From assembly GCA_032372955.1 (NCBI GenBank), contig GCA_032372955.1_4725.1: DNA of 64,000 nucleotides. The stretch is one strand, 5' to 3'. Made by a program: the position numbers and the translations under genes. The notes below the pieces were generated by a model. The model was not told the origin of the DNA and did no database searches. It was given only the letters and a program-made list of their open reading frames with translations. Source of the stretch: Escherichia coli (lineage in GTDB: Bacteria > Pseudomonadota > Gammaproteobacteria > Enterobacterales > Enterobacteriaceae). This document shows positions 1 through 64,000 of this stretch, piece after piece. Positions within the stretch are counted from its first letter, which is position 1, and each line of letters begins with the position of its first letter.

Positions 1-219
1 GAGTTGATCGTTATCACCGTGTTGATACGACACGACTTCGCCCACCTTAAACCCATCTTGACATTGCTTGCGGTACGCTTCAAGAAGACCGGGAACACGA
101 TCAGCTGCCTGCTTGGCAAGACCACGTCCCATCACACCGACGGTGTTAACAGGAATAACCCGAACGTCAGCCGGTGTTTCCCAAATATCCAACCCAATCA
201 AACTGGTAAATCTCGCCAT
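1..219 (-). CDS. Macro domain protein, TARG1/DarG-like (partial; C-terminus lies beyond window start)
   Basis: Minus-strand ATG at 219..217; translation MARFTSLIGLDIWETPADVRVIPVNTVGVMGRGLAKQAADRVPGL carries the N-x-x-G-V-M-G-x-G-L-A-K-Q signature of ADP-ribose-binding macro domains. Absent from the ORF track only because it is truncated by the window edge. Confidence 0.5.
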   Translation of the reverse strand, partial: MARFTSLIGLDIWETPADVRVIPVNTVGVMGRGLAKQAADRVPGLLEAYRKQCQDGFKVGEVVSYQHGDNDQL

Positions 220-220
220 T

Positions 221-550
221 TTATTTTCCGTTTCGTAAACGTTCTTCTTCTCGTCGTAACTTGTCCTCATCGTCGTCCAGTACCGCACTACGTTTCCGCA
301 GTTCGTCTTGTGCGATTTTGAGTACCGTTTGCGCGTAAGGATACGGTGCTTTTAAAAACGCATCCAGCGTCATGAACTCTTTAATACCGAATCGGACATA
401 ATCCTCGATTAAGGGTTTAATCCCTAATCTGTCCCAGGGATCTTCAGCGGGATGCTGAGCCACCCATTTCAACGGTGTCCATTCGTTAACACGATCGTAC
501 AAGCCAAACATGGTATCGTACGCAATACCCATTTCGATGTTCAGTTTCAT
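221..550 (-). CDS. Hypothetical protein
   Basis: ORF 221..580; first ATG at 550 (MKLNIEMG), the track start at 580 is TTG. Stop abuts the start of the macro-domain gene. Confidence 0.45.
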   Translation of the reverse strand: MKLNIEMGIAYDTMFGLYDRVNEWTPLKWVAQHPAEDPWDRLGIKPLIEDYVRFGIKEFMTLDAFLKAPYPYAQTVLKIAQDELRKRSAVLDDDEDKLRREEERLRNGK

Positions 551-642
551 GCCACCGTCGCCTTTACGCGCTAACAGCAATTCCCAGATTTTTTCATCAT
601 TACGAACAAGTTGCCCGTCATGTAACCCATATCGCGGATCGA

Positions 643-2328
643 TTAGAATACCGCGTCCATCCCCTCCTGAAGAGATTGGACGGAGTTTAGGGTAAAAAAA
701 AGCTGGGGTACATCCAAAGCAATCAGATCGTAGTATTTCTGGTCACGCAGATTGTCAGCAATATCGGCATTACATTTCGGACATTTCCAGGCAGGCATCG
801 CTGCGAGTGCAATCGTCGAATCACCGATGAATTGCATCAACCCATCGATATAACGTTCACGAAGGTCGCTGTCACGAGACAGCTGTGCTAATACCGTTGC
901 CGTATCTGCATCGCTTACACGACGCATGGTACCGTTTACCGATACATGCATCGATTTGATCCACGCATCATACTGACGCATCCAGCTATAGAACTGACGC
1001 TCACGAATAACACGATCACGTTCTTCTTCGGTCATTGACGGACGCGATAGAATATCACGCAGATCTTCCAACGTATCGCTTAACCAACGTTCACCCATGG
1101 CGATTTGTCGTGAAATCTTCGGTACTTCAAGTTCAATGATAACAGAACCGTTGTCGGACAGATCCAGCGTGCGGGAGTTTGTTTCACCCAGTTCGTTCGC
1201 ATACTCACGCAAAAGTTCATCGGTCATGACCGGACCTTCGGTCATGATCTGTCGCATACGTTTGGTAATTGCGCTGTTGTCAACTTGATAGAGTTTCGCA
1301 AAGCTTACGGTATCTTCAACACGATAGTCGCAGGTTTCTGGATTCTGATAGCAGGTCTGTACGTAAGGATATCCGTACGGGTACATGGTTACCAGCACGT
1401 TCAGCAATAACGCTGGAACATCGGTAACCGGAATAATGTCTTTCAAACGCTGGATATCCAGGTTCGGTACGTTGGCCATGTAACAGCATTCTAATGCTAA
1501 TTCGATTGCGTGCTTCATGGTGATAATCGAGGTTGCCGAAAACAGGAAACCGGTACTATCACGCCCACCCAGGATTTTATCACGTGCGATACGTTCATGC
1601 ATAATTGCAACACGTTCATTTGACGGCGGATTGAACTGCAGCTTAATACCGCTATGCCATAACGGCATTACCGCTGGCGCACCTGATTTTGTATTACGAA
1701 TAGCAAAATAGATCGCATCGGTTCCTGTCAACGGCGCTTCGACGTCGTCAGGGATATGGTTCGGTTGTGGAATGCCAGGAATAACGCGACCAACACCCGA
1801 TGAGTCTACGGGCACGTTAGTCCACTGACTGCCTTTACGTTCCAACGCGCGATCGTGAGCTGGGCCGCGCGGATGATATTGTCCATCAGCAACCGATTGC
1901 ACCACCGCTTTACTGAATTTATCAAACTGTTCGTCTGTCGGTTTACCGCGTTGAGCGACAATGGCTTGCACGGTATCCATTGCTTCGTTGATGTATTCCC
2001 GGTAATACGTTGTCTGTACGCGCGGAGAATATAACGGTAACACCAACGGCTGACGTTTTGTTTTCTTCGGACTCTTAGGACGAATGTCTTCGCATTGGAA
2101 ACGTATCGTTGCCTTCGAGAAATCGACCAGCGGTGGATGTGATGGTTCTTCTTCACGAGTTGCTTCTGGAGCCACTACATCTTCCTTAGTCGTGCTGACT
2201 TCGTCTTTACTTTCCTGCTGTGCGGAACCAACAGGCTCGGAACTTGCCGGAATCGTTGTTTCAACGGACGACTCTGAACGCTCAACGGCTTCCTGATTCG
2301 TCACGACTTCTTTTTCTTGTTCGCTCAT
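643..2328 (-). CDS. Hypothetical protein (561 aa) with acidic S/E-rich N-terminal region and a C-terminal CPKC motif
   Basis: Long ORF; AAGGAG ribosome-binding site upstream of the ATG at 2328; start overlaps the stop of the upstream gene. Confidence 0.6.
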   Translation of the reverse strand: MSEQEKEVVTNQEAVERSESSVETTIPASSEPVGSAQQESKDEVSTTKEDVVAPEATREEEPSHPPLVDFSKATIRFQCEDIRPKSPKKTKRQPLVLPLYSPRVQTTYYREYINEAMDTVQAIVAQRGKPTDEQFDKFSKAVVQSVADGQYHPRGPAHDRALERKGSQWTNVPVDSSGVGRVIPGIPQPNHIPDDVEAPLTGTDAIYFAIRNTKSGAPAVMPLWHSGIKLQFNPPSNERVAIMHERIARDKILGGRDSTGFLFSATSIITMKHAIELALECCYMANVPNLDIQRLKDIIPVTDVPALLLNVLVTMYPYGYPYVQTCYQNPETCDYRVEDTVSFAKLYQVDNSAITKRMRQIMTEGPVMTDELLREYANELGETNSRTLDLSDNGSVIIELEVPKISRQIAMGERWLSDTLEDLRDILSRPSMTEEERDRVIRERQFYSWMRQYDAWIKSMHVSVNGTMRRVSDADTATVLAQLSRDSDLRERYIDGLMQFIGDSTIALAAMPAWKCPKCNADIADNLRDQKYYDLIALDVPQLFFTLNSVQSLQEGMDAVF

Positions 2329-2798
2329 GCTTCGGTGGCTCCTTGAGATTTAACACTGTTAGCGAATCGGATCTGGTTCTCCATCCCTTCAACACGCAGT
2401 TGGCTTAGGCGTGCGACGTCAGGACGTAGAATATCGGATGCGCGTTCCAGGATGTTCATTAACGACATCCCGTAGTTGTACTGTAACAGAATACTTTGTT
2501 CATCAACTTCTTTACCGTACATCGGCGTAATGGAGTTCTTGATCGTCGTCAACTCGGTTTGAAGTTCGGTCAGATCTTTATTCGTGCTCGTTGATAACGC
2601 AACGAACTCATCACGTTTGTTTTGGGTTAATCGTAAACGACAGGGCTGCGTCGCTTGGTAAATAGCCGCACCCAGGGTGCCCAATAACAATTCGCAGTTT
2701 TCGATAGGTTCACGTAACTCGTCCCAACGAATTGCTGTTGTTTCCTGAGCTTTAGGGTTTCCTACGGATTTTTTTCTTGGTTTGGATGAAACTGGCAT
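2325..2798 (-). CDS. Hypothetical protein (157 aa)
   Basis: ORF with AGGAGT ribosome-binding site before the ATG at 2798; 4-bp overlap with the downstream gene. Confidence 0.55.
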   Translation of the reverse strand: MPVSSKPRKKSVGNPKAQETTAIRWDELREPIENCELLLGTLGAAIYQATQPCRLRLTQNKRDEFVALSTSTNKDLTELQTELTTIKNSITPMYGKEVDEQSILLQYNYGMSLMNILERASDILRPDVARLSQLRVEGMENQIRFANSVKSQGATEA

Positions 2799-2894
2799 GG
2801 GATGGTTACTCCTGATTAATCTAAGTTGGCGTAAGCTGGTAGTTTCTTCAATAGATTATGAGAGCTAGTAGACATTTACCGCATCGGAGTGGAT

Positions 2895-3767
2895 ATGATT
2901 GATTCCGTCTTGGCTTTGTTAGAAGGTAAGATCCCTGAAACAAGGCGTACGCTGTTACAGCACTGCATGCATCGTTTATACCAAGATTTTAAATGTGAAC
3001 AACTGGAAACGTTCTGCAGTACGATGTTGTCGGGTGCTGGGGAACAATACGATTTAAACGAATTAGATATCATTTTAACAAACGGATGTATCGAACTTTA
3101 TAAACAACAATTGCTTGCCTTCGGGATCCGAATTAACGAAGGACAGCTATCTCTGGATAGCCTGAAATATCTTCATGCACTGGCATCTACGTTATTAGAC
3201 CTGGAAACACACGACGATACCGCTTTTCTACTCGCTATCGTTGAAGATGAAGACTACACCGCAGCTGAAGCGTTAGCAGAATGTACGCGACACATTTACG
3301 GCGTCGATGCTGCGAATGTAACCCCATTAATCAGTTTCGTGCACTCAAGCTTGCTTCCACGCATTCAGCAGGTGCTGACCAAGAAGCTGGAGAAAGACAG
3401 CGAGAACGTAGTCGACGAGGAAAACGTCCAGATTCCTGATCGCATCCGTCGACGTATTCGTGTCATCAGTGATGCGTTCCCACCGGTGTTCAGCCAGTAT
3501 TTTGATGAAGGGGGTACGATAGCGGTTCCACTGGACCTGCTGATGGCGCAGTGTCGGGATCAGCTTACTGCATTACGTCAGCAACCGTACGCATACACCC
3601 AAGAACTGATCGCATTCGCTTTAGCTTCCGATCTCGAAGATAATGAACTCGTCCCTGTCTTACGAGAACTTATCACCACAAACTTCCCGATGGCTGAAGA
3701 ATCCAAAGAAGCAACCCGAGCGTTATCAGAGTTCGTTTCACGTCACGGTGACCTGACCCACGTTTAA
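2895..3767 (+). CDS. Hypothetical protein (~290 aa)
   Basis: ORF 2889..3767; ATG at 2895 preceded by GGAGTGG; first gene of a + strand block after a divergent intergenic region. Confidence 0.55.
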   Translation: MIDSVLALLEGKIPETRRTLLQHCMHRLYQDFKCEQLETFCSTMLSGAGEQYDLNELDIILTNGCIELYKQQLLAFGIRINEGQLSLDSLKYLHALASTLLDLETHDDTAFLLAIVEDEDYTAAEALAECTRHIYGVDAANVTPLISFVHSSLLPRIQQVLTKKLEKDSENVVDEENVQIPDRIRRRIRVISDAFPPVFSQYFDEGGTIAVPLDLLMAQCRDQLTALRQQPYAYTQELIAFALASDLEDNELVPVLRELITTNFPMAEESKEATRALSEFVSRHGDLTHV

Positions 3768-3780
3768 AAGGAGTTACTAC

Positions 3781-5082
3781 ATGACACCTCGTGAATATTT
3801 CCTTTACGCGATGCGTGAAGGGCACTACCGATATCTTGAATGGATTAACGACGCATTTGCTTTTACGGAAGGTGGCGCTGAAAAATATCAGCCTAAATTA
3901 CGTCGTCAAGGTAACGTCGTTACGGTTACCATCGACGGTGAAGAACACCGATGGGAAACCGAGCCAACAAAACCCTTGTTGAATTTCTGGGATCCGTTGG
4001 AGCTTGCACCTGGCGATTTACCGTCGGTTAAGAACACAACCACCACAACCTTCGGTGAAGCGTTGTTCAATATGTACGTCCTTTATGACGCTTTCGGTAT
4101 TCAGATTGAATATCAGGCAGGACGGTTAACCAGCGGTACACTAGAATCACTGATTGCGCCGCGCGTAGCAGACGATCCCGAAGAGGGAATACCCGATCCT
4201 AACGAACGCCCTATTGGCCCACTGTACGCAAGCGAAGTGAAGAAATTCACCAACAATATCAGTGCATTAACCGCTATCAACCGTTTAATTGTCCCGTCAA
4301 TGAGTGATAAAGCGTTAACGGTCGATGATGATATTATTGCCTATCGTGATAAAGAGTTGGCGCGCTTACAAGAGGAAGGTAAGTTCACGCCTGAAGAACT
4401 GATCAAACTCGAAGCCACGCTAACCAAAATGGATAAGGAATCCTTTAAGGGCGATGAATCGGAAGGGTTCTATATTAACCCAGGCAAGAGTTTCGGTAAT
4501 ACTCGAAAGAAAACACACATCATGATGGGGGTTGAAGCCGACTTCGTTGACCCCGGTAAACGTAACGTTATCACACACAGCCTGGCTGAAGGGATGCGTG
4601 TCGACCATTGGGCGGAGTACAACAACAGTGCGCGTGCGGGTTCGTTCTCACGTGGTGCGTTAACCGCTTTAGCTGGACAGACGGCGAAAGAATCACAACG
4701 TGCAACACAGAACCTTAAAATCACGATGGACGACTGCGGTACCCACGAACATATTCTTTTCACGGTAAACCGCGACCACATCAAAGATAAGCTGCTTGTC
4801 GGCCGTTACATGATCGACGGCGCGGCGCTTAAACTTATTGATGCTGAATTACTTGCTTCTTTGGAAGGACAAACCATCAAGTTACGTGATCCTCAACGTT
4901 GTAAAGCAGGCCCATTGGAATACTGTGCTACCTGTTGCGGTAACGCGATGGCTCCAACCCCAGATGCGATCGGGGCAGAGATCACCGGCGTAAACAACGT
5001 TTTCATGAACACTATGATGAAAGCAATGCATAACGCCAGTGTATCGTTAGCGCCTTACGATCCTGAACTTTATATTAGTTAA
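3781..5082 (+). CDS. Multisubunit RNA polymerase beta-prime-like fragment (bridge helix, zinc-binding segment, start of trigger loop)
   Basis: NSARAGSFSRGALTALAGQ resembles the beta-prime bridge helix; KITMDDCGTHEHI matches the bacterial beta-prime VTEDDCGTHEGI block; a Cys cluster CKAGPLEYCATCCGN and DAIGAEITGVNNVFMNTMMKAMHN (cf. [25 protein letters not shown]) follow, then the ORF ends. Confidence 0.65.
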   Translation: MTPREYFLYAMREGHYRYLEWINDAFAFTEGGAEKYQPKLRRQGNVVTVTIDGEEHRWETEPTKPLLNFWDPLELAPGDLPSVKNTTTTTFGEALFNMYVLYDAFGIQIEYQAGRLTSGTLESLIAPRVADDPEEGIPDPNERPIGPLYASEVKKFTNNISALTAINRLIVPSMSDKALTVDDDIIAYRDKELARLQEEGKFTPEELIKLEATLTKMDKESFKGDESEGFYINPGKSFGNTRKKTHIMMGVEADFVDPGKRNVITHSLAEGMRVDHWAEYNNSARAGSFSRGALTALAGQTAKESQRATQNLKITMDDCGTHEHILFTVNRDHIKDKLLVGRYMIDGAALKLIDAELLASLEGQTIKLRDPQRCKAGPLEYCATCCGNAMAPTPDAIGAEITGVNNVFMNTMMKAMHNASVSLAPYDPELYIS

Positions 5083-5107
5083 CCTTGTTAAACAAAAGGA
5101 AATAAAC

Positions 5108-5734
5108 ATGAGCAAGAATAAAGACCAACGTTCTGCAAAAATGGACGAGGAGATTACTGCGGTAGAAACCACCGTTGCAGATGCTCCGGTTAGTGATGTT
5201 GTAGCACAGCCGGAAACGGTCGCTGTTGAGAAGAAGGAAACCGTTGTTGAAGAAAAGCCTGCGAAACCAGCAGTGAAAGAATCGCCAGCTGTTTCTATCG
5301 TGGCTTCTCGTGCCGCAACCCTGGTTGCTCCGTTCCAGAAATATGCGGAAGAAATGGGTCCGACCATGCCGCAAACACCGCAGTCGTTGATCCGTCATCA
5401 GCGGTCTTTAATGTCTGCTTTCCGCGCGTTACTGGATGTGGATAATCCTGAGGTTTTCCGCACCGCCTTTGCTGATATTCTGAAAATCTGGAAAGATAAC
5501 AGCGAAGGGGCATTTAATGCAAACCGTTATCTGTATCGCGGTATCGATAACATGCCGCTGGACTACCATACCCGCATGGCTTTCCTGACAGTACTGCGTC
5601 TGATGGATGCGATCTATGATGAAAGCCGTCGCCAAGTTGAAATCCGCGCTATCGACCTTAATATCGCAATTCCTGAAATTGCTTACTTCGATACGCGTAA
5701 CTATCTGGCGGGTTACATGCGTCGCTTTGCATAA
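5108..5734 (+). CDS. Hypothetical protein (208 aa) with A/E/V-rich N-terminal region
   Basis: ORF with AAGGAAATAAAC before the ATG; host-like codon usage. Confidence 0.55.
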   Translation: MSKNKDQRSAKMDEEITAVETTVADAPVSDVVAQPETVAVEKKETVVEEKPAKPAVKESPAVSIVASRAATLVAPFQKYAEEMGPTMPQTPQSLIRHQRSLMSAFRALLDVDNPEVFRTAFADILKIWKDNSEGAFNANRYLYRGIDNMPLDYHTRMAFLTVLRLMDAIYDESRRQVEIRAIDLNIAIPEIAYFDTRNYLAGYMRRFA

Positions 5735-5862
5735 CGTCTAAGGCGACGTAACGGGATTGCTGTCGTTACGACGTAGGAGGTGATCCTGATCTCCCTCACT
5801 CGCGGGGTGATGCGATAATCGTCGTGAGCTTGTCGTGAGAGATTCTCATTGCGGTCATAAAC

Positions 5863-5904
5863 TCTTCCCGCCCCATATAAGGGCAGGGAAGGGCTTTATG
5901 CCGT
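5863..5904 (+). terminator. GC-rich hairpin followed by TATGCCG motif (member of repeated hairpin-TATGC family)
   Basis: CTTCCCGCCCC..GGGCAGGGAAG inverted repeat, then TTTATGCCG at 5896..5904. Confidence 0.45.
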
Positions 5905-5947
5905 TGAATTTATCCTGTGCAGAAAATAAAAATAGGACAAGCACTCC

Positions 5948-6349
5948 ATGAACGAAACACTCGAACAACCCGCAATCTATCGTTGGACATCCGTTTGGAA
6001 TTATGTTTCTTTTAGCGTTGACACCGCAATGCAAGCCGTAATGGATTATAAGAATACCGGCAAAACGAACGAATGGTTAGTCATGCCCTGCGGCGACCTT
6101 ATTCGTACTGAAGGAATGTATTTCCCTAATGCCGGGAAAGACCGCCGTATCCAGGACAGGATGCGTACGACGATTCTGACGAATGGTGACGTCATGATCG
6201 AATGTTGGGCTGATTACCCCATTGATCGTGAACACCAGGATGAAATCTACCAGCGTTTACGCGATGAAATGGTTGCTGCAACGAAGCGGTATTCCTGTCG
6301 CGTTAAGCTGTATTGTTGGTTAAACGGCGTTGCCGTCCACGACATTTAA
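5948..6349 (+). CDS. Hypothetical protein (133 aa)
   Basis: ORF bracketed by two hairpin-TATGC elements. Confidence 0.5.
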   Translation: MNETLEQPAIYRWTSVWNYVSFSVDTAMQAVMDYKNTGKTNEWLVMPCGDLIRTEGMYFPNAGKDRRIQDRMRTTILTNGDVMIECWADYPIDREHQDEIYQRLRDEMVAATKRYSCRVKLYCWLNGVAVHDI

Positions 6350-6350
6350 T

Positions 6351-6407
6351 CTCTCCCTCTTCCCACCGTCCTCTTGAAGGATGGGGGGGGGGGAGGTTTC
6401 TATGCTG
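6351..6407 (+). terminator. GC-rich hairpin containing an 11-G homopolymer, followed by TATGCTG
   Basis: Starts immediately after the stop at 6349; G run at 6383..6393; TTTCTATGCTG at 6397..6407. Confidence 0.45.
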
Positions 6408-6428
6408 TTTTTATTTCGTGTTAACGCA

Positions 6429-6452
6429 GTTTATTTCACGACTACATTACCT
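6429..6452 (+). promoter_or_regulatory. Conserved promoter-like box GTTTATTTCACGACTACATTACCT (copy 1 of 3)
   Basis: Near-identical to 45327..45350 and related to 51812..51830; lies upstream of the small-gene block starting at 6569. Confidence 0.5.
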
Positions 6453-6473
6453 TCATGATGTCATGCATCATGA
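6453..6473. promoter_or_regulatory. Inverted repeat TCATGATG-tcatg-CATCATGA directly after the promoter-like box
   Basis: 8-bp arms are exact reverse complements with a 5-nt spacer; operator-like position. Confidence 0.35.
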
Positions 6474-6568
6474 ACGCGACGCGTAAGCGTTACCTTAGTG
6501 ATAAGAGCAAAATATCTTATCATCTATTTAAGACAATTGCAATCAATCCAATATAAAAGGATGTCGAG

Positions 6569-6994
6569 ATGTTACAAGCTATAACCGGGCATATTACCGC
6601 TAACTATATCACCGTTGTAGAATTTCTACGTAAACGAAAATACGAAAAACAAAACCCAATTCTTGAAGATGATACGTACAAAACAAAAATCTTTCGCGTC
6701 AATCGCAATACAACCGTCGCAACATCTGAAACAGGTTACACGGTTTATATCGATTGTGATGGATTAATCCCTAACGTTAAAGCGCGTGCGGCAACACTGT
6801 TAAAAGTCAAAGCGTTGCTAGATAAAAACAGGCCGCGCGTCATGGGTTTTGACGGCAAAGACATTGCTTTTGTTTATCACTTCGACAAACGTTATTCATT
6901 TTTCCAGTATTACAGCCGAGACGGTCTGTTAACCCATAACGGACCGGCGGTTGAGATCTACAGTCGTTATGCCTTATATGCATCACTGAATTAA
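6569..6994 (+). CDS. Hypothetical protein (141 aa)
   Basis: ORF with AAAGGATGTCGAG before the ATG. Confidence 0.5.
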   Translation: MLQAITGHITANYITVVEFLRKRKYEKQNPILEDDTYKTKIFRVNRNTTVATSETGYTVYIDCDGLIPNVKARAATLLKVKALLDKNRPRVMGFDGKDIAFVYHFDKRYSFFQYYSRDGLLTHNGPAVEIYSRYALYASLN

Positions 6995-7029
6995 TTTTCC
7001 TGCGTGTGTCTGACGTTTTGGTGGGGTTC

Positions 7030-7053
7030 GCCCCACCTTTTTTACAGCTTTTC
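7030..7053 (+). terminator. Rho-independent terminator
   Basis: GGTGGGGTTCGCCCCACC perfect hairpin followed by TTTTTT, 36 bp after the stop at 6994. Confidence 0.7.
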
Positions 7054-7091
7054 ATCATTAATTGAACTCAAGAGAATTTAAGGAATTCGAT

Positions 7092-7694
7092 ATGTCAATT
7101 ACCCAATTCGCGAACAGCATTCGTTCCAGTGAAACCACCGTACAGCTCCTTAAAGACGAGCTGCGTAAAGAACATGAAACCGCAGCCAACTATCTGAAAG
7201 AAATCGAAGCGTTAGTTTATCGTGAACTGGATAACGTAGAACGTTTCTTGCAGGCGGGTATGGATGAAAACATGGATCCAAACAAAGAAGTGTTAAAGCC
7301 ACGTGTTGACTTTTACGGTTCAGATATTGATCGTGCGATTATTCGCATGTATCCTAACGATTATGTCAAGGTCGACCTCAACCCAATTGTAACCAACATC
7401 AATATCGACCTGAAAGAAAAGATCGATCTGCCAAAACCCGATGGAGATATCATGCACGCGATGAATGCGATCCCGGTACTGAAAGCATCTATCGTCGACA
7501 CGCTCAAGGAACGCAATGAACGTCGTCTGGTTATCAGCGTGGATTCCGATTCGGTTTCTTTTTCGGTCTACATCGATGCTGACGGTGAAGAAGGAAATCC
7601 AAAAGACGTACACCGTCAACTTGCTGAGTATATCGGTGAGAGACCGAGTTTCGGTATGGGTTCCATGATCGTCAACATGTTAGAAAGCATGTGA
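7092..7694 (+). CDS. Hypothetical protein (~200 aa)
   Basis: ORF 7062..7694; the internal ATG at 7092 has an AAGGAA ribosome-binding site. Confidence 0.5.
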   Translation: MSITQFANSIRSSETTVQLLKDELRKEHETAANYLKEIEALVYRELDNVERFLQAGMDENMDPNKEVLKPRVDFYGSDIDRAIIRMYPNDYVKVDLNPIVTNINIDLKEKIDLPKPDGDIMHAMNAIPVLKASIVDTLKERNERRLVISVDSDSVSFSVYIDADGEEGNPKDVHRQLAEYIGERPSFGMGSMIVNMLESM

Positions 7695-7728
7695 TCGTCC
7701 TATCCCTAACTAACACTTATTTAAAGAG

Positions 7729-8241
7729 GTGAATATGAATAACGAAGTAAATAAGAAAGTTGAAATGCGTGGTATTTGCGGACGTCCTGCAGAGACGTCT
7801 AAAATAAAGGATAGAGTGATCGCCCTTCTCAACTTAGTGCCTGACACCACGCTGGTTACATGTTGGGATATTATCGATACAACGATACTGCGATTCGAGG
7901 CGAATTTAAGAAACAACAGTTGCTGGAGCCCTGCTTTGTCGGCTGATGATAAAGTCTATCTCGTAAACGAGACACCTGCTAAAGATAATAATCGTATCGA
8001 TCGTTGGCGTTTTGCGTTGCACGACAACATTGTTAGTATCGACGTTATACTGAGTATAACAGGTGAGTCGTGTATTGCCGTCAATGAAATAGCGGCATAT
8101 GCCAAACTAAAATTAGCACAGTGTTTTCATACACGCGTCCGTGGATTCGATATGCCTGTTACATTAACAATCAACGGGCACGACGGTTCAGGGCTGTTCG
8201 AATTCCACTACGATCCTGACAATGAAAACACAGAAGAGTAA
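7729..8241 (+). CDS. Small protein, paralog family A (member 1)
   Basis: C-terminal region (MPVTLTINGHDGSGLFEFHYDPDNENTEE) parallels the next two genes (LEYEPDNGTE, MEYSPDEEG). Confidence 0.5.
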   Translation: MNMNNEVNKKVEMRGICGRPAETSKIKDRVIALLNLVPDTTLVTCWDIIDTTILRFEANLRNNSCWSPALSADDKVYLVNETPAKDNNRIDRWRFALHDNIVSIDVILSITGESCIAVNEIAAYAKLKLAQCFHTRVRGFDMPVTLTINGHDGSGLFEFHYDPDNENTEE

Positions 8242-8312
8242 TTAATCAACGATATCGTGTCCCTTGTTAGGTGGGGCACGTATCGGTTAAAAGGTGTCGA
8301 AGGTGTTAAAAA

Positions 8313-8774
8313 ATGACGACATGGGATTCTTACGGTGAGCAGCTGGTAGAATCGATAATTAAAAGCTTTGAAATACTCGAAGTAAGATTGCAGGAGGACG
8401 GGTGCTGGGAATTATTTAACGAGCCCGATTCCGACTCCGAACCTTACTTCTACAACCTATCCGTTCCAACAACACAACACGGCAATGCTACGATTGTAGA
8501 TATCACCGATATCAGAGTTTACAATAATCGTATCGCTGTAATAGCACGACTGCCTTTTAGCGTAAACGGGCTTGCCGCAAAGCAACTTCTAATGTATACA
8601 GCCAACGAGACATTTGGTAAATGCATAAAGTCGCACGGTATCTCGTTCCCCCTAGCGATCGATTATGAATTATCGGATGGCTGCAATCTCGTTACATTGG
8701 AGTATGAACCGGATAATGGAACAGAGATAACAGCACTCTCTGTTCCGATGAAGATGAAGAAAGAGGTAGAATAA
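8313..8774 (+). CDS. Small protein, paralog family A (member 2)
   Basis: Shares RLPFSVNGL / LEYEPDNG blocks with 8774..9232; stop overlaps the next start (TAATGG). Confidence 0.55.
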   Translation: MTTWDSYGEQLVESIIKSFEILEVRLQEDGCWELFNEPDSDSEPYFYNLSVPTTQHGNATIVDITDIRVYNNRIAVIARLPFSVNGLAAKQLLMYTANETFGKCIKSHGISFPLAIDYELSDGCNLVTLEYEPDNGTEITALSVPMKMKKEVE

Positions 8775-9232
8775 TGGCAACAATGTATTCATTCGAATCT
8801 AACGTCAACGAACTTTTCGACTCGCATAGAGACACTTACGTCACGCCTGTTGCTGAGACCGTCACTCGAAGTATCGAATCCCTCAAACAAAATCTACGTA
8901 AATCCGATATTTGGTCGATGGGACATAGCGATAATGACGGGACGTATTTTACCATCGTGGAACGTATCCCAACAATACCGTTTCATAGCGTTTATCTTGA
9001 CAGTACCGTTGTTTTCTATGTTTACAAGCATCGTATCCTTATCAACATACAACTACCATTCAGCGTCAGCGGGGTTGATGCTATACGTCGGTTGGCTGAT
9101 GTTGCTAATAACGCATTTACGAAATCAGCTATGCCGTGCGATTTCCCTATTACATTAACACTCAAGTTTTCCGATGGTTATGAATTCTACACGATGGAAT
9201 ACTCTCCAGACGAAGAAGGAGCTAAGGGATAA
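8774..9232 (+). CDS. Small protein, paralog family A (member 3)
   Basis: QLPFSVSGVDA and MEYSPDEEG blocks collinear with member 2; same length class (152 vs 153 aa). Confidence 0.55.
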   Translation: MATMYSFESNVNELFDSHRDTYVTPVAETVTRSIESLKQNLRKSDIWSMGHSDNDGTYFTIVERIPTIPFHSVYLDSTVVFYVYKHRILINIQLPFSVSGVDAIRRLADVANNAFTKSAMPCDFPITLTLKFSDGYEFYTMEYSPDEEGAKG

Positions 9233-9234
9233 TC

Positions 9235-9999
9235 ATGTCTATCAAAGATAAAGTTCAGCGATTAATCGAATTCAACCAACAGTGCCGTATTGATGAACTC
9301 GTCAATCTCGTAAACCATATATTCGATAAGTTTGAAGAATCGTTAAACGACGATATGTGGGATACCGATATCGTAAACGGTAAAGCGTATCTTCGGAAAA
9401 CCGTAGCGGATACTGATAGGGTACAATTTCTGGAATTCGGTTTAACTGACGATGGTGCCGTTATTCATGCGTTATTACCCCCATGTTTAAATAACGTTGA
9501 TGTATTAACATACAAACAACATCTATCCGAAATTTTCCAAACAAGAACCTCAAAGTACGAATGTCATATTCGTTTAATGATGTGTTTCCCCATGGAATCT
9601 AACGATAGCAAAACAATAACATTCGATACAAAAGAAATCGCAGATGAAATCTACGTCGATAGCGCAAGGGCTCGTGTCGATCGTATCGTCGATATGTTAG
9701 TTGATGTTGCACGTTCATTCAGTTCAACATCAGACTCTAAGAATGGTTACGTATGTGATTACGTGCATGAACCGTTACGGCGCATCGTTGCAACTCAGAC
9801 AGACAAAGGCATCAATGTTATTGGGGTAGTAAGTGATTTGTCTATGACCGACAACGACAATCTTGAGTTGAGAAGGATCTTCGAAACACGATTGCGAAAC
9901 TGCGCATCGAGATACAAAACATCTGTCACCTTCACCCTCTGTTTTCATCCCGCCATCATGTCGTGGGTAACAACTGTTGATAAAGAAAACAGTAAATAA
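9235..9999 (+). CDS. Hypothetical protein (254 aa)
   Basis: ORF tightly packed after 8774..9232, with AGGAGCTAAGGGATAATC before the ATG. Confidence 0.5.
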   Translation: MSIKDKVQRLIEFNQQCRIDELVNLVNHIFDKFEESLNDDMWDTDIVNGKAYLRKTVADTDRVQFLEFGLTDDGAVIHALLPPCLNNVDVLTYKQHLSEIFQTRTSKYECHIRLMMCFPMESNDSKTITFDTKEIADEIYVDSARARVDRIVDMLVDVARSFSSTSDSKNGYVCDYVHEPLRRIVATQTDKGINVIGVVSDLSMTDNDNLELRRIFETRLRNCASRYKTSVTFTLCFHPAIMSWVTTVDKENSK

Positions 10000-10035
10000 G
10001 TAATATTTCCAAATCGATAACATTAAGGATAAAAA

Positions 10036-10431
10036 ATGAGCATTGTAGAATCCATCGTTAAAGCTGTTAACGACAACATCGATCATCCGCGCATTTCTAC
10101 CATGATCGATATTATTAAACAAGAAAAAACACCTGGTTCATACATTCGTTTTACCCGTTTTGATAGCAGCGATTTACTTTTCACTGTGAAAACCGAGGTT
10201 CACGAGCAACGTATCATCGTAGAGGTCCTGGTAAAGGAGAACAAAGAACTAGACTGGCACTCTGTTCGTGGTGACAGAGACGCGAGAAATTTACTTAAAG
10301 AACATCTCTGTAAAGTGGAAGAGAAATACAATATCCCATTTAGCTTAGAGGTCAATCTTTTCCCAGCGTACCTGCTCTGGTACGTCAGTAGTGAGAAGCA
10401 TGTCGAAACGACAACTGACGTCAAAGAGTAA
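10036..10431 (+). CDS. Small protein, paralog family B (member 1)
   Basis: MSIVESIVKAVNDNIDH and EEKYNIPFSLEVN blocks shared with 10468..10866. Confidence 0.55.
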   Translation: MSIVESIVKAVNDNIDHPRISTMIDIIKQEKTPGSYIRFTRFDSSDLLFTVKTEVHEQRIIVEVLVKENKELDWHSVRGDRDARNLLKEHLCKVEEKYNIPFSLEVNLFPAYLLWYVSSEKHVETTTDVKE

Positions 10432-10467
10432 ATATACGTGATCAATAACAAACTAGGGATTAAAAAG

Positions 10468-10866
10468 ATGAACGTTGCTGATTCCGTCGCTAAAGCGGTC
10501 ATCGATAACATCGACCATTCGTATATTCCCGCCATGATCGATCTGGTTAAGCGAGAAAACGTATCTGACTCGTTGATGTGCTTTAGTCGTATGCTCGACC
10601 AAGCTATACTCGAGGCTGTAAACGTCAGCGTACATCGCCAACATGTTCTCTTCGAGGCGTATATAAAGAACGACCAACATCGATTAGGCCACCACGCGTT
10701 ACGACACGACGAGAACGCGCTGGAGCAGCTAACGAAATGTCTTTATGCGCTGGAAGAGAAATATAACATTCCTTGCTCTCTAGAGGTTAACCATTACCCA
10801 GCGTGTCGGATTTGGCGTATCGCTGGTAAGAAAGGCGCGACGCCTTCAGCTGATTGCGAAGCATAA
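10468..10866 (+). CDS. Small protein, paralog family B (member 2)
   Basis: MNVADSVAKAVIDNIDH and EEKYNIPCSLEVN blocks; ATG at 10468 aligns with the paralog N-terminus (track start 10438 is GTG). Confidence 0.55.
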   Translation: MNVADSVAKAVIDNIDHSYIPAMIDLVKRENVSDSLMCFSRMLDQAILEAVNVSVHRQHVLFEAYIKNDQHRLGHHALRHDENALEQLTKCLYALEEKYNIPCSLEVNHYPACRIWRIAGKKGATPSADCEA

Positions 10867-10877
10867 CAACGTAGCAT

Positions 10878-10921
10878 AGCCCCTTCCCTAGCCATCAAGG
10901 CCGGGGAAGGGCTGTATACCG
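10878..10921 (+). terminator. GC-rich hairpin (CCCTTCCC/GGGAAGGG) followed by CTGTATACCG
   Basis: Immediately after the stop at 10866; same architecture as the other hairpin-TATGC elements. Confidence 0.45.
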
Positions 10922-10941
10922 ACTACACAGGAAAAGAAACA

Positions 10942-11394
10942 ATGAACATGAAAACCGACAAATCTATGAAAAAGCGCTTAGATCGTCTATTCAATGGTCC
11001 CACGGCAGCCTCCGTCGTTGAGGATGTTATTACTCAAGCATTCGAATGCATGGACAGAGGTCTTAACAGCATCCTTGGATGGCATCAGAAAGAACGTGAA
11101 GGTAAGCTCGTCCAGTGTTACAACGAACGTCACTTCGATGATAGTGGTATCAGTGGCGATTACTTTATCTATTTATTTCCCGATAAAATCACGATCAACA
11201 TTGAATTCGATAATGCGATGAACGATCAGGAAATAACATCGATGCGTCAAGCCGCGAAACAAGCCTTCGGACGTTGCGTGGAGCAATACGATCCCGATGT
11301 GTTTATCACATGCCGCATTTTCATCGAGCCGCGAAAATTAATTCAGCATATGTCCTACGGCACCACGTACACTGACGAATCCAACAAGGAATAA
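10942..11394 (+). CDS. Hypothetical protein (150 aa)
   Basis: ORF with AGGAAAAGAAACA before the ATG. Confidence 0.5.
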   Translation: MNMKTDKSMKKRLDRLFNGPTAASVVEDVITQAFECMDRGLNSILGWHQKEREGKLVQCYNERHFDDSGISGDYFIYLFPDKITINIEFDNAMNDQEITSMRQAAKQAFGRCVEQYDPDVFITCRIFIEPRKLIQHMSYGTTYTDESNKE

Positions 11395-11504
11395 AGAACT
11401 GAACCATAACAGCAACGCCAAGAGCCTTATTTGTAGTTTCAAGTATACCTCATCAAACATGAATTAACACGTCAATCAATCGACATAACCACTAGGAGCA
11501 TTCA

Positions 11505-11990
11505 ATGAACATCAACTTTACTATCGAATCCGGCGATTACATGAACGATCGTGATATCATCACATTCTACCGCGAGGATTTTCGCAACGCTATTCTTAAA
11601 ACGATTGAGGATGTCTTGGATCTCGCTGAAGATCAACTTAGCAGCATCACCCCTGAAACACACATAAAAGCACGCGACGAAGCTCTGGGTGATTTGTATA
11701 TACCTAAAGCCTGTGATCGCTGCTGCTTCACTGATTTCTTCGTGTCTACGCAAGCGGTCGTTACCGACGATGGGAAGCATCACGTGATCCTTATCTTGGC
11801 TTCTCATGAGCCTATGATCAATCACGCACTTTCTTTTACACCCGGGTACATCTATGCCCTTGCAAACAAACCGATGATCAACGAAATCATTGCTGACATC
11901 CTTAGTCAGATTTGCAAAGAACATGGATTCCTGTCTATTTTCTTAACCGACGCTGACTACAAAGTAACGGCTGGCAACGAACGCGCATAA
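11505..11990 (+). CDS. Hypothetical protein (161 aa)
   Basis: AGGAGCATTCA before the ATG and a hairpin terminator right after the stop; the overlapping minus ORF 11502..11924 lacks these signals. Confidence 0.5.
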   Translation: MNINFTIESGDYMNDRDIITFYREDFRNAILKTIEDVLDLAEDQLSSITPETHIKARDEALGDLYIPKACDRCCFTDFFVSTQAVVTDDGKHHVILILASHEPMINHALSFTPGYIYALANKPMINEIIADILSQICKEHGFLSIFLTDADYKVTAGNERA

Positions 11991-11991
11991 A

Positions 11992-12052
11992 CCCCACCCC
12001 TCCCTCCGGCTTCCGCCAGGGGGAGGGGCTTCGCATGCGTTTTCTTTTTTGT
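11992..12052 (+). terminator. GC-rich hairpin followed by a T-rich tract
   Basis: CCCCTCCCTCC..GGGGGAGGGG stem, then GCATGCGTTTTCTTTTTTG. Confidence 0.55.
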
Positions 12053-12690
12053 TAAACGAGGATCAACATACTTGATTCATTCGATGGTCCGCGCTTCCTC
12101 TTTTGGACGTGTTGCATCGAAATGCTCTAAGAGTTCAAACATCGATGGTGCTTTATAAACGATTCTACAGAAGTCTACAGCGTTCGTTTTACCTCCGGTA
12201 ATAAAGTTGATACCTAACTTCCTGAATTGATAGTCAGAGACGCCCTCAATGCGCGAGAGCTCACGAAAAACACACGCTCTGGATAGATTCAGCAGGATCT
12301 GCCCGTTGGGGTAGGACGAGGAGATGTCAAGCCATTGTCCACATAAGACGCAACTCTTATGCCGGTGTGTGCCACCCGCCTAAGCTTTCACTTAGGAGCA
12401 GACTATATCATGGAATGCTTTCGCACCCCTCCCGTGTTTGAGGACGCTTGTCCCTTACTCCGCGCGACCGGATAGTCGTTGAACGTTCTTCTTAGGTCTT
12501 ATTGCTGATGCATGCCCTTAGAAGCTTCGCTGCTGATTGCCCATTTATCGTTTCCTTACGAACATCCTTTCTGTTTTCTAACCTTGACGTTTTTCTTTTC
12601 AGAATCCGCTGTGGTCGAAAGGCTTTAGGGGGTTCCAGCAATTAACGGGAATCCGGTGGGGGCGTTATCCCCACCGGGACCTAAAATCGG
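12053..12690. other. ~640 bp tract with no ORF of 60 codons or more in any frame (candidate structured RNA, intron remnant or decayed gene)
   Basis: Lies between the terminator at 11992..12052 and the HNH gene stop at 12691; contains a TCTTATGCCGG motif and a hairpin at 12654..12678. Confidence 0.3.
12654..12678 (-). terminator. Hairpin just downstream of the HNH gene stop (no obvious U-tract)
   Basis: CCGGTGGGG-cgttat-CCCCACCGG, 9-bp perfect stem, 13 nt 3' of the minus-strand stop codon. Confidence 0.35.
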
Positions 12691-13797
12691 TTAAGCGTCG
12701 TTAAGACCGACAGGCATCGAACTGACATCTTCAAAATAGCGGAAGATGAATGGAGAACGACCTTCTGTGATCCTATTACGACAGTACTTCGTGATAGTCA
12801 CGTTAGAAACACCCGTCTCTCGTTGTGCGTGAGCAATTGATGCAAACACATAACGTTTACCGGTTTGTTTATCGATAGCCGCGATAGGGTGACCCATATC
12901 GTATTCCTGAAGACGACGATGTTGTCCGATCTGCCAATCTGGCCACGGAGTATCATCGTCAACTTCTTTGAAATACAGATTACAGGCTGGCATGAATTTC
13001 GTTTTACGCGTCATCCAATACCAAACACGTTTACGTTCCAAGCATGGATAAGCAGCACAACACGCGGCAATAGTCGGGAACACCCTAATCTCACCGGTAT
13101 TGTAATCCTTAACCTTAACAGGATGTAAGCCTTCCGTACGAAGACCATTATCAACTGCATGCTTATTGTTCTCAGAATAGGTTGTCCATTCAATGTTGCC
13201 AGGACGGTTATCCCATTTGATGCCGTTCTTGTGATTGATGATCTTTGTCATCACATCGGCACCGTATTCCAGGAACACGTAACCCATCGCTCGATGCTGG
13301 AACATTTGAGCTGTGAAACCGTTGTCATTAACAACTCGTTGAAAGAGATAACCAGCACGTTTATTTCGCGCCGGATCCCCTTTCGACCGTGTCCATGATT
13401 TCTTCTGCCCGGTTAAAAGACTAATAACTTCACCCTGTTCATTCATCACGTAATGCGTGAAGAACGGGACATAGTAATAGCCGGGATAACCTTTATGTTC
13501 CAACTTACCGTTCTTGAAACGATAAAGCAAATTCTCACGTTTGATGTTTTCTGGGTTCCCATCGATATACAACGAATGTGCTTCGTCTAAGAGATCTTCG
13601 TATATGTTAATAGCGTGCAGTTTACGCATTACCACAAGACCTGCGTCATACAGACCAGGACCACGGTACCAGTCAAGTTTGACGTACGATATTCCGTCTT
13701 CCACGATAAGCGGTAACGGCTTCATATCGAGGTCGAAGATACCTTCTTCGGAAACAACACATTCAGTAATCTTTGGATACTCATAACTACTTGACAT
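12691..13797 (-). CDS. HNH homing endonuclease
   Basis: HKNGIKWDNRPGNIEWTTYSENNKH is a canonical HNH block; the likely start is the second ATG at 13797 (MSSSYEYPK), 7 bp after AAGGAG; the track start is at 13824. Confidence 0.8.
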   Translation of the reverse strand: MSSSYEYPKITECVVSEEGIFDLDMKPLPLIVEDGISYVKLDWYRGPGLYDAGLVVMRKLHAINIYEDLLDEAHSLYIDGNPENIKRENLLYRFKNGKLEHKGYPGYYYVPFFTHYVMNEQGEVISLLTGQKKSWTRSKGDPARNKRAGYLFQRVVNDNGFTAQMFQHRAMGYVFLEYGADVMTKIINHKNGIKWDNRPGNIEWTTYSENNKHAVDNGLRTEGLHPVKVKDYNTGEIRVFPTIAACCAAYPCLERKRVWYWMTRKTKFMPACNLYFKEVDDDTPWPDWQIGQHRRLQEYDMGHPIAAIDKQTGKRYVFASIAHAQRETGVSNVTITKYCRNRITEGRSPFIFRYFEDVSSMPVGLNDA

Positions 13798-13864
13798 ATC
13801 AACTCCTTGCTCGCTTAGTATCATACTTATCGAGAAAGGAGGTAAAACTTAACCGATTTATTTC

Positions 13865-15364
13865 TTAATCCGCAACAAATAATCTAATATAACTTCTCAG
13901 GTTCGGCATATCCCAGAAGAGATGGATGCCGTTGTCCGCCATGAGATCGCATGGCAATGTGACGATATGTCCGGTTCGTGAGATAACCCACTTATCTTCT
14001 TCCTGGGTCATGTCGTCGGCGGTGCATCCCATGACTTCCCCACGGTTAAGATACACGAAGAAAAGTTTATCGCAGATACGTTTAGGGTTAGAACTGAAAT
14101 CTTTCAAATCCGACGCCGCCAAACGAATAGGGATGGTCATCGAATAGTCTTTTGTTTTCTGGTCCAACGCCTCGATGCCTTGGTTATCCCAAAGGTTATA
14201 TACACCGTAGTCGATTTGATGGTTCGTTTGCATCTCTTCGTGCCATGCAAGCTCCGTGAACCCTTCTGTACCAGGAATCGCTTTTAATTTCGTATGGCAT
14301 TTATTTCGCTCTAACACCGCATCGAGTGAATAACGTCCTTCATCCGGTCTTCCTAAACGAACGAACTTATAACCACACATCGCATCCATAACCTGATACG
14401 TGGCCATCGTATAAAACATCGGCCATGTTTGCTCAAGGGTAAGGTTGGTTTTACGACCTGAAGCAGATACCTTGTCGGTCTTCGGTGGTACCCAGCGAGC
14501 AATACGATACTTAGGTGGTACACGAGGATCGGAGAAAACATCCTCGGGACGATACCCTTCCTCGTTCAGTGCCTGGAGCATGCGCGGAATATCGAACGCA
14601 ATATTCCAGCCAAGGAGATAATCCGGCTGCCATTCGTGAACCTTCTGCATGCATTGGATGACCGCTTGCGCCGGGCTTTCTACGATTCGCACATCGTACT
14701 GATATTTTTCAAATGCGTGAGGATCTTCTTTGGTGTTCAGACGTTCGGCCAGGTAATATCGAATCTTCTCATGGGTTTTCTCAATCGCATTCGGAATATG
14801 ACCAACGAAGTCCTTGGTATAGCAAAGGATCGCATTGTATCCCATTGTAATAGACATACAGACGATCTTACCGTGTCCATGGACAACGTCGGTTTCGATA
14901 TCGAAACAGGCAATGGAAGCGGGTAATTTATCGACGTATTCCGGCCATTTTGTATTGTATTGGGTTTTTAAATAACAGCTGGCGCTAACGTCCGTGCCGT
15001 AGAGGTAGGGACTCCGTGCAAGTTGTTGTAAACGGGTGTTATCGTCAGCACGTCTTTTATAAAGCACCGAACTGATCTTTTCAACCAGTTCACTTTGACG
15101 GACATCGTAGCGTCGCACATGCGAGAGCTTCTCGCTTTCCTTTTTATATTTGTTCTTGCGTTTACTCTCTACCGTCACCCAAAACGGACGTTTGTAATTC
15201 TCGAAGAAGCGAAGGTTCGTCGCTTGCGTATTATCATCAAAGAACATGATCTCTTTTGCGATCATGAGGTCGTTCTTACTGCCATCGTTCGCTTCGTTAT
15301 AGCTGATGTGTCGACATTGAATACCGAGCAGTTTCTTCTTAGGTTTTCGTTCTTGTTCGCTCAT
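13865..15364 (-). CDS. DEDDy 3'-5' exonuclease domain protein (family-B DNA polymerase proofreading-like); no polymerase motifs in this ORF
   Basis: Exo I FDIET, Exo II WNIAFD, Exo III YNLWD (YxxxD) in canonical order and spacing; the ORF ends about 100 aa after Exo III with no DxxSLYPS or YGDTDS blocks. Confidence 0.65.
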   Translation of the reverse strand: MSEQERKPKKKLLGIQCRHISYNEANDGSKNDLMIAKEIMFFDDNTQATNLRFFENYKRPFWVTVESKRKNKYKKESEKLSHVRRYDVRQSELVEKISSVLYKRRADDNTRLQQLARSPYLYGTDVSASCYLKTQYNTKWPEYVDKLPASIACFDIETDVVHGHGKIVCMSITMGYNAILCYTKDFVGHIPNAIEKTHEKIRYYLAERLNTKEDPHAFEKYQYDVRIVESPAQAVIQCMQKVHEWQPDYLLGWNIAFDIPRMLQALNEEGYRPEDVFSDPRVPPKYRIARWVPPKTDKVSASGRKTNLTLEQTWPMFYTMATYQVMDAMCGYKFVRLGRPDEGRYSLDAVLERNKCHTKLKAIPGTEGFTELAWHEEMQTNHQIDYGVYNLWDNQGIEALDQKTKDYSMTIPIRLAASDLKDFSSNPKRICDKLFFVYLNRGEVMGCTADDMTQEEDKWVISRTGHIVTLPCDLMADNGIHLFWDMPNLRSYIRLFVAD

Positions 15365-15557
15365 GGCTTGATAAACTCGTAATAAGTGTTAAAAAGGTGA
15401 TTTTCTATATCATCCCCACGTTCTGTTGTTTTTAACCGACCACTCTTATTGCTTGGGGTGTGATGGGTGATGTTACCGTCAAAAGGTATTTCTATGAATG
15501 CCGTTGCATAGCAGCGGACACATTGTGATTGGTGCGGCCAGCCGATCCATTAGCCCT

Positions 15558-15575
15558 TAAATTTACGTAAATTTA
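15558..15575. promoter_or_regulatory. Perfect 18-bp palindrome TAAATTTACGTAAATTTA
   Basis: Exact reverse-complement symmetry, 12 bp upstream of the metallopeptidase start codon, inside the divergent region 15365..15586. Confidence 0.5.
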
Positions 15576-15586
15576 GAGAGTGTACA

Positions 15587-16897
15587 ATGTCATTACTACA
15601 ACGCGTGTATGGTCATGACGAATTAACGATGGAGGCCATCAAGTTTCAGGATGGTTCCTTGTTCAAGGAAATGACCGAGTTCTTCAGAAGCAAACAGGGA
15701 CTGGATAAAAAAGATGTTTTAAACGTTTTCAAGGACGGTCGTTTAACCGAGATGGTTAAACGCTATACGGGGTTGAACATCGAATTCTCGGTCGACGTGA
15801 AAATGGGCCAAATGAATGCCTACGTGTACCCACCGGATATTTCGACAAACAACACAATCCTGGCAGACTATCATCGGTTATGGATGCGTGGTGCTGATGG
15901 TGTTACGCTCCTTAAAAAGATTAAAGATACGCCTGTCGGTTACGTCGATTTAGAAAAAGGTCGTGTTTACGGTATCTTTGAAGAATTGAAGATTCGTTCT
16001 GCCATCACGTATGAACTGCTAACCGCGACAGAACCCTTTCTTCCGGAAGAAAAAGCAGCCATAATGCTGCATGAAATCGGGCACGCATTTACCTTCCTTG
16101 AAACATTGTCGGAAACGGTTCGTGTCGAAGCCTCAATCATGACCGTACAGCGTGAACTGTTGGGAACAACCGATAAGGTAAAACGTATCGAACTGGCGAA
16201 AGCGTTAAACAAAACGCTGGATACTAACGTCGACGTAGACAAAATCAGTGATTCAGACGACGGTAGTGTCTGGTACACGGTTTACGTGTCTAACAGAGCG
16301 ATGCAGTTACGAAACGTAAACAACGCTGGACGATATACCGACGTTGCTTCCGAATTCATGGCTGATCAGTTCGCTACGCGTCATGGTGGTGGGGAGTATC
16401 TCGTTAGCGGGCTTGCTAAAATGTATCGGCTTTATAGCAAAGACTCCGTGAAGTCCAAAACGATGTTCTGGCTCTCCTTCATCATGGATGCTACTATAGC
16501 TTCTATGATGGCGATAGGTTTAGCTTCTGTTGGTGCTATCGGCGTGTTGGTTGTTGTCGCTGTAACCGCGCTTTCTGTTTGGTTAGATCCGACATACAGC
16601 ATTTACGATAACGACATGGAACGATTCCGTAAAATCAAACAAGATTTAATTATACGCTTGAAAGATCGTGATATCCCAAGCGATGTTCGTTCCATGACGC
16701 TGGATGCCATCAAAACAATCGATGAAACGCTGAGTGCGATGAACAATAATCGTACCTTTTCGCAGATGGTTACGCTTATCCTTCGTCCTGGGGTTCGTAA
16801 AGCGGTTAAACAGGAAGAAATTCAGCAAGTCCTTTCTTCTACAATGAACAGCGATCTGTTCAAAACCGCAGCGACTCTTGATTCCATTATCGCCTAA
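15587..16897 (+). CDS. M48-like zinc metallopeptidase with C-terminal transmembrane anchor
   Basis: HEIGH (HExxH) followed by EFMADQFATRHG, matching the HtpX-type E-x-x-A-D-x-x-A-x-x-x-G third-ligand block; C-terminal hydrophobic stretch FWLSFIMDATIASMMAIGLASVGAIGVLVVVAVTALSVWL. Confidence 0.55.
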   Translation: MSLLQRVYGHDELTMEAIKFQDGSLFKEMTEFFRSKQGLDKKDVLNVFKDGRLTEMVKRYTGLNIEFSVDVKMGQMNAYVYPPDISTNNTILADYHRLWMRGADGVTLLKKIKDTPVGYVDLEKGRVYGIFEELKIRSAITYELLTATEPFLPEEKAAIMLHEIGHAFTFLETLSETVRVEASIMTVQRELLGTTDKVKRIELAKALNKTLDTNVDVDKISDSDDGSVWYTVYVSNRAMQLRNVNNAGRYTDVASEFMADQFATRHGGGEYLVSGLAKMYRLYSKDSVKSKTMFWLSFIMDATIASMMAIGLASVGAIGVLVVVAVTALSVWLDPTYSIYDNDMERFRKIKQDLIIRLKDRDIPSDVRSMTLDAIKTIDETLSAMNNNRTFSQMVTLILRPGVRKAVKQEEIQQVLSSTMNSDLFKTAATLDSIIA

Positions 16898-16929
16898 TCT
16901 CTTCTATTTTTACTATAAAGGAATTTAAC

Positions 16930-17370
16930 ATGAATATTTCTGATTTCGCCGTTCAGCTGAAAGACCTGGTACGTGATTTCCCAGCCGAACAACAGACCCG
17001 TGCGTTAAGTATTGCCGCAGGTTACATCGCCGGTTACAGCATGCCTGTATTCGCTGAAAAAGAAGATCTGACCGCAGATAGCATTTTCGTTCGCGAACAT
17101 CTCCCTAAAATCCGTGAAGGGTTGGATAAGCTTAACAAGGTGCTGGTTATTGGGCTGGCCGATGCGTTAGACGTTGCTCGCTACTTCTGGTGCCTGCGTT
17201 ACCGCATGGTGCATGAGCCGACCGCACCTGAAACCATGCTGTTATTAGCCTCCGCCGTTCGTGACCAGGAAACCGCAGGGCTGCCTGACGTTATCGAAGG
17301 CGTTGACCCGAAACTGGTTGCACAACTTGCAACGGCTTTCGCTAACGCACTGCAAGGAGAGAATGCATGA
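16930..17370 (+). CDS. Hypothetical protein (146 aa)
   Basis: ORF with AAAGGAATTTAAC before the ATG; stop overlaps the next start (ATGA). Confidence 0.5.
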   Translation: MNISDFAVQLKDLVRDFPAEQQTRALSIAAGYIAGYSMPVFAEKEDLTADSIFVREHLPKIREGLDKLNKVLVIGLADALDVARYFWCLRYRMVHEPTAPETMLLLASAVRDQETAGLPDVIEGVDPKLVAQLATAFANALQGENA

Positions 17371-20165
17371 GTATTCCAGTTATTACTCCCGACCACAACG
17401 AATTCGGCTTAGCAACCGATTACGGAGTGGTTGAAATGCGTCACGGTATGCTGATGGCGTTCCCTGACGAAGACATCCAAACCAGTGATGGTTCAAGCGT
17501 CGTCACCACCGAAGATCAGGAATTGGTTTCGTTCGACGTTAATGAATTCGTGGCTGCCGGTGAAGAAAACGTTCGTCTTCACGAACAATTAGTAACACGC
17601 GGTATTTCTCGTGCTGATGTACCGGAACTGCGTATGCGTCTTGGTGACGCATTCCCGAAACAACTGCCGGATGCTTTCTTCACGGAAATCCCATCGCGTA
17701 ACGGTGTTGAGTTAGTGCAGGAAGGATTCGTTGCCAAGGTCTCTAAACTGTTTGTCGATGGTGCGAAGAAAGTCTGGGAACTCATCAAACGTATCTGGAC
17801 ATTCGTCTTCGAATTCTTTAAGAAGACGCTGCAGAAAATCTGGAAACATTACGGCGGCACAAATAAATTTATCGCCACCACAGACGACATCATCCAAGAA
17901 GTCATCGACGCGTTAGGTGCAGATTATCCACGTTTCAAAGAAATGTTGGATAAAGAGATGACGGTTAACGACGTCTACAACGAACTTGCAGGATACGGCA
18001 GCGCGATTAACCTTAAAGAAATCGCTGACAAAAATCTGAAAGAGAAAGCGAAGTATACTGCAGAATGGCTGATGGACACGATCCCCGAAGTCGTCATTAA
18101 GTTCCAGCAATTCTCGGAAATGGCCTCATCGATGAGCCATAACGGGAACACCTTCTTAAATATTGTTCCACATATAGCCGAGATCAGAGAGTTCTACGAT
18201 TCGGTAAATCGGTTATGGGGTGTCCGACGCGGCACACTTGAAGCCATTGTTCCTCTCGTTGGTAAAAACGTCGGTGTTGTCGCCGCAGCCGATATCGTCG
18301 AAGAATGGGTACAGAAACACCAAACCGAACTTCACGATGGAAGCGTCATCCGCAACAACAAGGAAGCTTGGGTTCGTGAACTCCATGATAAAATGCATGA
18401 GCTCGCTGAACCGTTCACGGCTTTTAACGACATTAAGTTCGAAAAGACGCTGAAAGAAGCAGAGCAGATCTTCAAAGCAACGAAAGAAATGAATCCAACA
18501 GCCGATATCCGGAGCGGCGATATAGAGCTGTACGAGACGCATATGAAACTCTCGTATCAAGCGCTGTTTGCTTTTAGTCGTTTGATTTCAGCGATGTCCC
18601 GTTGGCTAATGGATATCCAACTCGCCCACATTCAGGTGGAACAGCTCGTTGCACGTTACCGTGCTTTCGAACTCAAAAACCATTTCATCATCCTCGAACG
18701 TGACGATGATTGGAAAATCATTTATCAGGCACTGAAAGCAAGAGCAGTGAAGCCCCTGAATGATTACAAAGAGAAATTCGATAAAGCAGCGGCTAAGCAA
18801 AAAGAAGATGCGAAGACACTCGATCCTGCTAAGAAGGAGATGCTTGCCCAGATGGTTGTCGATTTCTTTAAGTTCGAAAGTTTTGAAGACGATGTATCCG
18901 GCTGCGCTTATCTGACCGAAACAGACCGTCAGGCACGCAAAGATCTTGTTGAGATTGACGAAGCCATCTATCGGACTTCGCATCGTGGTGAGGTCAGCAA
19001 ACCAGATGAGCAGATCTATCTGGAACTGCGTGAACGGTATATGCCTGACCAGGCGTTAGAGCCGACCATGGAATCGTTCGGTATCATGAAGATGGCTGTT
19101 ATCGGTGTCATCATCACGACAGCCTATACAGCGATTCGTCGTCTGTTGCTCTGGATTATTGAACTCTTGAAGAAACGTGCTGATAGCGTAGCAGCCACCG
19201 AAAAAGCGGCCAACGACGCCATCAAGCAGGCGAAACGTAACGCGAACGTTTATGTTCCTGATGAGAATGTTCGTAAAGAGGTTGATAAAACCGAGGATAC
19301 CGACGCAATGCGTAACGTTGTTGGTGCGCCCAGCAAGTCGGTCTCTGACGTTCCATTAACTACCGAACAGAAACTTTCGGCTGTTTCTGCGATTGTTGAT
19401 GGTATCCGTAAGGAGATGGTGACCTCACCGGTGTTCGATCGTCTTCAGCAAGCGTGTACGTCTTTAACGTTAGGTTATTTCCAGGAAGGTAAGCTGGATA
19501 CTATTCTTCGTGAGATGCGCCGTCTGCGTCCCGATCGTATCGTGTATCTGAACGACCAGTGTAAAGAACTCGAAGGGGCATTAGAAGACCAGAAACGTGC
19601 TAAAGAAGGCGAGATTGCTCCGCGTCTGGCTAACCTGGCCGGTACCATGAAACAGGGTATGGAAGCGTACCGAATGCTGTATGACAATTCGCTGACTTTC
19701 CGTTTCAACGAGTTAACAACGTCTGCACACTTACCGCCGAAGGACTTTGCCGAATTCGGTGAGAAAGTACTGCAAAGCGGTACTCCTGTGTATCCGGACA
19801 CCAACGTACTTCAGCAGTTAGCAACCGCACTTGACGGCAACAGCTATCTGTTATTTACCCGTTCCGGTGACGAATTCAGCAAACTTGCTGACAGTAAGTT
19901 TAAAGAAATCGAAACACAGTTCCGTCGTTTAAATGACGTTGCTCGCCAGGTGAAAGCCATTCCGCAAGAAAACGCAACCGAGCTTCGCTCAACCGTTGAT
20001 TATATCAACGCACAGATTCGTGAAATCGCTGCGTGGTATAGCTTCGAAGAAGCCTTGCGTTCACGGGTGGACGGGTTAGTCACTGCGTATCGTGATTATG
20101 TTTTCGCGGAAGCAAAACTGATCAACGAGAAACTACAGAAAGCCGGTTTCGGTAAATTAGCGTAA
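17367..20165 (+). CDS. Large virion-associated protein (932 aa) with internal hydrophobic segment
   Basis: VQEGFVAKVSKLFVDGAKKVWELIKRIWTFVFEFFKK resembles the amphipathic motif of the 29973..36554 family; hydrophobic stretch IMKMAVIGVIITTAYTAI. Confidence 0.5.
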   Translation: MSIPVITPDHNEFGLATDYGVVEMRHGMLMAFPDEDIQTSDGSSVVTTEDQELVSFDVNEFVAAGEENVRLHEQLVTRGISRADVPELRMRLGDAFPKQLPDAFFTEIPSRNGVELVQEGFVAKVSKLFVDGAKKVWELIKRIWTFVFEFFKKTLQKIWKHYGGTNKFIATTDDIIQEVIDALGADYPRFKEMLDKEMTVNDVYNELAGYGSAINLKEIADKNLKEKAKYTAEWLMDTIPEVVIKFQQFSEMASSMSHNGNTFLNIVPHIAEIREFYDSVNRLWGVRRGTLEAIVPLVGKNVGVVAAADIVEEWVQKHQTELHDGSVIRNNKEAWVRELHDKMHELAEPFTAFNDIKFEKTLKEAEQIFKATKEMNPTADIRSGDIELYETHMKLSYQALFAFSRLISAMSRWLMDIQLAHIQVEQLVARYRAFELKNHFIILERDDDWKIIYQALKARAVKPLNDYKEKFDKAAAKQKEDAKTLDPAKKEMLAQMVVDFFKFESFEDDVSGCAYLTETDRQARKDLVEIDEAIYRTSHRGEVSKPDEQIYLELRERYMPDQALEPTMESFGIMKMAVIGVIITTAYTAIRRLLLWIIELLKKRADSVAATEKAANDAIKQAKRNANVYVPDENVRKEVDKTEDTDAMRNVVGAPSKSVSDVPLTTEQKLSAVSAIVDGIRKEMVTSPVFDRLQQACTSLTLGYFQEGKLDTILREMRRLRPDRIVYLNDQCKELEGALEDQKRAKEGEIAPRLANLAGTMKQGMEAYRMLYDNSLTFRFNELTTSAHLPPKDFAEFGEKVLQSGTPVYPDTNVLQQLATALDGNSYLLFTRSGDEFSKLADSKFKEIETQFRRLNDVARQVKAIPQENATELRSTVDYINAQIREIAAWYSFEEALRSRVDGLVTAYRDYVFAEAKLINEKLQKAGFGKLA

Positions 20166-20246
20166 TCATGCGTACCGTATAACCGTACGCGTTGTTCAAC
20201 CCTAGGTGGAGGCCAATAACCTCCACCTAGGTCAACGGAGTGTTTT

Positions 20247-23033
20247 ATGAACAAATACCTTAAAGCAGGGTTATCTTCCGCTGAAAATGGTTTATTGGTT
20301 CTTGAGTCATTGACAGAAAATATCAACGCTGTATCACATCCCACGATCCCTAGCAGTGTGGGTCTTGATGAGCTTCTGGCGTTGAAAGAAACGTTACATC
20401 GTGACAAACAGGTATCACGTCAACAACTAGCAATGCTGTCATATTCCCTTCCTGACGCAATGGAAGGTAAGCCGCTGGCATTATGGACCGAGTTACCTTC
20501 AACGACCGGTTTCAATGAAGCCTGCCGTGTTGTCGATAAAGCCATCGCGATTATCGGGGAACAGTTGAGAAACGCATCCGCCACGCAAGTAAAAGATCTT
20601 CTGGAGCAGGAGCTTACGCGTCTTGAAGAAAATGCGTCGTACGTTGACGATTTTACTGCATTGACTCAGGCGCATTCTGAACGTTTTTCTGCCATCCATG
20701 AAACATTGGGTGGTTTGATCGATCATCCAGACGTAAAAGAAGACCTCGCTATCGCTGTACAGAAATACGAAGGTAAGCTCGCACAGCTCTGGTCACCGAT
20801 TGTTGATCTGGTTGCGGTAACGCAAGCTCTGTCAGCGCTTTATGCCGTCGATCGCAAAATCCTTGAGCAAGCACTTGCATTACAGCCGTCTGGCAACGAT
20901 GGTGCGGATGAAGAGTACAACGTAGTTACTGCTGTTCCGTCGACCGATATCAATGTCCTTATGCCGTACTTCGACCAAGCGGGAAATCTCATCCCTACTG
21001 AATCGGTAGCGGCACCGAAAGAATGGGACGGTAAAACACTTCTCACCGTTTTAGGTACCGCGGTTTTCGCATCACGAATCATGCGTGACGTCGTGAACGA
21101 TTACCCAGAAACAGCGGCGTTGGTTAAACAACTGCTAGAACGCGTTGAATCTGCTCAAGCCGATGAAAATCTTGACAACATCGGTTATTTAGCGGTTATC
21201 GCACGTCTGCAAAATGCCCGTATCGTTTACCAGCGCATGTTAGTGCAATGTGTGCGTACCGTACTGACTTACGCTGAAGCTGTTGCTGAGCTTGTTATGT
21301 CGGTATCTGAGACCGCTACTGCTGTCCGTAGTGAAGAGCTTTGGGATAAAACTCAAGAAGAAATCGAAGCGGCTGACGGATACACACGTACCGATCTCGT
21401 GCAGGAAGGGTATGGCATCTATACCGCAGAAAGCGCGTGGGAAACGTTACGGCGGACGATGGAATACACCGTCAACATTCTAAAACGTTTGGTCGATTGG
21501 TTGGTTAAGAGCTGGCGTAATGGAAGTGCGAAAGCGGCGATCCAGCAGGCGGAGGCTAATAACAGTCAGCTTACGCGAGCTAAAGACGCTCTGCTTACCG
21601 AAGGCACGAAGAAACGCTTAGCATCGTTACATACCGTCGGTATTCAGACCATTGCGAAATATGCTGAAGCAGGAACGATCTGGTCGGGAGCGTTCAAAGG
21701 GGTTACCGACAATCTGGGTAACGTTGCGGCATTAATCAGCTCGGAAGTGAAAGAGCTATCGAACGGGCGTGAACTCGATCAGGATAAACTCGCTAAGATT
21801 CGTGAAGGTCTTGCTCTTGCATTCGAGAAAGGTAACTTCAATAAAGTTCTTCTTGGACACGATGGTATCACTATCGATAATCTCGCAAGTGAAATCCATG
21901 ACTACCGTGAAGAATTGAAGGATCAGTTCAAGGAATCCACGAACGAATCTATCGATGTGGATAAACTGATTCGATACAACGACGGTTGCCGTAAATTCCT
22001 GCAAGGACCAGTTACCGATGCACGTAACAAGGTCAGTGGACATGAGTTGGATAATCTGCTTACCATGTTGAACAGCATGATTCGTCAACAAGCCTCTTCG
22101 CCTGAGAATAAAGGTTTAGGGGCGTTGAAGAACGAAATCGTGAACGCACGTGACCTTGCTAAAGCCGCTGTGGATGTTCTCGGTATCGCACAATGGCTGG
22201 AAGTCCGGGCTAAGCGTTACATCAATGCTTTGAGTACAGTTGTCGATAAAGCAAACAGCGAAGCAGCAGCGGTTAGCGGATCGTTGAAACAGGAATCGTT
22301 CGATCTTAACGAAACTGTGCTCTCGTCCACCAATTACGATGTTTGTAGCGTCGCAGCCACGAGTCTCGCGGCAAACAGATTCCGCAACTCGCGTGACGAA
22401 CTTCGTCGTCATTATAACCAAGCCTTGGAGGCTGCGCTTCAAGTCTATAACCGGGCTGTTTATAACCGTGCTGTAATCGGACAACATCTGTTGGGTGTTA
22501 TGCCGCGGTTTACGGGTGTGTTCAGTAACTATCCGTGGACATTAGGCCTTGACCTTCAGGTGTCCAATCCTGTCGCGTTAAATGCGTTCTGTGAAAAGCT
22601 TTCGCGGTCTATCGAGCTCTATGGTGCAGGTACTGCCGACAGCATCACACAGGCGGTTGCTTTGTTAGATTCCACAGAACTCTGTTATGCGGTGGATCCG
22701 AACTATGAAGGCGAATCTGGTAACTCATCAGCTTTAGCAACGCATATGTTCGAATATCGACGTCTGGCAAAAGAAGCGTTGGAACCTCATAGCGACTTTA
22801 CCACTGAAGAACAACGGCGGGGATGGTACGCGACGTTCACGGACAGTTCACCATCATGGGAACCGGATAATACTCTCCAGGTGGTAACGGAAGATGTTGA
22901 TCCTTCGCTGATATGGGCATTCGCGTCTTTGTTCTGTGCTGCGCTGAATGCGTATATCGCATTGAAATACGGTACCGATCTCAAGGTGTACGGTTGGTTC
23001 AGCGAACAGCAGAACAGCAATAACGTAAGATAA
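20247..23033 (+). CDS. Large virion-associated protein (928 aa)
   Basis: Long ORF with ribosome-binding site; contains a W/K-rich amphipathic segment (VNILKRLVDWLVKSWRNG) like the neighbouring family. Confidence 0.5.
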   Translation: MNKYLKAGLSSAENGLLVLESLTENINAVSHPTIPSSVGLDELLALKETLHRDKQVSRQQLAMLSYSLPDAMEGKPLALWTELPSTTGFNEACRVVDKAIAIIGEQLRNASATQVKDLLEQELTRLEENASYVDDFTALTQAHSERFSAIHETLGGLIDHPDVKEDLAIAVQKYEGKLAQLWSPIVDLVAVTQALSALYAVDRKILEQALALQPSGNDGADEEYNVVTAVPSTDINVLMPYFDQAGNLIPTESVAAPKEWDGKTLLTVLGTAVFASRIMRDVVNDYPETAALVKQLLERVESAQADENLDNIGYLAVIARLQNARIVYQRMLVQCVRTVLTYAEAVAELVMSVSETATAVRSEELWDKTQEEIEAADGYTRTDLVQEGYGIYTAESAWETLRRTMEYTVNILKRLVDWLVKSWRNGSAKAAIQQAEANNSQLTRAKDALLTEGTKKRLASLHTVGIQTIAKYAEAGTIWSGAFKGVTDNLGNVAALISSEVKELSNGRELDQDKLAKIREGLALAFEKGNFNKVLLGHDGITIDNLASEIHDYREELKDQFKESTNESIDVDKLIRYNDGCRKFLQGPVTDARNKVSGHELDNLLTMLNSMIRQQASSPENKGLGALKNEIVNARDLAKAAVDVLGIAQWLEVRAKRYINALSTVVDKANSEAAAVSGSLKQESFDLNETVLSSTNYDVCSVAATSLAANRFRNSRDELRRHYNQALEAALQVYNRAVYNRAVIGQHLLGVMPRFTGVFSNYPWTLGLDLQVSNPVALNAFCEKLSRSIELYGAGTADSITQAVALLDSTELCYAVDPNYEGESGNSSALATHMFEYRRLAKEALEPHSDFTTEEQRRGWYATFTDSSPSWEPDNTLQVVTEDVDPSLIWAFASLFCAALNAYIALKYGTDLKVYGWFSEQQNSNNVR

Positions 23034-23043
23034 CAGCATATTC

Positions 23044-23082
23044 CCTCCTCCTTCCCTGACGGGTTGGAGGAGGGTTATGCTC
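23044..23082. terminator. Bidirectional terminator hairpin between convergent genes, with TTATGCTC motif
   Basis: CCCTCCTCC-ttccctgacgggtt-GGAGGAGGG, then TTATGCTCATGCTATTTTGTTTT; lies between 20247..23033 (+) and 23096..26089 (-). Confidence 0.6.
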
Positions 23083-23095
23083 ATGCTATTTTGTT

Positions 23096-26089
23096 TTAAA
23101 CACGAAGGCCTTGTGCTAGCGCTGAACTGTTGCTTTGTGCATGTTTCACAAAACTCACATCAATCGCTTCGCGTACGGACAGGATACCATCCGCTTTCAC
23201 ATAAAGCTCTTTCTTCACCGCACAACGAACACCATCGTTCTTCGCGGTATAAACACTGAGGTTCTTACCTGGTCCAAAATCATCGATTTCAACGTTAAGG
23301 ATGTCGTCACCACCCTCCTCACGAATCATCGCGATCATTTCTGCTTTAGCCACTGTACGGGATGTTAAGCATTCATTGATGACTTTCGATACCATCGCTT
23401 GAAGGACTTGACGTAAATCCAAGTCTGCGTATTGCTTAGCCGGTAAGTAAAGCGTCACGTTGAACGATAGGGCAGCAGGAAGTGTTGTTTCCAATCCGTT
23501 TTCCACAATAACATCCACGTACCCCAGCGATTGCTTAGGATACAGTGAAATCTCTGTTTCCTCATAACAGAAATTCCTGAACGTGCTGATATCGTTCTGA
23601 ATCCACTCAATAAGCTGTGTAGGAATCGTGTTACGATAGTCAATCACGTCTGTATCGTTCGCGAGCAGATACGACGCATCAATAAAGAACATGTCCAGGT
23701 TACGCAGAACCTCGCGTTCATCGACAGGGATCGGATTACCGTAATTATCTTTCATGATGTCGCCTTTCAGATAACGATAGGCTTGGCTTCCATCACTGTT
23801 TAATTTCGGGTCTCCTTTACGATGCAGGTATTTAACCGACAACGTACCATCATCACCTTGCTCGATGATAACCGAACCGGTCTCATCCGTCGCTGGAATG
23901 TCTTCGTCATACACCCACGGAATGTTCTCGGTGTAACGTTTATACGTAATCTCCGAGGCCACCGTACGAGAGCGCATCCAAAGACCGTCCAGATCATAAC
24001 CAAAGGTTGCGGTGAGACGTTCACGGTAGAAACAATACCCATTTTGAAGTGTGAGTTTCTTAACCAGGTAATTATCGGAAGCACTGTGTAAAATACCGTC
24101 GACATCTTCCGGTGCGTAATCCGTCACCACATGGAAGATTTCCAAATACTGCTGCAGCGATGCCCAATAATCCCGCGGTGTTGATTCATACATCGAGAAC
24201 GAAGTCAGTGCGATATACGGTTCATACGCCGTGGAATCATCGGCCAGGATCCGCGTAAAATCATAATTCGTGGTGATATCGAAGGTGAACAAACGACGAC
24301 CTTGTTCATCGGTTGTCGGTGACGCTAACATCGTTGCGTAATCACCCTCACCCCGCGGATTGAACCCCAGCTGTATGTGCACGTTTTTATCGTCGAGCGC
24401 CTTCCATGCGTCGTTACCTTCTACAATGAGGCTTAGACGATACCCTTCAGCGATACGATCCAGACGGTATCCGGTCACCATAGCGGTTAACGGGATTGTC
24501 TCGTTCGCGTCGAGGAATGCTTGTGTGCCGATCTTAGGGGCATCCAGGTAATAAGCATGGATGTCGAAATCGCTTGTCGAATCTAATACGTAATGAAACG
24601 GGCTGTAAAACAACATGGCGTTGTTTACCGCATTCAACTTCGCATCGGAGTTGCCTGCATTAATACGGTCAATTTCATCGTCTGACAACAGCGCGATACT
24701 TCCGTTACTGTCGCGATACAAGCAATCGGGTTTAATCGTAATACGATCGCCGTTATCAGCGACAAACTTACTTTTCACCAGTGCTGCAGCTGACGTATAG
24801 AAAGACCCCATCAACGAACCGGCTTGCGGTACGCTGTCGCTCAATTGCGGTAAATCTCGGGTTGCCAGGAACGAACGATTTGTTACGTTATCGATGGTGG
24901 TCACCATCCCGTAACCCGCATCTTGAAGCACCAGCTCTACCTGCGTTCCTGTGATTGGCACCTTGGTTTTGTTCACGCCTGCCATAACGCGTTCACGTTG
25001 TTCCTCGAACGTTAATGCAGATCGTCCACCCGACAATGCCCCTTCACTATAAATCCCTTTAATGTTGAATGCACTTAGCGGCGCACTGTATTTCTGTTCG
25101 GCTTTTGGTGACAAATCGATGTAATTATCTTTCCAATCGGTCACGTCGTAATCAGACGGGTCGACGCTGATTTTCCCTTTCGTCGTCAACACCTCGAGTC
25201 GAATGGTGCTTTTATCCATCGTACCTTGAGACAAATAAATTTCAGGAACACGCCAGTTAAGTTTGTTCCCTTCTACTTGTAACGCGATAGTTGGTGTTAA
25301 CGGATCGTAGATCTGTTGACTGTGCGTTGTCGCTATCTCCGTCCAGGTATCGTTATCTGACGACATGTACGCACGACAATGGTAAAACTGATCTTCGAAG
25401 GTAATGCTGCTGTTCATCCCGTGAACGCTGTTAAACGGCACATCTTTTACCAGCGTTTTAAACTGGAACAGCGGGATACGCATCACCAACACTTTACCCG
25501 CTTTTACACGAACAACCCCATACTCAACTTGGTTACTCTCCAAGGTTTGCAGCGGGCTGATGTTATCAGTGTTATAAACGACACGGATCTGGTCGTGCGC
25601 TTGTACTTGGATTTCGATGGGATAATGCAATCCGAAATCCATTCCGGCTACCGTAAACGCCGTCGTACGTGGTATCACTAACTTACGGCTGTAAGAACGG
25701 CTTAAATCATCGGAGGCGGCGGTGTTTGGAATCTCTACAGCGCGATCGAGGATTTCCTGATACCCTAACGAATAAATGATTTCCGTTTTACCCGGCATTG
25801 CGAAACGTCCGACGTACGACTCGTCATACATCCAACGATAGAGCTGGCTCCAGTTGGTTGCAAGCTTCGGATACAGTTCGCGAACACGGGACTCATCTCG
25901 CGCGTTCTGGTTCGCAGCCGTTGCTGTTGCAACCTCCAGCAGATAAACAAACGGACAGCTGGGGTCAACCAGGGTTAACTCGCCATCAGAGGCCAAACGG
26001 ATCATATCGCTTGCAACAGCCTGCATTTCAATAGGTGAAAGCATGTAGCGATTGAGCTGTTCAGCAAGATCTTTGTTGGTTACGCTCAT
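23096..26089 (-). CDS. Hypothetical large protein (997 aa), probably structural
   Basis: Long ORF with GAGGG ribosome-binding site; no enzymatic motif recognised. Confidence 0.55.
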   Translation of the reverse strand: MSVTNKDLAEQLNRYMLSPIEMQAVASDMIRLASDGELTLVDPSCPFVYLLEVATATAANQNARDESRVRELYPKLATNWSQLYRWMYDESYVGRFAMPGKTEIIYSLGYQEILDRAVEIPNTAASDDLSRSYSRKLVIPRTTAFTVAGMDFGLHYPIEIQVQAHDQIRVVYNTDNISPLQTLESNQVEYGVVRVKAGKVLVMRIPLFQFKTLVKDVPFNSVHGMNSSITFEDQFYHCRAYMSSDNDTWTEIATTHSQQIYDPLTPTIALQVEGNKLNWRVPEIYLSQGTMDKSTIRLEVLTTKGKISVDPSDYDVTDWKDNYIDLSPKAEQKYSAPLSAFNIKGIYSEGALSGGRSALTFEEQRERVMAGVNKTKVPITGTQVELVLQDAGYGMVTTIDNVTNRSFLATRDLPQLSDSVPQAGSLMGSFYTSAAALVKSKFVADNGDRITIKPDCLYRDSNGSIALLSDDEIDRINAGNSDAKLNAVNNAMLFYSPFHYVLDSTSDFDIHAYYLDAPKIGTQAFLDANETIPLTAMVTGYRLDRIAEGYRLSLIVEGNDAWKALDDKNVHIQLGFNPRGEGDYATMLASPTTDEQGRRLFTFDITTNYDFTRILADDSTAYEPYIALTSFSMYESTPRDYWASLQQYLEIFHVVTDYAPEDVDGILHSASDNYLVKKLTLQNGYCFYRERLTATFGYDLDGLWMRSRTVASEITYKRYTENIPWVYDEDIPATDETGSVIIEQGDDGTLSVKYLHRKGDPKLNSDGSQAYRYLKGDIMKDNYGNPIPVDEREVLRNLDMFFIDASYLLANDTDVIDYRNTIPTQLIEWIQNDISTFRNFCYEETEISLYPKQSLGYVDVIVENGLETTLPAALSFNVTLYLPAKQYADLDLRQVLQAMVSKVINECLTSRTVAKAEMIAMIREEGGDDILNVEIDDFGPGKNLSVYTAKNDGVRCAVKKELYVKADGILSVREAIDVSFVKHAQSNSSALAQGLRV

Positions 26090-26092
26090 TTA

Positions 26093-27298
26093 TTATCCCT
26101 CGTAATTTTGCGGAATGGTGGTTCGGACAAGATCGCGACTGAACGTATCCGGTGGTAACGCTGACGGCTCAAGATCCAGATAGAATTCGTTGTAATCATC
26201 GGCGGGTACGAACCAAAGAAGCTCTGAGGTCAACGGATGAATAAATGGATACATATCGACACGATACGACATGATTCGACGCTCGTAGGGTGAGATAGGT
26301 ACCAGCTCCTCATCTTCAAGGAACGTACGGGTATCGTTCTCACCGTAATAGAACATCAGGACAAGGCGATTGAATTCATCCTTCAGAATTTCATCGAATG
26401 CGTTGTTACCAACCGCTTGGTATGGGATAGTGATACGTTCGTTATCTTGCGTGAAGGGTTTATCGATGCTGTAGTTAGCCATATTACCAATCGGTAACCC
26501 GACAGGAAACATCGCGGTCGGTGCGAAGATATAACGAACATACATCCCAGTTGGATCCAGGATGATGCGATAACATCTTGTCCAATAATCCATTTCATTG
26601 TCGATGATGGCCTGAGGGCTTGGCGTCAGTTCGCCATTATGCACGCCTGCGATGTAAATCAACCAAATATAATGAAGGAACATGATAGGGTTACCCATGA
26701 TGTTCTTGAACGTCGCGTTCAGGTTATAGGGCTGGAACATATCCACTGAACCGTCAGCCATCACAACGGTTTCTTGACGTAATCCCGGTTTACCCTGGTA
26801 AACCTGCATTTCCATGTCATTGAAACCGCTGATATCCGTTAGGTTGTCCGTCAGTATACTTATGAATGGATTGCGCTCATCGACGATGGCACGTCCTCGA
26901 TGATTCCGCTTTCTGGCACCCACAGGGTCCAAGTAGTCGCGGACAACAGCCTGAATACTGTTAGGGTTATCCGTACGTAACGACCACAAACGTCGATCTC
27001 GTTTTAAGTTCGCGTCGGTAAGATGTAAATTAGGTCGTGTAAAGAAGGTAATACCGGCATGATCGCGGTTAATCGGGATCGGACTGTTACCCGGAATAGG
27101 TGACACATTCCGATACCGTCTGGCGATACTGTCCTCGTATGTCCCTTGACCGACACTGGTACGAATATTCTTCCGCGCTATTGCCCAATCCGAATCAGTG
27201 AATAACACCGCATTGCCCGCTGCCTCCACAGCTTCGGGTGTTAACGACGCATTATTCTCCTGAATGGTTTGAATAGCTTGGTCGTAGTAATTAGACAT
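26093..27298 (-). CDS. Hypothetical protein (~401 aa)
   Basis: ORF 26093..27331; first ATG at 27298 is preceded by AAGGAAAG; the track start is TTG. Confidence 0.55.
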   Translation of the reverse strand: MSNYYDQAIQTIQENNASLTPEAVEAAGNAVLFTDSDWAIARKNIRTSVGQGTYEDSIARRYRNVSPIPGNSPIPINRDHAGITFFTRPNLHLTDANLKRDRRLWSLRTDNPNSIQAVVRDYLDPVGARKRNHRGRAIVDERNPFISILTDNLTDISGFNDMEMQVYQGKPGLRQETVVMADGSVDMFQPYNLNATFKNIMGNPIMFLHYIWLIYIAGVHNGELTPSPQAIIDNEMDYWTRCYRIILDPTGMYVRYIFAPTAMFPVGLPIGNMANYSIDKPFTQDNERITIPYQAVGNNAFDEILKDEFNRLVLMFYYGENDTRTFLEDEELVPISPYERRIMSYRVDMYPFIHPLTSELLWFVPADDYNEFYLDLEPSALPPDTFSRDLVRTTIPQNYEG

Positions 27299-27332
27299 TT
27301 TCTTTCCTTTATTTGTAAATAAGGATTTCAAT

Positions 27333-28439
27333 ATGGTAGCATCAGAAATTGCCGACGCTGTTAACGTTGTTGCGTCCGGTATCGCTAAAGTCTACGAAGT
27401 TAATAAACTTATCCAGCCAGGTTCGCTGGTTGAACTCTCACAACCTTCACGCGTTATCGCGCCGTTGATCTTTGAACGTGAGTTGTATTATAGCGACGCA
27501 CGCAATGCGTTAGGCAACTGCATGCGCACCGCTGAAAACATGTATACCGGGTTCTATTTACTGGCGTTGAATACCATCATGCAGGTGGGTAATATCAGTG
27601 TCGATAAAACGCTGGGTCGTGTGAATCCAAACCGTAACGCTAACCTGACGGATAAGGCTATTAAATTAGCGCTGGAAAGTGCGGATAGCAAAAGCCTTGT
27701 TTTCCTTGATGACAAAGGATTCAACCTGCAGGGGAAACAAAAAAATAGCCTCGATGTTGGAGCCAGCGACGCGGCGATCGAACTGCTGAACAAAGATGCG
27801 AACGCGGTCACCGGTAAGTTCTTAACCGTGACGCTGACCGATGGTCAGGCAACGATGAAAATGCCGTTGAACATCAGCATGCGTATCGCAAGTTCCCCAG
27901 CGGAAGTGCTTGCATCTATCTTAGCGATCGGTGGTCCACAGAACACCTGGCGAGCACGTTGGCATCGCATGATGGCGGGTGAGCTGTCTTTCTGGAGCGA
28001 TATGATCCTGCTTAGCGATCTGGTTCGTGAACACAAACGAATCTCACGCATGGATAAAGAGGGTATCCGTAAAGCTGTTAATGCTGCGCGCATCAATGCC
28101 GCAAAAGCTGCAGCGAGCACAAAGATCCCTTCTTCTGGAGCCATCGCCTCCACCTATATCATCTCTAAGGCTAACCAGGAAGCCATCGAGCGTAAGATCG
28201 GACGTCGTTTATCTGACTATACCACACGTCAGAAAGTCATGGCTGAAGCCCTCGCAATGCAGTTGATCATCATCGACGAAGCTGAAGAGATGGTGACCTT
28301 CTATTTCCACAGCTTGGATCAAGGAACCACCGTAAGCTTCAAGCAACTGGAAAAATCCAACAGTTCGTCAACCTCGGGTTCCGATCTTCTGACGATCCTC
28401 CAGGCGCTCCGTACCGGAAACGTCCCACAGATTCGTTAA
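27333..28439 (+). CDS. Hypothetical protein (368 aa)
   Basis: ORF with AAGGATTTCAAT before the ATG; divergent from 26093..27298. Confidence 0.55.
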   Translation: MVASEIADAVNVVASGIAKVYEVNKLIQPGSLVELSQPSRVIAPLIFERELYYSDARNALGNCMRTAENMYTGFYLLALNTIMQVGNISVDKTLGRVNPNRNANLTDKAIKLALESADSKSLVFLDDKGFNLQGKQKNSLDVGASDAAIELLNKDANAVTGKFLTVTLTDGQATMKMPLNISMRIASSPAEVLASILAIGGPQNTWRARWHRMMAGELSFWSDMILLSDLVREHKRISRMDKEGIRKAVNAARINAAKAAASTKIPSSGAIASTYIISKANQEAIERKIGRRLSDYTTRQKVMAEALAMQLIIIDEAEEMVTFYFHSLDQGTTVSFKQLEKSNSSSTSGSDLLTILQALRTGNVPQIR

Positions 28440-28478
28440 TACACGCAACCTGTTTCGAAATAGCATAGGTGCTCACTC

Positions 28479-29381
28479 ATGGCAATCGATTTTAAAGAAT
28501 TCATTCGCGGTTTGAAGCCGCTTTTTAAACGCACCGGTGTTGCTGACGCACTCGAATCAATCCGTGACGAAATCAACAACACCGCGATTCCTTACTACGA
28601 GACATCCGCTTCGCTTCTCCAAAAGGGAGAAAGCGCCTTATGGAAACTTGCTGATAAGGATCTGCACCAGCGTTTAACCCGCGTTCGCTCTGGAAGCTGG
28701 GTAGAAAACGTTCACTTAGCGCTACGTAATGCTGTTGACCTGATTCCGGAAATTGTTAAACGTGTTAACAAAAACCTGGAAATCGATGTTGCTGCTGACG
28801 GCCTAAGTTTCAAAGAAGCCGCTCTGGTACGTCTTGTTGAGTCCCTGGGCTTCTACGTTAGCTACGCTCGTACGCTGCTTCGTGCGACGGTCATCTGCGA
28901 AAGCATGCCAGGTGGTGATAAAGCACTTGGTGAGTTCTTCACCAAAAACGAGATTGCTTACCTGACCGCCAACATGTACGGTTTCGCCATTGCCACCGAA
29001 GTGCTGTGCGGACAGAAACAACAGATCCTTGCTGGGTTGGATAAAATCCCGGATGTTGTGGTTTCTGATGAAGACGGTGTTGGTAATGGCTTATACAACG
29101 CGGGTAATACTGACCCGATGCGTATGGGATCATGGTCCGACACTCAAATGACCAACACGCTTATTTACCGTTATCGCATCTGGCGCAGCGAACGTGAAGA
29201 AGCGTCGTTACAAGCAGCCAAAGAAGAAGCCCAAGCGTTGGAGTATTGGATTTTGTCACTGAAGCAAAAGCAACAGAATGCGGGCAACGATCCAAAAATC
29301 CAGCAGCAGATCGAATATCACGAAGAGCGACTGAAGAAACTTCGTTATGATATTAAACGAAAAGAAGAGGCGGCCGTATGA
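28479..29381 (+). CDS. Hypothetical protein (300 aa)
   Basis: ORF; stop overlaps the next start. Confidence 0.55.
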   Translation: MAIDFKEFIRGLKPLFKRTGVADALESIRDEINNTAIPYYETSASLLQKGESALWKLADKDLHQRLTRVRSGSWVENVHLALRNAVDLIPEIVKRVNKNLEIDVAADGLSFKEAALVRLVESLGFYVSYARTLLRATVICESMPGGDKALGEFFTKNEIAYLTANMYGFAIATEVLCGQKQQILAGLDKIPDVVVSDEDGVGNGLYNAGNTDPMRMGSWSDTQMTNTLIYRYRIWRSEREEASLQAAKEEAQALEYWILSLKQKQQNAGNDPKIQQQIEYHEERLKKLRYDIKRKEEAAV

Positions 29382-29908
29382 ATGCACTTCGTGACGTCCC
29401 TTTAACGTTATACGGTACCGGGTTCTTTGGATTTCCGGTTAACGGTGTAAAACGCCAGGAGAACTACGATCGTGACGTTGTTAGTTTGTATCAGCGTCTG
29501 GTCGACGGTACTCCTCTCGATGACTGGAAATATGAGCGTCAGGTTCTTTCTACCCTTTATCGTTTGATGTACCCCATCACCGATTGGGTGGAAATGAACA
29601 GCCATAACCCAAATCTGAACTTCACCAGTCTGGAGTTTATCCGTGATACACTGCGGTTCATTCACACGGGTAGACGAGACACGAACGTTCAGATTGCGGG
29701 TCAATTGATTGATAACTGGTCGGATCGTCAGTCATTAAGTTCACACCAACGTCTGGAAAGCAGCGGTAAACTTATGAGTTATATCACGTTGTCAGACGAA
29801 GAGATGGTGCGTACTTGGCTCCATTGGGACAATGGCATCCAGGACATCATATGTACTTTGAATGCGGTGTTTGGGCAACCTATGGCACCGGGTTTTAAGG
29901 GCTTTTAA
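29378..29908 (+). CDS. Hypothetical protein (176 aa)
   Basis: ATGA overlap with the upstream gene; an 8-bp hairpin spans its stop codon. Confidence 0.5.
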   Translation: MNALRDVPLTLYGTGFFGFPVNGVKRQENYDRDVVSLYQRLVDGTPLDDWKYERQVLSTLYRLMYPITDWVEMNSHNPNLNFTSLEFIRDTLRFIHTGRRDTNVQIAGQLIDNWSDRQSLSSHQRLESSGKLMSYITLSDEEMVRTWLHWDNGIQDIICTLNAVFGQPMAPGFKGF

Positions 29909-29972
29909 GTGAGCTGACGGTTCACTTAAGCCGCATTAGCTAATGTGCAATTTATTGTAAAGGAAACAAATT

Positions 29973-31295
29973 ATGCCTTCTATTTTTGATCGTCTTGTCG
30001 CAAATCCATCTAACGCACAGCTGGTTCAACTGGCTGCTGAGATCGACCCGGATGCAGCGGCAACCGTTGAAGCAGAACCGGCAGCTGATGCTGCAGCAGC
30101 GGATGAAAACGCTGTAGCTGAACTGACCGAACGTGCTGAAATCGCTGAAGATACCGCAGCTGAAACCGAACTGGCTATCGAAGTTCGTGGTGATATCGAG
30201 CAGGTTGACGCTGTTGTTATCGAAATTGCAAAAGACGACGAAACCGCAGAAGCCATGGATGATGCCATGGATGAACTGACGGAAACCGTTGTCGCAACCG
30301 AAAGCTACCTGAAAGACGGTGGTATGTCTGCACAAACCGCTCAGGAACACATGCGTAATCTGAAACGTCTGTGTGGTACTATCGGTTTCAAAATGCCGGA
30401 AACCATGCCGTCCTTCGAAAGCTTCGGTGGTTCCGCTTCCCGTTACGATGCAACCAACATGATCTTCCTGGAAGAACAAAAATGGTGGCAGAAACTGTGG
30501 GCAACCATCAAGAACTTCCTGAAAACTTCCTGGGAAACCTTCGTGAAGTTCATGGATCGCATCTTCGACGGCGCGACCAAACTGAAAGCACGTGCTGCTA
30601 AACTGAAAGAAATGATCGCCAAGCGTAAAGGCGTTGCTAAAAATACCAAAGTTAAACTGGGTAGCGGCGTTTCTGGCTACATCGGTGGCGACGATCTGGT
30701 TACCGGCGCGACCAAAATCGCTGACACCTTCGAGAAAGCAATGAAGGCTGCTGACGATCGTGCTGATAAATTCGTTGGTACCGTTGTCGCTAAATCTCAC
30801 ACCGAGTACGCTGATAAACTGAACGCTCCGGCGATTGCTGACGTTGCTGGCCCGGCAGGTTGGGGCTTCAAAGCCAACGATGGTAAAGTAACCTGGGAAC
30901 GCTCTGGCGAAGCAAAAGAAGTTGAAGCTACCGTCCTGTCCCTGAACCAGCTGGCTGCTGCGGTTAGCGGTGTTGAAGTACTGGCTGACAAACTGCTGGC
31001 GCTGAAAGGCAACATCGGTAAGAAATCCCAGGGCTTCAAAGACGCTGTTAAATTCGGTGACGATATGGAAGCCGATCTGTCTAAGAAAGGCGAAGTTTCC
31101 GCTCAGGAAAAACAGCGTGTTCAAGCTGTACTGTCTGCACTGAAAGACGCACGTTCCTGCTACGTGAACCCGCAGACTGGTCTGATGAAATACGGTGTTC
31201 AGGCAGGTAACGCTGTCCTGGATGGCGTTGCTAAAATGCTGAAAGAGTACGGCGGCCAGGCGGCTGAGAAACCGGCCGACGCAGCACAGCAGTAA
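29973..31295 (+). CDS. Abundant virion protein, paralog family member 1 (acidic Ala/Glu-rich N-terminal region)
   Basis: Strongly host-optimised codons (CTG, CGT, GGT, AAC, GAA) produce a full-length mirror ORF on the minus strand; N-terminal 100 aa rich in A-x-E motifs; W/K-rich amphipathic segment WWQKLWATIKNFLKTSWETFVKFM. Confidence 0.6.
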   Translation: MPSIFDRLVANPSNAQLVQLAAEIDPDAAATVEAEPAADAAAADENAVAELTERAEIAEDTAAETELAIEVRGDIEQVDAVVIEIAKDDETAEAMDDAMDELTETVVATESYLKDGGMSAQTAQEHMRNLKRLCGTIGFKMPETMPSFESFGGSASRYDATNMIFLEEQKWWQKLWATIKNFLKTSWETFVKFMDRIFDGATKLKARAAKLKEMIAKRKGVAKNTKVKLGSGVSGYIGGDDLVTGATKIADTFEKAMKAADDRADKFVGTVVAKSHTEYADKLNAPAIADVAGPAGWGFKANDGKVTWERSGEAKEVEATVLSLNQLAAAVSGVEVLADKLLALKGNIGKKSQGFKDAVKFGDDMEADLSKKGEVSAQEKQRVQAVLSALKDARSCYVNPQTGLMKYGVQAGNAVLDGVAKMLKEYGGQAAEKPADAAQQ

Positions 31296-31316
31296 TCAGT
31301 TAATAAACTGACATAT

Positions 31317-31360
31317 CCCCCTCTCCCAACCCGTAAGGGAAGGGAGAGGGTTCTATGCCG
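31317..31360 (+). terminator. GC-rich hairpin followed by TTCTATGCCG
   Basis: CCCTCTCCC-aacccgtaagggaa-GGGAGAGGG, then TTCTATGCCG; lies between paralog genes. Confidence 0.5.
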
Positions 31361-31398
31361 CTCAGGTTTATCTTTTGAATCATTACTGGAGACAACAC

Positions 31399-32715
31399 AT
31401 GGTACACATACCGCTATTTGCGACCCAGGGCGATATCAGCCTTGAGGCGTTTGAAAAAGATCCTATTGTTGCTGAGGCGCTTGCTGTGGAGCCTACAGCC
31501 GATGTCATCGATGCCGATGGCGTTGAATTACGTTTAGCGACAATCGACGAACATGAAGATGCACTTGATCGTGCTTTCCCTGCTGTTGCTGCATTACGGG
31601 AAATCAGTTTTGATGTTGCTCCGACTATCGAATCGGCTAACTACAGTGACGTTGCATTAGTTCGTAACGTGCAAGAATCCGCATCGATTGCTCTGGGTCT
31701 ACCCTCCGAAGCATTGCTGACTCCAACCGATCGTGTTGAGGTTGGAGAAGCTTTGGTTGTTGAAGGGTTTAAGGACACCGTTGTAAAAGCCATGAAAAAG
31801 ATCTGGGATATCATCGTTGATATTGCCCTGACCCTGGCAGCAGCCTTCGAGAAGCTTACCCGTCTTGTTTACGACGAGACACGCAATTTTCAGAAAGCCG
31901 TTGCAGACCTCGAACAAATGCCTAAAGGTAAATACGAGGAAAATAAAGAAGTTGCGTTTAAAGCGGAGTGGCGGACACTTTTCCCTAACCGTAACAACGT
32001 TGGTGGCGTAGACACGCTGAAAAGCAACATCGATACCTTCAATCAGATGTTCCTTAAATCAGATGGTTATTCGGTTATTGATGGTTTAGGATTAAACATC
32101 ATCGACTTCCATTTAGATATGGTTGAAAAACTTCCCGTTGATTATCTGTCTTTCTTGCACGCTGTCAAATCGACACTGGAAAATCGCGGTTCCGTGGAAG
32201 GTGCTGACGTTATCACCCCGACGGTTTCCGGAAAACGTATCCGCTACATCAACGGCGCAGTCTTCTTGAAAGAATTCGACGCATCAAAAGACAATATCAT
32301 CGATGCGGTTAAACGTTACCTCGACTTGGATATTGTCGTTGACGATGTTGAATGGGATAACGATCCAGAAACGTACGTCCTACCGACACCTGACGATTTG
32401 CGTAGCGTTCGACAACTGACGTTCGCGAAAGATCTGTTGATGGTAACAAAACGCGGACGCGCTTTCTCTGAGATATTCTCTCGCAATAAAATCCGTACCA
32501 TGGAGCGCATCCAGGAAATCACCATGAAACGCTTCAACGAGCAGAATTTTGATGCGAGCTACCAACAGTACATCGAGATCTATCCTAAGCTCGTTAAGCG
32601 TGCGATTCTGCTTTGCGGTAAAGAGAACCGTATTGAAAACCAATTCGCTTACCAATATCTTCGTGCATTGACCTCATTTATCAACACTCTCGTTAAAGCT
32701 TATACCAAAGGTTAA
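31399..32715 (+). CDS. Virion protein, paralog family member 2
   Basis: VALVRNVQESASIALGL ... VVEGFKDTVVKAMKKIWDIIVDIA collinear with member 3; ATG at 31399 follows GGAGA (track start 31375 is TTG). Confidence 0.6.
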   Translation: MVHIPLFATQGDISLEAFEKDPIVAEALAVEPTADVIDADGVELRLATIDEHEDALDRAFPAVAALREISFDVAPTIESANYSDVALVRNVQESASIALGLPSEALLTPTDRVEVGEALVVEGFKDTVVKAMKKIWDIIVDIALTLAAAFEKLTRLVYDETRNFQKAVADLEQMPKGKYEENKEVAFKAEWRTLFPNRNNVGGVDTLKSNIDTFNQMFLKSDGYSVIDGLGLNIIDFHLDMVEKLPVDYLSFLHAVKSTLENRGSVEGADVITPTVSGKRIRYINGAVFLKEFDASKDNIIDAVKRYLDLDIVVDDVEWDNDPETYVLPTPDDLRSVRQLTFAKDLLMVTKRGRAFSEIFSRNKIRTMERIQEITMKRFNEQNFDASYQQYIEIYPKLVKRAILLCGKENRIENQFAYQYLRALTSFINTLVKAYTKG

Positions 32716-32724
32716 GGAACTAAC

Positions 32725-34014
32725 ATGGCCCGCATCTCTCTTTTTGATAACGTCAATAAAAACGCATTCGAACTCGCTTTGCTGAGCGCCGAAGATCTTC
32801 TTGCGACAATTCCAGCGGAGCAAAATGATCCCAACGCAGAAATCGAAGAGGACGAAGTTGAGTTGGTGATTCGACGCACCGACGAGACGATCGATGAATC
32901 CAGCGAACTGGCTGAAATTGCAGTGCGTACTTCAGCAACGCTGGAAGATACCGCATACATGATCGCACCTACGATCCCTGAAGCACGTGCGAGCGACATC
33001 GCCCTTATCCGTCAGATTGCTTCGACGTCAGCAGCTAACCTGGGGATGTCTGATGAAGACATGTTCCAAGCTGACGATCGTTTGGTGGAAGGGCAAGCTA
33101 TTGTGCTGGAAGGCTTTAAAGAACGCGCCGCGCAAGCGTTATACGCAGTTTGGGTAATCATTGCGAACATGGCTGAACAGTTATGTAAGCTGATTCAGCT
33201 GCTTTTCAAAAACCTTGCGGTAGCGTATAAAAAAATTACCGATGTTGCAACCGCTGTAAATAAAGGCGAGCGTCACATCAAACAACTAAATAAACCGACC
33301 GGGAATATGATTAGCATGTTCCCTAACGCAAAAACGGTTAACGCGTTGGAGATTCGTAAACATATTGAGCAGTTGGCGGCATCCACACAAGCATCCTCTT
33401 TTTTACTACTCCAAACCGACGACATTAACAAGAAAGTTAATAAACTAACTGATTTGACGACACTTGCCGATATTCTGGACGATTATATTTACGCTATCAA
33501 GCCTGCGTTAAAAGGACTCAAAATACCAGAAAGCGGTGGGAAACGTTACGTCGTTAAAGGTCTCGACGCTCTTATGGCTGAGAAAGATACCATTAAGGCC
33601 TGCGCGCTCGTGAAGAATATTCAGATCGAAGTGGAAGAAACCGCGACTGGTAGTATCGAAAACGCGAACATTTTCAATAACGACGACGAATTGAAAGCCG
33701 CACTGACCTCGTATCTTAACGTATTTCGTATTGTTGACCCTGCATATTTCCGCCAGACCGAAAGTTTAACGAGTACTGTCGAACGTACTGCTAAACTAAA
33801 CGGTATGAAAATTAAAACTAAATGGGACGGTATGCTCGACAATCTGCCGGAAGCAGATCGTGAAACCGTTCGTCCTTATATAAGCGCCATCTCAGAAATG
33901 GCGCGCTTGAGCGCGGTATTAGCAGCTAAGATCCTCCGTGTTGCTAACCGTCAATATGCGGATGCTGTATTTGCTGCTGCGAAATACTTCGATGCCGTAA
34001 CCGAAAAAGCATAA
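32725..34014 (+). CDS. Virion protein, paralog family member 3
   Basis: IALIRQIASTSAANLGM ... VLEGFKERAAQALYAVWVIIANMA collinear with members 2 and 4. Confidence 0.6.
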   Translation: MARISLFDNVNKNAFELALLSAEDLLATIPAEQNDPNAEIEEDEVELVIRRTDETIDESSELAEIAVRTSATLEDTAYMIAPTIPEARASDIALIRQIASTSAANLGMSDEDMFQADDRLVEGQAIVLEGFKERAAQALYAVWVIIANMAEQLCKLIQLLFKNLAVAYKKITDVATAVNKGERHIKQLNKPTGNMISMFPNAKTVNALEIRKHIEQLAASTQASSFLLLQTDDINKKVNKLTDLTTLADILDDYIYAIKPALKGLKIPESGGKRYVVKGLDALMAEKDTIKACALVKNIQIEVEETATGSIENANIFNNDDELKAALTSYLNVFRIVDPAYFRQTESLTSTVERTAKLNGMKIKTKWDGMLDNLPEADRETVRPYISAISEMARLSAVLAAKILRVANRQYADAVFAAAKYFDAVTEKA

Positions 34015-34023
34015 CCACCATGT

Positions 34024-34065
34024 CCCTTCCTCCAACCCAACAGGGAAGGAGGAAGGTTTATGGCG
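34024..34065 (+). terminator. GC-rich hairpin followed by TTTATGGCG
   Basis: CCTTCCTCC-aacccaacagggaa-GGAGGAAGG, then TTTATGGCG. Confidence 0.5.
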
Positions 34066-34162
34066 TTGGTATCCGGTTATCTTTTGACTTCTGAATCAAC
34101 GGTTCAGAAGGTAAATGGCGGACATGATCACCCGCCAAGATTTTCCTACGTAGGAGTTCCAA

Positions 34163-35464
34163 ATGGAAAACGTGTTACAACAACCCATGACATCGTTGTT
34201 TCAAGGGATTGATGATGAACCTGTAGAATCGTTCGGTATCGCTGGCAACGTTCTCGATGCCAGTAATATTGAGAATCAGTTTCACTCAATCGACGAAACA
34301 AACACGGTGATGAAAGAAGGTGAACAACACCTTCAAACATTAAATAAACTCAGGCTGGATATTGTCCCAAACATGGCTGAAGTTGAAGAACGCGATATCA
34401 GCACCATCAAACATATCGCATCGACCGCAGCAGCCGGAATGGGAATGGACCCAAACCACATCATCGAGGGCCTGGAAGAGGAAACTTCCAGCGGGATGAG
34501 CTTGAACATGGAAAGTTTTGACAAGACCGCAAAAGAAGCAACCCGAGCATTATGGCTTTACATGAACGAATTGTACCGCTACGCGATCGATATCTGCAAT
34601 CGTTGTTATCGTCGATTCGTTCGTCAGGTGAAGCCGTTATTAAAGAAAGCGGCTGCGTTGAAAACTATTTCCGAATACGATGTTAATGAAGATAACGCAT
34701 TCTGGGAGAACTTTCCTTACAACTGGCGATATCTTCATCCGAAAGGCGGTGCGGTAAACAGTATTGCTGATCTACGGCAAACCGCAGAAAACATCGTAAT
34801 GAACACAGGAATCCTCGCAGCATGGCATCGTCAACTCGATCCGTTATTAATGCAGCTACTAAAAGCACCGTCAGTGGATAACAAAGAAGGTATCGCTGCA
34901 GAAAACGAAGCCTGTTGGGAGAATATTCTCGAGGTCATCAACGATGCGTTATGCGAGAAGCCGTTAAAGCCTACCGGAACAGACGATATCGTCGTTGACG
35001 TACCTGTTGGTGCTTCCTATCTTAAAGTACACAACATCGAAGACGCAACAGGAACGCAATTCAGCGTTGTGTGGGAAGCCGTATCTTTCCAATCGGCAAA
35101 AGATGGATTCCGTTTCTTACCGTTAAACGATGTTATCGACGGAACCAACGCGATCATCAACGCATTAAGTACGTTATGGTCTACGCTACGACAGTTGGAA
35201 TTTAAACGTTGTCTTGAAGCAAGCCTTGCCGACCAGGACGAATGGATTCAACCTTACGAGCGTTTGCTACAACAGATGGACAACAACGATACCGCATCAT
35301 CCGCTATCGTTCAACGTGTGGGTATCGCGCGTAACGTCGTCGGCTTCCAGGCGGTTGCTTTTGCCCGATTCCTGTTAACTGTCTGCGACGTCATCGACGG
35401 TCTTAACGATTATCTTGACGCGCATCTCGAACTTGAGGAAACCAGCAATGCTGCAGACCTATGA
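34163..35464 (+). CDS. Virion protein, paralog family member 4
   Basis: ISTIKHIASTAAAGMGM ... AKEATRALWLYMNELYRYAIDI collinear with members 2 and 3; AGGAG ribosome-binding site. Confidence 0.6.
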   Translation: MENVLQQPMTSLFQGIDDEPVESFGIAGNVLDASNIENQFHSIDETNTVMKEGEQHLQTLNKLRLDIVPNMAEVEERDISTIKHIASTAAAGMGMDPNHIIEGLEEETSSGMSLNMESFDKTAKEATRALWLYMNELYRYAIDICNRCYRRFVRQVKPLLKKAAALKTISEYDVNEDNAFWENFPYNWRYLHPKGGAVNSIADLRQTAENIVMNTGILAAWHRQLDPLLMQLLKAPSVDNKEGIAAENEACWENILEVINDALCEKPLKPTGTDDIVVDVPVGASYLKVHNIEDATGTQFSVVWEAVSFQSAKDGFRFLPLNDVIDGTNAIINALSTLWSTLRQLEFKRCLEASLADQDEWIQPYERLLQQMDNNDTASSAIVQRVGIARNVVGFQAVAFARFLLTVCDVIDGLNDYLDAHLELEETSNAADL

Positions 35465-36554
35465 TGGACAGATTCAAGCGTTAAGCTTGTTAAAAACATT
35501 ACCTGTGCCAGAGACAGCAACGCAACGACAAATTCACCAGCTTATTTATCAGCAGGCGGGCGGTATGCTGCCGACCAGTTATACCACAGAAAGTGCTGAT
35601 CTCCTCACGATGGAATCGTACAATCAGCTTGCGATGAAAATTATCAAAGCTATCATCGATGCGATCTGGACAACGTTGCGGAACATTACTGCGTTTATCG
35701 CCAGGTTTATCGATCGTAGTCGCGCACTACAGCTCGAACTCAGCAATATCCGTCGTCACTACACAAAAGCCGTTGGTCGTAAACCCATCGCGCAAAGCTT
35801 CGAAGCTTCGACGACGCTGGCCCCACACTTACGGTATGGGAACAGTTTTGGGTTCGATTTCACAACCGGGAATACGCTATACAAACAGAATTTAGCAATC
35901 GCTGAATATCTCTTGTCTTCGTCGTTCCGTGATGATTTCAAGCAGTTCGCTAATACGTTAGATAGAGCGCTCGACATTATCTTAAAACAGACGGATACCG
36001 CATTAATCGATGTGATTAACCGTGATGCGTACACGTTATTGCATAAAGTCTACAGTACGCTGAACGAATCGAGACTTGTCAATGTAACGTTACTGGGCAA
36101 CCGTACGCTACGACTCGATCAGGTTACCGCCTCAGGTTCCGGATCAATTCAACAGTCCCTCGCCATTCAATCTGCACGGTTTGAAGTCCAGGATGTACCG
36201 TCCATTGAACGGGATATGGTGGTTACAACGCCAACATTAGAACAAGTTGGTGTGCTACTCGAGTCTGTAAATACGGGTGTTGATTTGCTGGTTAGTTACC
36301 ATCGTAAAAAGTACGCCAACGAGTTACTCGAAATCGCAGGGAATCTACAAGCAAAACTTAACGACGTTTATCGTCAACAAGGTCAGTTGTCAGTTGCTAC
36401 TGCTTCTGATGATGCTATGGTAGCCCTTTCTCGATACCTTACAGCGTATACCGCGTGGATCAAGGTGCCGCTTGTGGGCTATGCCGAGTTCTTTACGAAT
36501 TCAACAGCGGCTATGCTTGATGTCTCTCGCGAGGCGCTGAAATATTACTTTTAA
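35448..36554 (+). CDS. Virion protein, probable divergent paralog family member 5
   Basis: AMKIIKAIIDAIWTTLRNITAFIARF amphipathic block; ATG at 35448 follows GAGGAA and overlaps the upstream stop by 17 bp. Confidence 0.5.
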   Translation: MLQTYDGQIQALSLLKTLPVPETATQRQIHQLIYQQAGGMLPTSYTTESADLLTMESYNQLAMKIIKAIIDAIWTTLRNITAFIARFIDRSRALQLELSNIRRHYTKAVGRKPIAQSFEASTTLAPHLRYGNSFGFDFTTGNTLYKQNLAIAEYLLSSSFRDDFKQFANTLDRALDIILKQTDTALIDVINRDAYTLLHKVYSTLNESRLVNVTLLGNRTLRLDQVTASGSGSIQQSLAIQSARFEVQDVPSIERDMVVTTPTLEQVGVLLESVNTGVDLLVSYHRKKYANELLEIAGNLQAKLNDVYRQQGQLSVATASDDAMVALSRYLTAYTAWIKVPLVGYAEFFTNSTAAMLDVSREALKYYF

Positions 36555-36569
36555 GAGGAATAACGCTTT

Positions 36570-39500
36570 ATGAAAAAATCGTTAGCTGATCTGATGCGTA
36601 AGTCGCATCTTAACCTGGAAAGCGGCGATACACCTATCGAAGTCAAAGCAACGCTTTCTACCGATAAAGAAGAGCAAGTGATCGCATTACCTACAGCGGC
36701 ACGGCCAGACAGCATCGAAGCGACGATCGAATCAGATACGCTCGAGGAAGGGGCTACCGTTGATGACGCCGTTCGTGTGATTCGTAGCACGGATGAGAAC
36801 GGTGAGGATGTCGTACGTGCTGTTATTGTGACCCGTCCTATTGATGGTAGTTTACGAATTCGTTTCACACCGAGCAGCGGTGGTGTGACCATGGAAGACG
36901 GTAACGATGTTCAACCGTTCGTTCTGATCGCGGTACCGACCGCACCTGGCGAAGAGCCGAAGAACCCATATCCGGCAAACGCGCCAACCGAAACACCGGC
37001 ACCGAAAGTGACCAATGATCCGACCGTTAACGCTGACCGTGACAACCTGAAGAACAAGATTCAGGATGCGGCTAACGCCATCGACCCGACCAACCCAGCA
37101 CAAATCGAACAGGCAGCACAACCTGCGGAAACCACCGAAGGTGTTAAAGGTAACGTCGTCGAACCGGAAAAAGCAGAACCTGTTGCTGAAACAGCGGCTG
37201 CGGCAGCCGAGGTGACGCCAGAAACCAAAACAACGGAAGAACCCATCAAAGTCACCGTGATTAAACGTGTCGTGGAGAAAGTAGAAAAGGTTGAAGATAA
37301 CGTCGCTGACGAACAACCTGTTGTCGACGCTAATGACGGTAATACCGGTGAGCAGAAAGCCGAAGCAGTTGCCCAGGAAACAGAACTGCAAGGCGATGTT
37401 GAGGTCGATAACGCTGACGAAACACCCACCGAGGACAGCACCACCGAACCTGCGTCCGAAGAACCTGCTAACACCGACGCTGACGCTGGTACCACCGACG
37501 ACACAACCACCAAGGGTGATGAAAACACCAAAGGTGACGATGATGAAGACGACGAAAACGAAGAAGATGAAGATCTGAAACAAGAGTCGTTCGAAATTCA
37601 TCAAGAGCTGGAAGCCCGTGGTGTATTAGATGTTCCTGTTGTTGAACAGCGCGCATCGGTTATTCTCGGTGAAGGTGAAACAGATGTAACCGTCATTGAA
37701 ACAGAACAACCGTACATTCCTGGCACCATGGTGGTACGTCGTCTTGATGGGGATAAGAGTGTTATTGTTCGCCGTACTCGTTACGCTGAACGCTTTAACG
37801 CTGATGGTCAGGGTGAAGCGATCGCCATTGTCGACCCTACTCTGCAAGGCGAACTGAAAATGGAATTCCGTCCGGCTGAAGGTCCGATGGAAAGCTTCGA
37901 GATTCGTCCTGAAATCAAAGACGAATACATCATGGAATCGTACAAACAGCTTGATATCGCACTGAATAGCGATCTCAATCTGGAAGACGGGGAAAAGCAA
38001 CCAGGTCGCTTTAAACAGATTCTGAAATCGGTTTACGAAGCGGTCGCGAAGTTCTTAAAAGCCCTCGTGGCACGTTTGAAAAATCTCTTTGGTGTTAATA
38101 AGAAAAAAATCGAAGGGAAGGCCAACAAGCTGACCAAAGAACAACGCACAGCACCGGTGATGAAACTGCTTCCTCCGCCGAGTAATACTTCGGATGAAAA
38201 GAAAGTCAACGTCGAATGGAACAAACTCGATACGCTGCTTGCGAACGACGCTAAATCCGTCGATAAAATCGTAAACGCGGTAAAAGACAGCAAACGTATC
38301 GCTGAAGCATCCCGTAAGTTCTTCGACCAGCTGAAGGATCTTAAAGAAGGCGAAAGTCCAAACGCTGATACGGACATGCTGACAGCAACAACAATGTCTG
38401 GCGTGGCCGCGTTCGGACATAGCGCCGACGCCGCTTTAGACGGTATTCGTAAGTTCCGTGACGAACTTAGCGCCATGAAACAGCAGGATGATGCTGTACC
38501 GTCTAACGTTAGCGTTGATATGCTGATCGATGCGTCAACGAAACTGTTTAACGAAGACCTTCTGAAAGCAGCTACACAACTTCAGGAGACAGCTGAACGG
38601 CTAATCCGTGACCTCGATAAGAGCGGTAGCGATTATGATGTTGGCTACATCGTTAAACGCACGCGCACACTGATGAACTTTGCGACAACAGCATGCACCG
38701 TCTACGGATTCGCTGCGAAAGAACTCGGCGATGTTACCGTTCGTATACTCACCGCTGTTGCAGCGGCTGATAACGGCGATCTCAAACAGGAAGAGTACCA
38801 GGATGTTGCTGGTGAAAACGATCCGGTTGTAACCGTCGAGACATTGGAAGGCGATGCTGGTACTCGTGTTGTTGCTGAGGCGGAAATCGTTGACGATCCT
38901 GCGGTGGTGGAATTCGTTGAGCGTGCTGAAGAAGCGCAGCGAAATCTGGCTATCGGTCGCCATGCGGTGAGCGCGGTGGAAGGTATTCTGGTAGCGGCAC
39001 GCGAGATCGGTCCTGATAACTTCCAGGGTAACGTCGAAGCTACCGAAATTGCGATGGAAGGATTCATGGATACCGTTAAGAGTGCGGTCAACCGTATCGG
39101 TAACTGGATTGAAACCAACCACCGTTACTATACCGCCGCTACGGCTCCATGGGATAAGCTGTTCGCCGAAACGCAGCAAGCGCTGGCCAAAGCGCGTCGC
39201 GGTAACCCAGCAGCGGAACGGATTATTCTGAAACGTTTCATCCGTCATCTTACCATCGGTGGTGAACCTGTTACCGATGTGAAGAAGCTCATCGCTGCGT
39301 TGGGTGAAATCAAAATGCTTGGTAACATGACGCGTGAATTAATCGTTGCTATCGATCGTGAACTCAGCGAAGTGCGGAAGAGCAACCAGTCCGAAACATC
39401 CGCTGGATCGGTTGTTGGTCTGAAGCGTATTCCTATTCAGAAATGGGATAAGCTTATGGTCGCTACCGTACAGCCGTGGAAAGACAGCGATCGTAAAGGC

Positions 39501-39956
39501 GTTGGGTCTAAAGCGTATCTTGGTGAAACGCACATCGTGAAGGTGAGCGCGACCTATGCGACAACGCGTAACAACCCGAACGAGGAAGCAGCGAAACTGA
39601 TGCAGTGGATCTACACCGGTATCAATCGCCAGTTTACGGTTTCTGACGACCTCACCAGTGAGGAATTACCGGTAGCCACTATCAGTGAACTGGAGGCAGT
39701 GCTGCGTGCGGCTCGTGAAGCGCATGAAGCTTGGCTTATTGCTGACAACGCCATGCAGACCCTGCGTTCAATCGATAAATTCCTGGATAGCGAACTCAAC
39801 GTTGAGAACGATGTTAATAATGTCGTTAACTACGGTATTGTTCTCGGCCTGGAAGATTGGTTGTTCCATCCGGCATTGACGTTATGGCAACAGTTCAATA
39901 AACCGATGCAAGCGGTGCTTTTCCTTATCAAAGCCCATTGCGGTGCCTACAAGTAA
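36570..39956 (+). CDS. Large protein (1128 aa) with ~200-aa acidic low-complexity region
   Basis: Long ORF with AAGAGGAATAAC before the ATG; acidic T/E/D/P/A-rich tract around aa 130-335 ending in DDDEDDENEEDED; amphipathic block QILKSVYEAVAKFLKALVARLKNLFG. Confidence 0.6.
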   Translation: MKKSLADLMRKSHLNLESGDTPIEVKATLSTDKEEQVIALPTAARPDSIEATIESDTLEEGATVDDAVRVIRSTDENGEDVVRAVIVTRPIDGSLRIRFTPSSGGVTMEDGNDVQPFVLIAVPTAPGEEPKNPYPANAPTETPAPKVTNDPTVNADRDNLKNKIQDAANAIDPTNPAQIEQAAQPAETTEGVKGNVVEPEKAEPVAETAAAAAEVTPETKTTEEPIKVTVIKRVVEKVEKVEDNVADEQPVVDANDGNTGEQKAEAVAQETELQGDVEVDNADETPTEDSTTEPASEEPANTDADAGTTDDTTTKGDENTKGDDDEDDENEEDEDLKQESFEIHQELEARGVLDVPVVEQRASVILGEGETDVTVIETEQPYIPGTMVVRRLDGDKSVIVRRTRYAERFNADGQGEAIAIVDPTLQGELKMEFRPAEGPMESFEIRPEIKDEYIMESYKQLDIALNSDLNLEDGEKQPGRFKQILKSVYEAVAKFLKALVARLKNLFGVNKKKIEGKANKLTKEQRTAPVMKLLPPPSNTSDEKKVNVEWNKLDTLLANDAKSVDKIVNAVKDSKRIAEASRKFFDQLKDLKEGESPNADTDMLTATTMSGVAAFGHSADAALDGIRKFRDELSAMKQQDDAVPSNVSVDMLIDASTKLFNEDLLKAATQLQETAERLIRDLDKSGSDYDVGYIVKRTRTLMNFATTACTVYGFAAKELGDVTVRILTAVAAADNGDLKQEEYQDVAGENDPVVTVETLEGDAGTRVVAEAEIVDDPAVVEFVERAEEAQRNLAIGRHAVSAVEGILVAAREIGPDNFQGNVEATEIAMEGFMDTVKSAVNRIGNWIETNHRYYTAATAPWDKLFAETQQALAKARRGNPAAERIILKRFIRHLTIGGEPVTDVKKLIAALGEIKMLGNMTRELIVAIDRELSEVRKSNQSETSAGSVVGLKRIPIQKWDKLMVATVQPWKDSDRKGVGSKAYLGETHIVKVSATYATTRNNPNEEAAKLMQWIYTGINRQFTVSDDLTSEELPVATISELEAVLRAAREAHEAWLIADNAMQTLRSIDKFLDSELNVENDVNNVVNYGIVLGLEDWLFHPALTLWQQFNKPMQAVLFLIKAHCGAYK

Positions 39957-39971
39957 TCCGTGCACATAAAC

Positions 39972-40001
39972 AGCCCGCCCTTCGGGGTGGGCTTTATGCT
40001 G
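39972..40001 (+). terminator. GC-rich hairpin with TTCG loop followed by TTATGCTG
   Basis: AGCCCGCCC-ttcg-GGGTGGGCT, then TTTATGCTG, 16 bp after the stop at 39956. Confidence 0.55.
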
Positions 40002-40044
40002 TCGACCATCATGTGATATCTTATCTTTCAAACAGGAATCTGCG

Positions 40045-40428
40045 ATGACACGTGAAGCAAAATTTCTTTCACTCGCACTTAACGGTGCGCAGCAACAGAC
40101 ATGCTTGGTAGCGGCGTGCCCGCGACATTCAGTACCCGGTATGTATATTTGCCGTATTAACCCACATACCGCACACGAAACCGTCGTGCAGATTCCTGTT
40201 GCGGCACTACCGGAAGGTACCATCAAACCAATCATCCAAGGATTGCCGTTAGAAGCGCTATACGCTGTTTTAAACAACGAAATAGAAACATTAATGGAAA
40301 CGTCCAATGAAACAGATAAAACGCGTCTAGGGCTTGTTAGAGAGCTTCTACATAGCAGTCTGATTCATTATACCGGATATCGACAACAAGGAGGTGAGGA
40401 AATTAGCGAGGACGACACCGATGCCTAA
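40045..40428 (+). CDS. Hypothetical protein (127 aa)
   Basis: ORF with CAGGAA before the ATG; stop overlaps the next start (ATGCCTAA). Confidence 0.45.
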   Translation: MTREAKFLSLALNGAQQQTCLVAACPRHSVPGMYICRINPHTAHETVVQIPVAALPEGTIKPIIQGLPLEALYAVLNNEIETLMETSNETDKTRLGLVRELLHSSLIHYTGYRQQGGEEISEDDTDA

Positions 40429-41986
40429 ACTTGATCGAAAAATCAATGACGTATACGCGACGGTAACACGTCCGGTTGCAATCGCGGTGTTACGGCAGAT
40501 CAGCGAGCTTTGCGGATGGGATTATAATCGGGAGAACATTCTTTTTCGAGGGGAAGCGCTTCACGCTAAAATGAGCGCTGCGAACGAGCAACCGCCGCAA
40601 GTTGTTGATCAGGATGTAAAAGGGCCTGCTGACGGGTTTATCCAAATTGAGCTTAATATTGTCCCTGAAGAACAGGCGTCTATGTACGATACCGTTTACA
40701 AACGAAACAGTCTTCCCGTATTCGAAGACCGTAACCTTGGCGTATCGTTAGTACCTGTTTACAGTACAATGGTTGCGACCATGCAGATCACCAAACGGTT
40801 CGAGGATCAGGTCACCGCCGAACGTTGGTGGTACGACATGAAACGTTTGCTGACAAGCCAGCACGTCGCTGCCTTTCTTAGCGCTGAATACAGCTATGCG
40901 ATCCCAACACAGTTTCTCATGCTGTTAAAAGTTATCCACACACACCGAGAAGCAATAGCGGGTTACGGGGATAAGTTCAGCGAATACCTTAGAGACGGGT
41001 TCGACAACCGTGCAACCACCATGACGACAGTTGCCGGTGACGGTAAGAGCGTTAAATTGGTTATCAGGGAAATGCAAGAAGAGATCTCTGGCCAATTTGA
41101 TTTCACCGACGCACCAAAACCCGAGAAGAATGAGAACAGTTCTTCGTACAACGCAACCTTCTCTTACCGTTACACGTACGACACACCAACACACATCGTA
41201 GCACGGTATCCTGTTCAAGTACACCAACAGATACTCCCCGAAGAGTACCTTTACAAACCGAGCCTCTCGGTGCGTGATAAATCCCGTGCGCGTCGTGGTG
41301 GTATGGTGGTGCAGTATCAGGACATTCTTCGTGATTCGTTCTTGCCGGAGCAGGGTGCGTCGATTCAAGCGTATCGGTATCCTGATCTGGATGAATGGCT
41401 ACCGCCATCGAGCGTGGAAACCGAGCTTCCATCATGTACGCTTTTCACCGCACTGCTTGCTATCGATCCCGAACAACCTAACCTGTTGGTGACGTTGGAC
41501 TCGTTAGCCGAAGAAGGTGAATTCCATCCCGATCTTGTTCGGTGGTTCCGCGAGTACCCGGAATGGTCAAAATGCCATTACCAATCTCCTTTTTTCCTTG
41601 AGGTTTGGAAGGGTAAATACCGCTACGCAAGAGACGCGTGGACATTAACCGACGTTGGCGATCTTGAAGCGAAAGATCCGTTAGACTTACGGAGTGATTA
41701 CCACGTTCGTCTGGCGATACTGTTAGATTTAAGTCAGTTACAGGTTGAAACACTTGAAGCGTTGTGTTGTTATCCCAATCTGGTGGATGAACTGTTTGCG
41801 GTATTAGGTTTAGATAAAAAGTACTGGCCTAAGAAGAACAGTCGGGGATGCTATACGCTAATCGGGCTTATCGAAGCCATCAAACGTATCCCAACAACCG
41901 CTTCGTGGTTCAAACATCGTAGTTTATTCGTGCCGAGAATTCTTGTCGGTACCATCGTAGGAGTGAAACGCTATGGCGCTCGCTAA
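40421..41986 (+). CDS. Hypothetical protein (~521 aa)
   Basis: ATG at 40421 preceded by GGAGGTGAGGAA; the track start at 40394 would overlap the upstream gene by 35 bp. Confidence 0.55.
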   Translation: MPKLDRKINDVYATVTRPVAIAVLRQISELCGWDYNRENILFRGEALHAKMSAANEQPPQVVDQDVKGPADGFIQIELNIVPEEQASMYDTVYKRNSLPVFEDRNLGVSLVPVYSTMVATMQITKRFEDQVTAERWWYDMKRLLTSQHVAAFLSAEYSYAIPTQFLMLLKVIHTHREAIAGYGDKFSEYLRDGFDNRATTMTTVAGDGKSVKLVIREMQEEISGQFDFTDAPKPEKNENSSSYNATFSYRYTYDTPTHIVARYPVQVHQQILPEEYLYKPSLSVRDKSRARRGGMVVQYQDILRDSFLPEQGASIQAYRYPDLDEWLPPSSVETELPSCTLFTALLAIDPEQPNLLVTLDSLAEEGEFHPDLVRWFREYPEWSKCHYQSPFFLEVWKGKYRYARDAWTLTDVGDLEAKDPLDLRSDYHVRLAILLDLSQLQVETLEALCCYPNLVDELFAVLGLDKKYWPKKNSRGCYTLIGLIEAIKRIPTTASWFKHRSLFVPRILVGTIVGVKRYGAR

Positions 41987-43289
41987 GAAGCCCGCGAAAC
42001 CCATCATCAACCCCCAACAACCCGCGAAGGCTCGCGACGATGTTTATCGTTCTGCGGTGGTGGATGAGCAATACAATAGTCAAATCGGGTTAGTGAATTA
42101 CGCATCCGGTTATTCCGTAGAATGTGATTATTACGAACAGATTCTCGGTCGCGATGATGAACAAAGCAGTTTTCAAGCTAACCGTGATATCGCTGAACAG
42201 CAGTACCGTCGCATCAGACATTACCCTATCAAGTTAATGTCGTCATTGACGCCGTCGTACGACAACGGTACCGCACGTTTTCAATCCGAGGGTACGTGTA
42301 TACTTCCGGCGGTATCGGTTCCTCTTTTAGGTAACATGCTGTTAATCTCCGGTCTCGATCATCGTATCGCGGTGTACACAATCACCCGAATCACGCCGAA
42401 GAACATCAGCTTAGCACCGGCTTACGAATGCGATATTTCCTTCCAACGTATTCTTGACGAAAAACAGCTTATCGAACTGGAAGCGAAAATCGTTGAAGAT
42501 ACGCTATACGACCAAGACCAGTTAAAGCACGGAAAACATCCCGTAATGGCAACGGAGAAATACAATCGTAAGTATGATTATCTCCGTCGTGCACTGGGAC
42601 TTTGTCACGCGTATTACCACGAATTTTACAGCCGTGAACTCAACACACTGCTTGTTCCTGGTCAGGATGCGGCAACCTACGATCCCTGGTGTGTTAACGC
42701 GTTTACGAAATTATGGTCGTCGCTTGAAGGAAAGCCATCATGGAACTTCGGACGTCTTAACGTAGACGACAGCCAGGAAGCGAATGCGATTTCTGTCTTT
42801 GAATGGGTCATGGACGGACGTCGGGAAGACGAAGCACGGTTGACGGTGAAATTCACACTGTTGTCAACAAAGCGTTTCTATCAATACCCGGCTGCAGGTG
42901 GGATTCGTTTTAGCGGGGCGCGGTTCTGTATGTGGCCTGCGACCACGTCGCTCGGTGATGACGTCGGTAAAGAGTTAGCCGTGCCTGAAAACACACCACC
43001 GACAAACCCGTTGGTGACCAACCTTACATCGATGGAGTATGATGGCGTTCCGTTGTTTCCATCGGTAGCGGACGATCCGTACTATGTTTTCACAGAGGCT
43101 TTCTATCGCAACCAAGCCCCGATGACGATCATTGAGAGTATGGTGCGTGATATGGTCGATGAGAAAGCAATCAGCCATCCAGCACTAAAACAGATGGTTG
43201 ATGCAATACCGTTGCTTTCTCCGCTAGATCGTTATTATTTCACACCGTTCGTTATTATGCTGTTACGAGCAGGAGCTATTGAACCATGA
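41973..43289 (+). CDS. Hypothetical protein (438 aa)
   Basis: AGGAGTGAAACGCT before the ATG; 14-bp overlap with the upstream gene. Confidence 0.55.
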   Translation: MALAKKPAKPIINPQQPAKARDDVYRSAVVDEQYNSQIGLVNYASGYSVECDYYEQILGRDDEQSSFQANRDIAEQQYRRIRHYPIKLMSSLTPSYDNGTARFQSEGTCILPAVSVPLLGNMLLISGLDHRIAVYTITRITPKNISLAPAYECDISFQRILDEKQLIELEAKIVEDTLYDQDQLKHGKHPVMATEKYNRKYDYLRRALGLCHAYYHEFYSRELNTLLVPGQDAATYDPWCVNAFTKLWSSLEGKPSWNFGRLNVDDSQEANAISVFEWVMDGRREDEARLTVKFTLLSTKRFYQYPAAGGIRFSGARFCMWPATTSLGDDVGKELAVPENTPPTNPLVTNLTSMEYDGVPLFPSVADDPYYVFTEAFYRNQAPMTIIESMVRDMVDEKAISHPALKQMVDAIPLLSPLDRYYFTPFVIMLLRAGAIEP

Positions 43290-43891
43290 GTCTACAACAC
43301 GTTAAAGATACCCCAACCAAACGTCTATTTGAACGTAAATTCGAATTCTGGATTCCCCGTAAATTCATGGTGGATAACTACACCAACGAGGTCAGCGGCG
43401 TCTACTCTTCAGGGGTTGCAGAAATCGACGATATGGCCATGAACGAAGAGGTGCCCGCACAGCTCACCGTACCGCAGGCTGCTGAAAAACATTCTCGTGG
43501 TGTCCCTATGCGTATTGCAAATCCTGACGTGAACGCCATGAAGATGTTCATGCTTCTTCTGGAACACACGGAATACGTTAAATACAATCTCGAAAACGAT
43601 CCTAACGCGCGCGTACCGTCTCTCGAAGCCAGTCGTATCCTCGAAGAGTTCATGGGTGGTCTGTGGAACGTTGCACGCGGTCGCATTAAAGACCCAACCG
43701 AAATGAGCGGATTATCTTCACGTTTACGTGAAATCGGTCAGCGTCGTAAAATCGGCATCAACCGCGCACGTCGCGGTGGTCTCAATGCAGGCCCAACCGT
43801 TGAAGAGCAACTGCAGGCGGTTCGTCACAGTGAATTCCGTGGTACGAAGATCGAAGAATTCATCATCCAACAACAACAACGGGGTCGTTAA
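43286..43891 (+). CDS. Hypothetical protein (201 aa)
   Basis: ATGA start/stop overlap with the upstream gene. Confidence 0.5.
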   Translation: MSLQHVKDTPTKRLFERKFEFWIPRKFMVDNYTNEVSGVYSSGVAEIDDMAMNEEVPAQLTVPQAAEKHSRGVPMRIANPDVNAMKMFMLLLEHTEYVKYNLENDPNARVPSLEASRILEEFMGGLWNVARGRIKDPTEMSGLSSRLREIGQRRKIGINRARRGGLNAGPTVEEQLQAVRHSEFRGTKIEEFIIQQQQRGR

Positions 43892-43893
43892 AC

Positions 43894-45261
43894 ATGGATT
43901 ACAAACAGACGCCGTTAGGACGGTATATCGGTACATTTGCGCAGGAAGCAGTTGCTGTTGCGTATAAAGTCACCGCGGAATTAATCACGCCGTCAATGAC
44001 GGTGTCTGTTCCTTTAGTGACTCAAGTCCACACGTATCGAGACTATGAACGTAACGCAGGAGATGAACTTTATATCTCTGTAAAGTTCCCGCCTGGCAGT
44101 TACGGAAAATACATCTTACCGTACCAACAACAACTTAAAATGCGTATCATCGTGCAGGCATACAGCCTGATGCGTGGACAACGCCAAACCGTAGACGATG
44201 CCGCACAAGCTTACGTCTACCGAGCGGTTTGTTTAACAACCGTAGACAGTCGTATGTCTGCTACCGACGAACGTACCGCAACAGATTCTTCGAAGAAAGA
44301 CTACGAACAAATGGTCGATCTTCAATTTCAACTGTTCGATCCTGTTCTTGAAAGCTTCATGCAATCAGAAACCGGTGAAAACTATACTGGGTCGAAAGTG
44401 TTGGATGTGTTGCGCCTTGAATTCAGCAAGATACTTTCTGCGGTTGAAGCCGACACCGGATTCAAAATGCAGGGCGTGGACATTGTTGCGCCGAATAACG
44501 ACAATCTGTTCAAGTTGCTTATTCTTCCGCACGGTACCAACGCAATGGATCTCGTAGACAAAATCCAGAACCAGGTCGGTATTTATTCAGCGGACGTAGG
44601 TTGTTATTATCAATCCCCGTATCTGTATATTTATCCTCTCTACGACGAAACCCGTTTCTCTGACGGTCGTCGCACGGCTATCTTTTACAACTACCCTGCC
44701 GATATGTTTCCAGGCATGGACAAGACCTGGATCAATCGTGACAAATACGTGGAAATTGCATGTACGAGAGGGGCGTCGGTAAGCGACATCAATAACGCGG
44801 CTTCGTTGTTAGGTAATGCGGGTGGGCGTTTTGTTTCGGCAAGTCAGATGAGTCAGGGAATGACATTATCAAAAGGAGGCGATACGATAATCAGTCGTAC
44901 TGTAAACGTTAGCGAGTACGTAACTGAAGAACGTAGCGATAACGTGAAGGTGGCGAAAGGGATGGGACGCGTAACCGATAACCGATGGCGTGAATTAAGT
45001 AATACTGCTGGATTACGCGGCAGGACAATGCAGTTGGTGTGGGAATACGCAAACATGGATATGTTGTATCCCGGCATGCCTGCTAAAGTTGTGTGGATGC
45101 AGGATAACAATCTCTGCGAAGCATACGGGGTTATCATGCGTACCGATTGTGCTGTTACGATGGCAGGTTCTTCTGTACGTGAACCACAGTGGACATGCCA
45201 TGGTACGGTCACGTTATGGCTTGCACCAGAAAAAGACAACACCGTTCGTCCAACCGTTTAA
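43894..45261 (+). CDS. Hypothetical protein (455 aa)
   Basis: Starts 3 bp after the upstream stop; last gene of a five-gene translationally coupled block. Confidence 0.55.
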   Translation: MDYKQTPLGRYIGTFAQEAVAVAYKVTAELITPSMTVSVPLVTQVHTYRDYERNAGDELYISVKFPPGSYGKYILPYQQQLKMRIIVQAYSLMRGQRQTVDDAAQAYVYRAVCLTTVDSRMSATDERTATDSSKKDYEQMVDLQFQLFDPVLESFMQSETGENYTGSKVLDVLRLEFSKILSAVEADTGFKMQGVDIVAPNNDNLFKLLILPHGTNAMDLVDKIQNQVGIYSADVGCYYQSPYLYIYPLYDETRFSDGRRTAIFYNYPADMFPGMDKTWINRDKYVEIACTRGASVSDINNAASLLGNAGGRFVSASQMSQGMTLSKGGDTIISRTVNVSEYVTEERSDNVKVAKGMGRVTDNRWRELSNTAGLRGRTMQLVWEYANMDMLYPGMPAKVVWMQDNNLCEAYGVIMRTDCAVTMAGSSVREPQWTCHGTVTLWLAPEKDNTVRPTV

Positions 45262-45265
45262 TATT

Positions 45266-45306
45266 CCCTCTCCCTTCCCTTACGGGTTGGGAGAGGGCTT
45301 ATGCTG
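45266..45306 (+). terminator. GC-rich hairpin followed by CTTATGCTG
   Basis: CCCTCTCCC-ttcccttacgggtt-GGGAGAGGG, then CTTATGCTG, 5 bp after the stop at 45261. Confidence 0.55.
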
Positions 45307-45326
45307 TCTTATTTCGCATTACTCCA

Positions 45327-45350
45327 GTTTATTTCGCGACTACATTACCT
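45327..45350 (+). promoter_or_regulatory. Conserved promoter-like box GTTTATTTCGCGACTACATTACCT (copy 2 of 3)
   Basis: 23 of 24 nt identical to 6429..6452; followed by AGGTGATAAG as in copy 3; ~200 bp upstream of 45559. Confidence 0.5.
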
Positions 45351-45558
45351 AGGTGATAAGAGCGGTTACTGTTGTCGCTGTAAATTTCTCTTAATAATCG
45401 AGGATACAGTCATGGCCTTATTAATACGCGACCCGTCAGCATACGAAAACACGCGTTATAACCATAACCAGTTCGGCAATAATTTCTAACAAAGAACGAT
45501 CAATCTATGCATTGATTCTTCTATCCGCAATCCACCTAACATAGAAAGGTAAAATACG

Positions 45559-46128
45559 ATGTTTAATCCAGAAATCATGATTCTTGATCCTTGGTACCTC
45601 AACAAACTTCCAGGAATCAAAATGCCAGGCGATCCTCACGCATTCGATTTGATGGTCGTTGCCGAAGTTACCAGCAATACGGTTAACACCATCGACGATG
45701 ATGAGGTTCCTGTTGAAGAGGTGTTCTCTGTTACGACGACATTACTGGAAAGTCGAGAGCTGACCGAAAACGGCAGCGCCGATGAAATCATTCCTATCGA
45801 TGGTGAGATGGAGATCATGTTAACACAGGTCGAGTTGCACCATCGTGTCGCACCAACAAAAGACACGCCTTATGACAATGAACCTGCAGAACAACCTGAT
45901 GAAAACGGTCGAGTGAAACTTGCTGACATCGACGACGATGCTCTTGAAGATATCGACGAAAACGAAGAAACGAACTTCTACCAAGCTGAAGCGAAAGAAG
46001 CGTTTGATAAAGCGGTTCAGCATGATCGACGTATCACCGAGAAGATGATCCAACAACAACTTATCGGTAAACGTCTTAAGCTCGAATTCGCAAGCGGGGT
46101 GCTTACTACCTGGTCACTCATCGTCTAA
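45559..46128 (+). CDS. Hypothetical acidic protein (189 aa)
   Basis: ORF with AAAGGTAAAATACG before the ATG. Confidence 0.5.
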   Translation: MFNPEIMILDPWYLNKLPGIKMPGDPHAFDLMVVAEVTSNTVNTIDDDEVPVEEVFSVTTTLLESRELTENGSADEIIPIDGEMEIMLTQVELHHRVAPTKDTPYDNEPAEQPDENGRVKLADIDDDALEDIDENEETNFYQAEAKEAFDKAVQHDRRITEKMIQQQLIGKRLKLEFASGVLTTWSLIV

Positions 46129-46197
46129 AACCGAAACAACGTTTTCATTTCCAATCACATACTCAACAATCTAAATCCAATTAAGAGGACAACATTT

Positions 46198-46599
46198 ATG
46201 TTTAATATTCTTAGTGTACCGCGTTCCCCTGTCAGTTCTTACTTCGGTATTATGACCAGTAAAGAACACAACGTGGAATATACTGTTATCGCTAAAGATC
46301 CATCACCGATCAACGTAACGTTTGCTGAAGGTACTACCGAACTCGTTCCGTTAAATGGTGAATTCAGTAAACCTGTTAACGGCGTCTACGAACTTATCAC
46401 TCGCGATCCGAATAACAACGCGACCTACCGTGTGGTGTGTGCGTTCAACAATAACAAATTGGTTATTGTTGCGGATAGCCGTGGGTTATCGTGGATGGCT
46501 GAGGAAGGCACACATCGTTACTACGAAGAATGCTTACGAACCGCAGGCATCTACGATCTGGTAATGGACGCCCGTGCTAAAAACGACCGGATGTTTTAA
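46198..46599 (+). CDS. Hypothetical protein (133 aa)
   Basis: ORF with AAGAGGACAACATTT before the ATG. Confidence 0.5.
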   Translation: MFNILSVPRSPVSSYFGIMTSKEHNVEYTVIAKDPSPINVTFAEGTTELVPLNGEFSKPVNGVYELITRDPNNNATYRVVCAFNNNKLVIVADSRGLSWMAEEGTHRYYEECLRTAGIYDLVMDARAKNDRMF

Positions 46600-46605
46600 A
46601 TTATC

Positions 46606-46932
46606 ATGATTACTCGAGAAATCATTTACGACGCTATTATCGAATGCCGCCATCGCGTCATGCGTGGAACGGTGTATAACTACCACTTAAACAACATTAT
46701 CAGTGAATGTACGGCGGTGATGACTAGCGCGCTGGGTAAACCTAGCGCTATCGCACTCTATCCAAACATCACTGAACAGGAGCAAATCAATATCGAAAAC
46801 CAACGTCGAGTGAATCGCCAATACGATGTAACAGCCATGCACGCATGGCTTATCGTTGCAGCGAAACTCAACACGCTTCTCACTGAGAACGGCTGGAAAT
46901 TTTCACCTAATGAATTCATGACAATAAGTTAA
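46606..46932 (+). CDS. Hypothetical protein (108 aa)
   Basis: ORF followed by a bidirectional terminator. Confidence 0.45.
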   Translation: MITREIIYDAIIECRHRVMRGTVYNYHLNNIISECTAVMTSALGKPSAIALYPNITEQEQINIENQRRVNRQYDVTAMHAWLIVAAKLNTLLTENGWKFSPNEFMTIS

Positions 46933-46947
46933 TCAAAGCGGTCATAA

Positions 46948-47002
46948 CCCCTCCTCCTTCCCTTACGGGTTGGAGGAGGGAACCGCACAATCTTTTTTTT
47001 TT
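46948..47002. terminator. Bidirectional terminator between convergent genes
   Basis: CCCTCCTCC-ttcccttacgggtt-GGAGGAGGG hairpin, then a T10 run at 46993..47002. Confidence 0.65.
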
Positions 47003-47006
47003 GCGT

Positions 47007-48614
47007 TTAAAATTCTAAATCAAATTGTAATTCATTACTCGGTGCTGCGTTTTCATCGAACTTGTTCCACGGACCTTTACCTCCCTCGGAGACAGGTTGT
47101 CCGCCAACCTTGCGGCAATATACTGCTTTCTTACCGTAATCATCAGGAAGCATCCCGATGGTTTGGAATGGCATCGCGAAATGTTTGTCTTCAGGTTTCG
47201 TTGAACCGTTATCCGGTTGACGGTCTTTCCCTAATGCAAAGACCTGCCAGCTTTGACGTTTGCCGGGTTCCTTAACGATATCAACAATCACTTCAAGGTC
47301 AATCTCGCGGTCAATCCCTTTACAACCATCCCAGTAACTTAAACCTGCGACCTGGTCAACGAACTCTTCATCGTTACCATCACGTGCACGCATCTTCGCA
47401 TCGGATGACAGCTGGTGTACGGTCATGCCTAAAATACGTTTAACGCTGCAGAGGTTACGGACTTTGTTAAAGAGTTCTTGGAGCCATGCGCCGGTCGGCC
47501 CATTTCTATCCAGCCCTTCCGATGAGAACATTTTCAGATAGTCAATGAACAACGCCATGACTTCATAACCCATGCGTTCGAAATGGTCGATGAGATTAGC
47601 GAGTTGTTTATAACTCATCCCATCAACACGACGCATACAAACAGAGAAACCCGCATCATTGAACACCTTCAACACATAACGTGATGCCTCGCGAGGGTCA
47701 ATCTTACGAATATCGACATATTCGCCCGTTTCCTGTTCTCGCATGTTCTTGTATATTTGAAGCGTGTTTTCTTCCACTTCGTTTTCTGTCGACAAATGAA
47801 TCAGTAATGCTTTCTTTGCTCGCTCCGGAAAAAAGAAATGGGGTTTATTGTACAGTGCCAGATGCGTGAACAGTTTTAACAACACACCTGACTTGTTCCG
47901 GTGCTGCATCGCACCAATCAGTCCTAAGGTACCGCGACGTAAAACACCGACCGACCCCAACATTTTATTAAAACCTTGCCAGCCGGTTACAAACCCACCT
48001 TCAGGACTGTTACGTTCCATCGCTTTGACGAACATACGTTCAACTTTCTCGATATCGTCTTCACTGTCAGCGATAAAGCCGTCAATCATACACGACATCT
48101 CTTCGGGATTTTCGGTATCCATTTCGATACTGTCTAGCGATAATTTCAAATTCGCCATCGCATCGAAAAATTCTTTATCCCCAAGTCGCCCGTTACTGAT
48201 ATCCATGTACGTGTTTCTAAAGGTTTCGAAAACACGACGACGGGTAATCAGATTACGTAATTCGTTGTAATAGAGTGAACAGACCTTACTGATATGAGCG
48301 TCGTCTTCGATATCGTACAGTCCGTCGGCGAGAATCTCGTAAAGATTGCTTTGCTCAAGGCAATCTAAACGTATCCTTTGTAACAACTGTTGTTTATCGA
48401 AAGGTTCCGATAATGGTTGTTCCAACATCCAATGAATGGTATTCATCAGGTTGTTGAAAACCTCTCTATCTACGTCTGTAGCGAGATGGTTTTTCGGGGG
48501 TTCGACTTTATCTAAGACGGATTTAACATGTTCGATCGTACTGGGATCGGGATGGTTCAATTGTGCATTACGAAACAGTAACGTAATAATCTTAATGGCT
48601 ATCTGTTTTGGGTC
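47007..48614 (-). CDS. DnaB-like replicative helicase with degenerate Walker A
   Basis: RRGTLGLIGAMQHRNKSGVLLKL aligns to the DnaB Walker A block (GDLIIVAARPSMGKTTFAMNL) but has NKS in place of GKT; MALFIDYLKMF matches Walker B (LIMIDYLQLM); ILGMTVHQLSSD matches H3 (VVALSQLNR); start taken at ATG 48614 (AAAGGA site), track start is 48701. Confidence 0.55.
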   Translation of the reverse strand, partial: DPKQIAIKIITLLFRNAQLNHPDPSTIEHVKSVLDKVEPPKNHLATDVDREVFNNLMNTIHWMLEQPLSEPFDKQQLLQRIRLDCLEQSNLYEILADGLYDIEDDAHISKVCSLYYNELRNLITRRRVFETFRNTYMDISNGRLGDKEFFDAMANLKLSLDSIEMDTENPEEMSCMIDGFIADSEDDIEKVERMFVKAMERNSPEGGFVTGWQGFNKMLGSVGVLRRGTLGLIGAMQHRNKSGVLLKLFTHLALYNKPHFFFPERAKKALLIHLSTENEVEENTLQIYKNMREQETGEYVDIRKIDPREASRYVLKVFNDAGFSVCMRRVDGMSYKQLANLIDHFERMGYEVMALFIDYLKMFSSEGLDRNGPTGAWLQELFNKVRNLCSVKRILGMTVHQLSSDAKMRARDGNDEEFVDQVAGLSYWDGCKGIDREIDLEVIVDIVKEPGKRQSWQVFALGKDRQPDNGSTKPEDKHFAMPFQTIGMLPDDYGKKAVYCRKVGGQPVSEGGKGPWNKFDENAAPSNELQFDLEF

Positions 48615-48656
48615 CATCGACTCAATCCTTTCGATACTTGCAAAGAGGTAATCATA

Positions 48657-49277
48657 ATGAAGGAACTCCGATATCTCGTCGTTCCGAATTGGGTAGAACA
48701 CGCGATTATTCGAAATGCGCGTGATGACTTACAGGTGTTATTAGATCCTAAAAGTCTTTTCGGCATACTATCGCCCAATGATGTAGGTTTTTATTTCGCA
48801 GCCCAGAACGTGCCTTTCTTCATCACGAAAGAACACGAACAAGCGAACCCTGCGGTTCATCTTAACAACCTGCTTGGTGGTATGTTTGCGTATCACTATG
48901 ACGAAACAGGTTTGCCGCCAGAGAAGAATGTTGATGTGCTGTGTGAGTACATCAATCGTTATGACAATGGTTATTACCATTTACTGACGAGCTATCCGCG
49001 TGATATTGAACGTCGTTTGGCGGATCCAACTTACAGCCCAGACAAACGTCCGTTGAGTGTTCGGGTGCGTTATGTTAATGAGGATGTGATCGCGATTGTT
49101 GTCGATTGTCTTCCTTTATTGGCAGAAGAGTTATTGAGCGATCGTATTGCTGATAACTACAGCGCCGTTATTGAACACCTGCGAATTAATATGAGTCTTG
49201 CGGAAGTTGCGCAATTGCCGCTGTTCCGTTCATATTGCACCAATCGTTCCATCCATTATCGCCTGCGTCGTTTGTGA
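48657..49277 (+). CDS. Hypothetical protein (206 aa)
   Basis: ORF with AAGAGG before the ATG; divergent from the helicase gene. Confidence 0.5.
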   Translation: MKELRYLVVPNWVEHAIIRNARDDLQVLLDPKSLFGILSPNDVGFYFAAQNVPFFITKEHEQANPAVHLNNLLGGMFAYHYDETGLPPEKNVDVLCEYINRYDNGYYHLLTSYPRDIERRLADPTYSPDKRPLSVRVRYVNEDVIAIVVDCLPLLAEELLSDRIADNYSAVIEHLRINMSLAEVAQLPLFRSYCTNRSIHYRLRRL

Positions 49278-49426
49278 CGTAGGGAAAAGTTATGCGGCAT
49301 TTTTAGTGTTGTATCACGACCTCAATAACGGTAAGTGTTTACTGATACTATAGTGGCGCATGCACGCGTGTACGCTATGGTCTATCGACCGACTTATATA
49401 AGTTAATTCTGTAAAGGATACTTTCA

Positions 49427-51649
49427 ATGAATGATAAAACCCTTCTTAGCCAACAGGTCGCGGCCACTCGCCAGTTCCTGACCGCTAATGGTAGCAAACC
49501 AGCAGACAAAGGTCTGGAGAACACCTTCCTGTCTATGGAATCTGCTTCTAAGGTTGATTTCAAATCCATGGACAAACTGGTTAACGAAATGGATGTTAAG
49601 AGCTTCAGCAGCGACATCCGTAAAGCAGAAGAACCGGTTCTGTCCATGCTGGGCTTCGAAACCACCACTCCGGAAGAGAAGCAGCGTATTGAAGAACAGC
49701 TGTTCACCATGAACGCACAGCAGGCTCGTGCAGCAGCACTGATCATGCTGGCTCATGGCAACCCGGTGGAATATGCTAAACAAGCACGTTCCATGAACAT
49801 CAGCACCACTCCGTCTGGCCGTGAAGTTGACAGCTCTAACTTCGTCATGATGGCCGCCGATTCCTGCGGTTGCGAATCTGAAGAACTGGTTCAGCTGTCC
49901 TACGACCAGAAAGAACTGCGTGACATGATGCCGTACTCCGTTGTGTTCAACGTGAAGGCTTCTCGTCTGAGCCGCATGGGTAACGAACTGTACAACACCA
50001 TCGTTCTGGCTCCGAACCAGATCGGTTACGACGTATCTTTCCGTCGTCCGCTGGTGTTCAACCACCTGCGTCGTAACGCTGACGGTACTCCGGCTGATTG
50101 GGTACGTCGTCCGCTGCTGGATGCGTTCATGTACAACGACGTTCTGTCCAACGACGTGACCGATCTGCATCCGATCTATCGTGCTGACGATGCTAACGCG
50201 CAGTACTTCGTTGACAAAACTATCGTTGCTCCGCGTGACATCGAAATTAAAGGCGTAACTTACAAAACGTCTTACCTGGCCGTTGATAAACTGATCGACA
50301 TGATCGGTATTGCTGAAGACGATAGCATCCTGGCTAACGGTTACAGCGACAACACCGACGCGCTGGACGCTCAGATCACGCTGACCAAAATCCTGGTGGA
50401 AATCAAATCCACCAAACACAGCAAAACCTCTTACGTACCGTTCGACGTATCTGGTCTGATCACCAACGGTTTCCAGAAATCCCTGGAAGGCGACTTCCGC
50501 AAAATGACCCTGGCGTTCGACACCCACTCCATCTTCGTTGATGAGAACACCGTTGACGTTAAAGGTGCACGAGCTGAAGCGCTGCAGGACATCATCGATT
50601 CGAAATCCGCTGCTCAGCTGGCAATCGAAGTTTACGGTTCTTCCAACGTAGAGAAAGCCGGTCTGCGTGTTAACGGCGCTAACGCTGAACTGTATCGTCT
50701 GGTCGATCGTGACAACATCGAACAACCGCGTAAGGGCGAAGAGTTCAAACAGCTGGCTGAAGACCTGAGCTTCAAACTGGTTGGTTACGAACTGCGTATC
50801 CGCCGTAACAACAGCAACCGTCGTGAGCGTGGTAAGCACCTTGACTTCAACATGAAGCAAGAACGTTACGCAATCGGCCTGCTGGCTCCGTTCTCCATTC
50901 CTCGTCCGCTGGATTGGGAAGAAAACGCTGCTGACCTGGACGTTCTGATCCAAGCTGCTAACGCACGTTTCGACAACCTGATGGTTGAGAAACTGTTCAG
51001 CTACAAAGACGCACTGAAAGCGGTTGCGACCTCTCGCTTCCGTCAGTTCGGCGACATCCAGATCGAAGGTTTCGGTCGTTACCTGATCCGTCCGTGGTTC
51101 GAAGAAATCAATCTGGACCTGGAGAAATCTGTTCAGGGTACCACCACTGCAGAACGTCGTGCTGAAGTGTCCGCTGCGATCATGAACGTGATTCGTGAGA
51201 TGGCATACCGCATGTACTCCGAGTCTGGTTATCAGCCAGCTCTGCAGCTGCTGTCTTCCAACGCTGATGAGAAACCGCGTTGCGTAGTAGCAACTGACAA
51301 CTACATCCCGCAGTTCCTGCAGACCGATGGCGATTTCCGTACCGTTGGTGTGAGCTTCAACTTCGTGGTTGTAGATAACCCGAACGTCATGCTGCGCGAT
51401 AAGATCTTCGTGACCCTGTCTCGTGGTATCCAGGGTTCTCCGGATCCGCTGACCTTCGGTATGTTCCTGTATGTACCGGAACTGGTATCTGTTGCTCAGG
51501 TTACCCGTAACGGTCAGGTTTCTAAAGAAACCATGGTTCAGCCGCGCTGCCGCTTCGTTAACAACTGCCCGCTGCTGGGTCTGATTAACGTTGTGAACCT
51601 GCGTAAGGTCTACACTGAAAACATCAAGCTGCCTGTTCAGACTAACTGA
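49427..51649 (+). CDS. Highly expressed virion structural protein (740 aa), major capsid protein candidate
   Basis: Strongest host-optimised codon usage in the window, producing a 766-aa mirror ORF on the minus strand; size fits jumbo-phage major capsid proteins; followed by a hairpin-TATGC element. Confidence 0.5.
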   Translation: MNDKTLLSQQVAATRQFLTANGSKPADKGLENTFLSMESASKVDFKSMDKLVNEMDVKSFSSDIRKAEEPVLSMLGFETTTPEEKQRIEEQLFTMNAQQARAAALIMLAHGNPVEYAKQARSMNISTTPSGREVDSSNFVMMAADSCGCESEELVQLSYDQKELRDMMPYSVVFNVKASRLSRMGNELYNTIVLAPNQIGYDVSFRRPLVFNHLRRNADGTPADWVRRPLLDAFMYNDVLSNDVTDLHPIYRADDANAQYFVDKTIVAPRDIEIKGVTYKTSYLAVDKLIDMIGIAEDDSILANGYSDNTDALDAQITLTKILVEIKSTKHSKTSYVPFDVSGLITNGFQKSLEGDFRKMTLAFDTHSIFVDENTVDVKGARAEALQDIIDSKSAAQLAIEVYGSSNVEKAGLRVNGANAELYRLVDRDNIEQPRKGEEFKQLAEDLSFKLVGYELRIRRNNSNRRERGKHLDFNMKQERYAIGLLAPFSIPRPLDWEENAADLDVLIQAANARFDNLMVEKLFSYKDALKAVATSRFRQFGDIQIEGFGRYLIRPWFEEINLDLEKSVQGTTTAERRAEVSAAIMNVIREMAYRMYSESGYQPALQLLSSNADEKPRCVVATDNYIPQFLQTDGDFRTVGVSFNFVVVDNPNVMLRDKIFVTLSRGIQGSPDPLTFGMFLYVPELVSVAQVTRNGQVSKETMVQPRCRFVNNCPLLGLINVVNLRKVYTENIKLPVQTN

Positions 51650-51747
51650 ACTACCGTAGCTGCTTCGTTGGACGATATTCTTGACGACAACGTTGCGGAT
51701 GGTTTCATTGCACCGGACATTCATCCGGCACCGTGATACATAAGTCA

Positions 51748-51789
51748 GCCTCCCTCAGCCCGTAAGGGTTGGGGGAGGTTTCTATGCCG
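51748..51789 (+). terminator. GC-rich hairpin followed by TTTCTATGCCG
   Basis: CCTCCC-tcagcccgtaagggttg-GGGAGG, then TTTCTATGCCG; ~100 bp after the stop at 51649. Confidence 0.5.
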
Positions 51790-51811
51790 TTTACGTTGTG
51801 AATAGAAAAAA

Positions 51812-51830
51812 TTTGACGCTTACATTACCT
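51812..51830 (+). promoter_or_regulatory. Conserved promoter-like box TTTGACGCTTACATTACCT (copy 3 of 3)
   Basis: Shares the ACATTACCT core and the downstream AGGTGACAGA with copies 1 and 2; ~155 bp upstream of the start at 51986. Confidence 0.45.
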
Positions 51831-51985
51831 AGGTGACAGACGCCTGCGATGAATAAGGCATAGACAACACGTAAGGTCGTTCTCGCGCTAGGAACGATGC
51901 TGAAACCGTCGGCTGTCGGCTCGATAAGAACAAGAAAAGGGAAATGCGTTATGCGTGATAGTTTTCAATCAGATGGAGGTTGACG

Positions 51986-53422
51986 ATGCCCTCCATGCCA
52001 ATATGTGATACCGCGTTCGAACCGTGGGATGGTACGCACGCTTATCGCATTGACGGTTATGCTGAACCGTTATATGACCTGGAATTAGGATGGGCATGTA
52101 TTAATGAATCTGGCCATACCGTGTTGGTGATCACCTCCGACAATATGTTCCAGTACATTCCTGGTAGGGTTGAGGACGGCAATACATTCAGGATCGTACG
52201 ACGTTCAAAATTTCGTAGTCCTGTAATAGTTGACAGCCATGACGTATCTAATGCGAATGGTGCATTCAGAAACTTCGTCTACGCGGGTAGACGTCGGGAT
52301 ATACTCCGTGTTAAAAACGGCACAGGTTACGCGATAAGGAAACCGCATATCCGTCGTATTGTTAACACAGAGAAAATGCCGCGTCTACTAGACCAGCAAG
52401 ACTGGTACGATACGCTGGATGAAATATGTCAAATTGACCTCAACACGTTGAACTTTAATCAACCCGCATATGTCGCGCAAATCAACGTGGCAATCGTAAA
52501 AGTTAAAGGAGAATACAAAAGCGCAGACCACGTTACGAAAGGGATTGATCACCCCTACATCGCAACGTGCGCGCGGAGCTTGACGGGAAAAACAGAGGGT
52601 TTCCGAATTCTCGGAACGCAACTCACTATCCATTGGACGCCACCCGACTTTCATAATCCGTATAGCTTATGGGTTAACGTGTTAGGGAAAGCGTTCGAAA
52701 TAAAACCAACGAATGGAGCAGGCGCGCCAGGTATGTTGGTTACCTTCGGGAATAATGACTCCATCTTCGTACCGGTCGAAGATTTGGAAAAAGAGATGTG
52801 GAAGTACAATGTTTTTCCGACACGTGAATCGGCATTGCATTGGCGCGACCCCGTCCAAAAAGAAGCCTACAAAAATGATTTCGACCAACGTAGCTACGAA
52901 CGTAAGGCATCGGAAGAAACCCTTAAAGGGGTGATGGCTGAAATGCGACGTATGGCGGATGAACACAAGGCAGTTATCGCACAGATGCATGAGGCGCATC
53001 GCGCCGACGCAAAGCTGCGCGATGAACAACATAAAGCCGAACTCGATCAGCTTAAAGACGAACAAAAACGTAGGATGGAACAACACCAAGCCGAAATGAA
53101 ACGTCAAGATGATCTACGTAAACAAATACACGAAGATTATCAAGCTGATTTAAAACGTCGTGATGATGAGGCTAAACGCAAACATGAAGAATTCGTCGCT
53201 GAACTTCGTCGTCGAGATGAAGAATCCAAACGTAAGCACGACGAGTTTGCTGCTGAGATACGCCGACGTGATGAAGAGGCAAAAAGACAACGTGAAGCGG
53301 AAGAAGCGCGACGTCAACGTAACGTCGATGTTTGGAAAGCCGCTGCGAGTATAACTGCGGCCGTTGTCGGTATAGGTATGACCTTTTTCAAGATTCTTGA
53401 GAAGGCGTCATCGAAAAAGTAA
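51986..53422 (+). CDS. Tail-anchored protein with E/R/K-rich repeat helix and C-terminal transmembrane segment
   Basis: ATG at 51986 follows GGAGG (track start 51980 is TTG); three tandem 18-aa repeats KRRDDEAKRKHEEFVAE / LRRRDEESKRKHDEFAAE / IRRRDEEAKRQREAEEAR; C-terminal AAASITAAVVGIGMTFFKIL. Confidence 0.55.
   Translation: MPSMPICDTAFEPWDGTHAYRIDGYAEPLYDLELGWACINESGHTVLVITSDNMFQYIPGRVEDGNTFRIVRRSKFRSPVIVDSHDVSNANGAFRNFVYAGRRRDILRVKNGTGYAIRKPHIRRIVNTEKMPRLLDQQDWYDTLDEICQIDLNTLNFNQPAYVAQINVAIVKVKGEYKSADHVTKGIDHPYIATCARSLTGKTEGFRILGTQLTIHWTPPDFHNPYSLWVNVLGKAFEIKPTNGAGAPGMLVTFGNNDSIFVPVEDLEKEMWKYNVFPTRESALHWRDPVQKEAYKNDFDQRSYERKASEETLKGVMAEMRRMADEHKAVIAQMHEAHRADAKLRDEQHKAELDQLKDEQKRRMEQHQAEMKRQDDLRKQIHEDYQADLKRRDDEAKRKHEEFVAELRRRDEESKRKHDEFAAEIRRRDEEAKRQREAEEARRQRNVDVWKAAASITAAVVGIGMTFFKILEKASSKK
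53149..53316 (+). repeat. Intragenic tandem repeat (3 x ~54 nt) encoding the E/R/K-rich helix
   Basis: Repeated cgtcgtgatgatgag / cgtcgtcgagatgaagaa / cgccgacgtgatgaagag units in frame. Confidence 0.5.
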
Positions 53423-53461
53423 CTTTAATCTGCTTAAGCAACTTTCTGAAAGGAGTGTGTG

Positions 53462-55258
53462 ATGGATCCTAGATTCTGCAAAGCTGTCGCTGAGCTTGCA
53501 CCGAAGATGAACGAGAAGATAGCACGCAACATCGTCGTCGATAAGATGCAAGATGTTGAGTCCTATGTTGATCGTCTTTGGCGGAACAGCAAAGATAGTT
53601 TACCTAAGGATCTGGTGTATCATGGCCTGCGTCGCTGCATGGCCCGCGAACAGTTCCACTACTTAAGCGGAGGAAAGAAAACCAAAGGGAAGGATAGCGG
53701 TAAGCTGACCTTCGACCTTGCGCCTTCCGATGTGTTTATGGTGATGCTGGAATTCCGCTGGTACGGCGCAATGGAATCAGGTGACCGTCGTGAACCAGGA
53801 AAGGACTACTGCATTATCCGACACCCTCTCCTATTGCCCGCGGTAGGTCAGGGTGGTAAAATGCGTCTACGTGGTGCGAACTTCATTCTCAGTGCGGTGC
53901 TCGCTGACCCTGTAATCAGTTACACGAAAGACATGGCGTTCATCATGCTTCCGCGTGACAAAATCACGGTTAAACGTACACCGTATCAGTTCCTGAGCAA
54001 TGATACACCGACCGGTATCGATTATCGTCATTACCTATCATTACCCTGGTCGCAAATCTATCATCTTACCAAACAAAGTAAAGTGAACGGTGACAACATC
54101 AACCACACCAGCGTAACCACACTGGGTCACTATCTCTTTGCGAAGTATGGGGTGGGTGAGTGTTTCCGACGTTTTGCAGGCGTCGAAGCCGTAACCGGAC
54201 GGAACCTTGCTGAACGTGATTTTCCGCGCGACCAATGGGTAATCTATCGCACCATGGGGGTTATTCCTAAAGGCTTTAGTATCAGCAAAAGCGGTAAAAG
54301 CCGTAGCGCTAGCGCTGTACGTTACAAGCATCCTGATATTCAAATTGCCGTAAGACGTGGAGGCACGGAACGTATTGTTCTTGGCCTTGTCGGCGCATTC
54401 TTGTATCTCATCGACCGTTATTACGATCGTTTTCCGGAAGACTATCCGGTTGAAGAGTTCGCGAATGCGCCAGACCATTGGCGTACATTACTCGGTTTGA
54501 TTATCTTTAATAACAACAATGCAGATGCGCGTTTGTTGCGTGATGTAAACCACCACATCGACAGTCTCGATCTTTACGTTGACGAGATTCAGCAGAAGAA
54601 GTTCAAACAGGAAAATATTCCTTGCGATGACTTCTACGAATTTATGGCGTATCTGATTGACAATGTTACTATCGAAATGAGTCGTGTTGATACCACGACG
54701 ATGTTCGGTAAGGAATTGATGGTGTTGGAATATGTCATGGAGGATGTGCGTAAGAGCATCTTTAAACTGGGGTTCCATCTTAAAACCACAGAACGTGGTA
54801 AACGACAGAACAACCGTAAAGAGATGACCAATCGCGATGTACAGAAGGCGTTGCGAAATCAAGTTGCGACGGAAGCGATTCTCAATATCCAGAGCAATCG
54901 TGATAAGCGTGAGAAAGTGGCAACATCGATTCAGTCACCTGGTGATTGCATGCTGTTCAAAGTGAGCACGCATGTTGTTCTCCAGAGCCAAAATGCAGGC
55001 GGTGCTGCATTGGCTGACGAGAGTCGTTTGGTTAGTGGTTCCATCCCGTTCTGTGCAAGCTATCTGAATCTTCCACACTCCGAACCAACCGGACGTCAGA
55101 AGTTCAGTATGTACGCACCTATCGACGAACGTGGTCGGTTAATCATTACCCCACAAATTGCAAATGACGTTGCAGCAACCAATGCAGGCTTGAAGAAAGA
55201 CGTCGGTCGATTCGATGAAGAAATTGTAGAAATTAACGATCACGACATAATCGATTGA
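53462..55258 (+). CDS. Hypothetical protein (~598 aa)
   Basis: ORF with AAAGGAGTGTGTG before the ATG. Confidence 0.55.
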   Translation: MDPRFCKAVAELAPKMNEKIARNIVVDKMQDVESYVDRLWRNSKDSLPKDLVYHGLRRCMAREQFHYLSGGKKTKGKDSGKLTFDLAPSDVFMVMLEFRWYGAMESGDRREPGKDYCIIRHPLLLPAVGQGGKMRLRGANFILSAVLADPVISYTKDMAFIMLPRDKITVKRTPYQFLSNDTPTGIDYRHYLSLPWSQIYHLTKQSKVNGDNINHTSVTTLGHYLFAKYGVGECFRRFAGVEAVTGRNLAERDFPRDQWVIYRTMGVIPKGFSISKSGKSRSASAVRYKHPDIQIAVRRGGTERIVLGLVGAFLYLIDRYYDRFPEDYPVEEFANAPDHWRTLLGLIIFNNNNADARLLRDVNHHIDSLDLYVDEIQQKKFKQENIPCDDFYEFMAYLIDNVTIEMSRVDTTTMFGKELMVLEYVMEDVRKSIFKLGFHLKTTERGKRQNNRKEMTNRDVQKALRNQVATEAILNIQSNRDKREKVATSIQSPGDCMLFKVSTHVVLQSQNAGGAALADESRLVSGSIPFCASYLNLPHSEPTGRQKFSMYAPIDERGRLIITPQIANDVAATNAGLKKDVGRFDEEIVEINDHDIID

Positions 55259-55292
55259 CACATAACCGAATAAATAAAAAGGATCGTAAGAA

Positions 55293-57851
55293 ATGTATAA
55301 TGGCAGTAACAACATGTATCAACAAATGGGCTATAGCGAAAACCCTTATACGAGCACGGTTAATTATGCGGCTGAACAGGTTCGTCAGCAACAGTATCAG
55401 CAATCACCGTACGGCGCATATCCGAATAACGCCTATCAACCACCACAATACCAACAACCCTCATATCAGCAGAACTATAACTTCATCACCCAAGAAGCAA
55501 CGATCGTCAAAATCCGTCAAGCTATCTTTAATGTCCTGAAAGACTTCGCTCAGCAAGACAAAATACAAACCGAGTTCGTCGCACGTTATACCAATAACGA
55601 TATGATGATGGAATCGCTTGTTGAAGACTGTTGTTGGAACGTGTTCTCTTACATCAACCCGATGCCGCAGAACGCGTCCGACGACCAGATCGTCTCTGCT
55701 GCCGTGAGCACAGTTGCGCTGTATCATCTTGTAACGTGGCTCTTTGAACCGAATCAGTACCCGGAATATTATCGCGCGATTGAATTATCACGCATTAACC
55801 CGGAAGCCGCGAATAAGTACACGCAGCTGAATAAAAGCGGGAGCCTGGCACAAATCGCGCAGAAGTCACGTGGTTTGAAGCAGCAGGTGATGCAGATGGG
55901 GATGACTTATCGTGGCCCGCAAGCAAGCGCGATGGTTAGTGGCGGGTACGGTCAACCACAACAGCCAGCGTACGCCATGTATGGTGGAACCTATCCGCAA
56001 CCGCAATACCAGCCTAATCCGGCAGTTATGCGTGGTATGGCTCCAACAACGCCAGGATACGGCGCACAACCTCGGCCGACGGTTGTTCAACCACAAGCGC
56101 CATCGTACATCGATTCGAAGGATTGTGCGTTCAACCGTTTGTATGATGTTGGTGATGACGATCCTATCGTTGATGATGCACCTGCTGCTACAGCGCCGCG
56201 TTACGAGGCACCACAACCACGGATTTACTCGACAAATCCTGAAGGAGATATTGGTGGTATCAACGATATCTTTGCAGCGGCTGAACAGTTTGCTGAACAG
56301 TACGAAGAGCCAGAATGGCATGTTAAGGCTGGGCAGCAGAAACCCGTTCAACCTGAACCTGCGCAGGTGAAACCGGAACCCGTTCGTACGGCTCGTTCTG
56401 CTACGGTAACAAAGACCGTTAATCCAATTGATGCGACCGAAGATGCTAAGCGTTACGGTCGTGTTGTTCAACATGAAGAATTTATGCAGATGCGTCTGAA
56501 AGCCAAAGACTTTGCACCTAATAGTCGTTGGCCGACGTTGTATGACTTCAGACACTTCGCTCGTCGGGCACGTATCGACGAAAACGGAATTCTTCATGAA
56601 ACCATTGTTGACATTACATCCCTCACGGAGGAAGAAGTGGAATACATCGAACTTGAATCAGATCCAACCGCTCGTCGTATGGCAGAGCAGGAAATGGCAA
56701 AACTGGATCGTATCGCGCAAGCAGAAGTTGTTCGTGTTAGCCTTAACAAACCGGTTCAGCGTGAGCCAATCGTTGTCGGTGAGCAGCGCGAAATGAAACT
56801 GTTTACCGTCACCGACGCGATCGCAGCGTCAAGCGTTGAGGATGCTGAAACCAAAGCTGCGGTAGCGATCATCCAGCAGACCAACACCGACGTCAACCAA
56901 AACGACGCATTAGCATTCCTGGCTACCGTCAATTCCTATCTGGGAACCTATACCGACAAAGAGCTAGATGCAATCCATGAATTCCTGGATGCGTTGTCTA
57001 TTGATAAGGGTCGTAGCGACGATATCAAAGCTTATCGTCAGATCATGCAACAGTATCGTGATGTCATTCCTCTGCGTATTTGGCATTTCCTGAACGATAG
57101 CATGACCAAAGACGTTAACAAGCTGATCAAACGTATCGTACCGAAGAACTTCTCTGAAACCACCATCTCTAGCTTCGTTGATGATATCGGAGAACTGTCC
57201 GGTTGGCTGATTCACGATCTTAAAATGGACCAGAAGTTCATTGAAGATGAATTCTCCAATTGCTACTACACCTGGGTCAACATGCTGAAGTGTCTCTACT
57301 GCAATCGCGATGGCGAAGGTCAGTGGAACATTCGTCTTTCCATGGCTGAACTGTACAACATGCATGACTACCTGAAAGCCGCTCACGAAAAATCTGCAGC
57401 GAATCGTGAACGTCATCTGGTTGCCATGAGTGAGTATCGTGCAGAACTGGAGAAAGATGGCTCTCTGGATGCTGACGAAATCGAACGTCGTTTGGCGGAT
57501 GCGGCTATCGAGGATATGCGTGTTAATCCAGACATCGTTACCGACGAAGATAGCAACGATGCTTACTGGTTCAATCACAGCGTATTCGCGATGCGTCCGC
57601 ATGTTGTTGTTCGCGTACCGACCAACGCCAAGATTCTGAAGCTGAACCAGAGCGGTTACACTCACGCATCGGCTGCAACCAACCCAAGCATTGCTCGTAT
57701 GCTGGATCAGGTGTTCAAGACCTTCGAAACCAAAGTAAAAGGTCTGCAATCTGTTACTGTAATTCTGAGCGATGATACTCGTCTGAAAGCAGTACGTACG
57801 GTAAACGGTATTACCGCTTCCGAGTATCTGCTGGAACGTGAAGAGCAGTAA
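55293..57851 (+). CDS. Large protein (852 aa) with Q/Y/P-rich low-complexity N-terminal regions
   Basis: AAAAAGGATCGTAAGAA before the ATG; aa 1-60 (YQQMGYSENPYTS...QYQQSPYGAYPNNAYQPPQYQQPSYQQNY) and aa ~215-300 (GGYGQPQQPAYAMYGGTYPQPQYQPNP...) are Q/Y/P/G-rich. Confidence 0.6.
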   Translation: MYNGSNNMYQQMGYSENPYTSTVNYAAEQVRQQQYQQSPYGAYPNNAYQPPQYQQPSYQQNYNFITQEATIVKIRQAIFNVLKDFAQQDKIQTEFVARYTNNDMMMESLVEDCCWNVFSYINPMPQNASDDQIVSAAVSTVALYHLVTWLFEPNQYPEYYRAIELSRINPEAANKYTQLNKSGSLAQIAQKSRGLKQQVMQMGMTYRGPQASAMVSGGYGQPQQPAYAMYGGTYPQPQYQPNPAVMRGMAPTTPGYGAQPRPTVVQPQAPSYIDSKDCAFNRLYDVGDDDPIVDDAPAATAPRYEAPQPRIYSTNPEGDIGGINDIFAAAEQFAEQYEEPEWHVKAGQQKPVQPEPAQVKPEPVRTARSATVTKTVNPIDATEDAKRYGRVVQHEEFMQMRLKAKDFAPNSRWPTLYDFRHFARRARIDENGILHETIVDITSLTEEEVEYIELESDPTARRMAEQEMAKLDRIAQAEVVRVSLNKPVQREPIVVGEQREMKLFTVTDAIAASSVEDAETKAAVAIIQQTNTDVNQNDALAFLATVNSYLGTYTDKELDAIHEFLDALSIDKGRSDDIKAYRQIMQQYRDVIPLRIWHFLNDSMTKDVNKLIKRIVPKNFSETTISSFVDDIGELSGWLIHDLKMDQKFIEDEFSNCYYTWVNMLKCLYCNRDGEGQWNIRLSMAELYNMHDYLKAAHEKSAANRERHLVAMSEYRAELEKDGSLDADEIERRLADAAIEDMRVNPDIVTDEDSNDAYWFNHSVFAMRPHVVVRVPTNAKILKLNQSGYTHASAATNPSIARMLDQVFKTFETKVKGLQSVTVILSDDTRLKAVRTVNGITASEYLLEREEQ

Positions 57852-57912
57852 TTAACTTATCGTCCGACGGCGGGTATTGTATTTGCAATACCCTAGTTGA
57901 TAAGGAAACCGT

Positions 57913-58185
57913 ATGAGTCAATATAAACTCATTACCGTCTCTGTGGATGCAAAGGACTTACGCGAAATTACGTTAGCAGCCAACGCAGTTCAACAGGACA
58001 GTGAACTGACGGCATATGAACGTTACCAGCTTTTCCTCTCGATAAGCGACACGGTAGCACGTATGCAACAGAAGTACCAGGTTCAGCTAACCGTAATCGA
58101 CAAAGGCGCTGTGATCCCACCACACCCTAGTTGGCGCGTACTGAGAAGCAAACTCACCACAATTGAATCGTGGTTAACCTCGTAA
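57913..58185 (+). CDS. Hypothetical small protein (90 aa)
   Basis: ORF with AAGGAAACCGT before the ATG; followed by a bidirectional terminator. Confidence 0.45.
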   Translation: MSQYKLITVSVDAKDLREITLAANAVQQDSELTAYERYQLFLSISDTVARMQQKYQVQLTVIDKGAVIPPHPSWRVLRSKLTTIESWLTS

Positions 58186-58204
58186 TAAATTAAATAGCGC
58201 ATAG

Positions 58205-58264
58205 CCCTTCTCCCCTTCCCTCATCGGGTTGGGGAGAAGGTTAACTATGTGTTATTTTTTTTTT
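58205..58264. terminator. Bidirectional terminator between convergent genes
   Basis: CCTTCTCCCC-ttccctcatcgggtt-GGGGAGAAGG hairpin, TTAACTATGTG, then a T10 run at 58255..58264. Confidence 0.65.
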
Positions 58265-58272
58265 ACGTCCGT

Positions 58273-61182
58273 TTAGACAATGTCACCTGAAGTATCGTCT
58301 TCTGACGTTGTGTCGGTCGTCGTATCCTCAGATGTGGTTGTTTCTTCTGTTGAGGTTTCCTCCATCGTTTCGGTATCGAAATCGGTATCTCCGAAATCGT
58401 CACCGCCACCGAAGTCATCAGAAGAACCGGTATCGCTACTTGAATCGGATGACCAAGAACCATCAGATGAAACGCTGCCGTCCTGTGCTTGAGCTCCCAT
58501 CTTCTCTTCAATCTTCTTCGTCAGATTCTGAATATACAATGCAAAATCACCCATGCATTTACCCATGACTTCAATATGTTCCATGGACATACGTTTCCAA
58601 TCTTGCACGGCATTCTTCTTATCGTCAAGACTGAAGAGATCAGCCAACTCCTGATTGAAGTTGTTCTCTTTTGCCCACGTACGCATTGCGGTACCAATAA
58701 TGCATGCGCGGATCATCTGCAGTGTTGTTTCATCAACACCGCCCAGACCCATGACGTAATCAGGTGTTAAATAATCATCAAGTTGCGCAGTAATCGCTTC
58801 CTTGTACTGATTATATTCACGTACCTGATCTTCAAGGCGACGAGCATTGCTATCCGGTAAATGCACACTCAGGCTGTTTAAGAACATGGATACATAAGCA
58901 TCGGCAATAACTTCCTGGACTTCTGGTTTAGTGTAATCCAGATCCATTGTTGCTGATTGGTCGTCAATCTCCTGATAAGCGTTAACGTTACGGATAACAC
59001 CGTTTTCGAAATCGCTACCAAAAAGCTGCTGCAATTGTGCCTGGGAGAGCTTAGACATGTTCGCACGAACCGTGTTTCGTAACGACGTCAACAACACGGG
59101 ACTGTATGCCGTGTATTTCTTGATGTGGTCCGATAACCCATTCGTGATCACCTCGCGACAAACCGTGAACTGTTTCTCTTGCATCGCGTTAGCTGTAATC
59201 ACAGAAGCTGCGAATTCAGATTGGTAGGAAGTATCGATAATCTCCGGAGAAACGCCCAAGCCCATGAAATGGTCACGACGGTAACGATCCATCAGCTCAT
59301 TATCAGGAGACTGATAGTTACGCTGCTCAACACTGACGTCTGTATTCAATTTTGGGAAGCGTGGGTTATTCCCCTCAACCTTCAATCGAATCGAGCTTCG
59401 TTCATACGCGTTGATGATATCCATCGGGTTAGTTTCACCCAACGGGAAACCAGACTGGTAGACACGAGCGAAACTATGCAGTGCTTGTTCGACGGTATCG
59501 ACCGGGTTTCTGTCGGTGTCTTCAAGCATTACGCTTAGCGTCGTATAGTTCAACGAACTTTTGATTTTTGCCATCAGTTCTTGAACCATGAGCATGGCTC
59601 GTTGCGACGAGATCATCTTCGTACTTTCAAGCAGCGAACGACCGATACCGTATTTGTTGTATTCATAGGCGATGTAAGTCACCATTTCACGAGGAATAAA
59701 CAAAACACGGGTCTGTTTATGGGCCAAGCTACGAGCAAGCATCGACAGATAAAACGATGATGTCGCACCGATCTCCACCGCACTGCCAAGATAACCGTTG
59801 ACAATACGTTCAACGATGTAGCGTTGCATCAGCGATTCGTACGATGATACGAAGGCCGACATGTCTACCTGATTACATGACGTACCTTGGATCATGTTCT
59901 TGGCTGCACCAATCATCTCGCTCGCCATGCCGTTGCTTGAAGTCCCTGCGATATCTGCAGTGATCTTCGACAACCGACCTTCCAACTGCTTGTAATACGC
60001 CGCATCTTCAACCAAACGTACTGGATAACCAAACTCATCCAACTGAACCAAATACCCGATATGGTTCTCCGGATCACCTGGTGCGTGTACGGGTTCTAAT
60101 GCCTCAGGTGGTACGTGCATCACACCAGGATGACCGACACTTTGACGATCGAGCGTATCTGGGGTTGCCAACGCGTAAACCGGCGATACCTTGGTGTGAC
60201 GCTGGATGTTGAGTTTATTCCAGATCTCGTTAACCTGTTCTTGCGTCAGCTCACGTCGGTTAGCGGTTAGGGTTGGGTCACCTGACAGTGTTACCAAACC
60301 ACTACCACCTAACGTGTTCGCACGTAACGCACGTTGTACCGCGGTCGCTGCTCGACGTTGATGTAGAATAGGCATGCGGAGGATGTCTGGGTTATCGACA
60401 ACCGTAACCATATCCGGAATATCGATCTTCGCTTCAATGAATTTACCGTCCTTATCACGAAGCAGGGTATTGGTAAACTTAATGCTGTCTATGCGAACAA
60501 CAGGATCGTACGGTATGGTTTCATTAACGCCTGAGAAATAATCTTCCATCGAAACCGTCGCAGGTAATTGATTTTCGTGGCGTTTGCGACTGTCGTTACC
60601 TAGAAGCCCCCAACTTGCAAAATGGTTGTCTTTAAATCCGTATTCTTCAAGTTTCAGTTGACCGTTACCATTAATGGCGCGGTCGAGCGTGCTTTCTGGC
60701 AGAACAACGAAGTTATAACTGCCCTTGATAAAGAAGACGTCTTCGATGATACGAGGGATAAGCGTCTTTATTTTATAGATATTCTTAAAATGCGTGTCGA
60801 TGGTATCGATCATCGGCTGAACGATTTCTGCGACTCTGCCGGGGAAATCTTCGCTGTCGATAAACATCTCGACCGTCTTAAGATCGTTAGGGTTCGTCAA
60901 CGCGGCAACATAGATCTGCATCACGCGTTTAAGTTCAGGGAACAACTCGAGGATGTTTTTATTATCCTCGATGTTTGTCGCGGTCGCACGCGTAACCGTG
61001 TTCATCGTCATTTGGTCGGGAACAACTAACCCGAAACGACCGCTCGCTCCTTCCGCATCACGTGTATTATAAAGACGTGACTGCGGAGCAGGAGCGACAA
61101 ATTTGTTCATGAGTGCCTTCGCAACGTCATTATTACTCATTTGACGTTCGAGGGCGACGCGCCCTTTATTTATATCGTTCAT
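58273..61182 (-). CDS. Large protein (969 aa) with S/D/T-rich acidic C-terminal tail; portal protein candidate
   Basis: Long ORF; AAGGAG 9 bp before the ATG; C-terminal ~65 aa are SDGSWSSDSSSDTGSSDDFGGGDDFGDTDFDTETMEETSTEETTTSEDTTTDTTSEDDTSGDIV. The portal assignment is a guess from size and acidic tail only. Confidence 0.55.
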   Translation of the reverse strand: MNDINKGRVALERQMSNNDVAKALMNKFVAPAPQSRLYNTRDAEGASGRFGLVVPDQMTMNTVTRATATNIEDNKNILELFPELKRVMQIYVAALTNPNDLKTVEMFIDSEDFPGRVAEIVQPMIDTIDTHFKNIYKIKTLIPRIIEDVFFIKGSYNFVVLPESTLDRAINGNGQLKLEEYGFKDNHFASWGLLGNDSRKRHENQLPATVSMEDYFSGVNETIPYDPVVRIDSIKFTNTLLRDKDGKFIEAKIDIPDMVTVVDNPDILRMPILHQRRAATAVQRALRANTLGGSGLVTLSGDPTLTANRRELTQEQVNEIWNKLNIQRHTKVSPVYALATPDTLDRQSVGHPGVMHVPPEALEPVHAPGDPENHIGYLVQLDEFGYPVRLVEDAAYYKQLEGRLSKITADIAGTSSNGMASEMIGAAKNMIQGTSCNQVDMSAFVSSYESLMQRYIVERIVNGYLGSAVEIGATSSFYLSMLARSLAHKQTRVLFIPREMVTYIAYEYNKYGIGRSLLESTKMISSQRAMLMVQELMAKIKSSLNYTTLSVMLEDTDRNPVDTVEQALHSFARVYQSGFPLGETNPMDIINAYERSSIRLKVEGNNPRFPKLNTDVSVEQRNYQSPDNELMDRYRRDHFMGLGVSPEIIDTSYQSEFAASVITANAMQEKQFTVCREVITNGLSDHIKKYTAYSPVLLTSLRNTVRANMSKLSQAQLQQLFGSDFENGVIRNVNAYQEIDDQSATMDLDYTKPEVQEVIADAYVSMFLNSLSVHLPDSNARRLEDQVREYNQYKEAITAQLDDYLTPDYVMGLGGVDETTLQMIRACIIGTAMRTWAKENNFNQELADLFSLDDKKNAVQDWKRMSMEHIEVMGKCMGDFALYIQNLTKKIEEKMGAQAQDGSVSSDGSWSSDSSSDTGSSDDFGGGDDFGDTDFDTETMEETSTEETTTSEDTTTDTTSEDDTSGDIV

Positions 61183-61209
61183 TTACACTGGCTCCTTGGA
61201 GGACCGATC

Positions 61210-63621
61210 GTGTCCAACACTGACTATCAGCTTTATTCGGAAAGCGTGCAGCGTCTAACGGACACCCTGATTATTAAAAGCGACATCACGGCAGAACGGT
61301 TAAACCTCAAGGTTTCCGAAGTCTACCAGATGGCCGTCGGGGACGACCCACGCACGTGGTTATACTACATGAATCTCGCTGGCGAGTATCATCCTTGTCA
61401 GACAATGATGACCGTAAATTCCCTGGATACGCTCGAAGAGATCGAGTTCACCAAGGAAAACATGTTACGGCATCGCATGACAGCAAGGGAATACGCGTAT
61501 GGTGGAGATTATTTCAATCGTTTAATTGCGCGGTACCCGGAACAACGTATGTTGATCTTGGGTATCCTTAACCCCATCGATATCGAGAAAGCAATTGCGG
61601 CACGCAATCATGAGATTCTCTGGTACGATACACAAGAGGTTGAGTCGCGCGAGGCCAATCTTATTCCACGTTTACAGCAAGAAATCGACGATTACTTCAG
61701 ACGCTGGGAACATCCGGCATATGAGAGCGTCGATATGCTTCATTGGCCTGCGCTATACGCCATCCTATTCACACAAATACCTGAGATGATAAAAGGTATT
61801 CGTTGGGAAAACTGTCATACCCATTATGCCCATAGCTTCCATATCTGGAGTTATCTGGCAAGCCATCAAGGTCTTGATCGATTCAAGCGATACATGACCG
61901 AATCCCAAATGCTCTGGTTCTATCGTAACATCGCTTACATTGAAAGAAACATGGGCAGAACGGAAAACTACGATAAGCTCATTCAAAAGGTATTAACCGA
62001 TCGTGGGATTCCAATCGGTGCGTTCTCGATCAAACAAGACGCTTCCGAGATACCTCAGACGTTAAAACCCACAGTTTACATGGAGCGTAAACCGCTTAAC
62101 CTTCAAGAGATCGTCGGTAATGGCACGGTAAGACGTAAGGTCACTACCGTGATGCAACAACAGTTCCCTCTAGCGCGGGATAACGAAGCGGAGTATTATA
62201 CCGAGCTTAACCGCACGATAGAGAAGATGTCGATGCACGACAACAATACCTTAACGACCAAGGTGTTGGAAAGTGAAGCCGAAGACCTTACAGACAGTGA
62301 ACTGTATCCTAAGTATGATTTCCTACTGAACGAATGGATTCATCTTAGCGCGATAGGCATGTATCAGTCACGGTTGACAACAACCAACCCGGTGACGGGT
62401 GATACCATGACGATGTCGATGAAAGATGCATACAAGCTGTTCTTGTATTTGCTGAACTATTCGATGGGCATGACGCTGATTGAAGTACCTAAGATCCATG
62501 CTAACCACGTCAGGGTATTAACGCTACCGACATTCGACCATCTCCGTAGCATTACCGATCCTGCTATCATTCCCGATAAACTGATCTGGTGGTGTTTGGA
62601 TAAGCAAGTGACGCTGCGTGCGGTCGTCAGTACTGAAGAGTTTCTGAGCGCCGTTACCGAGATTTACCAGGGTTGGCGTCGCCATCAGTTCATGTATCAG
62701 CTCCAGGAACATTATCAAGCTCGAGGCATGGCTGAAGCAATCGTTGAAAACTTCTACATGGATGTTGGTGTCGACTTCGGTATTGGGCAGCTTTACAAGG
62801 AATGGTTCTTATCGATGGATTGGGAGCTTGACGCAATCAGTCAAGAAGAGGCGGGAATTCTGGCTCTCGATATCTTCACAAAGGCCACCGGTCAAGATTT
62901 GGAAGATGTCACCAGTCTTAAGGATATTCAATACGGAATGCTGCAGCTGCTTAAGACATTGAGCAGTTACACCATCCATTTTATCCAGACAATCAACAGC
63001 GATCCAATCAAACCGCTAAACAAAATTGCCATCCGTCTCGGCTCGAGTTTAGTAAGCGGTAGTGAAGAACTGTGGGAAGACTGGGCGCAAGCAAACGTTC
63101 ATGATACGGATAACCAGGCTACGGAAGTTATCAAATTCGTACATGATAACAACCCGATGACGAACTGGCGTGAATCGGCAGTTGAAAGTTTGGAAGCGCC
63201 TCCGAAACCAACCTGGTGTGATTGTAGTGGTTACGAGAACACCCAAACCGTTCGATTCAGTACGCAATATTGGGCACAAGTCATTAGCGATCCTGTCTCG
63301 TTGCGTTTCCGTAAAAATCCGCTCGACGGTTTGTGGCTTGCGCCGTTCCCAGGTCGGGCACCACGCGACCTTCGTGAACGTCTGCCGTCAGAGTCGTTGC
63401 GTGGGTTAACCGTAACCCCAATCAAACCGTTCGAACAACGTTTCCGTAAACGTGATCTTCGAGGTCTCTGGATAGAACCGATTTACAAACAGTTGAACGG
63501 TCGTTTCAGATCAGTGGCTCTAAGTGAGACGAATCATGTTGCGTATAAGCCTATCAGTATGCGTCTATCGAATCCGCTCAATCGTTTGATTGTTAAACCT
63601 TTGCCTATCGAGGACGTTTAA
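61210..63621 (+). CDS. Hypothetical large protein (~804 aa) with short C-terminal RFRK...GLW repeats
   Basis: GTG at 61210 follows TTGGAGGA (track start 61141 is TTG and overlaps the divergent gene); no Walker A found, so not called terminase. Confidence 0.55.
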   Translation: MSNTDYQLYSESVQRLTDTLIIKSDITAERLNLKVSEVYQMAVGDDPRTWLYYMNLAGEYHPCQTMMTVNSLDTLEEIEFTKENMLRHRMTAREYAYGGDYFNRLIARYPEQRMLILGILNPIDIEKAIAARNHEILWYDTQEVESREANLIPRLQQEIDDYFRRWEHPAYESVDMLHWPALYAILFTQIPEMIKGIRWENCHTHYAHSFHIWSYLASHQGLDRFKRYMTESQMLWFYRNIAYIERNMGRTENYDKLIQKVLTDRGIPIGAFSIKQDASEIPQTLKPTVYMERKPLNLQEIVGNGTVRRKVTTVMQQQFPLARDNEAEYYTELNRTIEKMSMHDNNTLTTKVLESEAEDLTDSELYPKYDFLLNEWIHLSAIGMYQSRLTTTNPVTGDTMTMSMKDAYKLFLYLLNYSMGMTLIEVPKIHANHVRVLTLPTFDHLRSITDPAIIPDKLIWWCLDKQVTLRAVVSTEEFLSAVTEIYQGWRRHQFMYQLQEHYQARGMAEAIVENFYMDVGVDFGIGQLYKEWFLSMDWELDAISQEEAGILALDIFTKATGQDLEDVTSLKDIQYGMLQLLKTLSSYTIHFIQTINSDPIKPLNKIAIRLGSSLVSGSEELWEDWAQANVHDTDNQATEVIKFVHDNNPMTNWRESAVESLEAPPKPTWCDCSGYENTQTVRFSTQYWAQVISDPVSLRFRKNPLDGLWLAPFPGRAPRDLRERLPSESLRGLTVTPIKPFEQRFRKRDLRGLWIEPIYKQLNGRFRSVALSETNHVAYKPISMRLSNPLNRLIVKPLPIEDV

Positions 63622-63680
63622 CGTGATAGCGCAGCAAATCGTAAAGTCTTTTTTATCTAATTCCCGGCGAGGAGGTCACC

Positions 63681-64000
63681 GTGAGTGATACGGTAACAAC
63701 TATTGACGACACCGAACTTTACCCGGTCGACGTCTCTTTACCCTCATCCGATCTCGTGTATGGTCTTATCAACCACGATAACCCACCTCAGAACGGAGAG
63801 CATGTTCTAACCCCTGAATTATTGGTTTTAGGAACACCAACCACCAACCAAAGCGCCTACGAGCGCGACACCCAGATTACGGCGACAGCAACCGCTAAGC
63901 TTACCGAGTTGGACGATTATGAAGGTTCGACGACGCTGTATTACGATCGTATTAACATCGGTGCGTATCTGCGTAACGTAGCGCCTATTCTTATCGATGC
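63681..64000 (+). CDS. Hypothetical protein (partial; continues beyond window end)
   Basis: GTG at 63681 preceded by GAGGAGG; open frame with no stop to the window edge. Confidence 0.45.
   Translation, partial: MSDTVTTIDDTELYPVDVSLPSSDLVYGLINHDNPPQNGEHVLTPELLVLGTPTTNQSAYERDTQITATATAKLTELDDYEGSTTLYYDRINIGAYLRNVAPILID

Follow-up and report, generated by a model that had tools for sequence, protein, structure and literature searches.

Introduction

HNH endonucleases encoded in introns (I-HmuI and I-HmuII) have reportedly been described in the DNA polymerase genes of the Bacillus phages SPO1, SP82 and phi-e (Goodrich-Blair & Shub 1994, 1996; Landthaler et al. 2004; cited in PMC11620839 and PMC12908238). 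The locus described here resembled these systems in several respects. In both, a group I intron interrupts a conserved coding segment of a phage replicative polymerase gene (self-splicing there and predicted to be so here) and encodes an endonuclease of the HNH family. In both, close phages share similar introns at the same site with highly divergent endonuclease ORFs, and the exon sequence on its flanks is inherited along with the intron. The differences lay in the host gene, which here probably comes from a Gram-negative, nucleus-forming jumbo phage and encodes the N-terminal one of the subunits into which a family B polymerase is split, and in the endonuclease gene, which would lie inside an extended P1 loop. 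In contrast to I-HmuI, the 368-aa enzyme has an extra N-terminal region, and the sequence similarity between the two was not significant.

Another comparable system is PhiPA3 gp210, an HNH endonuclease encoded in an intron of a chimallivirus RNA polymerase gene. Its competitive role was shown experimentally, and it acts on phiKZ as a co-infecting rival (Birkholz et al. 2024, PMC11620839). Both systems belong to the same family, the nucleus-forming jumbo phages. In both, an essential information-processing gene is interrupted by a group I intron that carries an HNH gene, and intron content differs among related phages. However, a DNA polymerase subunit is interrupted here and an RNA polymerase subunit there, the competitive role is a hypothesis here, and at least three intron types occupy one site here in a single phage species-level cluster. 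The Goslar reference carries two annotated Intron_gpI features (HOV27_gs001 and gs002) in RNA polymerase subunit genes. These belong to the same phage lineage and Rfam family, and an HNH gene is adjacent to each (gp186 and gp206), but they lie in other genes outside the window, whereas the polymerase intron of Goslar (44.7 bits, against 70.1 for the window variant) is unannotated.

Group I introns in phage DNA polymerase genes are also known from LUZ24 (PMC10914365), and PMC12908238 cites those of Bastille (I-BasI) and Pf-WMP3 (I-PfoP3I). As in our case, intron removal restores the polymerase frame, and several of these introns encode nicking HNH enzymes, but the phage lineages and polymerase types are unrelated. 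We found no literature description of a split-polymerase context or of multi-allelic occupancy of a single site for these three introns. The kind of element is already known, and what is new is this polymerase intron, which was previously unannotated.

Results

One polymerase gene interrupted by an intron

The window was the whole analysed stretch of 64,000 nucleotides from an Escherichia coli assembly, and all elements of the locus were located on its minus strand (Table 1). An earlier note had described a 499-aa ORF with Exo I, II and III motifs, an HNH ORF 40 nt past its stop with a ribosome-binding site of its own, and an ORF-free tract of about 700 bp. All three were recovered. The 499-aa ORF lay at 15364..13865, the HNH ORF as its longest frame (13824..12691) started 40 nt after the stop, and 12690..11991 contained no ORF of 60 codons or more, the largest being 47-49 aa. 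We propose, with a probability of about 0.9, that these three parts form one DNA polymerase subunit gene interrupted by a group I intron. The host gene would very probably come from a Goslar-like nucleus-forming jumbo phage, a giant phage of E. coli and Salmonella, and encode the N-terminal subunit of its split family B DNA polymerase. Small genes flanking the locus varied in number among relatives.

The earlier note had left the tract as intron core RNA, a short 3' exon or a decayed gene. Judged from the alignments below, it is composed of the ribozyme core, exon 2 (which lacks a start codon) and a terminator-like hairpin, so that the first two options were both present and the third was rejected. 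The hairpin was placed between the polymerase gene and a convergent ORF at 11505..11990(+).

Table 1. Features of the interrupted polymerase gene, in window coordinates; helices are given as 5' strand/3' strand
Feature	Position	Strand	Remarks
Exon 1	15364..13868	-	499 codons; ORF including stop 15364..13865
5' splice site and P1 exon strand GGAU	13868..13871	-	direct reading, pairing check
Group I intron	13867..12332	-	1536 nt; Rfam RF00028
P1a 5' strand AAAUCGG	13853..13859	-	pairs with CCGAUUU 12690..12684
Endonuclease gene, HNH/NUMOD1	13797..12691	-	368 aa plus stop; within predicted P1 loop of intron
Internal guide sequence GUCC	12680..12677	-	pairing check
Ribozyme core	12332..12676	-	Rfam alignment and explicit pairing check
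P2	12676-12669/12661-12654	-	
P3	12651-12645/12435-12429	-	
P4	12640-12635/12536-12531	-	
P6a	12524-12520/12492-12488	-	
P7	12477-12472/12406-12401	-	guanosine-binding helix
P7.1/P7.2	between P7 and P3'	-	
P8	12428-12423/12418-12413	-	GAAA loop
P9	12396-12390/12385-12379	-	GAAA loop; P9.1 and P9.2 after
Exon 2	12331..12080	-	84 codons; stop TGA 12079..12077
Synonymous hypervariable patch, codons 500-509	12302..12331	-	directly 3' of insertion site
Terminator-like GC-rich hairpin	11996..12029	-	RNA fold -38 kcal/mol, z=-3.95

Intron structure and splice sites

The covariance-model scan proposed in the earlier note gave a match to RF00028 at 12704..12379(-). It scored 70.1 bits, above the gathering score of 50 (E=7e-17 in 5 kb, 9e-16 in the whole window). 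The stretch 13867..12332 was a group I intron and is predicted to self-splice. Comparison with the intron-less allele L217 and with uninterrupted homologues defined both of its ends. The first three intron bases, UAA (13867..13865), form a stop in frame when mRNA is left unspliced, and the last base was G12332, the terminal omega-G. U13868 was the last exon base, and a U.G wobble with G12680 is predicted for it inside the GGAU/GUCC pairing. GGAU at the end of exon 1 and the GUCC guide were found in all intron-bearing alleles and in the distant introns L039, L066, L067 and L070, and the intron-less allele had AGAC in place of GGAU. All ten introns compared had U before the 5' splice site and G at the intron end.

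P1a consisted of seven Watson-Crick pairs, with each strand unique within the intron, and the Goslar-type intron showed a covarying pair (CGUUCU/AGAACG) in the same place. Because the two P1a strands pair across it, the endonuclease gene would sit in the loop of an extended P1. P7 was GACUAU/AUAGUC here and covaried to GACCAU/AUGGUC in the Goslar type. Compensatory changes relative to the Goslar and L172 intron types were observed in P1a, P2, P3, P5, P6a, P7 and P7.2. The unconstrained MFE fold recovered P2-P9.2 save the pseudoknotted P7 (z=-3.0). P10 was weak, with about two drawable pairs only. Phage group I introns usually belong to subgroup IA2. The two-hairpin insertion P7.1/P7.2 between P7 and P3' was as in subgroup IA. 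The score of the Goslar-type intron was under the RF00028 gathering score.

Exons and the predicted spliced product

Exon 1 carried CFDIETD (Exo I), WNIAFD (Exo II) and YGVYNLWD (Exo III), and D155, E157, N254, D258, Y389 and D393 were invariant in 59 homologues. The Pfam DNA_pol_B_exo1 match to the 499-aa ORF was weak (E=0.006, below cutoff). The AlphaFold model (pLDDT 85) matched the family B polymerases RB69, T4 and Pol epsilon at about E=1e-12, and Foldseek against RB69 gp43 gave E=8e-13 for the PolB N-terminal/exonuclease fold. Exon 1 ended with TTT GTT GCG GAT (F V A D499), and homology to Goslar (96.6% nt) broke exactly at this end and the predicted splice sites.

Exon 2 started with CTT GAC ATC TCC TCG TCC TAC CCC AAC, which reads L D501 I S S S Y P N and corresponds to PolB motif A (DxxSLYPS). 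The insertion site was located two codons before the motif A aspartate (FVAD/LDISSSYPN), and the first start codon of exon 2 itself appeared only at codon 562. This meant that the earlier statement of no palm motifs was correct for exon 1 and incorrect for the tract, which encodes motif A in frame without a start codon. D499, D501, Y506 and P507 were invariant in the 59 homologues, and D499, L500 and D501 were invariant across the junction in the alignment with phiKZ gp82, RP12, RTH11 and pEa54. hhalign against T4 gp43 (95.7%, E=9e-9) placed the exon 2 segment on FDLTSLYPS. AlphaFold confidence was low at residues 464-516, motif A included (pLDDT 30-50), so the palm was assigned from the profile alignment and from conservation of the motifs. 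Exon 2 differed from that of Goslar by 22 nt and by no amino acid.

Deletion of 13867..12332 fused the 499 codons in frame to the 84 codons and gave a predicted 583-aa protein. The predicted junction was GCG GAT/CTT GAC (...GTTGCGGAT/CTTGACATC), and the stretch of the predicted spliced protein that spans it was FVADLDISSSYPNGQ. Residues 8-576 aligned with positions 5-570 of 576 of the PHROG 3011 'DNA polymerase' profile (E=4e-178). Judged by this match, the predicted product is a member of the phiKZ gp82-type DNA polymerase family from end to end. The suggestion that the exonuclease was exon 1 of an interrupted polymerase was borne out by this match and the in-frame join. The option of a stand-alone nuclease was rejected.

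A polymerase split between two proteins

Motifs B (KxxxNSxYG) and C (DTDS) were absent from the spliced protein and from the whole window, as was the PF20286 partner subunit from the window. Both motifs were found on a separate PF20286 protein, represented by phiKZ gp50 (KINNNSYSG/SDTDS) and Goslar gp244. No complete polymerase with its own Exo motifs was found elsewhere in Goslar, where gp244, the second polymerase gene, matched the exonuclease-less divDNApol family (PF20286) with E=2e-204. The two polymerase halves co-occurred (299 and 306 phage records). Because motifs B and C lie on the other protein, the spliced protein would be one subunit of a split PolB and not a complete PolB, in which an N-terminal domain and the proofreading exonuclease are joined to palm motif A. 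The earlier option of a proofreading subunit of a split polymerase holds for the spliced product. By these assignments, the polymerase is both interrupted by an intron and split at the protein level.

Endonuclease gene

The better start of the endonuclease was ATG 13797, with AAGGAG (13808..13803) 5 nt upstream, which confirmed the separate ribosome-binding site; an alternative ATG was located upstream at 13824. Independent gene calls in related contigs likewise gave 368 aa. Pfam HNH_3 matched residues 194-220 (35.1 bits, cutoff 24.8), and NUMOD1 matched residues 321-347, C-terminal to the nuclease (27 bits, cutoff 22.8). The I-HmuI NUMOD-like model gave a weak match of 14.5 bits, below cutoff, and PHROG 59 'HNH endonuclease' gave E=4e-21. 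Identity to Goslar gp069 was 41% over 335 residues (BLASTP local) and 37% over the full length. Homologues were detectable in PhiPA3 and phiKZ, including phiKZ gp179, and phmmer against the solved I-HmuI (PDB 1U3E) was not significant (E=0.52). All alleles examined kept the ORF intact, at 368, 378 or 396 aa.

Alleles and flanking divergence

The product of the intron-less allele (P0001/L217, on a 237-kb contig) was 100% identical to the predicted 583 aa. The intron-less 583-aa and intron-bearing 499-aa alleles fell into the same 90% cluster. Goslar-like phages carried three intron types with four endonuclease variants (37-97% identical) at this site, or none, and the exons of these phages were about 96% identical. 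In distant relatives, introns matching RF00028 with 51-92 bits lay at this site or close to it. Together with the HNH gene, these data point to a known kind of selfish element, an intron with a homing endonuclease, that looks mobile in wild phage populations.

The patch directly 3' of the insertion site showed 7.8 mean pairwise differences per 30 nt among 17 Goslar-like alleles, without amino-acid change, against a background median of 0.94 (sd 0.59, maximum 2.77). In codons 500-509, synonymous differences were in 8-fold excess. No amino-acid change was found in codons 465-557 across the 17 alleles. On the other side, the last 30 nt of exon 1 had 6-9 differences between intron-less and intron-bearing alleles. 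Divergence peaked within about 30 nt of the insertion site, on both sides, and the rest of the gene showed no such concentration. The flank haplotypes followed the intron type, with mosaics, and a particular synonymous recoding of the motif A codons accompanied each intron type. The patch is a putative endonuclease recognition region and putative co-conversion tract. The flank hypervariability could reflect co-conversion, selection for cleavage resistance, or both.

Discussion

We infer splicing, endonuclease activity and the endonuclease target from these sequences, and the following course is proposed. The minus strand would be transcribed through exon 1, intron and exon 2. The ribozyme (P1-P9.2) would fold, with the exon GGAU pairing with the guide GUCC. 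Guanosine would attack after U13868, exon 1 would then attack after G12332, and the joined GCG GAT/CTT GAC would give the 583-aa protein. Since the intron opens with UAA, unspliced RNA would yield only the 499-aa protein without motif A. The HNH/NUMOD1 gene in the P1 loop would be expressed from its own ribosome-binding site. Close to the insertion site, its product may nick or cut alleles that lack the intron or are heterologous, and recombinational repair would then copy the intron and about 30 nt of flanking exon per side.

Other explanations were weighed against this course. The locus might consist of three independent genes without splicing, namely a stand-alone proofreading exonuclease, a free-standing HNH gene and a non-coding or decayed spacer. 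This corresponds to the Goslar annotation (gp068 'DNA polymerase' of 499 aa, gp069 as a NUMOD1 protein and 820 unannotated bp), and jumbo phages commonly carry free-standing HNH genes. However, it was already contradicted by the covariance-model match of E=7e-17, by the exact deletion that restores a full-length family member, by the identity between the intron-less allele product and the predicted spliced product, and by the Goslar breakpoints at the predicted splice sites, so that we give it almost no credence. The intron might instead be a dead relic that no longer splices, with the 499-aa exonuclease working alone and the 84 codons being an unexpressed remnant. The stop at the exon-intron border, an exon 2 without start codon or ribosome-binding site, and the Goslar version below the Rfam threshold would fit such a relic. 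It appears very improbable, however, because exon 2 is unchanged in amino acids despite its 22 nt changes relative to Goslar, and codons 465-557 are likewise constant in the 17 alleles. This constancy despite nucleotide changes indicates strong purifying selection on a translated sequence. Furthermore, the ribozyme helices stay paired through compensatory changes, the 5' splice-site U and the terminal G are kept in all introns examined, and the whole family shows no variation in the C-terminal segment that holds motif A.

A third explanation concerns the endonuclease and leaves splicing in place. The enzyme may no longer be an active homing enzyme, and ordinary recombination between phages that circulate together, not ongoing homing, would then account for the allele diversity. 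Mosaicism is general in phage genomes, the number of small genes next to this locus varies, and the similarity to I-HmuI was insignificant by sequence. We consider this unlikely, since the ORFs are intact in all alleles examined, and the HNH and NUMOD1 domains exceed the Pfam cutoffs. In addition, divergence concentrated within about 30 nt per side is the footprint expected of break-initiated gene conversion, and presence and absence of the intron are polymorphic at one precise site. The group I intron with an HNH homing endonuclease suggested in the earlier note was supported in each computational test of it, namely the covariance match, the restored frame and the intron-less allele.

A more tentative idea is that the site adjacent to motif A is contested by rival intron-endonuclease lineages in one phage population, with the endonucleases as weapons in mixed infections and the patch as the record of an arms race. 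If true, each endonuclease would cut the polymerase gene in those co-infecting Goslar-like phages whose site is empty or holds a rival intron, and the patch would record cleavage against target-site escape where the protein product cannot change. This would extend to a DNA polymerase gene the competition of co-infecting jumbo phages mediated by intron endonucleases that was shown for the PhiPA3 RNA polymerase intron. Goslar-like phages, with an empty site or rival intron-endonuclease variants and a sharp footprint of synonymous divergence in the flanks, offer a natural test system.

The finding also affects annotation. A truncated 499-aa 'DNA polymerase' is listed in the reference annotation of Goslar, which serves as a model for nucleus-forming phages, and in that of hundreds of related contigs, while the true product would be 583 aa; the intron and the 84-codon exon with a catalytic motif are missing from these annotations. 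Transcription and translation are kept apart in these phages, so their introns must splice without ribosome help, which makes them a useful contrast to T4. Finally, in the chimallivirus replicative polymerase the aspartate of motif A appears to reside on the subunit with the exonuclease, and motifs B and C on another protein, which implies that the active site is built from two polypeptides.

Prediction of a group I intron in the polymerase gene

The polymerase locus was read on the minus strand. The 499-aa ORF contained Exo I (CFDIETD), Exo II (WNIAFD) and Exo III (YGVYNLWD), and an ORF with HNH_3 and NUMOD1 domains lay 40 nt past it. Both were as the earlier note had described them, and the tract that followed had no ORF of at least 60 codons. 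The note had proposed a group I intron in a phage polymerase gene. This proposal was supported by a covariance-model match, a restored 583-aa frame and an intron-less allele with an identical product. RF00028 (group I intron) matched with 70.1 bits against a gathering score of 50 (E = 7e-17 over a 5-kb region, 9e-16 over the whole window), and it was the sole Rfam family above threshold in the whole window.

Beyond the ribozyme, an open frame without a start codon (...LDISSSYPNGQ...) ran to a TGA. The predicted junction would join GTTGCGGAT of exon 1 to CTTGACATC of exon 2, giving a product 1536 nt shorter than the genomic sequence and the peptide FVADLDISSSYPNGQ across the junction. In the allele of phage vB_EcoM_Goslar, GCGGAT would be joined to CTCGATATA. 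Homology between the window and Goslar stopped at the predicted 5' splice site, extending only into a common opening TAA (to 13865), and restarted exactly at 12332. The 1536 nt and 1762 nt between the splice sites were unalignable except for 32 nt of ribozyme core.

The predicted product was compared with uninterrupted proteins. A database protein, P0001, was the same over all 583 residues, and it was encoded by an uninterrupted gene on a 237-kb ENA contig (L217), where the site read TTCGTTGCAGAC followed by CTTGACATTAGCAGTTCATAC. The 90% cluster of P0001 mixed many 583-aa (intron-less) and 499-aa (intron-bearing) proteins, which came from metagenomes and from assemblies of Salmonella enterica and E. 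coli. Uninterrupted homologues from phiKZ (gp82, 638 aa), Ralstonia phage RP12 (627 aa), Xanthomonas phage RTH11 (583 aa) and Erwinia phage pEa54 (565 aa) aligned end to end with the product, and D499, L500 and D501 were invariant over the junction. PHROG 3011 "DNA polymerase" matched residues 8-576 on profile positions 5-570 of 576 (E = 4e-178). These sequence comparisons supported the intron reading and sharpened it, with splicing as a prediction.

Features of the polymerase locus and other ORFs in the window
Feature	Coordinates	Strand	Detail
499-aa ORF	15364..13865	-	exonuclease motifs
Exon 1	15364..13868	-	last codon GAT, 13870..13868
Predicted intron	13867..12332	-	first bases UAA, last base G12332
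P1	13871..13868 and 12680..12677	-	exon GGAU with GUCC; U.G wobble at splice site
P1a	13859..13853 and 12690..12684	-	AAAUCGG with CCGAUUU
HNH ORF	13824..12691	-	likely start ATG 13797
RF00028 match	12704..12379	-	
Folded region	12692..12332	-	
ORF-free tract	12690..11991		
Ribozyme core	12690..12332	-	
Exon 2	12331..12077	-	first codon CTT, 12331..12329; TGA 12079..12077
Residues 464-516	13973..13868 and 12331..12281	-	around motif A
Distant insertion site, codon 467/468	~13964	-	
Spacer hairpin	12029..11996		GC-rich
Convergent ORF	11505..11990	+	
Six small ORFs in a row	8774..11990	+	131-254 aa
Paralogous ORFs	10036..10431 and 10438..10866	+	
599-aa ORF	53459..55258	+	

Structure of the intron and its surroundings

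Ribosomes on unspliced RNA would halt at the exon border, since the intron opens with UAA. Through the P1a pairing, P1 is extended and its loop contains the endonuclease gene. The likely endonuclease start was 5 nt past AAGGAG, and gene callers on related contigs also gave 368 aa. In a phmmer search of PDB with the endonuclease, similarity to I-HmuI was not significant (E = 0.52). We located P2, P3, P4, P5, P6/6a/6b, P7, P7.1, P7.2, P8, P9, P9.1 and P9.2 and checked them pair by pair. An unconstrained fold gave all of these helices but the pseudoknotted P7 (-116.5 kcal/mol, z = -3.0). Compared with the Goslar-type and L172-type introns described below, pairing was preserved by two-strand changes in P2 and in P1a (AAAUCGG/CCGAUUU vs CGUUCU/AGAACG), P3 (G-C vs U-A), P5 (C-G vs U-A), P6a (CUUCU/AGAAG vs ACCC/GGGU vs CCUC/GAGG), P7 (U-A vs C-G) and P7.2 (GGAC/GUCC vs GAGAA/UUCUC vs GGGGA/UCCCC).

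The ORF-free tract of about 700 bp, for which intron core RNA or a short 3' exon had been suggested, consisted of both, with the ribozyme core and exon 2 followed by an 86-nt spacer. The earliest in-frame ATG, GTG or TTG of exon 2 was codon 562. The spacer hairpin (-38 kcal/mol, z = -3.95), between the polymerase gene and the convergent ORF, is probably a bidirectional terminator. It was missed by a terminator consensus scan because its T-run is short. A sigma-70 promoter scan was uninformative, with promoter-like sites fewer than in shuffles. These phages transcribe with their own RNA polymerases. The two paralogous small ORFs 3' of the polymerase gene shared 38% identity (E = 2e-31). The count and sizes of the small ORFs vary among Goslar-like contigs, which meant that a variable region lies beside the intron site.

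Polymerase subunit and a proposed split active site

Pfam gave only a below-threshold exonuclease match on the 499-aa ORF alone, and the protein was identified from the spliced product with PHROGs, from the predicted structure and with hhalign. The AlphaFold model of the spliced product (pLDDT 85, pTM 0.80) was confident for residues 7-460. Its matches to the polymerases of RB69 and T4 and to Pol epsilon spanned ~455 columns (~E = 1e-12) and took in the exonuclease and N-terminal domains. The pLDDT was 30-50 in residues 464-516 and above 90 elsewhere. The motif A segment was thus modelled at low confidence, and AlphaFold could not confirm the palm. The low-confidence segment fits a palm fragment that would fold only against a separate PF20286 subunit.

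A profile of 59 homologues was aligned with T4 gp43 by hhalign (95.7%, E = 9e-9), placing hVaDLDVssYPN on FDLTSLYPS, which is motif A of T4. A weaker collinear alignment was obtained with RB69. D501 aligned with the catalytic aspartate of motif A, so that the intron lies two codons upstream of the catalytic residue. Of the palm motifs for which the earlier note had called for a search, motif A is present in exon 2, and motifs B and C were absent from the spliced protein and the window by six-frame regex and by tblastn with phiKZ gp50. Motifs B and C are carried by a partner protein assigned to Pfam PF20286 "divergent family B DNA polymerase", namely gp50 in phiKZ (KINNNSYSG, SDTDS; E = 0) and its homologue gp244 in Goslar (E = 2e-204). 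In Goslar, 93 kb separate gp244 from gp068, and the partner gene is outside the window. The 599-aa ORF is not this partner; by position it is probably the counterpart of Goslar gp039, also 599 aa, which is labelled "polymerase" and is only weakly similar to a metagenomic protein. The two polymerase halves co-occurred over the same phage set (299 and 306 records). This polymerase was described without a fused exonuclease, one being encoded elsewhere (Iyer et al. 2021, PMC7824862). From the alignments, we infer that the motif A aspartate travels on the exonuclease subunit.

Allele diversity in Goslar-like phages

We compared 17 Goslar-like alleles, in which exon 1 was 94-97% identical in nucleotides and the protein was nearly identical. 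L180, an eighth window-type locus, was truncated and lay outside the 17 scored.

Intron types and 3' flanks among the 17 alleles (L numbers are other contigs with the gene)
Type	Intron (nt)	Endonuclease (aa)	3' flank	Alleles
Window	1536/1537	368	CTTGAC ATC TCC TCR TCY	window, L014, L221, L222, L224, L226, L227
Goslar	1760-1762	396	CTCGAT ATA TCT TCA AGY	Goslar, L015, L219, L220, L223, L225
L172	1705/1706	378	CTCGAT ATT AGC AGT TCA	L172, L139, L218
Intron-less	none	none		L217

Endonuclease identity to the window was 97% for L014, 73% for L222 and 37% for Goslar, and it was 62% between Goslar and L172. In 10-codon sliding windows over the 583 codons of the 17 alleles, codons 500-509 had a mean of 7.8 pairwise differences per 30 nt, against a background median of 0.94 (sd 0.59, maximum 2.77). 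Codons 465-557 had zero amino-acid changes, and serine codons alternated between TCN and AGY. Each intron type had its own 3' flank haplotype, with mosaic haplotypes in L014 and L222. On the 5' side, every intron-bearing allele ended exon 1 with TTA TTT GTT GCG GAT. The intron-less allele read CTA TTC GTT GCA GAC, then CTT GAC ATT AGC AGT TCA; over the final 30 bases of exon 1 it differed from every intron-bearing allele at 6-9 positions, vs ~3% elsewhere, and the differences included bases that P1 requires. Scanning metagenome contigs with a 17-mer of the exon-1 end gave 120 loci, 117 of them chance matches because the pattern was too short; L139, L172 and L180 were real. The 5'-flank invariance is partly ascertainment, since three alleles were recovered by this 17-mer; the protein-based finds (window, Goslar, L014, L015, L218-L227) have the same 5' flank sequence.

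This flank pattern is the footprint expected of break-initiated gene conversion with flank co-conversion, and part of the divergence may come from selection for target-site resistance. Guide-sequence (P10) pairing was considered as a cause of the exon-2 variability and was ruled out, because P10 is limited to ~2 pairs (CU/AG).

Introns in distant chimalliviruses

The gene was likewise split by RF00028 introns (51-92 bits) in distant chimallivirus contigs with 31-39% protein identity. The intron was at the same site as in the window in L039 and L066. In L070 (from 4949) and L067 (from 5369) it lay just past the DLD codons, 6 nt downstream of that site. Introns at codon 467/468 were found in L074, L079, L082 and, as its first intron, L067 (51-87 bits). 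L067 thus carried two introns in this gene, one at 467/468 and one following codon 501. GGAU/GUCC serves as P1 at the same-site and the 6-nt-downstream introns, and the shift could have arisen if reverse splicing or endonuclease retargeting moved the intron to a neighbouring GGAU. About one-fifth of the 120 best database homologues ended near residue 460-500, which is consistent with frequent interruption of the gene, contig truncation being possible for these.

Phage context and reference annotation

Goslar is a nucleus-forming jumbo phage of Chimalliviridae. The window region was 96% identical to it, and the window phage is distinct. No match was found by megablast in complete RefSeq E. coli genomes and PLSDB plasmids. 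Goslar-like jumbo phage contigs were common in public data (L217-L227, L172 and L139 are 209-259 kb), and the index listed the exact 499-aa exon-1 protein in 241 blocks, among them NCBI assemblies that carry a Salmonella enterica or E. coli label.

The Goslar reference NC_048170.1 gives gp068 "DNA polymerase" (499 aa), gp069 "NUMOD1 domain protein" and then 820 bp unannotated. Its polymerase intron (81190..82951) is missing, probably because this variant scored 44.7 bits, below the RF00028 gathering score of 50, and gp068 is consequently listed as a truncated protein. The reference does annotate two Intron_gpI ncRNAs (169269..169645 and 211817..212245), adjoining the HNH genes gp186 and gp206. 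These are in RNA polymerase subunit genes, whereas the window intron splits a DNA polymerase gene. Other chimallivirus introns in genes for RNA polymerase have been described, as for PhiPA3 gp210 (PMC11620839) and PhiPA3 gp65-66 (PMC11077065). Phage DNA polymerase genes are a classical location of group I introns with HNH endonucleases, examples being SPO1/SP82, Bastille, LUZ24 and Pf-WMP3 (cited in PMC11620839, PMC12908238, PMC10914365). In an incomplete coverage of the literature, no description was found of a DNA polymerase intron of Goslar or other chimalliviruses. This kind of element is well known; what is added here is the rival intron and endonuclease variants with a synonymous hypervariable flank, and the finding corrects the reference annotation of the truncated 499-aa gp068.

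Follow-up and report, generated by a model that had tools for sequence, protein, structure and literature searches.

The question raised by this locus is what a predicted zinc metallopeptidase with a hydrophobic segment does for a phage, and where it acts. The window, by which we mean the whole 64,000-nucleotide stretch of DNA analysed, derives from a Goslar-like nucleus-forming jumbo phage. In an initial annotation, the gene at 15587..16897 was read as a protease outside the virion, anchored in a membrane, that could cleave a host envelope or signalling protein or act against a membrane-bound defence system. We tentatively propose instead, at a probability slightly below even, that its product is a zinc protease of the M48 branch that is held inside the capsid, is ejected with the DNA and acts at the host membrane.

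Family and gene neighbourhood

The gene heads a conserved operon with two genes of the capsid vertex-binding complex (VBC), and another virion protein gene completes the co-oriented block.

15587..16897, + strand: M48-like head protein gene, an ATG-to-stop open reading frame with a precursor of 436 residues
16930..17370, + strand: VBC gene, orthologue of Goslar gp066 and phiKZ gp85 (from the Goslar annotation and cryo-EM papers)
17367..20165, + strand: VBC gene, orthologue of Goslar gp065 and phiKZ gp86, overlapping the previous gene by 4 nucleotides and in the position of SPN3US gp47
20247..23033, + strand: orthologue of Goslar gp064, a virion protein, the last gene of the block (from the Goslar annotation)

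The 15587..16897 product is the orthologue of Goslar gp067, phiKZ gp84, SPN3US gp45 and RAY gp286. Its amino acid identity is 91% to Goslar gp067 and 24-26% to the SPN3US, phiKZ-type and Moabite proteins, to which it is orthologous over the full length, and its residues 12-432 match positions 11-439 of the 442-position phrog_2767 profile (E=2.9e-82). A tblastn search with the window protein retrieved 222 phage records, with query coverage of at least 80% in 188. The Goslar, phiKZ, SPN3US and RAY proteins share its motifs, hairpin, N-terminal cleavage site and gene order, and nothing of substance sets it apart from them; it represents a new allele, with 98% identity to entries in existing public assemblies. 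The family, its zincin or M48 nature and its virion location are already recorded in the literature or in GenBank, and the window adds little to them. Most database records on homologues say only "virion structural protein", and we found no functional study of phiKZ gp84 (PHIKZ084) in the literature.

The order DNA polymerase, M48-like gene, gp85-like gene, gp86-like gene and convergent baseplate gp87-like gene is common to the window, Goslar, the phiKZ-type phage Churi, Moabite, SPN3US, Bacillus phage AgentSmith and Halocynthia phage JM-2012. Thus the gene is not the solitary plus-strand gene it had been taken for, as three genes follow it on the same strand in a conserved order. It diverges from the DNA polymerase gene, except in AgentSmith, where both genes share a strand and the polymerase gene comes first. 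What had appeared to be an adjacent exonuclease/HNH locus is one DNA polymerase gene, split by a group I intron that carries an HNH homing endonuclease. In the operon, a scan for sigma-70 promoters and terminators gave a signal below shuffle expectation; a weak sigma-70 signal is expected because the phage has its own RNA polymerases.

Homologues also occur in phiKZ-related phages of Gram-positive hosts. The PBS1-type phages lack chimallin. The presence of homologues in both groups implies a role that is general to this type of head and not specific to the phage nucleus. In the core-genome table of the Chimalliviridae, phiKZ gp084 is cg22 and is listed as a virion structural protein. Transposon sequencing of phiKZ left no insertions in PHIKZ084 after trimming, and the gene therefore appears indispensable in that experiment. 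Because orf85-86 of phiKZ can be deleted, polarity on these two genes is unlikely to be the cause of the missing insertions, although polar or positional effects may still account for them.

Predicted active site and relation to M48 peptidases

Three parts of the translation make up the predicted zincin domain.

15635..16051, + strand: residues 17-155, the N-terminal alpha/beta part of the zincin domain, including the beta-strands before the active-site helix
16070..16084, + strand: HEIGH, residues 162-166, the part of the active-site helix that supplies the catalytic glutamate and two histidine ligands for zinc
16352..16387, + strand: EFMADQFATRHG, residues 256-267, a helix with E256, the predicted third zinc ligand, and D260 in the "ExxAD" signature of M48

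The HExxH...ExxADxxA arrangement that had been recognized in HEIGH and EFMADQFATRHG is present, with ExxAD reading E256-F-M-A-D260. In an alignment of 188 divergent homologues, mostly representatives of 50%-identity clusters, H162, E163, G165, H166, E256 and D260 are invariant (188/188), and the two motifs are always 94-99 residues apart. This invariance and fixed spacing argue that the motifs are not a chance occurrence. G129 is also invariant. The AF2 model places strands at residues 64-70, 78-81, 118-121, 126-129 and 135-141 of the N-terminal part, and its pLDDT over HEIGH is 92-96.

The absolute conservation of H162, E163, H166, E256 and D260 strongly supports the prediction that the enzyme is meant to be active. 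It also bears on a purely structural explanation, by which the zincin fold would be a relic building block of the capsid interior that carries out no catalysis. Such a role would agree with the "virion structural protein" of most database records. However, these five residues are invariant in 188 homologues while the rest of the sequence drifts to 20-30% identity, and relic active sites normally decay. We therefore regard a catalytically inert building block as very improbable.

The M48 assignment is supported but distant: the fold appears to be that of an M48-type (HtpX/Ste24-type) zinc metallopeptidase whose active site is predicted to be intact. A profile of the family matches human ZMPSTE24 (E=0.007) with both motifs aligned, HEIGH to HELGH and the ExxAD helix to EFQAD (ZMPSTE24 residues 412-442). 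Pfam M48 (PF01435) is the commonest family match, found for 9 of 24 members at E<=0.1 (best E=2.5e-5). The peptidase assignment of the initial annotation thus holds at the level of the family profile, whereas the window protein alone scores 10.7 bits (E=0.47) against Pfam M48 and does not reach the gathering threshold of 20.3. Among orthologues, Moabite just passes this threshold with 20.4 bits, SPN3US has 17.7, and the phiKZ-type proteins give no match, so the phage family sits at the edge of the Pfam model. With hhalign, the family alignment matched a four-protein alignment of E. coli M48 proteins at 86% probability in the HExxH half only (residues 130-167 to a strand plus helix, HEIGH to HEIsH), and HtpX alone weakly, at 68%. 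A GenBank note on the Moabite homologue gives an HHpred probability of 98% to HtpX. Other searches were negative or faint: phmmer with the window protein gave no PDB match at E<=10, Foldseek with the AF2 model gave no PDB match below E=0.8, and NCBIfam yielded only sub-threshold traces of HtpX and LoiP, in orthologues.

The window protein and the M48 peptidases (HtpX, BepA, LoiP, YcaL and Ste24/ZMPSTE24) both carry HExxH on the active-site helix, preceded by an "xxEaxAvlaHE" context and an edge beta-strand, and both have the third-ligand glutamate within the ExxAD helix; the best structural matches are to M48. The differences are also clear. Sequence similarity is marginal and under the Pfam threshold, and the spacer between the motifs is 94 residues in the window protein compared with 83 in HtpX (H139 to E222) and ~80 in ZMPSTE24, the added length being filled by extra helices. 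In HtpX and Ste24, the hydrophobic helices come before the catalytic domain or sit between the two motifs. The window protein does not have this integral-membrane architecture: no hydrophobic segment precedes residue 291, and its hairpin follows the catalytic domain, after the ExxAD helix. Also unlike M48 peptidases, it has a unique C-terminal helical domain and is packaged in a virus capsid. The best explanation is that the protein belongs to a highly divergent branch of the M48 (HtpX/Ste24/BepA) gluzincins that is specific to phages.

Propeptide and location in the virion

The N terminus carries a short segment that is removed at TME16|A17.

15587..15634, + strand: MSLLQRVYGHDELTME, residues 1-16, the N-terminal propeptide

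E16 is conserved in 186 of 188 homologues, and the residue at position -2 is A, S, T or G in 171 of 188. TME16 aligns with ASE20 of SPN3US gp45, a head protein and a substrate of the prohead serine protease gp245, whose 20-residue propeptide has been mapped experimentally. The semi-tryptic peptide AIKFQDGSLFKEMTEFFR, which starts at A17, is present in the mass spectrometry (MS) data for Goslar virions. These data from orthologues strongly support cleavage of the 16-residue propeptide by the prohead serine protease at a conserved (A/S/T/G)-x-E site. The uncleaved N-terminal peptide is absent among the Goslar peptides listed, which means little, and we discounted it as evidence.

The SPN3US authors liken the gp45 propeptide to the capsid-targeting sequence (CTS) of T4, and residues 1-16, at which the AF2 model is poorly determined (pLDDT<50 at residues 1-15), are probably such a sequence by analogy. 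The internal or CTS head proteins of T4 and the window protein have in common a short N-terminal peptide (16-20 residues) that ends in x-x-E and is cut in the head. T4 internal proteins are small and basic, whereas in the window protein a putative targeting peptide precedes a conserved metalloprotease that contains a hydrophobic hairpin.

In the Goslar virion, MS detected gp067 with 19 peptides, 47% coverage and ~48 copies per virion (range 32-76). The same MS estimate puts the 55-copy VBC proteins gp42 and gp65 at ~79 and ~76 copies, and gp064 at ~110. The copy number of the gp067 orthologue is of the same order as that of the 55-copy VBC proteins among its operon partners. These orthologue data strongly support the view that the virion retains tens of copies of the mature protein (residues 17-436). 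The phiKZ capsid and whole-virion cryo-EM papers neither model nor mention gp84. We considered whether unassigned density beside gp65 in the Goslar vertex map might be gp067, and dropped this candidate; the authors describe that density as an extended helical bundle like PF12699.

Packaging within the capsid means that the protein does not act as a free-standing enzyme of host attack. The statement that such a protease lies outside core phage morphogenesis was therefore mistaken: it is cg22, it is found in purified Goslar virions, and SPN3US gp45 is cut by the prohead protease. A non-virion protease directed at a membrane-bound defence system, or at an envelope or signalling protein of the host, would accord with the M48-like fold and the hydrophobic segment, and the precursor could work at a membrane before it is incorporated. 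However, the protein is a virion head protein whose targeting peptide is cut by the prohead protease, its gene lies in the core structural block and not among variable accessory genes, and it is kept in phages of both Gram-negative and Gram-positive hosts, which argues against a host-specific envelope target. The misplaced anchor and the supposed isolation of the gene also count against that reading as written, and we consider it improbable.

Location in the head is also what would be expected of an accessory maturation protease. Such an enzyme would act only in the prohead beside the serine prohead protease, trimming or degrading propeptides and scaffold fragments so that they can exit before DNA is packaged, and the copies in virions would be leftovers. 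The CTS-like propeptide, which probably targets the protein to the prohead, the extensive proteolysis of phiKZ-type heads and the grouping of the gene with genes for capsid-internal structural proteins are consistent with this idea, as is a passage of Iyer et al. citing AMR59696.1, a candidate member of this family. However, AMR59696.1 is only a putative member, and it is the serine protease gp245 that is credited with the cleavages mapped in SPN3US (14 sites in nine substrates). Long propeptide fragments, such as that of gp47, persist in SPN3US virions, which argues against efficient clean-up, and it is hard to see what a conserved hydrophobic hairpin would do in a prohead that contains no lipid. 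We judge a second maturation protease to be unlikely.

The hydrophobic hairpin and possible action at the host membrane

The remainder of the protein consists of two helical elements.

16457..16585, + strand: KTMFWLSFIMDATIASMMAIGLASVGAIGVLVVVAVTALSVWL, residues 291-333, a hydrophobic helical hairpin (from Kyte-Doolittle analysis and the AF2 model)
16598..16894, + strand: residues 338-436, a conserved C-terminal helical domain of ~100 residues (AF2 helices at 343-435)

The hairpin, with a Kyte-Doolittle maximum of 2.57, is the sole hydrophobic segment of the window protein, and AF2 predicts its helices at residues 291-313 and 317-333. What had been described as a C-terminal anchor is therefore an internal two-helix element followed by another domain. 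Hydrophobicity is kept at >=1.6 in 150 of 152 homologues, with a median hydrophobic span of 39 amino acids, although the residues themselves vary freely (column identity 23%, compared with 61-66% at the catalytic motifs). A span of 39 amino acids is over-long for one membrane pass and short for two. In the C-terminal domain, the conserved positions of the 188-homologue alignment are Y340, invariant R346, K359, Q413, L424 and F425; profile searches and Foldseek against the PDB gave no match of this domain to a known family.

The hairpin is what suggests ejection: the capsid contains no lipid, yet a lipid-like hairpin is retained while its sequence drifts freely. Entry of the 436-residue precursor into the prohead, and trimming of the 16-residue targeting peptide after TME16 by the prohead serine protease, are strongly supported. 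In the mechanism that we tentatively favour, the mature protein would then leave the capsid along with the DNA and other ejected head proteins, and its hairpin would insert into the inner membrane of the host or into the early-infection (EPI) vesicle that this membrane gives rise to. Both soluble domains would then be on one side of the membrane, and the inserted protease would cut one or more protein substrates. The hairpin could alternatively be buried in a capsid-internal protein complex, for example the vertex-binding complex.

During chimallivirus infection, many head proteins are delivered into a membrane vesicle. The product of SPN3US gene 47, two genes downstream, is a head protein that is essential, has a transmembrane helix and is inferred to be ejected. 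The product of 17367..20165 has a hydrophobic segment at amino acids 572-595. SPN3US gp47 and the window protein are both packaged in the head, have a predicted membrane segment, belong to the same operon block and are processed by the prohead protease. Classical ejection proteins with membrane segments include gp14-16 of T7 and those of P22. Neither these nor gp47 is known to have an enzymatic protease domain, unlike the window protein, which for its part we only infer to be ejected. The zincin modules of the injected "polyvalent" proteins of phages and plasmids, and ArdC/SprT-like peptidases, embody the same concept of a zincin protease that arrives with incoming DNA and works in the recipient cell; jumbo-phage peptidases of the SprT-like and ArdC-like kinds are covered by Iyer et al. 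Those modules belong to another zincin family and are patchy, variable accessory genes, whereas the window gene is a universal core gene of one lineage. The papers that we consulted on the EPI vesicle and on the proteins that Goslar and phiKZ inject do not mention gp067 or gp84.

The same hairpin could serve during assembly. Capsids of phiKZ-like phages are reported to assemble at the inner membrane. As a membrane tether or assembly factor, the protein would hold nascent proheads there by its hairpin, and its protease domain would free the particle or process partners. Conservation of the hydrophobic hairpin, a copy number consistent with one per vertex-complex unit and the operon shared with VBC genes would all suit this role. 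However, ~50 membrane-embedded hairpins would need to be extracted before the capsid departs, and empty Goslar capsids lack the vertex complex, which their authors suggest is loaded after shell assembly. A tether therefore seems to us to have little probability.

A more specific form of the ejected-protease proposal is that ~50 copies per virion leave with the genome, insert into the inner membrane and cleave host or co-injected phage proteins there. Through this cleavage they would assist in the construction, maturation or eventual opening of the early-infection vesicle or, in relatives without chimallin, of a comparable entry structure. In this detailed form the proposal is speculative, and we think it unlikely to be correct in full.

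The M48-like protein bears on how phiKZ-like phages bring their genome safely into the cell and on what most of their more than 50 head proteins do. It is among the few head proteins with a recognizable enzyme fold, and the entire lineage retains it. A role as a second maturation protease would alter current views of how giant-phage heads mature. Should it instead be a membrane protease that is ejected, its substrate would lead straight to the early step of entry, and if the ~50 ejected copies do act at the vesicle, no enzyme before it would have been linked to the membrane stage of entry in jumbo phages.

A divergent M48-like protein family

The ORF at 15587-16897 on the + strand (ATG at 15587, stop codon at 16895-16897 in an ORF scan of the window) encodes a protein of 436 amino acids. 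As the initial annotation had claimed, its translation contains HEIGH (residues 162-166, nucleotides 16070-16084) and a downstream EFMADQFATRHG block (residues 256-267, nucleotides 16352-16387). The window belongs to a phage closely related to Escherichia phage vB_EcoM_Goslar, which is a member of the Chimalliviridae and a nucleus-forming jumbo phage: positions 12000-24000 have 92.8% nucleotide identity to Goslar across 79% of the region's length, and the protein shares 91% identity with Goslar gp067 (YP_009820752.1). Public assemblies already contain sequences 98% identical to it.

The profile search against peptidase families that had been proposed as a check gave a divided answer. The lone sequence scores 10.7 bits (E=0.47) against Pfam M48, under the 20.3-bit threshold, and has no PDB match in a single-sequence phmmer search, whereas its family does match M48. 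Nine of 24 diverse members match Pfam M48 (best E=2.5e-5), the sole family to recur in that search; the Moabite orthologue, at 20.4 bits, lies narrowly above the threshold, and a 17.7-bit match of SPN3US gp45 covers both motifs. When 24 members are combined into a profile, human ZMPSTE24 is retrieved from PDB (E=0.007) with the motifs in order, aligning 'eEiaAilLHEiGHa' with 'EEVLAVLGHELGHW' and, at the second motif, the family's 'tssEflADqFAtRhGaGrdLvtaLdKl'. Over the edge strand and HExxH helix, hhalign matches the family to an alignment of E. coli HtpX, BepA, LoiP and YcaL with 86% probability (E=5e-6). Evidence for M48 thus appears consistent at the family level and insufficient for a single sequence, and the claimed relationship to M48-like peptidases holds as a distant one.

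Conservation is the strongest argument for the predicted metallopeptidase. H162, E163, G165, H166, E256 and D260, as well as G129 and R346, are 100% invariant in an alignment of 188 homologues (mostly 50%-identity cluster representatives) that are 20-30% identical outside the invariant positions, and the spacing from HExxH to ExxAD is constant at 94-99 residues. We conclude from these alignments that the protein probably represents a very divergent, phage-specific branch of M48-like gluzincins whose predicted active site is under strict selection, and it is likely to be an active protease.

Homologues are widespread. The protein matches phrog_2767 ('unknown function') over its full length (E=2.9e-82), and tblastn finds homologues in 222 phage records, from phages of Pseudomonas, Erwinia, Salmonella, Serratia, Ralstonia, Vibrio, Klebsiella and others, most commonly annotated 'virion structural protein'. 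The Moabite homologue is annotated 'M48 family lipoprotein protease', with a GenBank note of an HHpred match (98%) to HtpX 3CQB and a BLAST match to phiKZ084, and that of Bacillus phage AgentSmith 'beta-barrel assembly-enhancing protease'. In the Chimalliviridae core-genome table the family is cg22 (Goslar gp067, phiKZ gp084, RAY gp286). When 1.84 billion cluster representatives were searched with a profile, 3753 members reached E<=1e-3 and 1751 reached E<=1e-30; among the 150 matches listed, nearly all are 410-460 amino acids long and aligned end to end. Two metagenomic proteins, P0156 (839 amino acids) and P0157 (1237 amino acids), carry a complete M48-like module at the C-terminus (matches 408-836 and 812-1228), and are either gene-calling run-ons or fusions to head proteins encoded upstream. 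Among predicted viral protein structures, the structural neighbours include two proteins of Bacillus phage AR9 labelled 'zincin protease', and Prichard et al. used Bacillus phage PBS1 as an example with the multisubunit RNA polymerase but no chimallin; therefore, the family tracks the phiKZ-type virion rather than the phage nucleus as such.

A processed component of the virion head

The initial annotation described a solitary gene outside core phage morphogenesis. Instead, the gene is followed by three genes on the same strand, two of which encode components of the capsid vertex-binding complex (VBC), and the order of this block is conserved as far as Bacillus phages and one marine phage.

Genes downstream of the M48-like gene
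16930-17370, + strand: orthologue of Goslar gp066 / phiKZ gp85, VBC component on the inner face of capsid vertices
17367-20165, + strand: orthologue of Goslar gp065 / phiKZ gp86, VBC component
20247-23033, + strand: orthologue of Goslar gp064, unmodelled virion protein

Goslar virion mass spectrometry detected gp067 by 19 peptides (47% coverage), including the active-site peptide AAIMLHEIGHAFTFLETLSETVR, which contradicts a further proposal, that of a non-virion protease attacking the host; we consider it very unlikely. The abundance estimate is about 48 copies per virion (range 32-76), although label-free values for unmodelled proteins in that preprint (10.64898/2026.04.21.720040) are accurate only to several-fold. 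Proteins modelled at 55 copies were estimated at about 79 and 76 (VBC proteins gp42 and gp65), 194 (gp059) and 17 (gp192), and given this spread the gp067 value fits, without proving, one copy per VBC unit (55). In the same table gp066, modelled at 110 copies, was estimated at about 1014. Orthologues of the protein are absent from the Goslar and phiKZ atomic models in the cryo-EM papers.

The N-terminus resembles a prohead-protease substrate. E16 is conserved in 186 of 188 homologues, with A, S, T or G two residues before it in 171 and A or S directly after. This context fits (A/S/G)-x-E, which we take to be the motif recognised by the phiKZ/SPN3US prohead protease. In the structure model, residues 1-15 are disordered. 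Experiments have established the SPN3US orthologue, gp45, as a substrate of the prohead serine protease gp245; it loses a 20-residue propeptide, called 'comparable to the T4 CTS' (capsid-targeting sequence) by its authors; E20 of its N-terminus, MGHWQKHITSLADAKAVASE|SIGFQ, aligns exactly with E16 here (LTME|AIKFQ). The Goslar peptide list also assigns to gp067 the peptide AIKFQDGSLFKEMTEFFR, which starts at A17 after a non-tryptic site. We are confident of the protein's identity, location and processing taken together.

In a transposon-sequencing data set the corresponding phiKZ gene, PHIKZ084 (1242 bp), is left with 0 insertions once the data are trimmed, and the raw table holds singleton-level reads only, as for known essential genes. 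Although phiKZ orf85-86 likewise lack insertions, they tolerate deletion under Cas13a selection. A polar effect on these two genes is thus unlikely to account for the missing insertions in orf84, which suggests that the protein is required in phiKZ.

Both large downstream head proteins also contain a hydrophobic segment (residues 572-595 of 17367-20165 and 887-906 of 20247-23033). ALE and TME motifs precede the segment of the gp065 homologue (...QALEPTMESFGIMKMAVIGVIITTAYTAI...), the same arrangement of prohead-protease site and transmembrane helix described for SPN3US gp47. Within the gp065 and gp064 homologues (~930 amino acids), 18075-18276 and 20546-21341 have no blastn match to Goslar, and the remainder of both genes is 88-94% identical; these stretches are putative local hypervariable regions of capsid-internal proteins.

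The upstream DNA polymerase gene

The adjacent region, initially read as an exonuclease/HNH locus, is one DNA polymerase gene split by a group I intron that holds the HNH ORF (12077-15364, - strand).

Features of the split DNA polymerase gene
13865-15364, - strand: exon 1 (499 aa), aligned to residues 10-504 of the 581-aa Moabite DNA polymerase
12332-13864, - strand: intron of about 1.5 kb, containing the endonuclease ORF and group I core
12691-13824, - strand: HNH/NUMOD1 homing endonuclease ORF within the intron (profile matches)
12379-12704, - strand: group I intron core, a ribozyme (Rfam RF00028, 70.1 bits, E=9e-16)
12077-12331, - strand: exon 2 (84 codons), beginning LDISSSYP, aligned to Moabite residues 505-578

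The Moabite polymerase is an uninterrupted reference for both exons, and LDISSSYP is similar to motif A in the DNA polymerases of family B. The intron block (about 12333-13864) is exactly the part that has no nucleotide match to Goslar L001 6333-8090, whereas its flanks are 93-94% identical. Goslar has a weaker group I signal in the same place (44.7 bits in an Rfam search), the two intron endonucleases share only 41% protein identity, and RefSeq annotates a 499-aa 'DNA polymerase' and no intron in Goslar. Judged by these comparisons, one mobile intron allele seems to have replaced another at a shared insertion site.

Elsewhere in the window, ORFs of 766 and 740 amino acids on opposite strands (49424-51724, - strand; 49427-51649, + strand) overlap completely in its most GC-rich part (GC 0.515). 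An antisense open frame of this length is unusual, and likely at most one of the two is a gene.

The hydrophobic hairpin and possible roles after ejection

The hydrophobic stretch, previously regarded as a C-terminal anchor, is internal (residues 291-333, KTMFWLSFIMDATIASMMAIGLASVGAIGVLVVVAVTALSVWL) and is predicted by the structure model to form two helices, 291-313 and 317-333. Hydrophobicity is kept in 150 of 152 homologues (median span 39 residues), although sequence conservation is lowest in the hairpin (23% column identity, versus 61-66% near the motifs). Such retention of hydropathy during sequence drift is typical of lipid-facing segments, and may indicate one here. A further domain follows directly, delineated by structure model and conservation:

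16598-16894, + strand: C-terminal helical domain, residues 338-436

It matched no known family, and its conserved residues are Y340, K359 and Q413 (near-invariant), R346 (188 of 188), L424 and F425. It may act as a substrate gate or in partner binding.

Capsids contain no lipid, so a lipid-like hairpin that is conserved suggests a role once the protein has left the capsid. Orthologue data and the conservation described here show that the precursor is incorporated into the prohead, that the prohead serine protease removes the 16-residue leader, and that tens of copies of the mature protein remain in the DNA-filled head. The enzyme, presumably catalytically competent, could then be ejected along with DNA and many other injected head proteins of such phages, insert into the inner membrane or an early-infection vesicle with both soluble domains on the same side, and cleave a substrate at that membrane. 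In SPN3US, the product of the gene two positions downstream, gp47, is essential, resides in the head and has a transmembrane helix; the authors of that work inferred that gp47 is ejected. We judge this chain as a whole, from processing and packaging to a membrane protease, to be close to evenly balanced, and hold its ejection and membrane step tentatively. Iyer et al. (2021) suggested that a conserved zincin of group 1 jumbo phages is an accessory maturation protease within the prohead, a role that we consider unlikely for this protein. Use of the protein as a membrane tether or assembly factor seems improbable, and a purely structural relic highly improbable given the invariant active site.

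The gene, its family, its virion location and its zincin nature were already known: location and N-terminal processing were published for SPN3US, and the M48/zincin assignment is recorded in GenBank (Moabite, AgentSmith, AR9) and was noted in comparative genomics (Iyer et al. 2021). Relative to this literature, what seems to be new is the absolute conservation of the catalytic residues over some 190 divergent representatives, the placement and character of the hydrophobic hairpin, and the agreement of the Goslar semi-tryptic peptide with the conserved E16 and with the site cleaved in SPN3US. The protein is a reasonable target for research on jumbo-phage entry.

Follow-up and report, generated by a model that had tools for sequence, protein, structure and literature searches.

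The window analysed here, i.e. the whole 64,000-nucleotide stretch of Escherichia coli DNA, shows 96.1% nucleotide identity to Escherichia phage Goslar across the region of interest. Between positions 29973 and 36554 it carries five ORFs on one strand, as a first sequence-only reading had noted, and these are orthologs of Goslar gp58, gp57, gp56, gp55 and gp54 with 96–99% amino-acid identity (members 1 to 5 in table 1). The ORFs of members 2 and 5 reach further 5', to TTG codons at 31375 and 35415, respectively; starting them at internal ATGs follows the choice made in the Goslar annotation, and member 5 then overlaps member 4 by 17 nt. Downstream lies a gene for a protein of 1128 amino acids, whose N-terminal part is long, acidic and of low complexity. 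With the hairpin between members 3 and 4 included, the region has no more terminator-like sites than are expected from shuffled sequence.

The array sits in a conserved head-gene block between orthologs of phiKZ gp89–91 and gp98–99, and the order in SPN3US is the same. E-values for these five flanking orthologs run from 1e-14 to 1e-36 (phmmer: 4.8e-36, 4.3e-15 and 6.3e-14 for gp89, gp90 and gp91). Overall, gene order corresponds to that of phiKZ gp87–gp99 and SPN3US gp48–gp54, with the locus itself being syntenic with the phiKZ gp92–97 and SPN3US gp53–54 arrays. Of the upstream products, Goslar gp60 and gp61 are among the injected proteins; gp59 belongs to a vertex-binding complex (10.64898/2026.04.21.720040).

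Table 1. Features of the internal head protein region, with positions counted from the first nucleotide of the window; a slash marks the bond following the glutamate.
Feature	Position (nt)	Strand	Remarks
932-aa neighbour	17367..20165	+	ortholog of Goslar gp65, phiKZ gp86 homolog
928-aa neighbour	20247..23033	+	ortholog of Goslar gp64, virion protein of ~110 copies (MS quantitation)
Upstream conserved genes	27333..29908	+	Goslar gp61, gp60, gp59; orthologs of phiKZ gp89, gp90, gp91
Member 1, 440 aa	29973..31295	+	ortholog of Goslar gp58, 98.0% identical
Candidate cleavage sites, member 1	30339-30347, 30411-30419	+	AQE125/H, SFE149/S; upstream of helix
Junction and amphipathic helix, member 1	30450..30602	+	residues 160-210: ATNMIFLEEQKWWQKLWATIKNFLKTSWETFVKFMDRIF...
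Member 2, 438 aa from ATG	31399..32715	+	ortholog of Goslar gp57, 97.5% identical
Junction and helix, member 2	31738-31893	+	VVE122/GFK
Member 3, 429 aa	32725..34014	+	ortholog of Goslar gp56, 98.8% identical
Junction and helix, member 3	33085-33240	+	VLE129/GFK
GC-rich hairpin	34116..34137	.	gap between members 3 and 4; transcription terminator in Goslar annotation
Member 4, 433 aa	34163..35464	+	ortholog of Goslar gp55, 96.1% identical
Junction and helix, member 4	34487-34642	+	NME117/SFDK
Member 5, 368 aa from ATG	35448..36554	+	ortholog of Goslar gp54, 97.3% identical
Junction and helix, member 5	35589-35744	+	TME56/SYNQ
Sixth family member, 1128 aa	36570..39956	+	ortholog of Goslar gp53
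PF12699 domain, 1128-aa protein	38970-39953	+	residues ~801-1128

Family membership was assessed with the Pfam model PF12699 (phiKZ_IP, internal head proteins of phiKZ-like phages; gathering score 27 bits). Member 1 gives a full-length match well above this score (73.4 bits, E 2.6e-20, residues 84–419) and also matches phrog_5750 and phrog_2497, which are internal head protein families in PHROG. Its AF2 model (pLDDT 61) supports the long alpha-helical bundle fold of PF12699, and all of its 22 BFVD matches at E ≤ 1e-3 (TM up to 0.63) are jumbo-phage internal head or virion proteins. Residues 801–1128 of the 1128-aa protein, scanned alone, pass as well (27.8 bits, E 2e-6). Members 2 and 5 stay under the threshold (22.2 bits, E 9.5e-5, and 20.5 bits, E 3e-4, respectively); many member 2 orthologs bear a precomputed PF12699 match, and residues 64–370 of member 5 align with model positions 89–384 in the same manner as phiKZ gp96 (31.8 bits, residues 62–367 on 89–386). 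For members 3 and 4 the Pfam scan gives no direct PF12699 match, and member 4 has no Pfam match of its own; both are tied to the family by their paralogy with member 2, by the relative P0124 and by hhalign. P0124, which passes the PF12699 threshold at 28.6 bits, is one of only 10 representatives that the members 2–4 profile retrieves among 1.84 billion proteins, and the profile–profile comparison of this family with 31 SPN3US-type PF12699 proteins yields an hhalign probability of 93% (E 3e-7).

The five genes had originally been taken for a single paralog family. For members 2–4 this is borne out by BLASTP in a small local database (4e-18 between members 2 and 3; 5e-9 and 4e-8 for member 4 against members 2 and 3), and the motifs quoted for them align as written. 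Members 1 and 5, however, are not similar to any of the others in pairwise BLASTP and are counted in the family because of the Pfam and profile comparisons, with member 5 matching the members 2–4 family at the motif (hhalign E 0.0026). One might thus argue that the true family consists of three genes, to which members 1 and 5 are unrelated and with which they merely have a chance amphipathic helix in common; phmmer also finds no pairwise similarity between either of them and the rest, and hhalign with shallow profiles reaches E-values of only ~0.001–0.03. Yet member 1 is a strong match along the whole model, member 5 is colinear with the model just as phiKZ gp96 is, the helix stands in the same register in all alignments, and a published AlphaFold comparison reports a common fold for gp54–57 (10.64898/2026.04.21.720040). 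We therefore regard a three-gene family as extremely improbable.

A strongly amphipathic helix is indeed present in all five members, with hydrophobic moments of 0.53–0.76 (0.62 in member 1), i.e. in the 98th–100th percentile of 22-mers from neighbouring proteins. It is the helix with which the helical domain opens, and it follows a conserved Glu in the contexts FLE, VVE, VLE, NME and TME (members 1 to 5); the AF2 model of member 1 has a coil at residues 137–153 and then a long helix at 154–225. The predicted recurrence of this motif in larger neighbours also holds. In the 1128-aa protein (IAMEGFMDTVKSAVNRIGNWI, motif-HMM iE 1e-3) the PF12699 domain begins at IAME830/GF. The 932-aa protein (LVQEGFVAKVSKLFVDGAKKVWELIKRIW, motif-HMM iE 0.013, hhalign E 0.008), which reaches no Pfam threshold and, judging from Goslar gp65, is of the vertex-binding-complex type found at the inner capsid surface, has the same junction and helix at LVQE119/GFVAKVSKLFVDGAKKVWELIKRIW. 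In the 928-aa protein (LVQEGYG..TAESAWETLRR..ILKRLVDWLVKSW, residues ~381–424, motif Glu at TAE395/SAWETLRR) the motif is seen by hhalign against the SPN3US-type PF12699 family alone (E 0.006), with no motif-HMM match. From these comparisons we infer a common architecture of a short N-terminal leader, a variable N-terminal region that is acidic in most members, a conserved junction in which hydrophobic-x-hydrophobic-Glu precedes Gly or Ser (in member 1, Glu), and a helical bundle of ~300 residues, of which the W/K/I-rich amphipathic segment is the first helix.

That these are internal head proteins, as originally suspected, is indicated not only by the PF12699, PHROG and BFVD matches and by synteny but also by the detection of the 96–99% identical Goslar proteins in virions. 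All six, gp53–gp58, were found in purified virions by LC-MS/MS in a 2026 preprint (10.64898/2026.04.21.720040), which excludes by experiment that such proteins are absent from the particle. In the same study, gp58 dominates with about 2000–2150 copies per virion, and the others range from 50 to 330 (gp57 ~50, gp56 ~60, gp55 ~50, gp54 ~70, gp53 ~330). Moreover, gp58, tested as gp58-sfGFP, is injected with the DNA and then remains with the early-infection vesicle (PMC10541120), and ejection into the host has been published for phiKZ gp92, 93, 95 and 97. Thus, the region is very probably where a Goslar-like chimallivirus encodes its array of internal head proteins (‘inner body’ or ejection proteins), with six PF12699 paralogs. 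Since near-identical Goslar proteins had previously been detected in virions, this finding is correct but not new: the six genes are those of a Goslar-like E. coli jumbo phage and make up its ‘phiKZ-like internal head protein’ family, which is already known, so that nothing new in kind is added by the window. PF12699 proteins are of interest because nucleus-forming jumbo phages carry thousands of copies of them in each virion and deliver them to the cell together with the genome. What emerges as a by-product are testable predictions, i.e. the sites at which the Goslar-type proteins are likely to be matured, with the amphipathic segment as the predicted mature N-terminus, and the sharing of the same junction by the vertex-binding protein family.

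We also considered whether these proteins are processed by the phiKZ-type prohead protease (MEROPS S80), which cleaves after S/A/G-x-E. The initial argument relied on acidic, Ala/Glu-rich N-termini full of A-x-E tripeptides. Acidity was found in members 1–4 (the first 120 residues have net charges between −18 and −27), with the Ala/Glu-rich region of member 1 extending over residues 1–~150 ahead of the PF12699 helical domain, but not in the short N-terminus of member 5 (+4), and member 4 is not Ala-rich. The tripeptide claim failed: the pooled N-terminal regions contain 16 [SAG]-x-E sites against 17.2 expected from composition-preserving shuffles (P = 0.69), with a single site in member 4 and none in member 5. 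The abundance of A-x-E as an argument for processing is therefore a composition effect.

Processing in the Goslar-type lineage nevertheless appears plausible by homology. SPN3US gp53 and gp54 are experimentally cleaved, with cuts mapped to AQE125/GWKETL and ARE137/SLWDD (PMC10052503); both cuts lie precisely where the homologous amphipathic helix begins, and the conserved Glu preceding the helix in our proteins aligns with them. In an alignment of member 1 with 31 SPN3US-type PF12699 homologs (32 sequences), E125 and E149–S150 of member 1 are invariant columns. According to the available part of the phiKZ work, gp93 is cut at SLE13/S, residues 14–84 stay on the capsid wall and a further cleavage splits them off the helical domain. 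In the Goslar MCP the first 157 residues are missing, GCE150 and SEE153 lie shortly before this point, and propeptide peptides are absent from the accessible portion of the MS list; together, this makes it likely that a Glu-specific prohead protease is active. As homologs of phiKZ gp93 and SPN3US gp53/gp54, the proteins would be brought into the prohead by their N-terminal region, and there the protease would cut behind a Glu located at the junction or a little upstream of it, with SFE149/S and AQE125/H as the best candidates in member 1. Part of the N-terminal region may stay attached to the inner capsid wall, and the cut would free the basic helical domain, which would reside with the packaged DNA and exit via the tail at infection.

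Alternatively, most or all of these PF12699 head proteins could be packaged with the N-terminal region retained, its acidity being functional, e.g. as a charge partner of the basic helical domain or of cations that condense DNA. The portion of the public Goslar peptide table considered here, i.e. peptides starting with A to EL, contains N-terminal peptides of gp58 (residues 38–54, 55–72 and 115–128, the last spanning AQE125), gp55 (52–62) and gp53 (43–69) as well as peptides across both gp53 junctions, and the semi-tryptic ends within this portion follow F, T or A, none following Glu; peptides diagnostic of a cut after Glu would have G, S, H, L, Q, V or Y as their first residue and lie outside it. 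In addition, P3 at the conserved junction Glu of members 2–5 is V, V, N and T rather than the canonical S, A or G, cleavage motifs are not enriched, and the processing of ejection proteins varies among giant phages according to the literature. However, the gp58 N-terminal peptides have areas of 5e3–1e4 against a protein total of 1.08e7 in this table, consistent with remnants or with uncut copies being in the minority; the same peptide pattern is seen in SPN3US for a demonstrably cleaved protein (PMC10052503); three tryptic peptides sought for gp57 (residues 21–89) and one for gp56 are absent from the A-to-EL portion, where later ones are seen; and member 1 keeps the SPN3US-type Glu sites. We consider general retention of the N-terminal region rather unlikely, though by no means negligible. 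Similar odds, in our view a minority chance, apply to a mainly structural role in the capsid, as assembly core or scaffold and wall-lining ‘glue’ rather than as post-ejection effectors. For this speak the fibres by which phiKZ gp93 residues 14–84 and gp162N, in the part of that work available, tie hexamers together on the inner wall, an unassigned helical-bundle density beside the Goslar vertex complex reported to resemble the PF12699 fold, the junction motif and helical fold that gp86/gp65 vertex proteins have in common with the array, and the instability of SPN3US heads without gp53/gp54. Yet gp58 and several phiKZ paralogs are released from the capsid and stay at the early-infection vesicle and the nucleus, and the two roles are not mutually exclusive.

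[quoted passage not shown] If so, PF12699 and vertex proteins would form a single superfamily, Goslar-type proteases would tolerate V, N or T at P3, and the cut would expose the amphipathic helix as a new N-terminus, which after ejection might bind lipid and help to build or anchor the early-infection vesicle.

Among known systems, T4 IPI–IPIII are a functional analogy, with an N-terminal packaging signal, a prohead-protease cut after Glu and ejection with the DNA; they have no sequence or fold relationship to the array proteins, their leaders comprise 10–19 residues and their cleavage motif is L/I-x-E. In contrast to ejected proteins, phiKZ gp86/Goslar gp65 (PF25617, a Pfam family of its own) is a fixed part of the capsid vertex with 55 copies. 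SPN3US gp53/gp54 (ejection proteins, paralog family A) are PF12699 proteins in the same synteny and, like gp58, of high copy number; member 1 aligns with them along its own length and keeps the invariant propeptide Glu columns, and their mature N-termini, GWKETLKDLFER and SLWDDIK, are the counterpart of the W/K-rich helix described here. SPN3US, however, has only two paralogs, versus six here; the first 15 residues that both SPN3US proteins have in common (MANFVKSKLARESVE) do not occur in our proteins, and cleavage in SPN3US is mapped experimentally, whereas the sites proposed here are candidates. From the phiKZ array gp92–gp97, ours differs in the absence of detectable pairwise sequence similarity, in V, N or T instead of S at junction P3, in having one dominant member (gp58, ~2000 copies) where phiKZ has several at 100–200, and in the inner body, which in phiKZ is an ordered cylindrical structure but for which Goslar cryoEM micrographs and C1 or symmetry-expanded maps show no density (10.64898/2026.04.21.720040). 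Nevertheless, the phiKZ proteins are likewise PF12699 members and virion-borne, with injection published for several of them as for Goslar gp58, and encoded between gp91 and gp98 orthologs in the same number, i.e. five genes of ~370–550 aa followed by one much larger. Their layout is also the same, with an acidic N-terminal region, then a Glu junction (ISLE156/ and ISQE214/ in phiKZ) and an amphipathic helix; in both phages the fifth gene is short and without an acidic N-terminus. Member 5 is the positional and architectural counterpart of phiKZ gp96 and the 1128-aa protein that of gp97.

Members 1–5 of the array share 98.0, 97.5, 98.8, 96.1 and 97.3% amino-acid identity with gp58, gp57, gp56, gp55 and gp54 of the nucleus-forming Escherichia jumbo phage vB_EcoM_Goslar (MK327938). 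Nucleotide identity between the array and Goslar is 96.1%, and gp54–gp58 appear in the Goslar GenBank record simply as hypothetical proteins. The next gene after member 5, g1128 (genes outside the array are named by length in amino acids), corresponds to Goslar gp53, and g932 and g928 further upstream are gp65 and gp64. The ORFs were found where the sequence-only reading had placed them, with two member ORFs beginning at internal ATGs in the Goslar annotation (31399 and 35448). Members 3 and 4 are separated by the one larger intergenic gap within the array, where a GC-rich hairpin lies that is annotated as a terminator in Goslar, so that the array may comprise two transcription units; a promoter and terminator scan gave counts no higher than expected from shuffling. 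Two long ORFs, one antisense to member 1 and one to the gene for the major capsid protein, are most likely stop-free frames on the reverse strand of highly expressed genes rather than genes.

Coordinates of the genes and features discussed
Feature	Position	Strand	Length (aa)	Goslar counterpart
Array, members 1–5	29973–36554	+		gp58–gp54
Members 2–4	31399–35464	+		gp57–gp55
Member 5	35448–36554	+		gp54
Hairpin between members 3 and 4	34116–34137			annotated terminator
g1128	36570–39956		1128	gp53
Second junction-like stretch in g1128 (residues ~441–520)	37890–38130			
436-aa gene	15587–16897		436	
g932	17367–20165		932	gp65
g932 residues 134–932	17766–20165			
g928	20247–23033		928	gp64
ORF opposite member 1	29952–31124	-	390	
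ORF opposite major capsid protein gene	49424–51724	-	766	

That these are candidate internal head proteins, as had been proposed, is correct, since member 1 matches PF12699 (phiKZ-like internal head proteins) and LC-MS/MS of purified Goslar virions detects all six orthologs, gp53–gp58 (10.64898/2026.04.21.720040, a 2026 preprint). According to the same study, PF12699 is present in gp53 and gp58, whose predicted fold gp54–57 share, and virions contain approximately 2150 copies of gp58, 330 of gp53, 70 of gp54, 60 of gp56 and 50 each of gp55 and gp57; inner-body density was not found in Goslar, and the role of gp53–58 was termed an unsolved mystery. A gp58–sfGFP fusion is packaged, injected and stays at the early-infection vesicle (Armbruster et al., PMC10541120), and the paralog family, of variable size (2–7 members) and undergoing proteolysis, was described earlier for phiKZ and SPN3US (PMC5694885; 10.1101/2024.03.24.586471). 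The finding is thus correct but already known.

Membership in PF12699 is graded along the array. Member 1 matches the model almost end-to-end (73.4 bits against a gathering threshold of 27) and also matches two PHROG internal-head-protein families. Below threshold are member 2 (22.2 bits, E 9.5e-5) and member 5 (20.5 bits, E 3e-4), the latter covering model positions 89–384 just as phiKZ gp96, the fifth gene in the phiKZ array, does at 31.8 bits. The C-terminal 328 residues of g1128, scanned alone, exceed the threshold at 27.8 bits, and so does P0124, one of the only ten representatives that a member 2–4 profile retrieved among 1.84 billion proteins; in the more distant relatives from this search, similarity lies mostly within the N-terminal half. 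Of the profile–profile comparisons that had been suggested, the one with SPN3US-type proteins supports the assignment, hhalign linking the extended member 2–4 family to 31 of them carrying PF12699 (probability 93%, E 3e-7). When member 1 was modelled with AF2 from an alignment with SPN3US-type homologs (pLDDT 61), Foldseek matched it significantly to 22 BFVD entries, each a jumbo-phage internal head or virion protein, and to nothing significant in the PDB (best E 0.046); a single-sequence model of member 4 was unusable (pLDDT 38).

Pairwise methods were useless for this family: a tblastn search of 50,697 phage records with member 1 returned only Goslar and one weak Pseudomonas-phage match, and comparing members 1–5 and g1128 with phiKZ gp92–97 and SPN3US gp53/54 by phmmer found nothing, even in a 13-sequence database. 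The families of member 5 and of members 2–4 are extremely narrow, with just two 90%-identity clusters of member 5 homologues among 5.8 billion proteins. A search with the member 2–4 alignment was dominated by near-identical Goslar-like orthologs. Those of gp57 (P0006, P0019, P0034, P0053, P0057, P0097 and others) lie on contigs of 230–250 kb deposited as isolate assemblies of Salmonella, E. coli, Shigella and Enterobacter. Goslar-like phages seem to accompany many sequenced isolates, via a carrier state or contamination.

Within the array, members 2–4 are indeed true paralogs (BLASTP E 4e-18, 5e-9 and 4e-8), and the motifs quoted for them (D[IV]A.[IV]R... and VVEGFKD, VLEGFKE, NMESFDK) align as described; pairwise BLASTP finds no similarity of members 1 and 5 to other members. 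Each of the five carries the shared amphipathic segment, whose hydrophobic moments of 0.53–0.76 rank among the highest 2% of 22-mers in surrounding proteins. The proposed N-terminal composition holds in part: members 1–4 are strongly acidic, but member 5 is not, and member 4 is not Ala-rich. The claim that these N-termini are full of A-x-E tripeptides fails, because the pooled [SAG]-x-E count (16) matches that expected from shuffling (17.2); their abundance is a composition effect and no evidence of protease sites.

Anchoring on a conserved Glu yields a single pattern across members 1–5, their distant relatives P0124–P0129, SPN3US gp53/gp54 and phiKZ gp93/gp94: two hydrophobic positions, Glu, a residue that is mostly Gly or Ser but is Glu or Asp in member 1 and in phiKZ gp93/gp94, and a long amphipathic helix. 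Maturation of the SPN3US proteins has been mapped to this Glu, at AQE125/GWKETLKDLFER and ARE137/SLWDDIK (slashes mark mapped or candidate cleavage points; PMC10052503), so the flagged segment is predicted to be the N-terminal helix once the protein is mature. A coil (residues 137–153) containing SFE149/S leads into a 72-residue helix in the model of member 1, whose E125 and E149-S150 are invariant columns of a 32-sequence alignment, columns which also hold the SPN3US-type A-x-E/S sites.

Whether the junctions are cut in Goslar-type virions can be weighed against the Goslar peptide table, here for peptides starting with A to EL. The first 157 residues are missing from the Goslar capsid protein, GCE150 and SEE153 lie shortly before the new start, and its propeptide peptides are not found in the list. 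Uncut proteins would yield junction-spanning peptides such as VEVGEALVVEGFK and LPETMPSFESFGGSASR at stoichiometric intensity. In this part of the table, gp53 peptides crossing both junctions are present, as are peptides from gp53 residues 43–69, gp55 residues 52–62 and gp58 residues 38–54, 55–72 and 115–128, those of gp58 at intensities low relative to the protein total. Three tryptic peptides searched from gp57 residues 21–89 and one from gp56 are not found there, and the semi-tryptic ends within this range come after F, T or A and never after Glu. Although its cleavage is certain, SPN3US gp53 still leaves propeptide peptides in heads (PMC10052503), and residues 14–84 of phiKZ gp93 are described as remaining bound to the capsid wall; N-terminal peptides in Goslar are therefore compatible with cleavage. 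Processing of Goslar-type proteins is thus supported indirectly, and the evidence for the six PF12699 proteins is mixed; for member 1, and for it specifically, processing is likely.

The proposed recurrence of the motif in neighbouring genes stands for g1128 and g932 and is weaker in g928. In g1128 the junction IAME/GF coincides with the start of the PF12699 domain. In g932 it reads LVQE/GF... WELIKRIW, and in g928 LVQE/GY and TAE/SAWETL; a Pfam scan of g1128 residues 441–790 and the N-termini of g932 and g928 gave nothing significant. As Goslar gp65, g932 is a vertex-binding protein. In its phiKZ homolog gp86, ISQE116/ precedes a W/K helix, PF12699 matches below threshold over residues 25–150, and cleavage is reported close to the start of the modelled part. 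A gp65-type PDB chain whose first residue lies 15 past the Glu of the LVQE/GF junction is present in 55 copies in entry 36za; its 801 residues cover the same range as g932 residues 134–932, and its label, 'Inner-peripheral baseplate spoke gp32', is at odds with the gp65 identity. A second junction-like stretch midway along g1128 (GPMESFEIR..YIMESYKQL..FKQILKSVYEAVAKFLKALVARLKNLF) could represent another, degenerate helical domain, with no Pfam match and an hhalign E of only 0.025. The g928 protein is 76.6% identical to Goslar gp64, against 96–100% for its neighbours, and short divergent patches also occur in g932 (residues ~230–300) and the 436-aa gene (residues ~280–330); this resembles a hot-spot of local diversification or mosaicism affecting a virion protein of ~110 copies.

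Overall, the sequence-only reading is correct; the family is known, and its proteins were studied directly in a closely related phage. What it may still contribute are the predicted cleavage sites and a putative link between internal head proteins and vertex-type proteins of the gp86/gp65/gp64 kind. As judged from gene order, the synteny with phiKZ is exact: gp87(-), gp88(-), gp89, gp90, gp91, the array gp92–97, gp98 and gp99 in phiKZ are paralleled by g997(-), g412(-), g368, g300, g176, members 1–5 with g1128, g127, g530 and g438. The flanking genes are orthologous to their phiKZ counterparts (E 1e-14 to 1e-36), whereas the array genes themselves have diverged past pairwise detection. SPN3US has the same gene block, but with two paralogs only.

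Follow-up and report, generated by a model that had tools for sequence, protein, structure and literature searches.

A canonical bacterial intrinsic terminator consists of a GC-rich hairpin with a U-rich stretch within a few nucleotides of it, and bidirectional forms carry both an A-tract and a U-tract. In phage phiKZ, the reported mapping of 61 transcript 3′ ends gave the terminator motif 5'-BCCYCCCCHWWDGGGRRGGBYTTATKYYGT-3', which combines a stem-loop with a downstream TTAT (Putzeys et al. 2024, Microlife, PMC10914365). For 201phi2-1, a resembling 'motif A' and an additional motif by which the hairpin becomes longer ('motif A+B') are described, and several of eight terminators tested in vivo by terminator trap are reported as functional; the end resolution of ONT-cappable-seq is given there as only ~2 nt (PMC11512511). 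The phiKZ late promoter is TATG, with G at +1 and all four bases needed in vitro (Yakunina et al. 2015, PMC4666361), and a preliminary description of the locus studied here was right that these promoters centre on TATG. GP123, the beta-like subunit of the phiKZ non-virion RNA polymerase, has a pocket that binds TATG of the non-template strand (PMC12809450), and reviews still regard late-promoter specificity as unexplained.

The DNA analyzed here (the window) is a stretch of 64,000 nt. The 6-kb stretch around the flagged site at 31317 shares 96% identity with Escherichia phage vB_EcoM_Goslar, and the whole window aligns to Goslar 93,137 to 31,087 in reverse orientation with 88–97% identity. On these alignments the window is identified as DNA of a Goslar-like E. 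coli jumbo phage of the nucleus-forming phiKZ type. Its genes are mainly structural and lie on the + strand; they include the major capsid gene (49427-51649, +), the product of which has at most 34% identity to that of any compared phiKZ-like relative. The Goslar annotation contains homologs of multisubunit RNA polymerase beta and beta' subunits.

Hairpins were called by sliding RNAfold across the window with a cut-off of dG ≤ −24 kcal/mol per 50 nt; a simple stem finder was dropped as too permissive. Fourteen hairpins passed the cut-off and 14/14 are intergenic. TATG stands just to the right of 10/14 and CATA just to the left of 10/14 (random positions, 7.6% and 4.8%, respectively), and the two words flank 7/14 hairpins together (random positions, 0.6%). 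The swapped controls, with CATA on the right and TATG on the left, gave 0/14. TATGCYG occurs 28 times in the window against an expected 12.4 ± 3.5, a count reached in 0/100 shuffles. The preliminary description had proposed comparing TATGC behind hairpins with the expectation from base composition, and by both measures the word is in excess.

That description had listed 11 intergenic sites with a GC-rich hairpin followed by TATGC. A GC-rich hairpin in an intergenic gap was found at 11/11 of them. TATG follows the stem within 1–5 nt on the + strand at nine (5897, 6401, 23076, 31354, 34059, 39995, 45300, 51783 and 58246), leaving 10878 and 46948 without it. Six carry the full TATGC[CT]G (5897, 6401, 31354, 39995, 45300 and 51783) and the remaining three + strand sites read TATGCTC, TATGGCG and TATGTGT. 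The statement that TATG stands in place of a plain U-tract held for the fixed TATG end but not for what precedes it, as the spacer is T-rich (CTT, TTTC and TT), so that each tail amounts to a brief run rich in U with UAUG at its end. An uninterrupted U-tract of ~6–8 nt is absent from the element tails, which read CTTTATG, TTCTATG, TTATG and similar. The earlier list also missed a mirror word, CATA, 1–5 nt upstream of the stem. Because CATA mirrors TATG across the stem, the element is a long imperfect palindrome. Two further members are at 11984-12039 (− strand) and, weakly, at 49260-49294. The 5′ arm of the stems is rich in C/T and the 3′ arm in G/A, for example CCCTCCTCC/GGAGGAGGG, and several elements fold with their flanks into helices of 20–25 bp with interruptions. 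The stems at 6351 and 51748 depend on G·U pairs formed only in sense RNA; sense versus antisense stability is informative for only three elements, the others being near-perfect palindromes. In-gene tail matches at 20836 and 20955 were set aside as ordinary coding sequence with no hairpin.

The flagged element (31311..31361, +) has CATA at 31312-31315, a two-tier hairpin at 31319-31350 composed of CCCTCTCCC-AA-CCC-GTAA-GGG-AA-GGGAGAGGG and the tail TTC-TATG(31354-31357)-CCG. Similar terminator elements on the + strand start at the left of the window with one at a tandem junction (5856..5904), with CATA at 5856-5859, a core at 5863-5893 and the tail CTT-TATG(5897-5900)-CCGT; its dG is −24 to −32, it is identical in Goslar, and its GGCTTTATGCCGT is an exact fit to the 3′ half of the motif reported for phiKZ. 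The next (6351..6408, +) has a long G·U-rich hairpin at 6351-6395 and the tail TTTC-TATG(6401-6404)-CTGT. It is far more stable as the sense strand (−31.0 versus −22.4 antisense), as expected of an RNA-level structure. Within the 3′ arm of this hairpin lies a G11 homopolymer (6385-6395, +) where Goslar has GGGGGAGGAGGG; it is possibly a tract prone to slippage, or else an artefact of the assembly. At 7020-7043 (+) there is one canonical host-style terminator, GGTGGGG-TTCG-CCCCACC (7020-7037) followed by T6. A degenerate member (10871..10921, +) has CATA at 10875-10878, a hairpin and the tail CTG-TATA-CCG without TATG; its Goslar ortholog reads CTA-TATG-TTG. Of the two members added here, the one at 11984..12039 lies on the − strand, with a hairpin at 11997-12028, TTTATGCGCG on the − strand and CATA at 11986-11989 on the + strand; by position it would terminate the polymerase/endonuclease/intron block of the − strand.

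Farther right, 34018..34066 (+) combines a hairpin at 34025-34056 with the tail TT-TATG(34059-34062)-GCGT, and its upstream word is CATG, which is CATA in two relatives. The element at 39964..40002 (+) has a simple UUCG loop, with CATA at 39965-39968, a hairpin at 39972-39992 and the tail TT-TATG(39995-39998)-CTGT; among the listed sites it is the sole one annotated as 'putative transcriptional terminator' in Goslar. At 45266..45307 (+), a hairpin at 45266-45297 is followed by CT-TATG(45300-45303)-CTGT. An ORF of 62 codons (45301-45489, +), equivalent to Goslar_00047, starts at the ATG inside this TATG, and if transcripts end or start at the 45300 TATG, the Goslar_00047 gene call is doubtful. 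The weak member (49260..49298, +) has a hairpin of 8–9 bp at 49260-49284 that overlaps the upstream stop codon, followed by GAAAAGT-TATG(49291-49294)-CGG, with a dG of −14.2 sense versus −9.5 antisense; the major capsid gene is 133 nt further on. Behind that gene stands another element (51738..51790, +; sense −31.3 versus antisense −20.7), with CATA at 51739-51742, a hairpin at 51747-51780 and the tail TC-TATG(51783-51786)-CCGT.

Three members lie at convergent junctions. Those at 23036..23083 (CATA 23037-23040, hairpin 23043-23074 and TATG 23076-23079; TATGCT on both strands; dG −33) and 58198..58252 (CATA 58200-58203, hairpin 58205-58242 and TATG 58246-58249; − strand, CTATGCGCT; dG −39 with flanks) are predicted to be bidirectional. 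The third (46941..46985, −) has a hairpin at 46949-46980 and CATA at 46943-46946 on the + strand; TATG is present only on the − strand (TTATGACCG), where it would serve the convergent − strand gene, and the + strand exit has AACCGC...T10 in place of TATG. T10 runs at ~46992-47001 and ~58254-58263 follow the hairpins of two convergent junctions by 10–15 nt, and T-runs are likewise found behind TATG in phiKZ, 201phi2-1, Xanthomonas phage Xoo-sp14 and a Vibrio phage.

The window tails CTTTATGCCGT, CTTTATGCTGT and GCTTATGCTGT are instances of BYTTATKYYGT, the 3′ part of the phiKZ motif. This string is matched exactly at three window sites (5892, 39990 and 45295), and six more have the same tail with the spacer off by 1–3 nt. 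As in phiKZ, pyrimidines dominate the 5′ arm of the stem and purines the 3′ arm, the tail runs pyrimidine–TTAT–G/T–pyrimidine–pyrimidine–GT, and the elements are located where genes end, in a phage that encodes multisubunit RNA polymerases of its own. The Goslar-like hairpins differ in having a 9-bp outer stem, a 2 × 2 UU/AA internal loop, a 3-bp inner stem and a tetraloop. Most are two-tiered and longer than the 7-bp stem of phiKZ and thus represent a variant of its motif; moreover, the fourth base of TATG is nearly always G, followed by C, where phiKZ has K. With the canonical terminator they share the hairpin and U-rich stretch, a predicted release point 4–9 nt past the stem and symmetric flanks associated with two-way activity. 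Unlike it, their U-tract is only 2–5 nt long and ends in a fixed UAUG, and the stem sequences are conserved. The upstream extension in the 201phi2-1 'motif A+B' may correspond to the CATA arm.

In our own scan of phiKZ (1–150 kb), the design CATA-N1-4-hairpin-N1-3-TATG was found, with one copy just behind the capsid gene gp120 at ~120.6 kb in the same arrangement as the window element at 51738..51790. 201phi2-1, Xoo-sp14 and Ralstonia phage RP12 have CATA-hairpin-TATG elements as well. The Vibrio relative mostly lacks the design, which was not found in the sampled capsid regions of the SPN3US-like phage SPFM17 and Erwinia phage Machina, where hairpins with plain T-runs occur instead. Given that the capsid protein of the window phage is at most 34% identical to those of the compared phages, the tail is conserved over deep divergence. 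In IMG/VR, the two-tier hairpin type was limited to Goslar and two Goslar-like contigs. In Bacillus phage AgentSmith (L015), (T)ATTGG rather than TATG stands behind 4/12 of the strongest hairpins (4525-4595, 17377-17447, 22239-22309 and 30243-30313), which suggests a different lineage-specific terminator tail.

On this comparison, the window elements are assigned to the Goslar-lineage branch of the terminator family known from phiKZ and 201phi2-1. What is new is the membership of the Goslar lineage; the terminator family itself has already been described in those two phages. The palindromic CATA partner, its association with convergent junctions and the fact that the tail repeats the word of late start sites are not discussed in the available text of the phiKZ and 201phi2-1 terminator literature. 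The remark in the preliminary description that the stems look like terminators is supported by the match to the published phiKZ motif and by the phiKZ 3′ ends considered below.

The same description had proposed that TATGC may be a minimal promoter, and several facts lend this a basis. If the TATG behind the hairpin were a late promoter of the non-virion RNA polymerase, the element would be a terminator-promoter cassette in which transcription restarts at the G. The four-base word is shared with phiKZ late promoters, where G is +1 and all bases are required, and the window encodes a homolog of the TATG-binding GP123 with a largely conserved pocket. At every tandem site, 27–195 nt separate the element from the next gene, so a leader would fit, and the phiKZ late start site P049 adjoins the terminator tail TTATGCTATG.

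The placement of the word points the other way. With gene maps taken from a greedy ORF caller rather than curated annotation, TATG in the whole Goslar genome stands on 44/58 transcription-receiving sides versus 10/34 other sides (Fisher p = 2e-5). Exit-side TATG is present at 21/28 tandem and 23/30 convergent junctions. As convergent junctions, which offer no gene to transcribe and could yield only antisense RNA, carry TATG just as often, TATG is poorly placed to be a promoter of the downstream gene. In the window, the elements at 23036-23083 and 58198-58252 lie between convergent genes and not upstream of a same-strand gene. The antisense copy, CATA, is found at 9/28 Goslar tandem junctions versus 23/30 sides at convergent junctions. 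At phiKZ tandem junctions the mirror CATA (18/40) is about as common as the sense-side TATG (20/40). As the phiKZ element is symmetric whatever the junction type, the directional argument rests on Goslar, and the phiKZ palindrome may have a further reason besides directionality. Finally, 23/26 intergenic TATGCYG in Goslar stand directly behind a hairpin, which marks the 7-mer as part of a terminator rather than as a promoter in its own right.

Mapped transcript ends of phiKZ, taken from supplement tables of a bioRxiv preprint (start sites P001–P066 and terminators T001–T033), agree with this. In 10/10 hairpin + TATG terminators compared from these tables, the mapped 3′ end lies −1 to +2 nt from the G of TATG, a position to which exonuclease trimming back to the hairpin could also lead. 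Among 67 loosely defined hairpin-associated TATG sides in phiKZ 1–118 kb, two have a tabulated start site within 3 nt, and in both the coincidence is with a second TATG further downstream. The number of true tail TATGs that are start sites in these tables is 0–1 from the 67 loose sides, or ~50 true tails by rough count. Conversely, 18/27 tabulated late start sites have TATG at the start, and most of them lack a stable upstream structure; the model late promoter p119L also has no hairpin. The window elements have in common with the phiKZ late promoter the four-base word and a homologous polymerase with a conserved binding pocket. They differ in the hairpin 1–5 nt upstream and the conserved (C)YGT downstream, as phiKZ late promoters mostly have no upstream GC hairpin and nothing conserved downstream of TATG. 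The searched literature treating both Goslar and promoters contained no map of Goslar transcript starts or ends.

A separate box provides a further argument against a promoter at the tail. Three terminators in the window are followed by an early-promoter-like block on the + strand: 6420..6460, reading TTTATTTCACGAC-TACATTACC with the box at 6443-6451, 42 nt past the terminator TATG; 45318..45358, with TACATTACC at 45341-45349, 41 nt past TATG; and 51800..51837, with TACATTACC at 51821-51829, 38 nt past TATG. The conserved block around the box is TTTATTTCRCGAC-TACATTACC-TAGGTGA, and approximately a dozen sites similar to TACATTACC are present in Goslar. The phiKZ early-promoter box TATATTAC stands ~8 nt ahead of early start sites in the tabulated phiKZ data (for example, P001) and also trails terminator tails, by 28–33 nt. 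One copy of TATATTAC, at ~120657, occupies the same place in phiKZ as the 51800..51837 block in the window, which lies, as in phiKZ, upstream of gp122-like and gp123-like (RNA polymerase beta-like) genes. Judged from sequence and position, TACATTACC looks like the Goslar-lineage counterpart of the phiKZ early (virion polymerase) promoter box TATATTAC. With this box 38–42 nt past TATG at 6351, 45266 and 51748, a separate and recognizable candidate promoter therefore exists where one is needed right behind a terminator. A promoter function of the post-hairpin TATG is accordingly improbable, and the earlier suggestion of a minimal promoter is not supported by these comparisons.

Another candidate, a mini-ORF start with the GGAGG purine arm as a Shine–Dalgarno sequence and the ATG of TATG as start codon, was also rejected: the ORFs are mostly of 5–10 codons and unrelated (by eye), and the motif is found on either strand, convergent junctions included. 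The purines of the Xoo-sp14 stem are in its 5′ arm, which leaves the ATG there without a preceding Shine–Dalgarno sequence. A gap between divergent genes (15485-15515, +), flanked by a polymerase-like gene on the − strand and a virion gene on the + strand, contains TATG and CATA facing each other (TTCTATGAATGCCGTTGCATAGC) without a GC hairpin; this pair could be divergent TATG-type promoters.

The elements are probably factor-independent terminators of the phiKZ kind, composed of a hairpin, a T-rich spacer of 1–5 nt and TATG(C)YG(T). The GC-rich hairpin, usually two-tiered, would form in the RNA, in keeping with the two stems that need sense-strand G·U pairs and with compensatory double changes relative to Goslar in the stem at 20201, and the short U-rich tract with UAUG would replace the long bacterial U-tract. 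The consensus pause of bacterial RNA polymerase has at its core a pyrimidine (−1) next to G (+1). The corresponding U(−1)/G(+1) step of TATG may act as the point of pause and release for the phage polymerase, and the transcript would end at or 1–2 nt past this step, 4–8 nt behind the stem, a stop that is observed in phiKZ and predicted for the window phage. Copies with the word on both strands, that is, with CATA upstream, would stop transcription both ways, especially between convergent genes.

The elements might be RNA processing sites, the second option named in the preliminary description, or stability sites, with an extended stem cut by an RNase III-like enzyme, for which phage T7 is the model, or an exonuclease block with trimmed ends. 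The processing stem would be the GC hairpin plus a CAUA/UAUG lower stem, ~20–25 bp with internal loops, and the observed fold of elements and flanks into interrupted helices of this length fits it. Exonuclease trimming also gives 3′ ends at a fixed short distance past a stable hairpin, and the palindromic flanks past TATG would be missing from terminated RNA and present in read-through RNA. However, the Goslar CATA partner is scarce at tandem junctions, where separation of cistrons matters most, and common at convergent ones, as counted above. The spacers between CATA or TATG and the stem are also often non-complementary (for example, TCC versus TTC at 31317). For these two reasons, stem lengthening was discarded as the sole reason for CATA. 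Several 201phi2-1 terminators are, moreover, reported as confirmed in vivo in terminator-trap reporters (PMC11512511). RNA processing is thus an unsupported reading, and we consider a processing or stability site unlikely, slightly more so than a promoter at the tail.

The GP123 homolog of the window phage is encoded at 53459..55258 (+), in the same order behind the capsid gene as in phiKZ, and aligns full-length to phiKZ gp123 with 24% identity; its Goslar ortholog, Goslar_00039, is annotated as 'hypothetical protein'. The pocket residues F151, H331, S144, S334 and Q466 are identical in the window homolog, and H185 → Y and Y406 → F are conservative changes. In the lineages with T-tract terminators (SPN3US-like phages and Machina), the pocket has L185, E334, W406 and C144, a correlation in which relatedness is a confounder and for which the underlying alignments have 20–30% identity. 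The tail is common to phages with 20–35% identical proteins and missing from sister lineages, which suggests that the phage polymerase, not the host enzyme, reads it. As the tail is also the late-promoter word and the mapped phiKZ 3′ ends fall on TATG, it is conceivable, as a tentative proposal, that one pocket of the non-virion polymerase reads TATG at both promoter and terminator. The pocket would fix the start at the G of a promoter TATG; a non-template TATG emerging just past the GC hairpin would trap the elongating enzyme at U(−1)/G(+1), where pausing would lead to release and make a long U-tract dispensable. The adjoining GC-rich stem might keep the tail TATGs from promoter use. No link between terminator tail and promoter word was found in the searchable literature. 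If true, the dual use would suggest how transcripts are ended by a polymerase that acts in the phage nucleus and so is separated from the termination factors of the host.

The uniformity of the stems within a genome exceeds what simple termination requires, and it brings up a DNA-level explanation in which the elements are palindromic repeats of a REP-like, selfish or recombinogenic nature, a tetranucleotide is recognized beside the hairpin and terminator activity is incidental. Stems are near-uniform in each genome and differ between genomes (CCCTCCTCC in Goslar-like phages and GCGAGAGG in RP12), the exact hairpin type is restricted to Goslar-like contigs of IMG/VR, and two copies have a 55-nt downstream block in common. 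At 31328-31341, 34034-34047 and 46958-46971, close relatives carry the central 14 nt of the hairpin, made up of internal loop, 3-bp stem and tetraloop, in opposite orientations, which is a DNA-level event. In one example, the window has AACCCGTAAGGGAA and Goslar TTCCCTCACGGGTT, with the outer stem unchanged, and the inner 14 nt of the flagged element are inverted relative to Goslar and U988. From the alignment, this change is read as a small inversion between inverted repeats, and both loop orientations appear to be tolerated. Against repeats of this kind, copies stand at orthologous gene ends despite 20–35% protein identity, as behind the capsid gene in phiKZ, Xoo-sp14 and the window phage; the orientation of the element tracks transcription in Goslar, and the stability of some stems is confined to the sense RNA. 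The Goslar gene annotations include no cognate hairpin-recognizing transposase. We regard this explanation as highly improbable, the least credible of those considered. Among four Goslar-like genomes there is little divergence at the elements except for turnover of the antisense CATA at 31317, 34024 and 10878.

Reading the elements as terminators gives, for practical purposes, better annotation and a map of the operons of Goslar-like phages, by now a model of how nucleus-forming phages grow in E. coli; in the Goslar stretch that matches window ~10,000-56,000, only one such site has a terminator feature. A strong hairpin without a TATG tail lies at 20201-20231 (+); its stem has two compensatory double substitutions relative to Goslar (GGTGGAGG/CCTCCACC against GGGGAAGG/CCTTCCCC), and a second hairpin just upstream of it is absent in Goslar. 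On the − strand, 12379-12704 matches the full Rfam group I intron model (70 bits, E = 9e-16). The Goslar record has two group I introns elsewhere and none annotated at the orthologous place. Immediately upstream of the match are a NUMOD1/HNH endonuclease ORF (12691-13824) and a DNA-polymerase-exonuclease-like gene (13865-15364).
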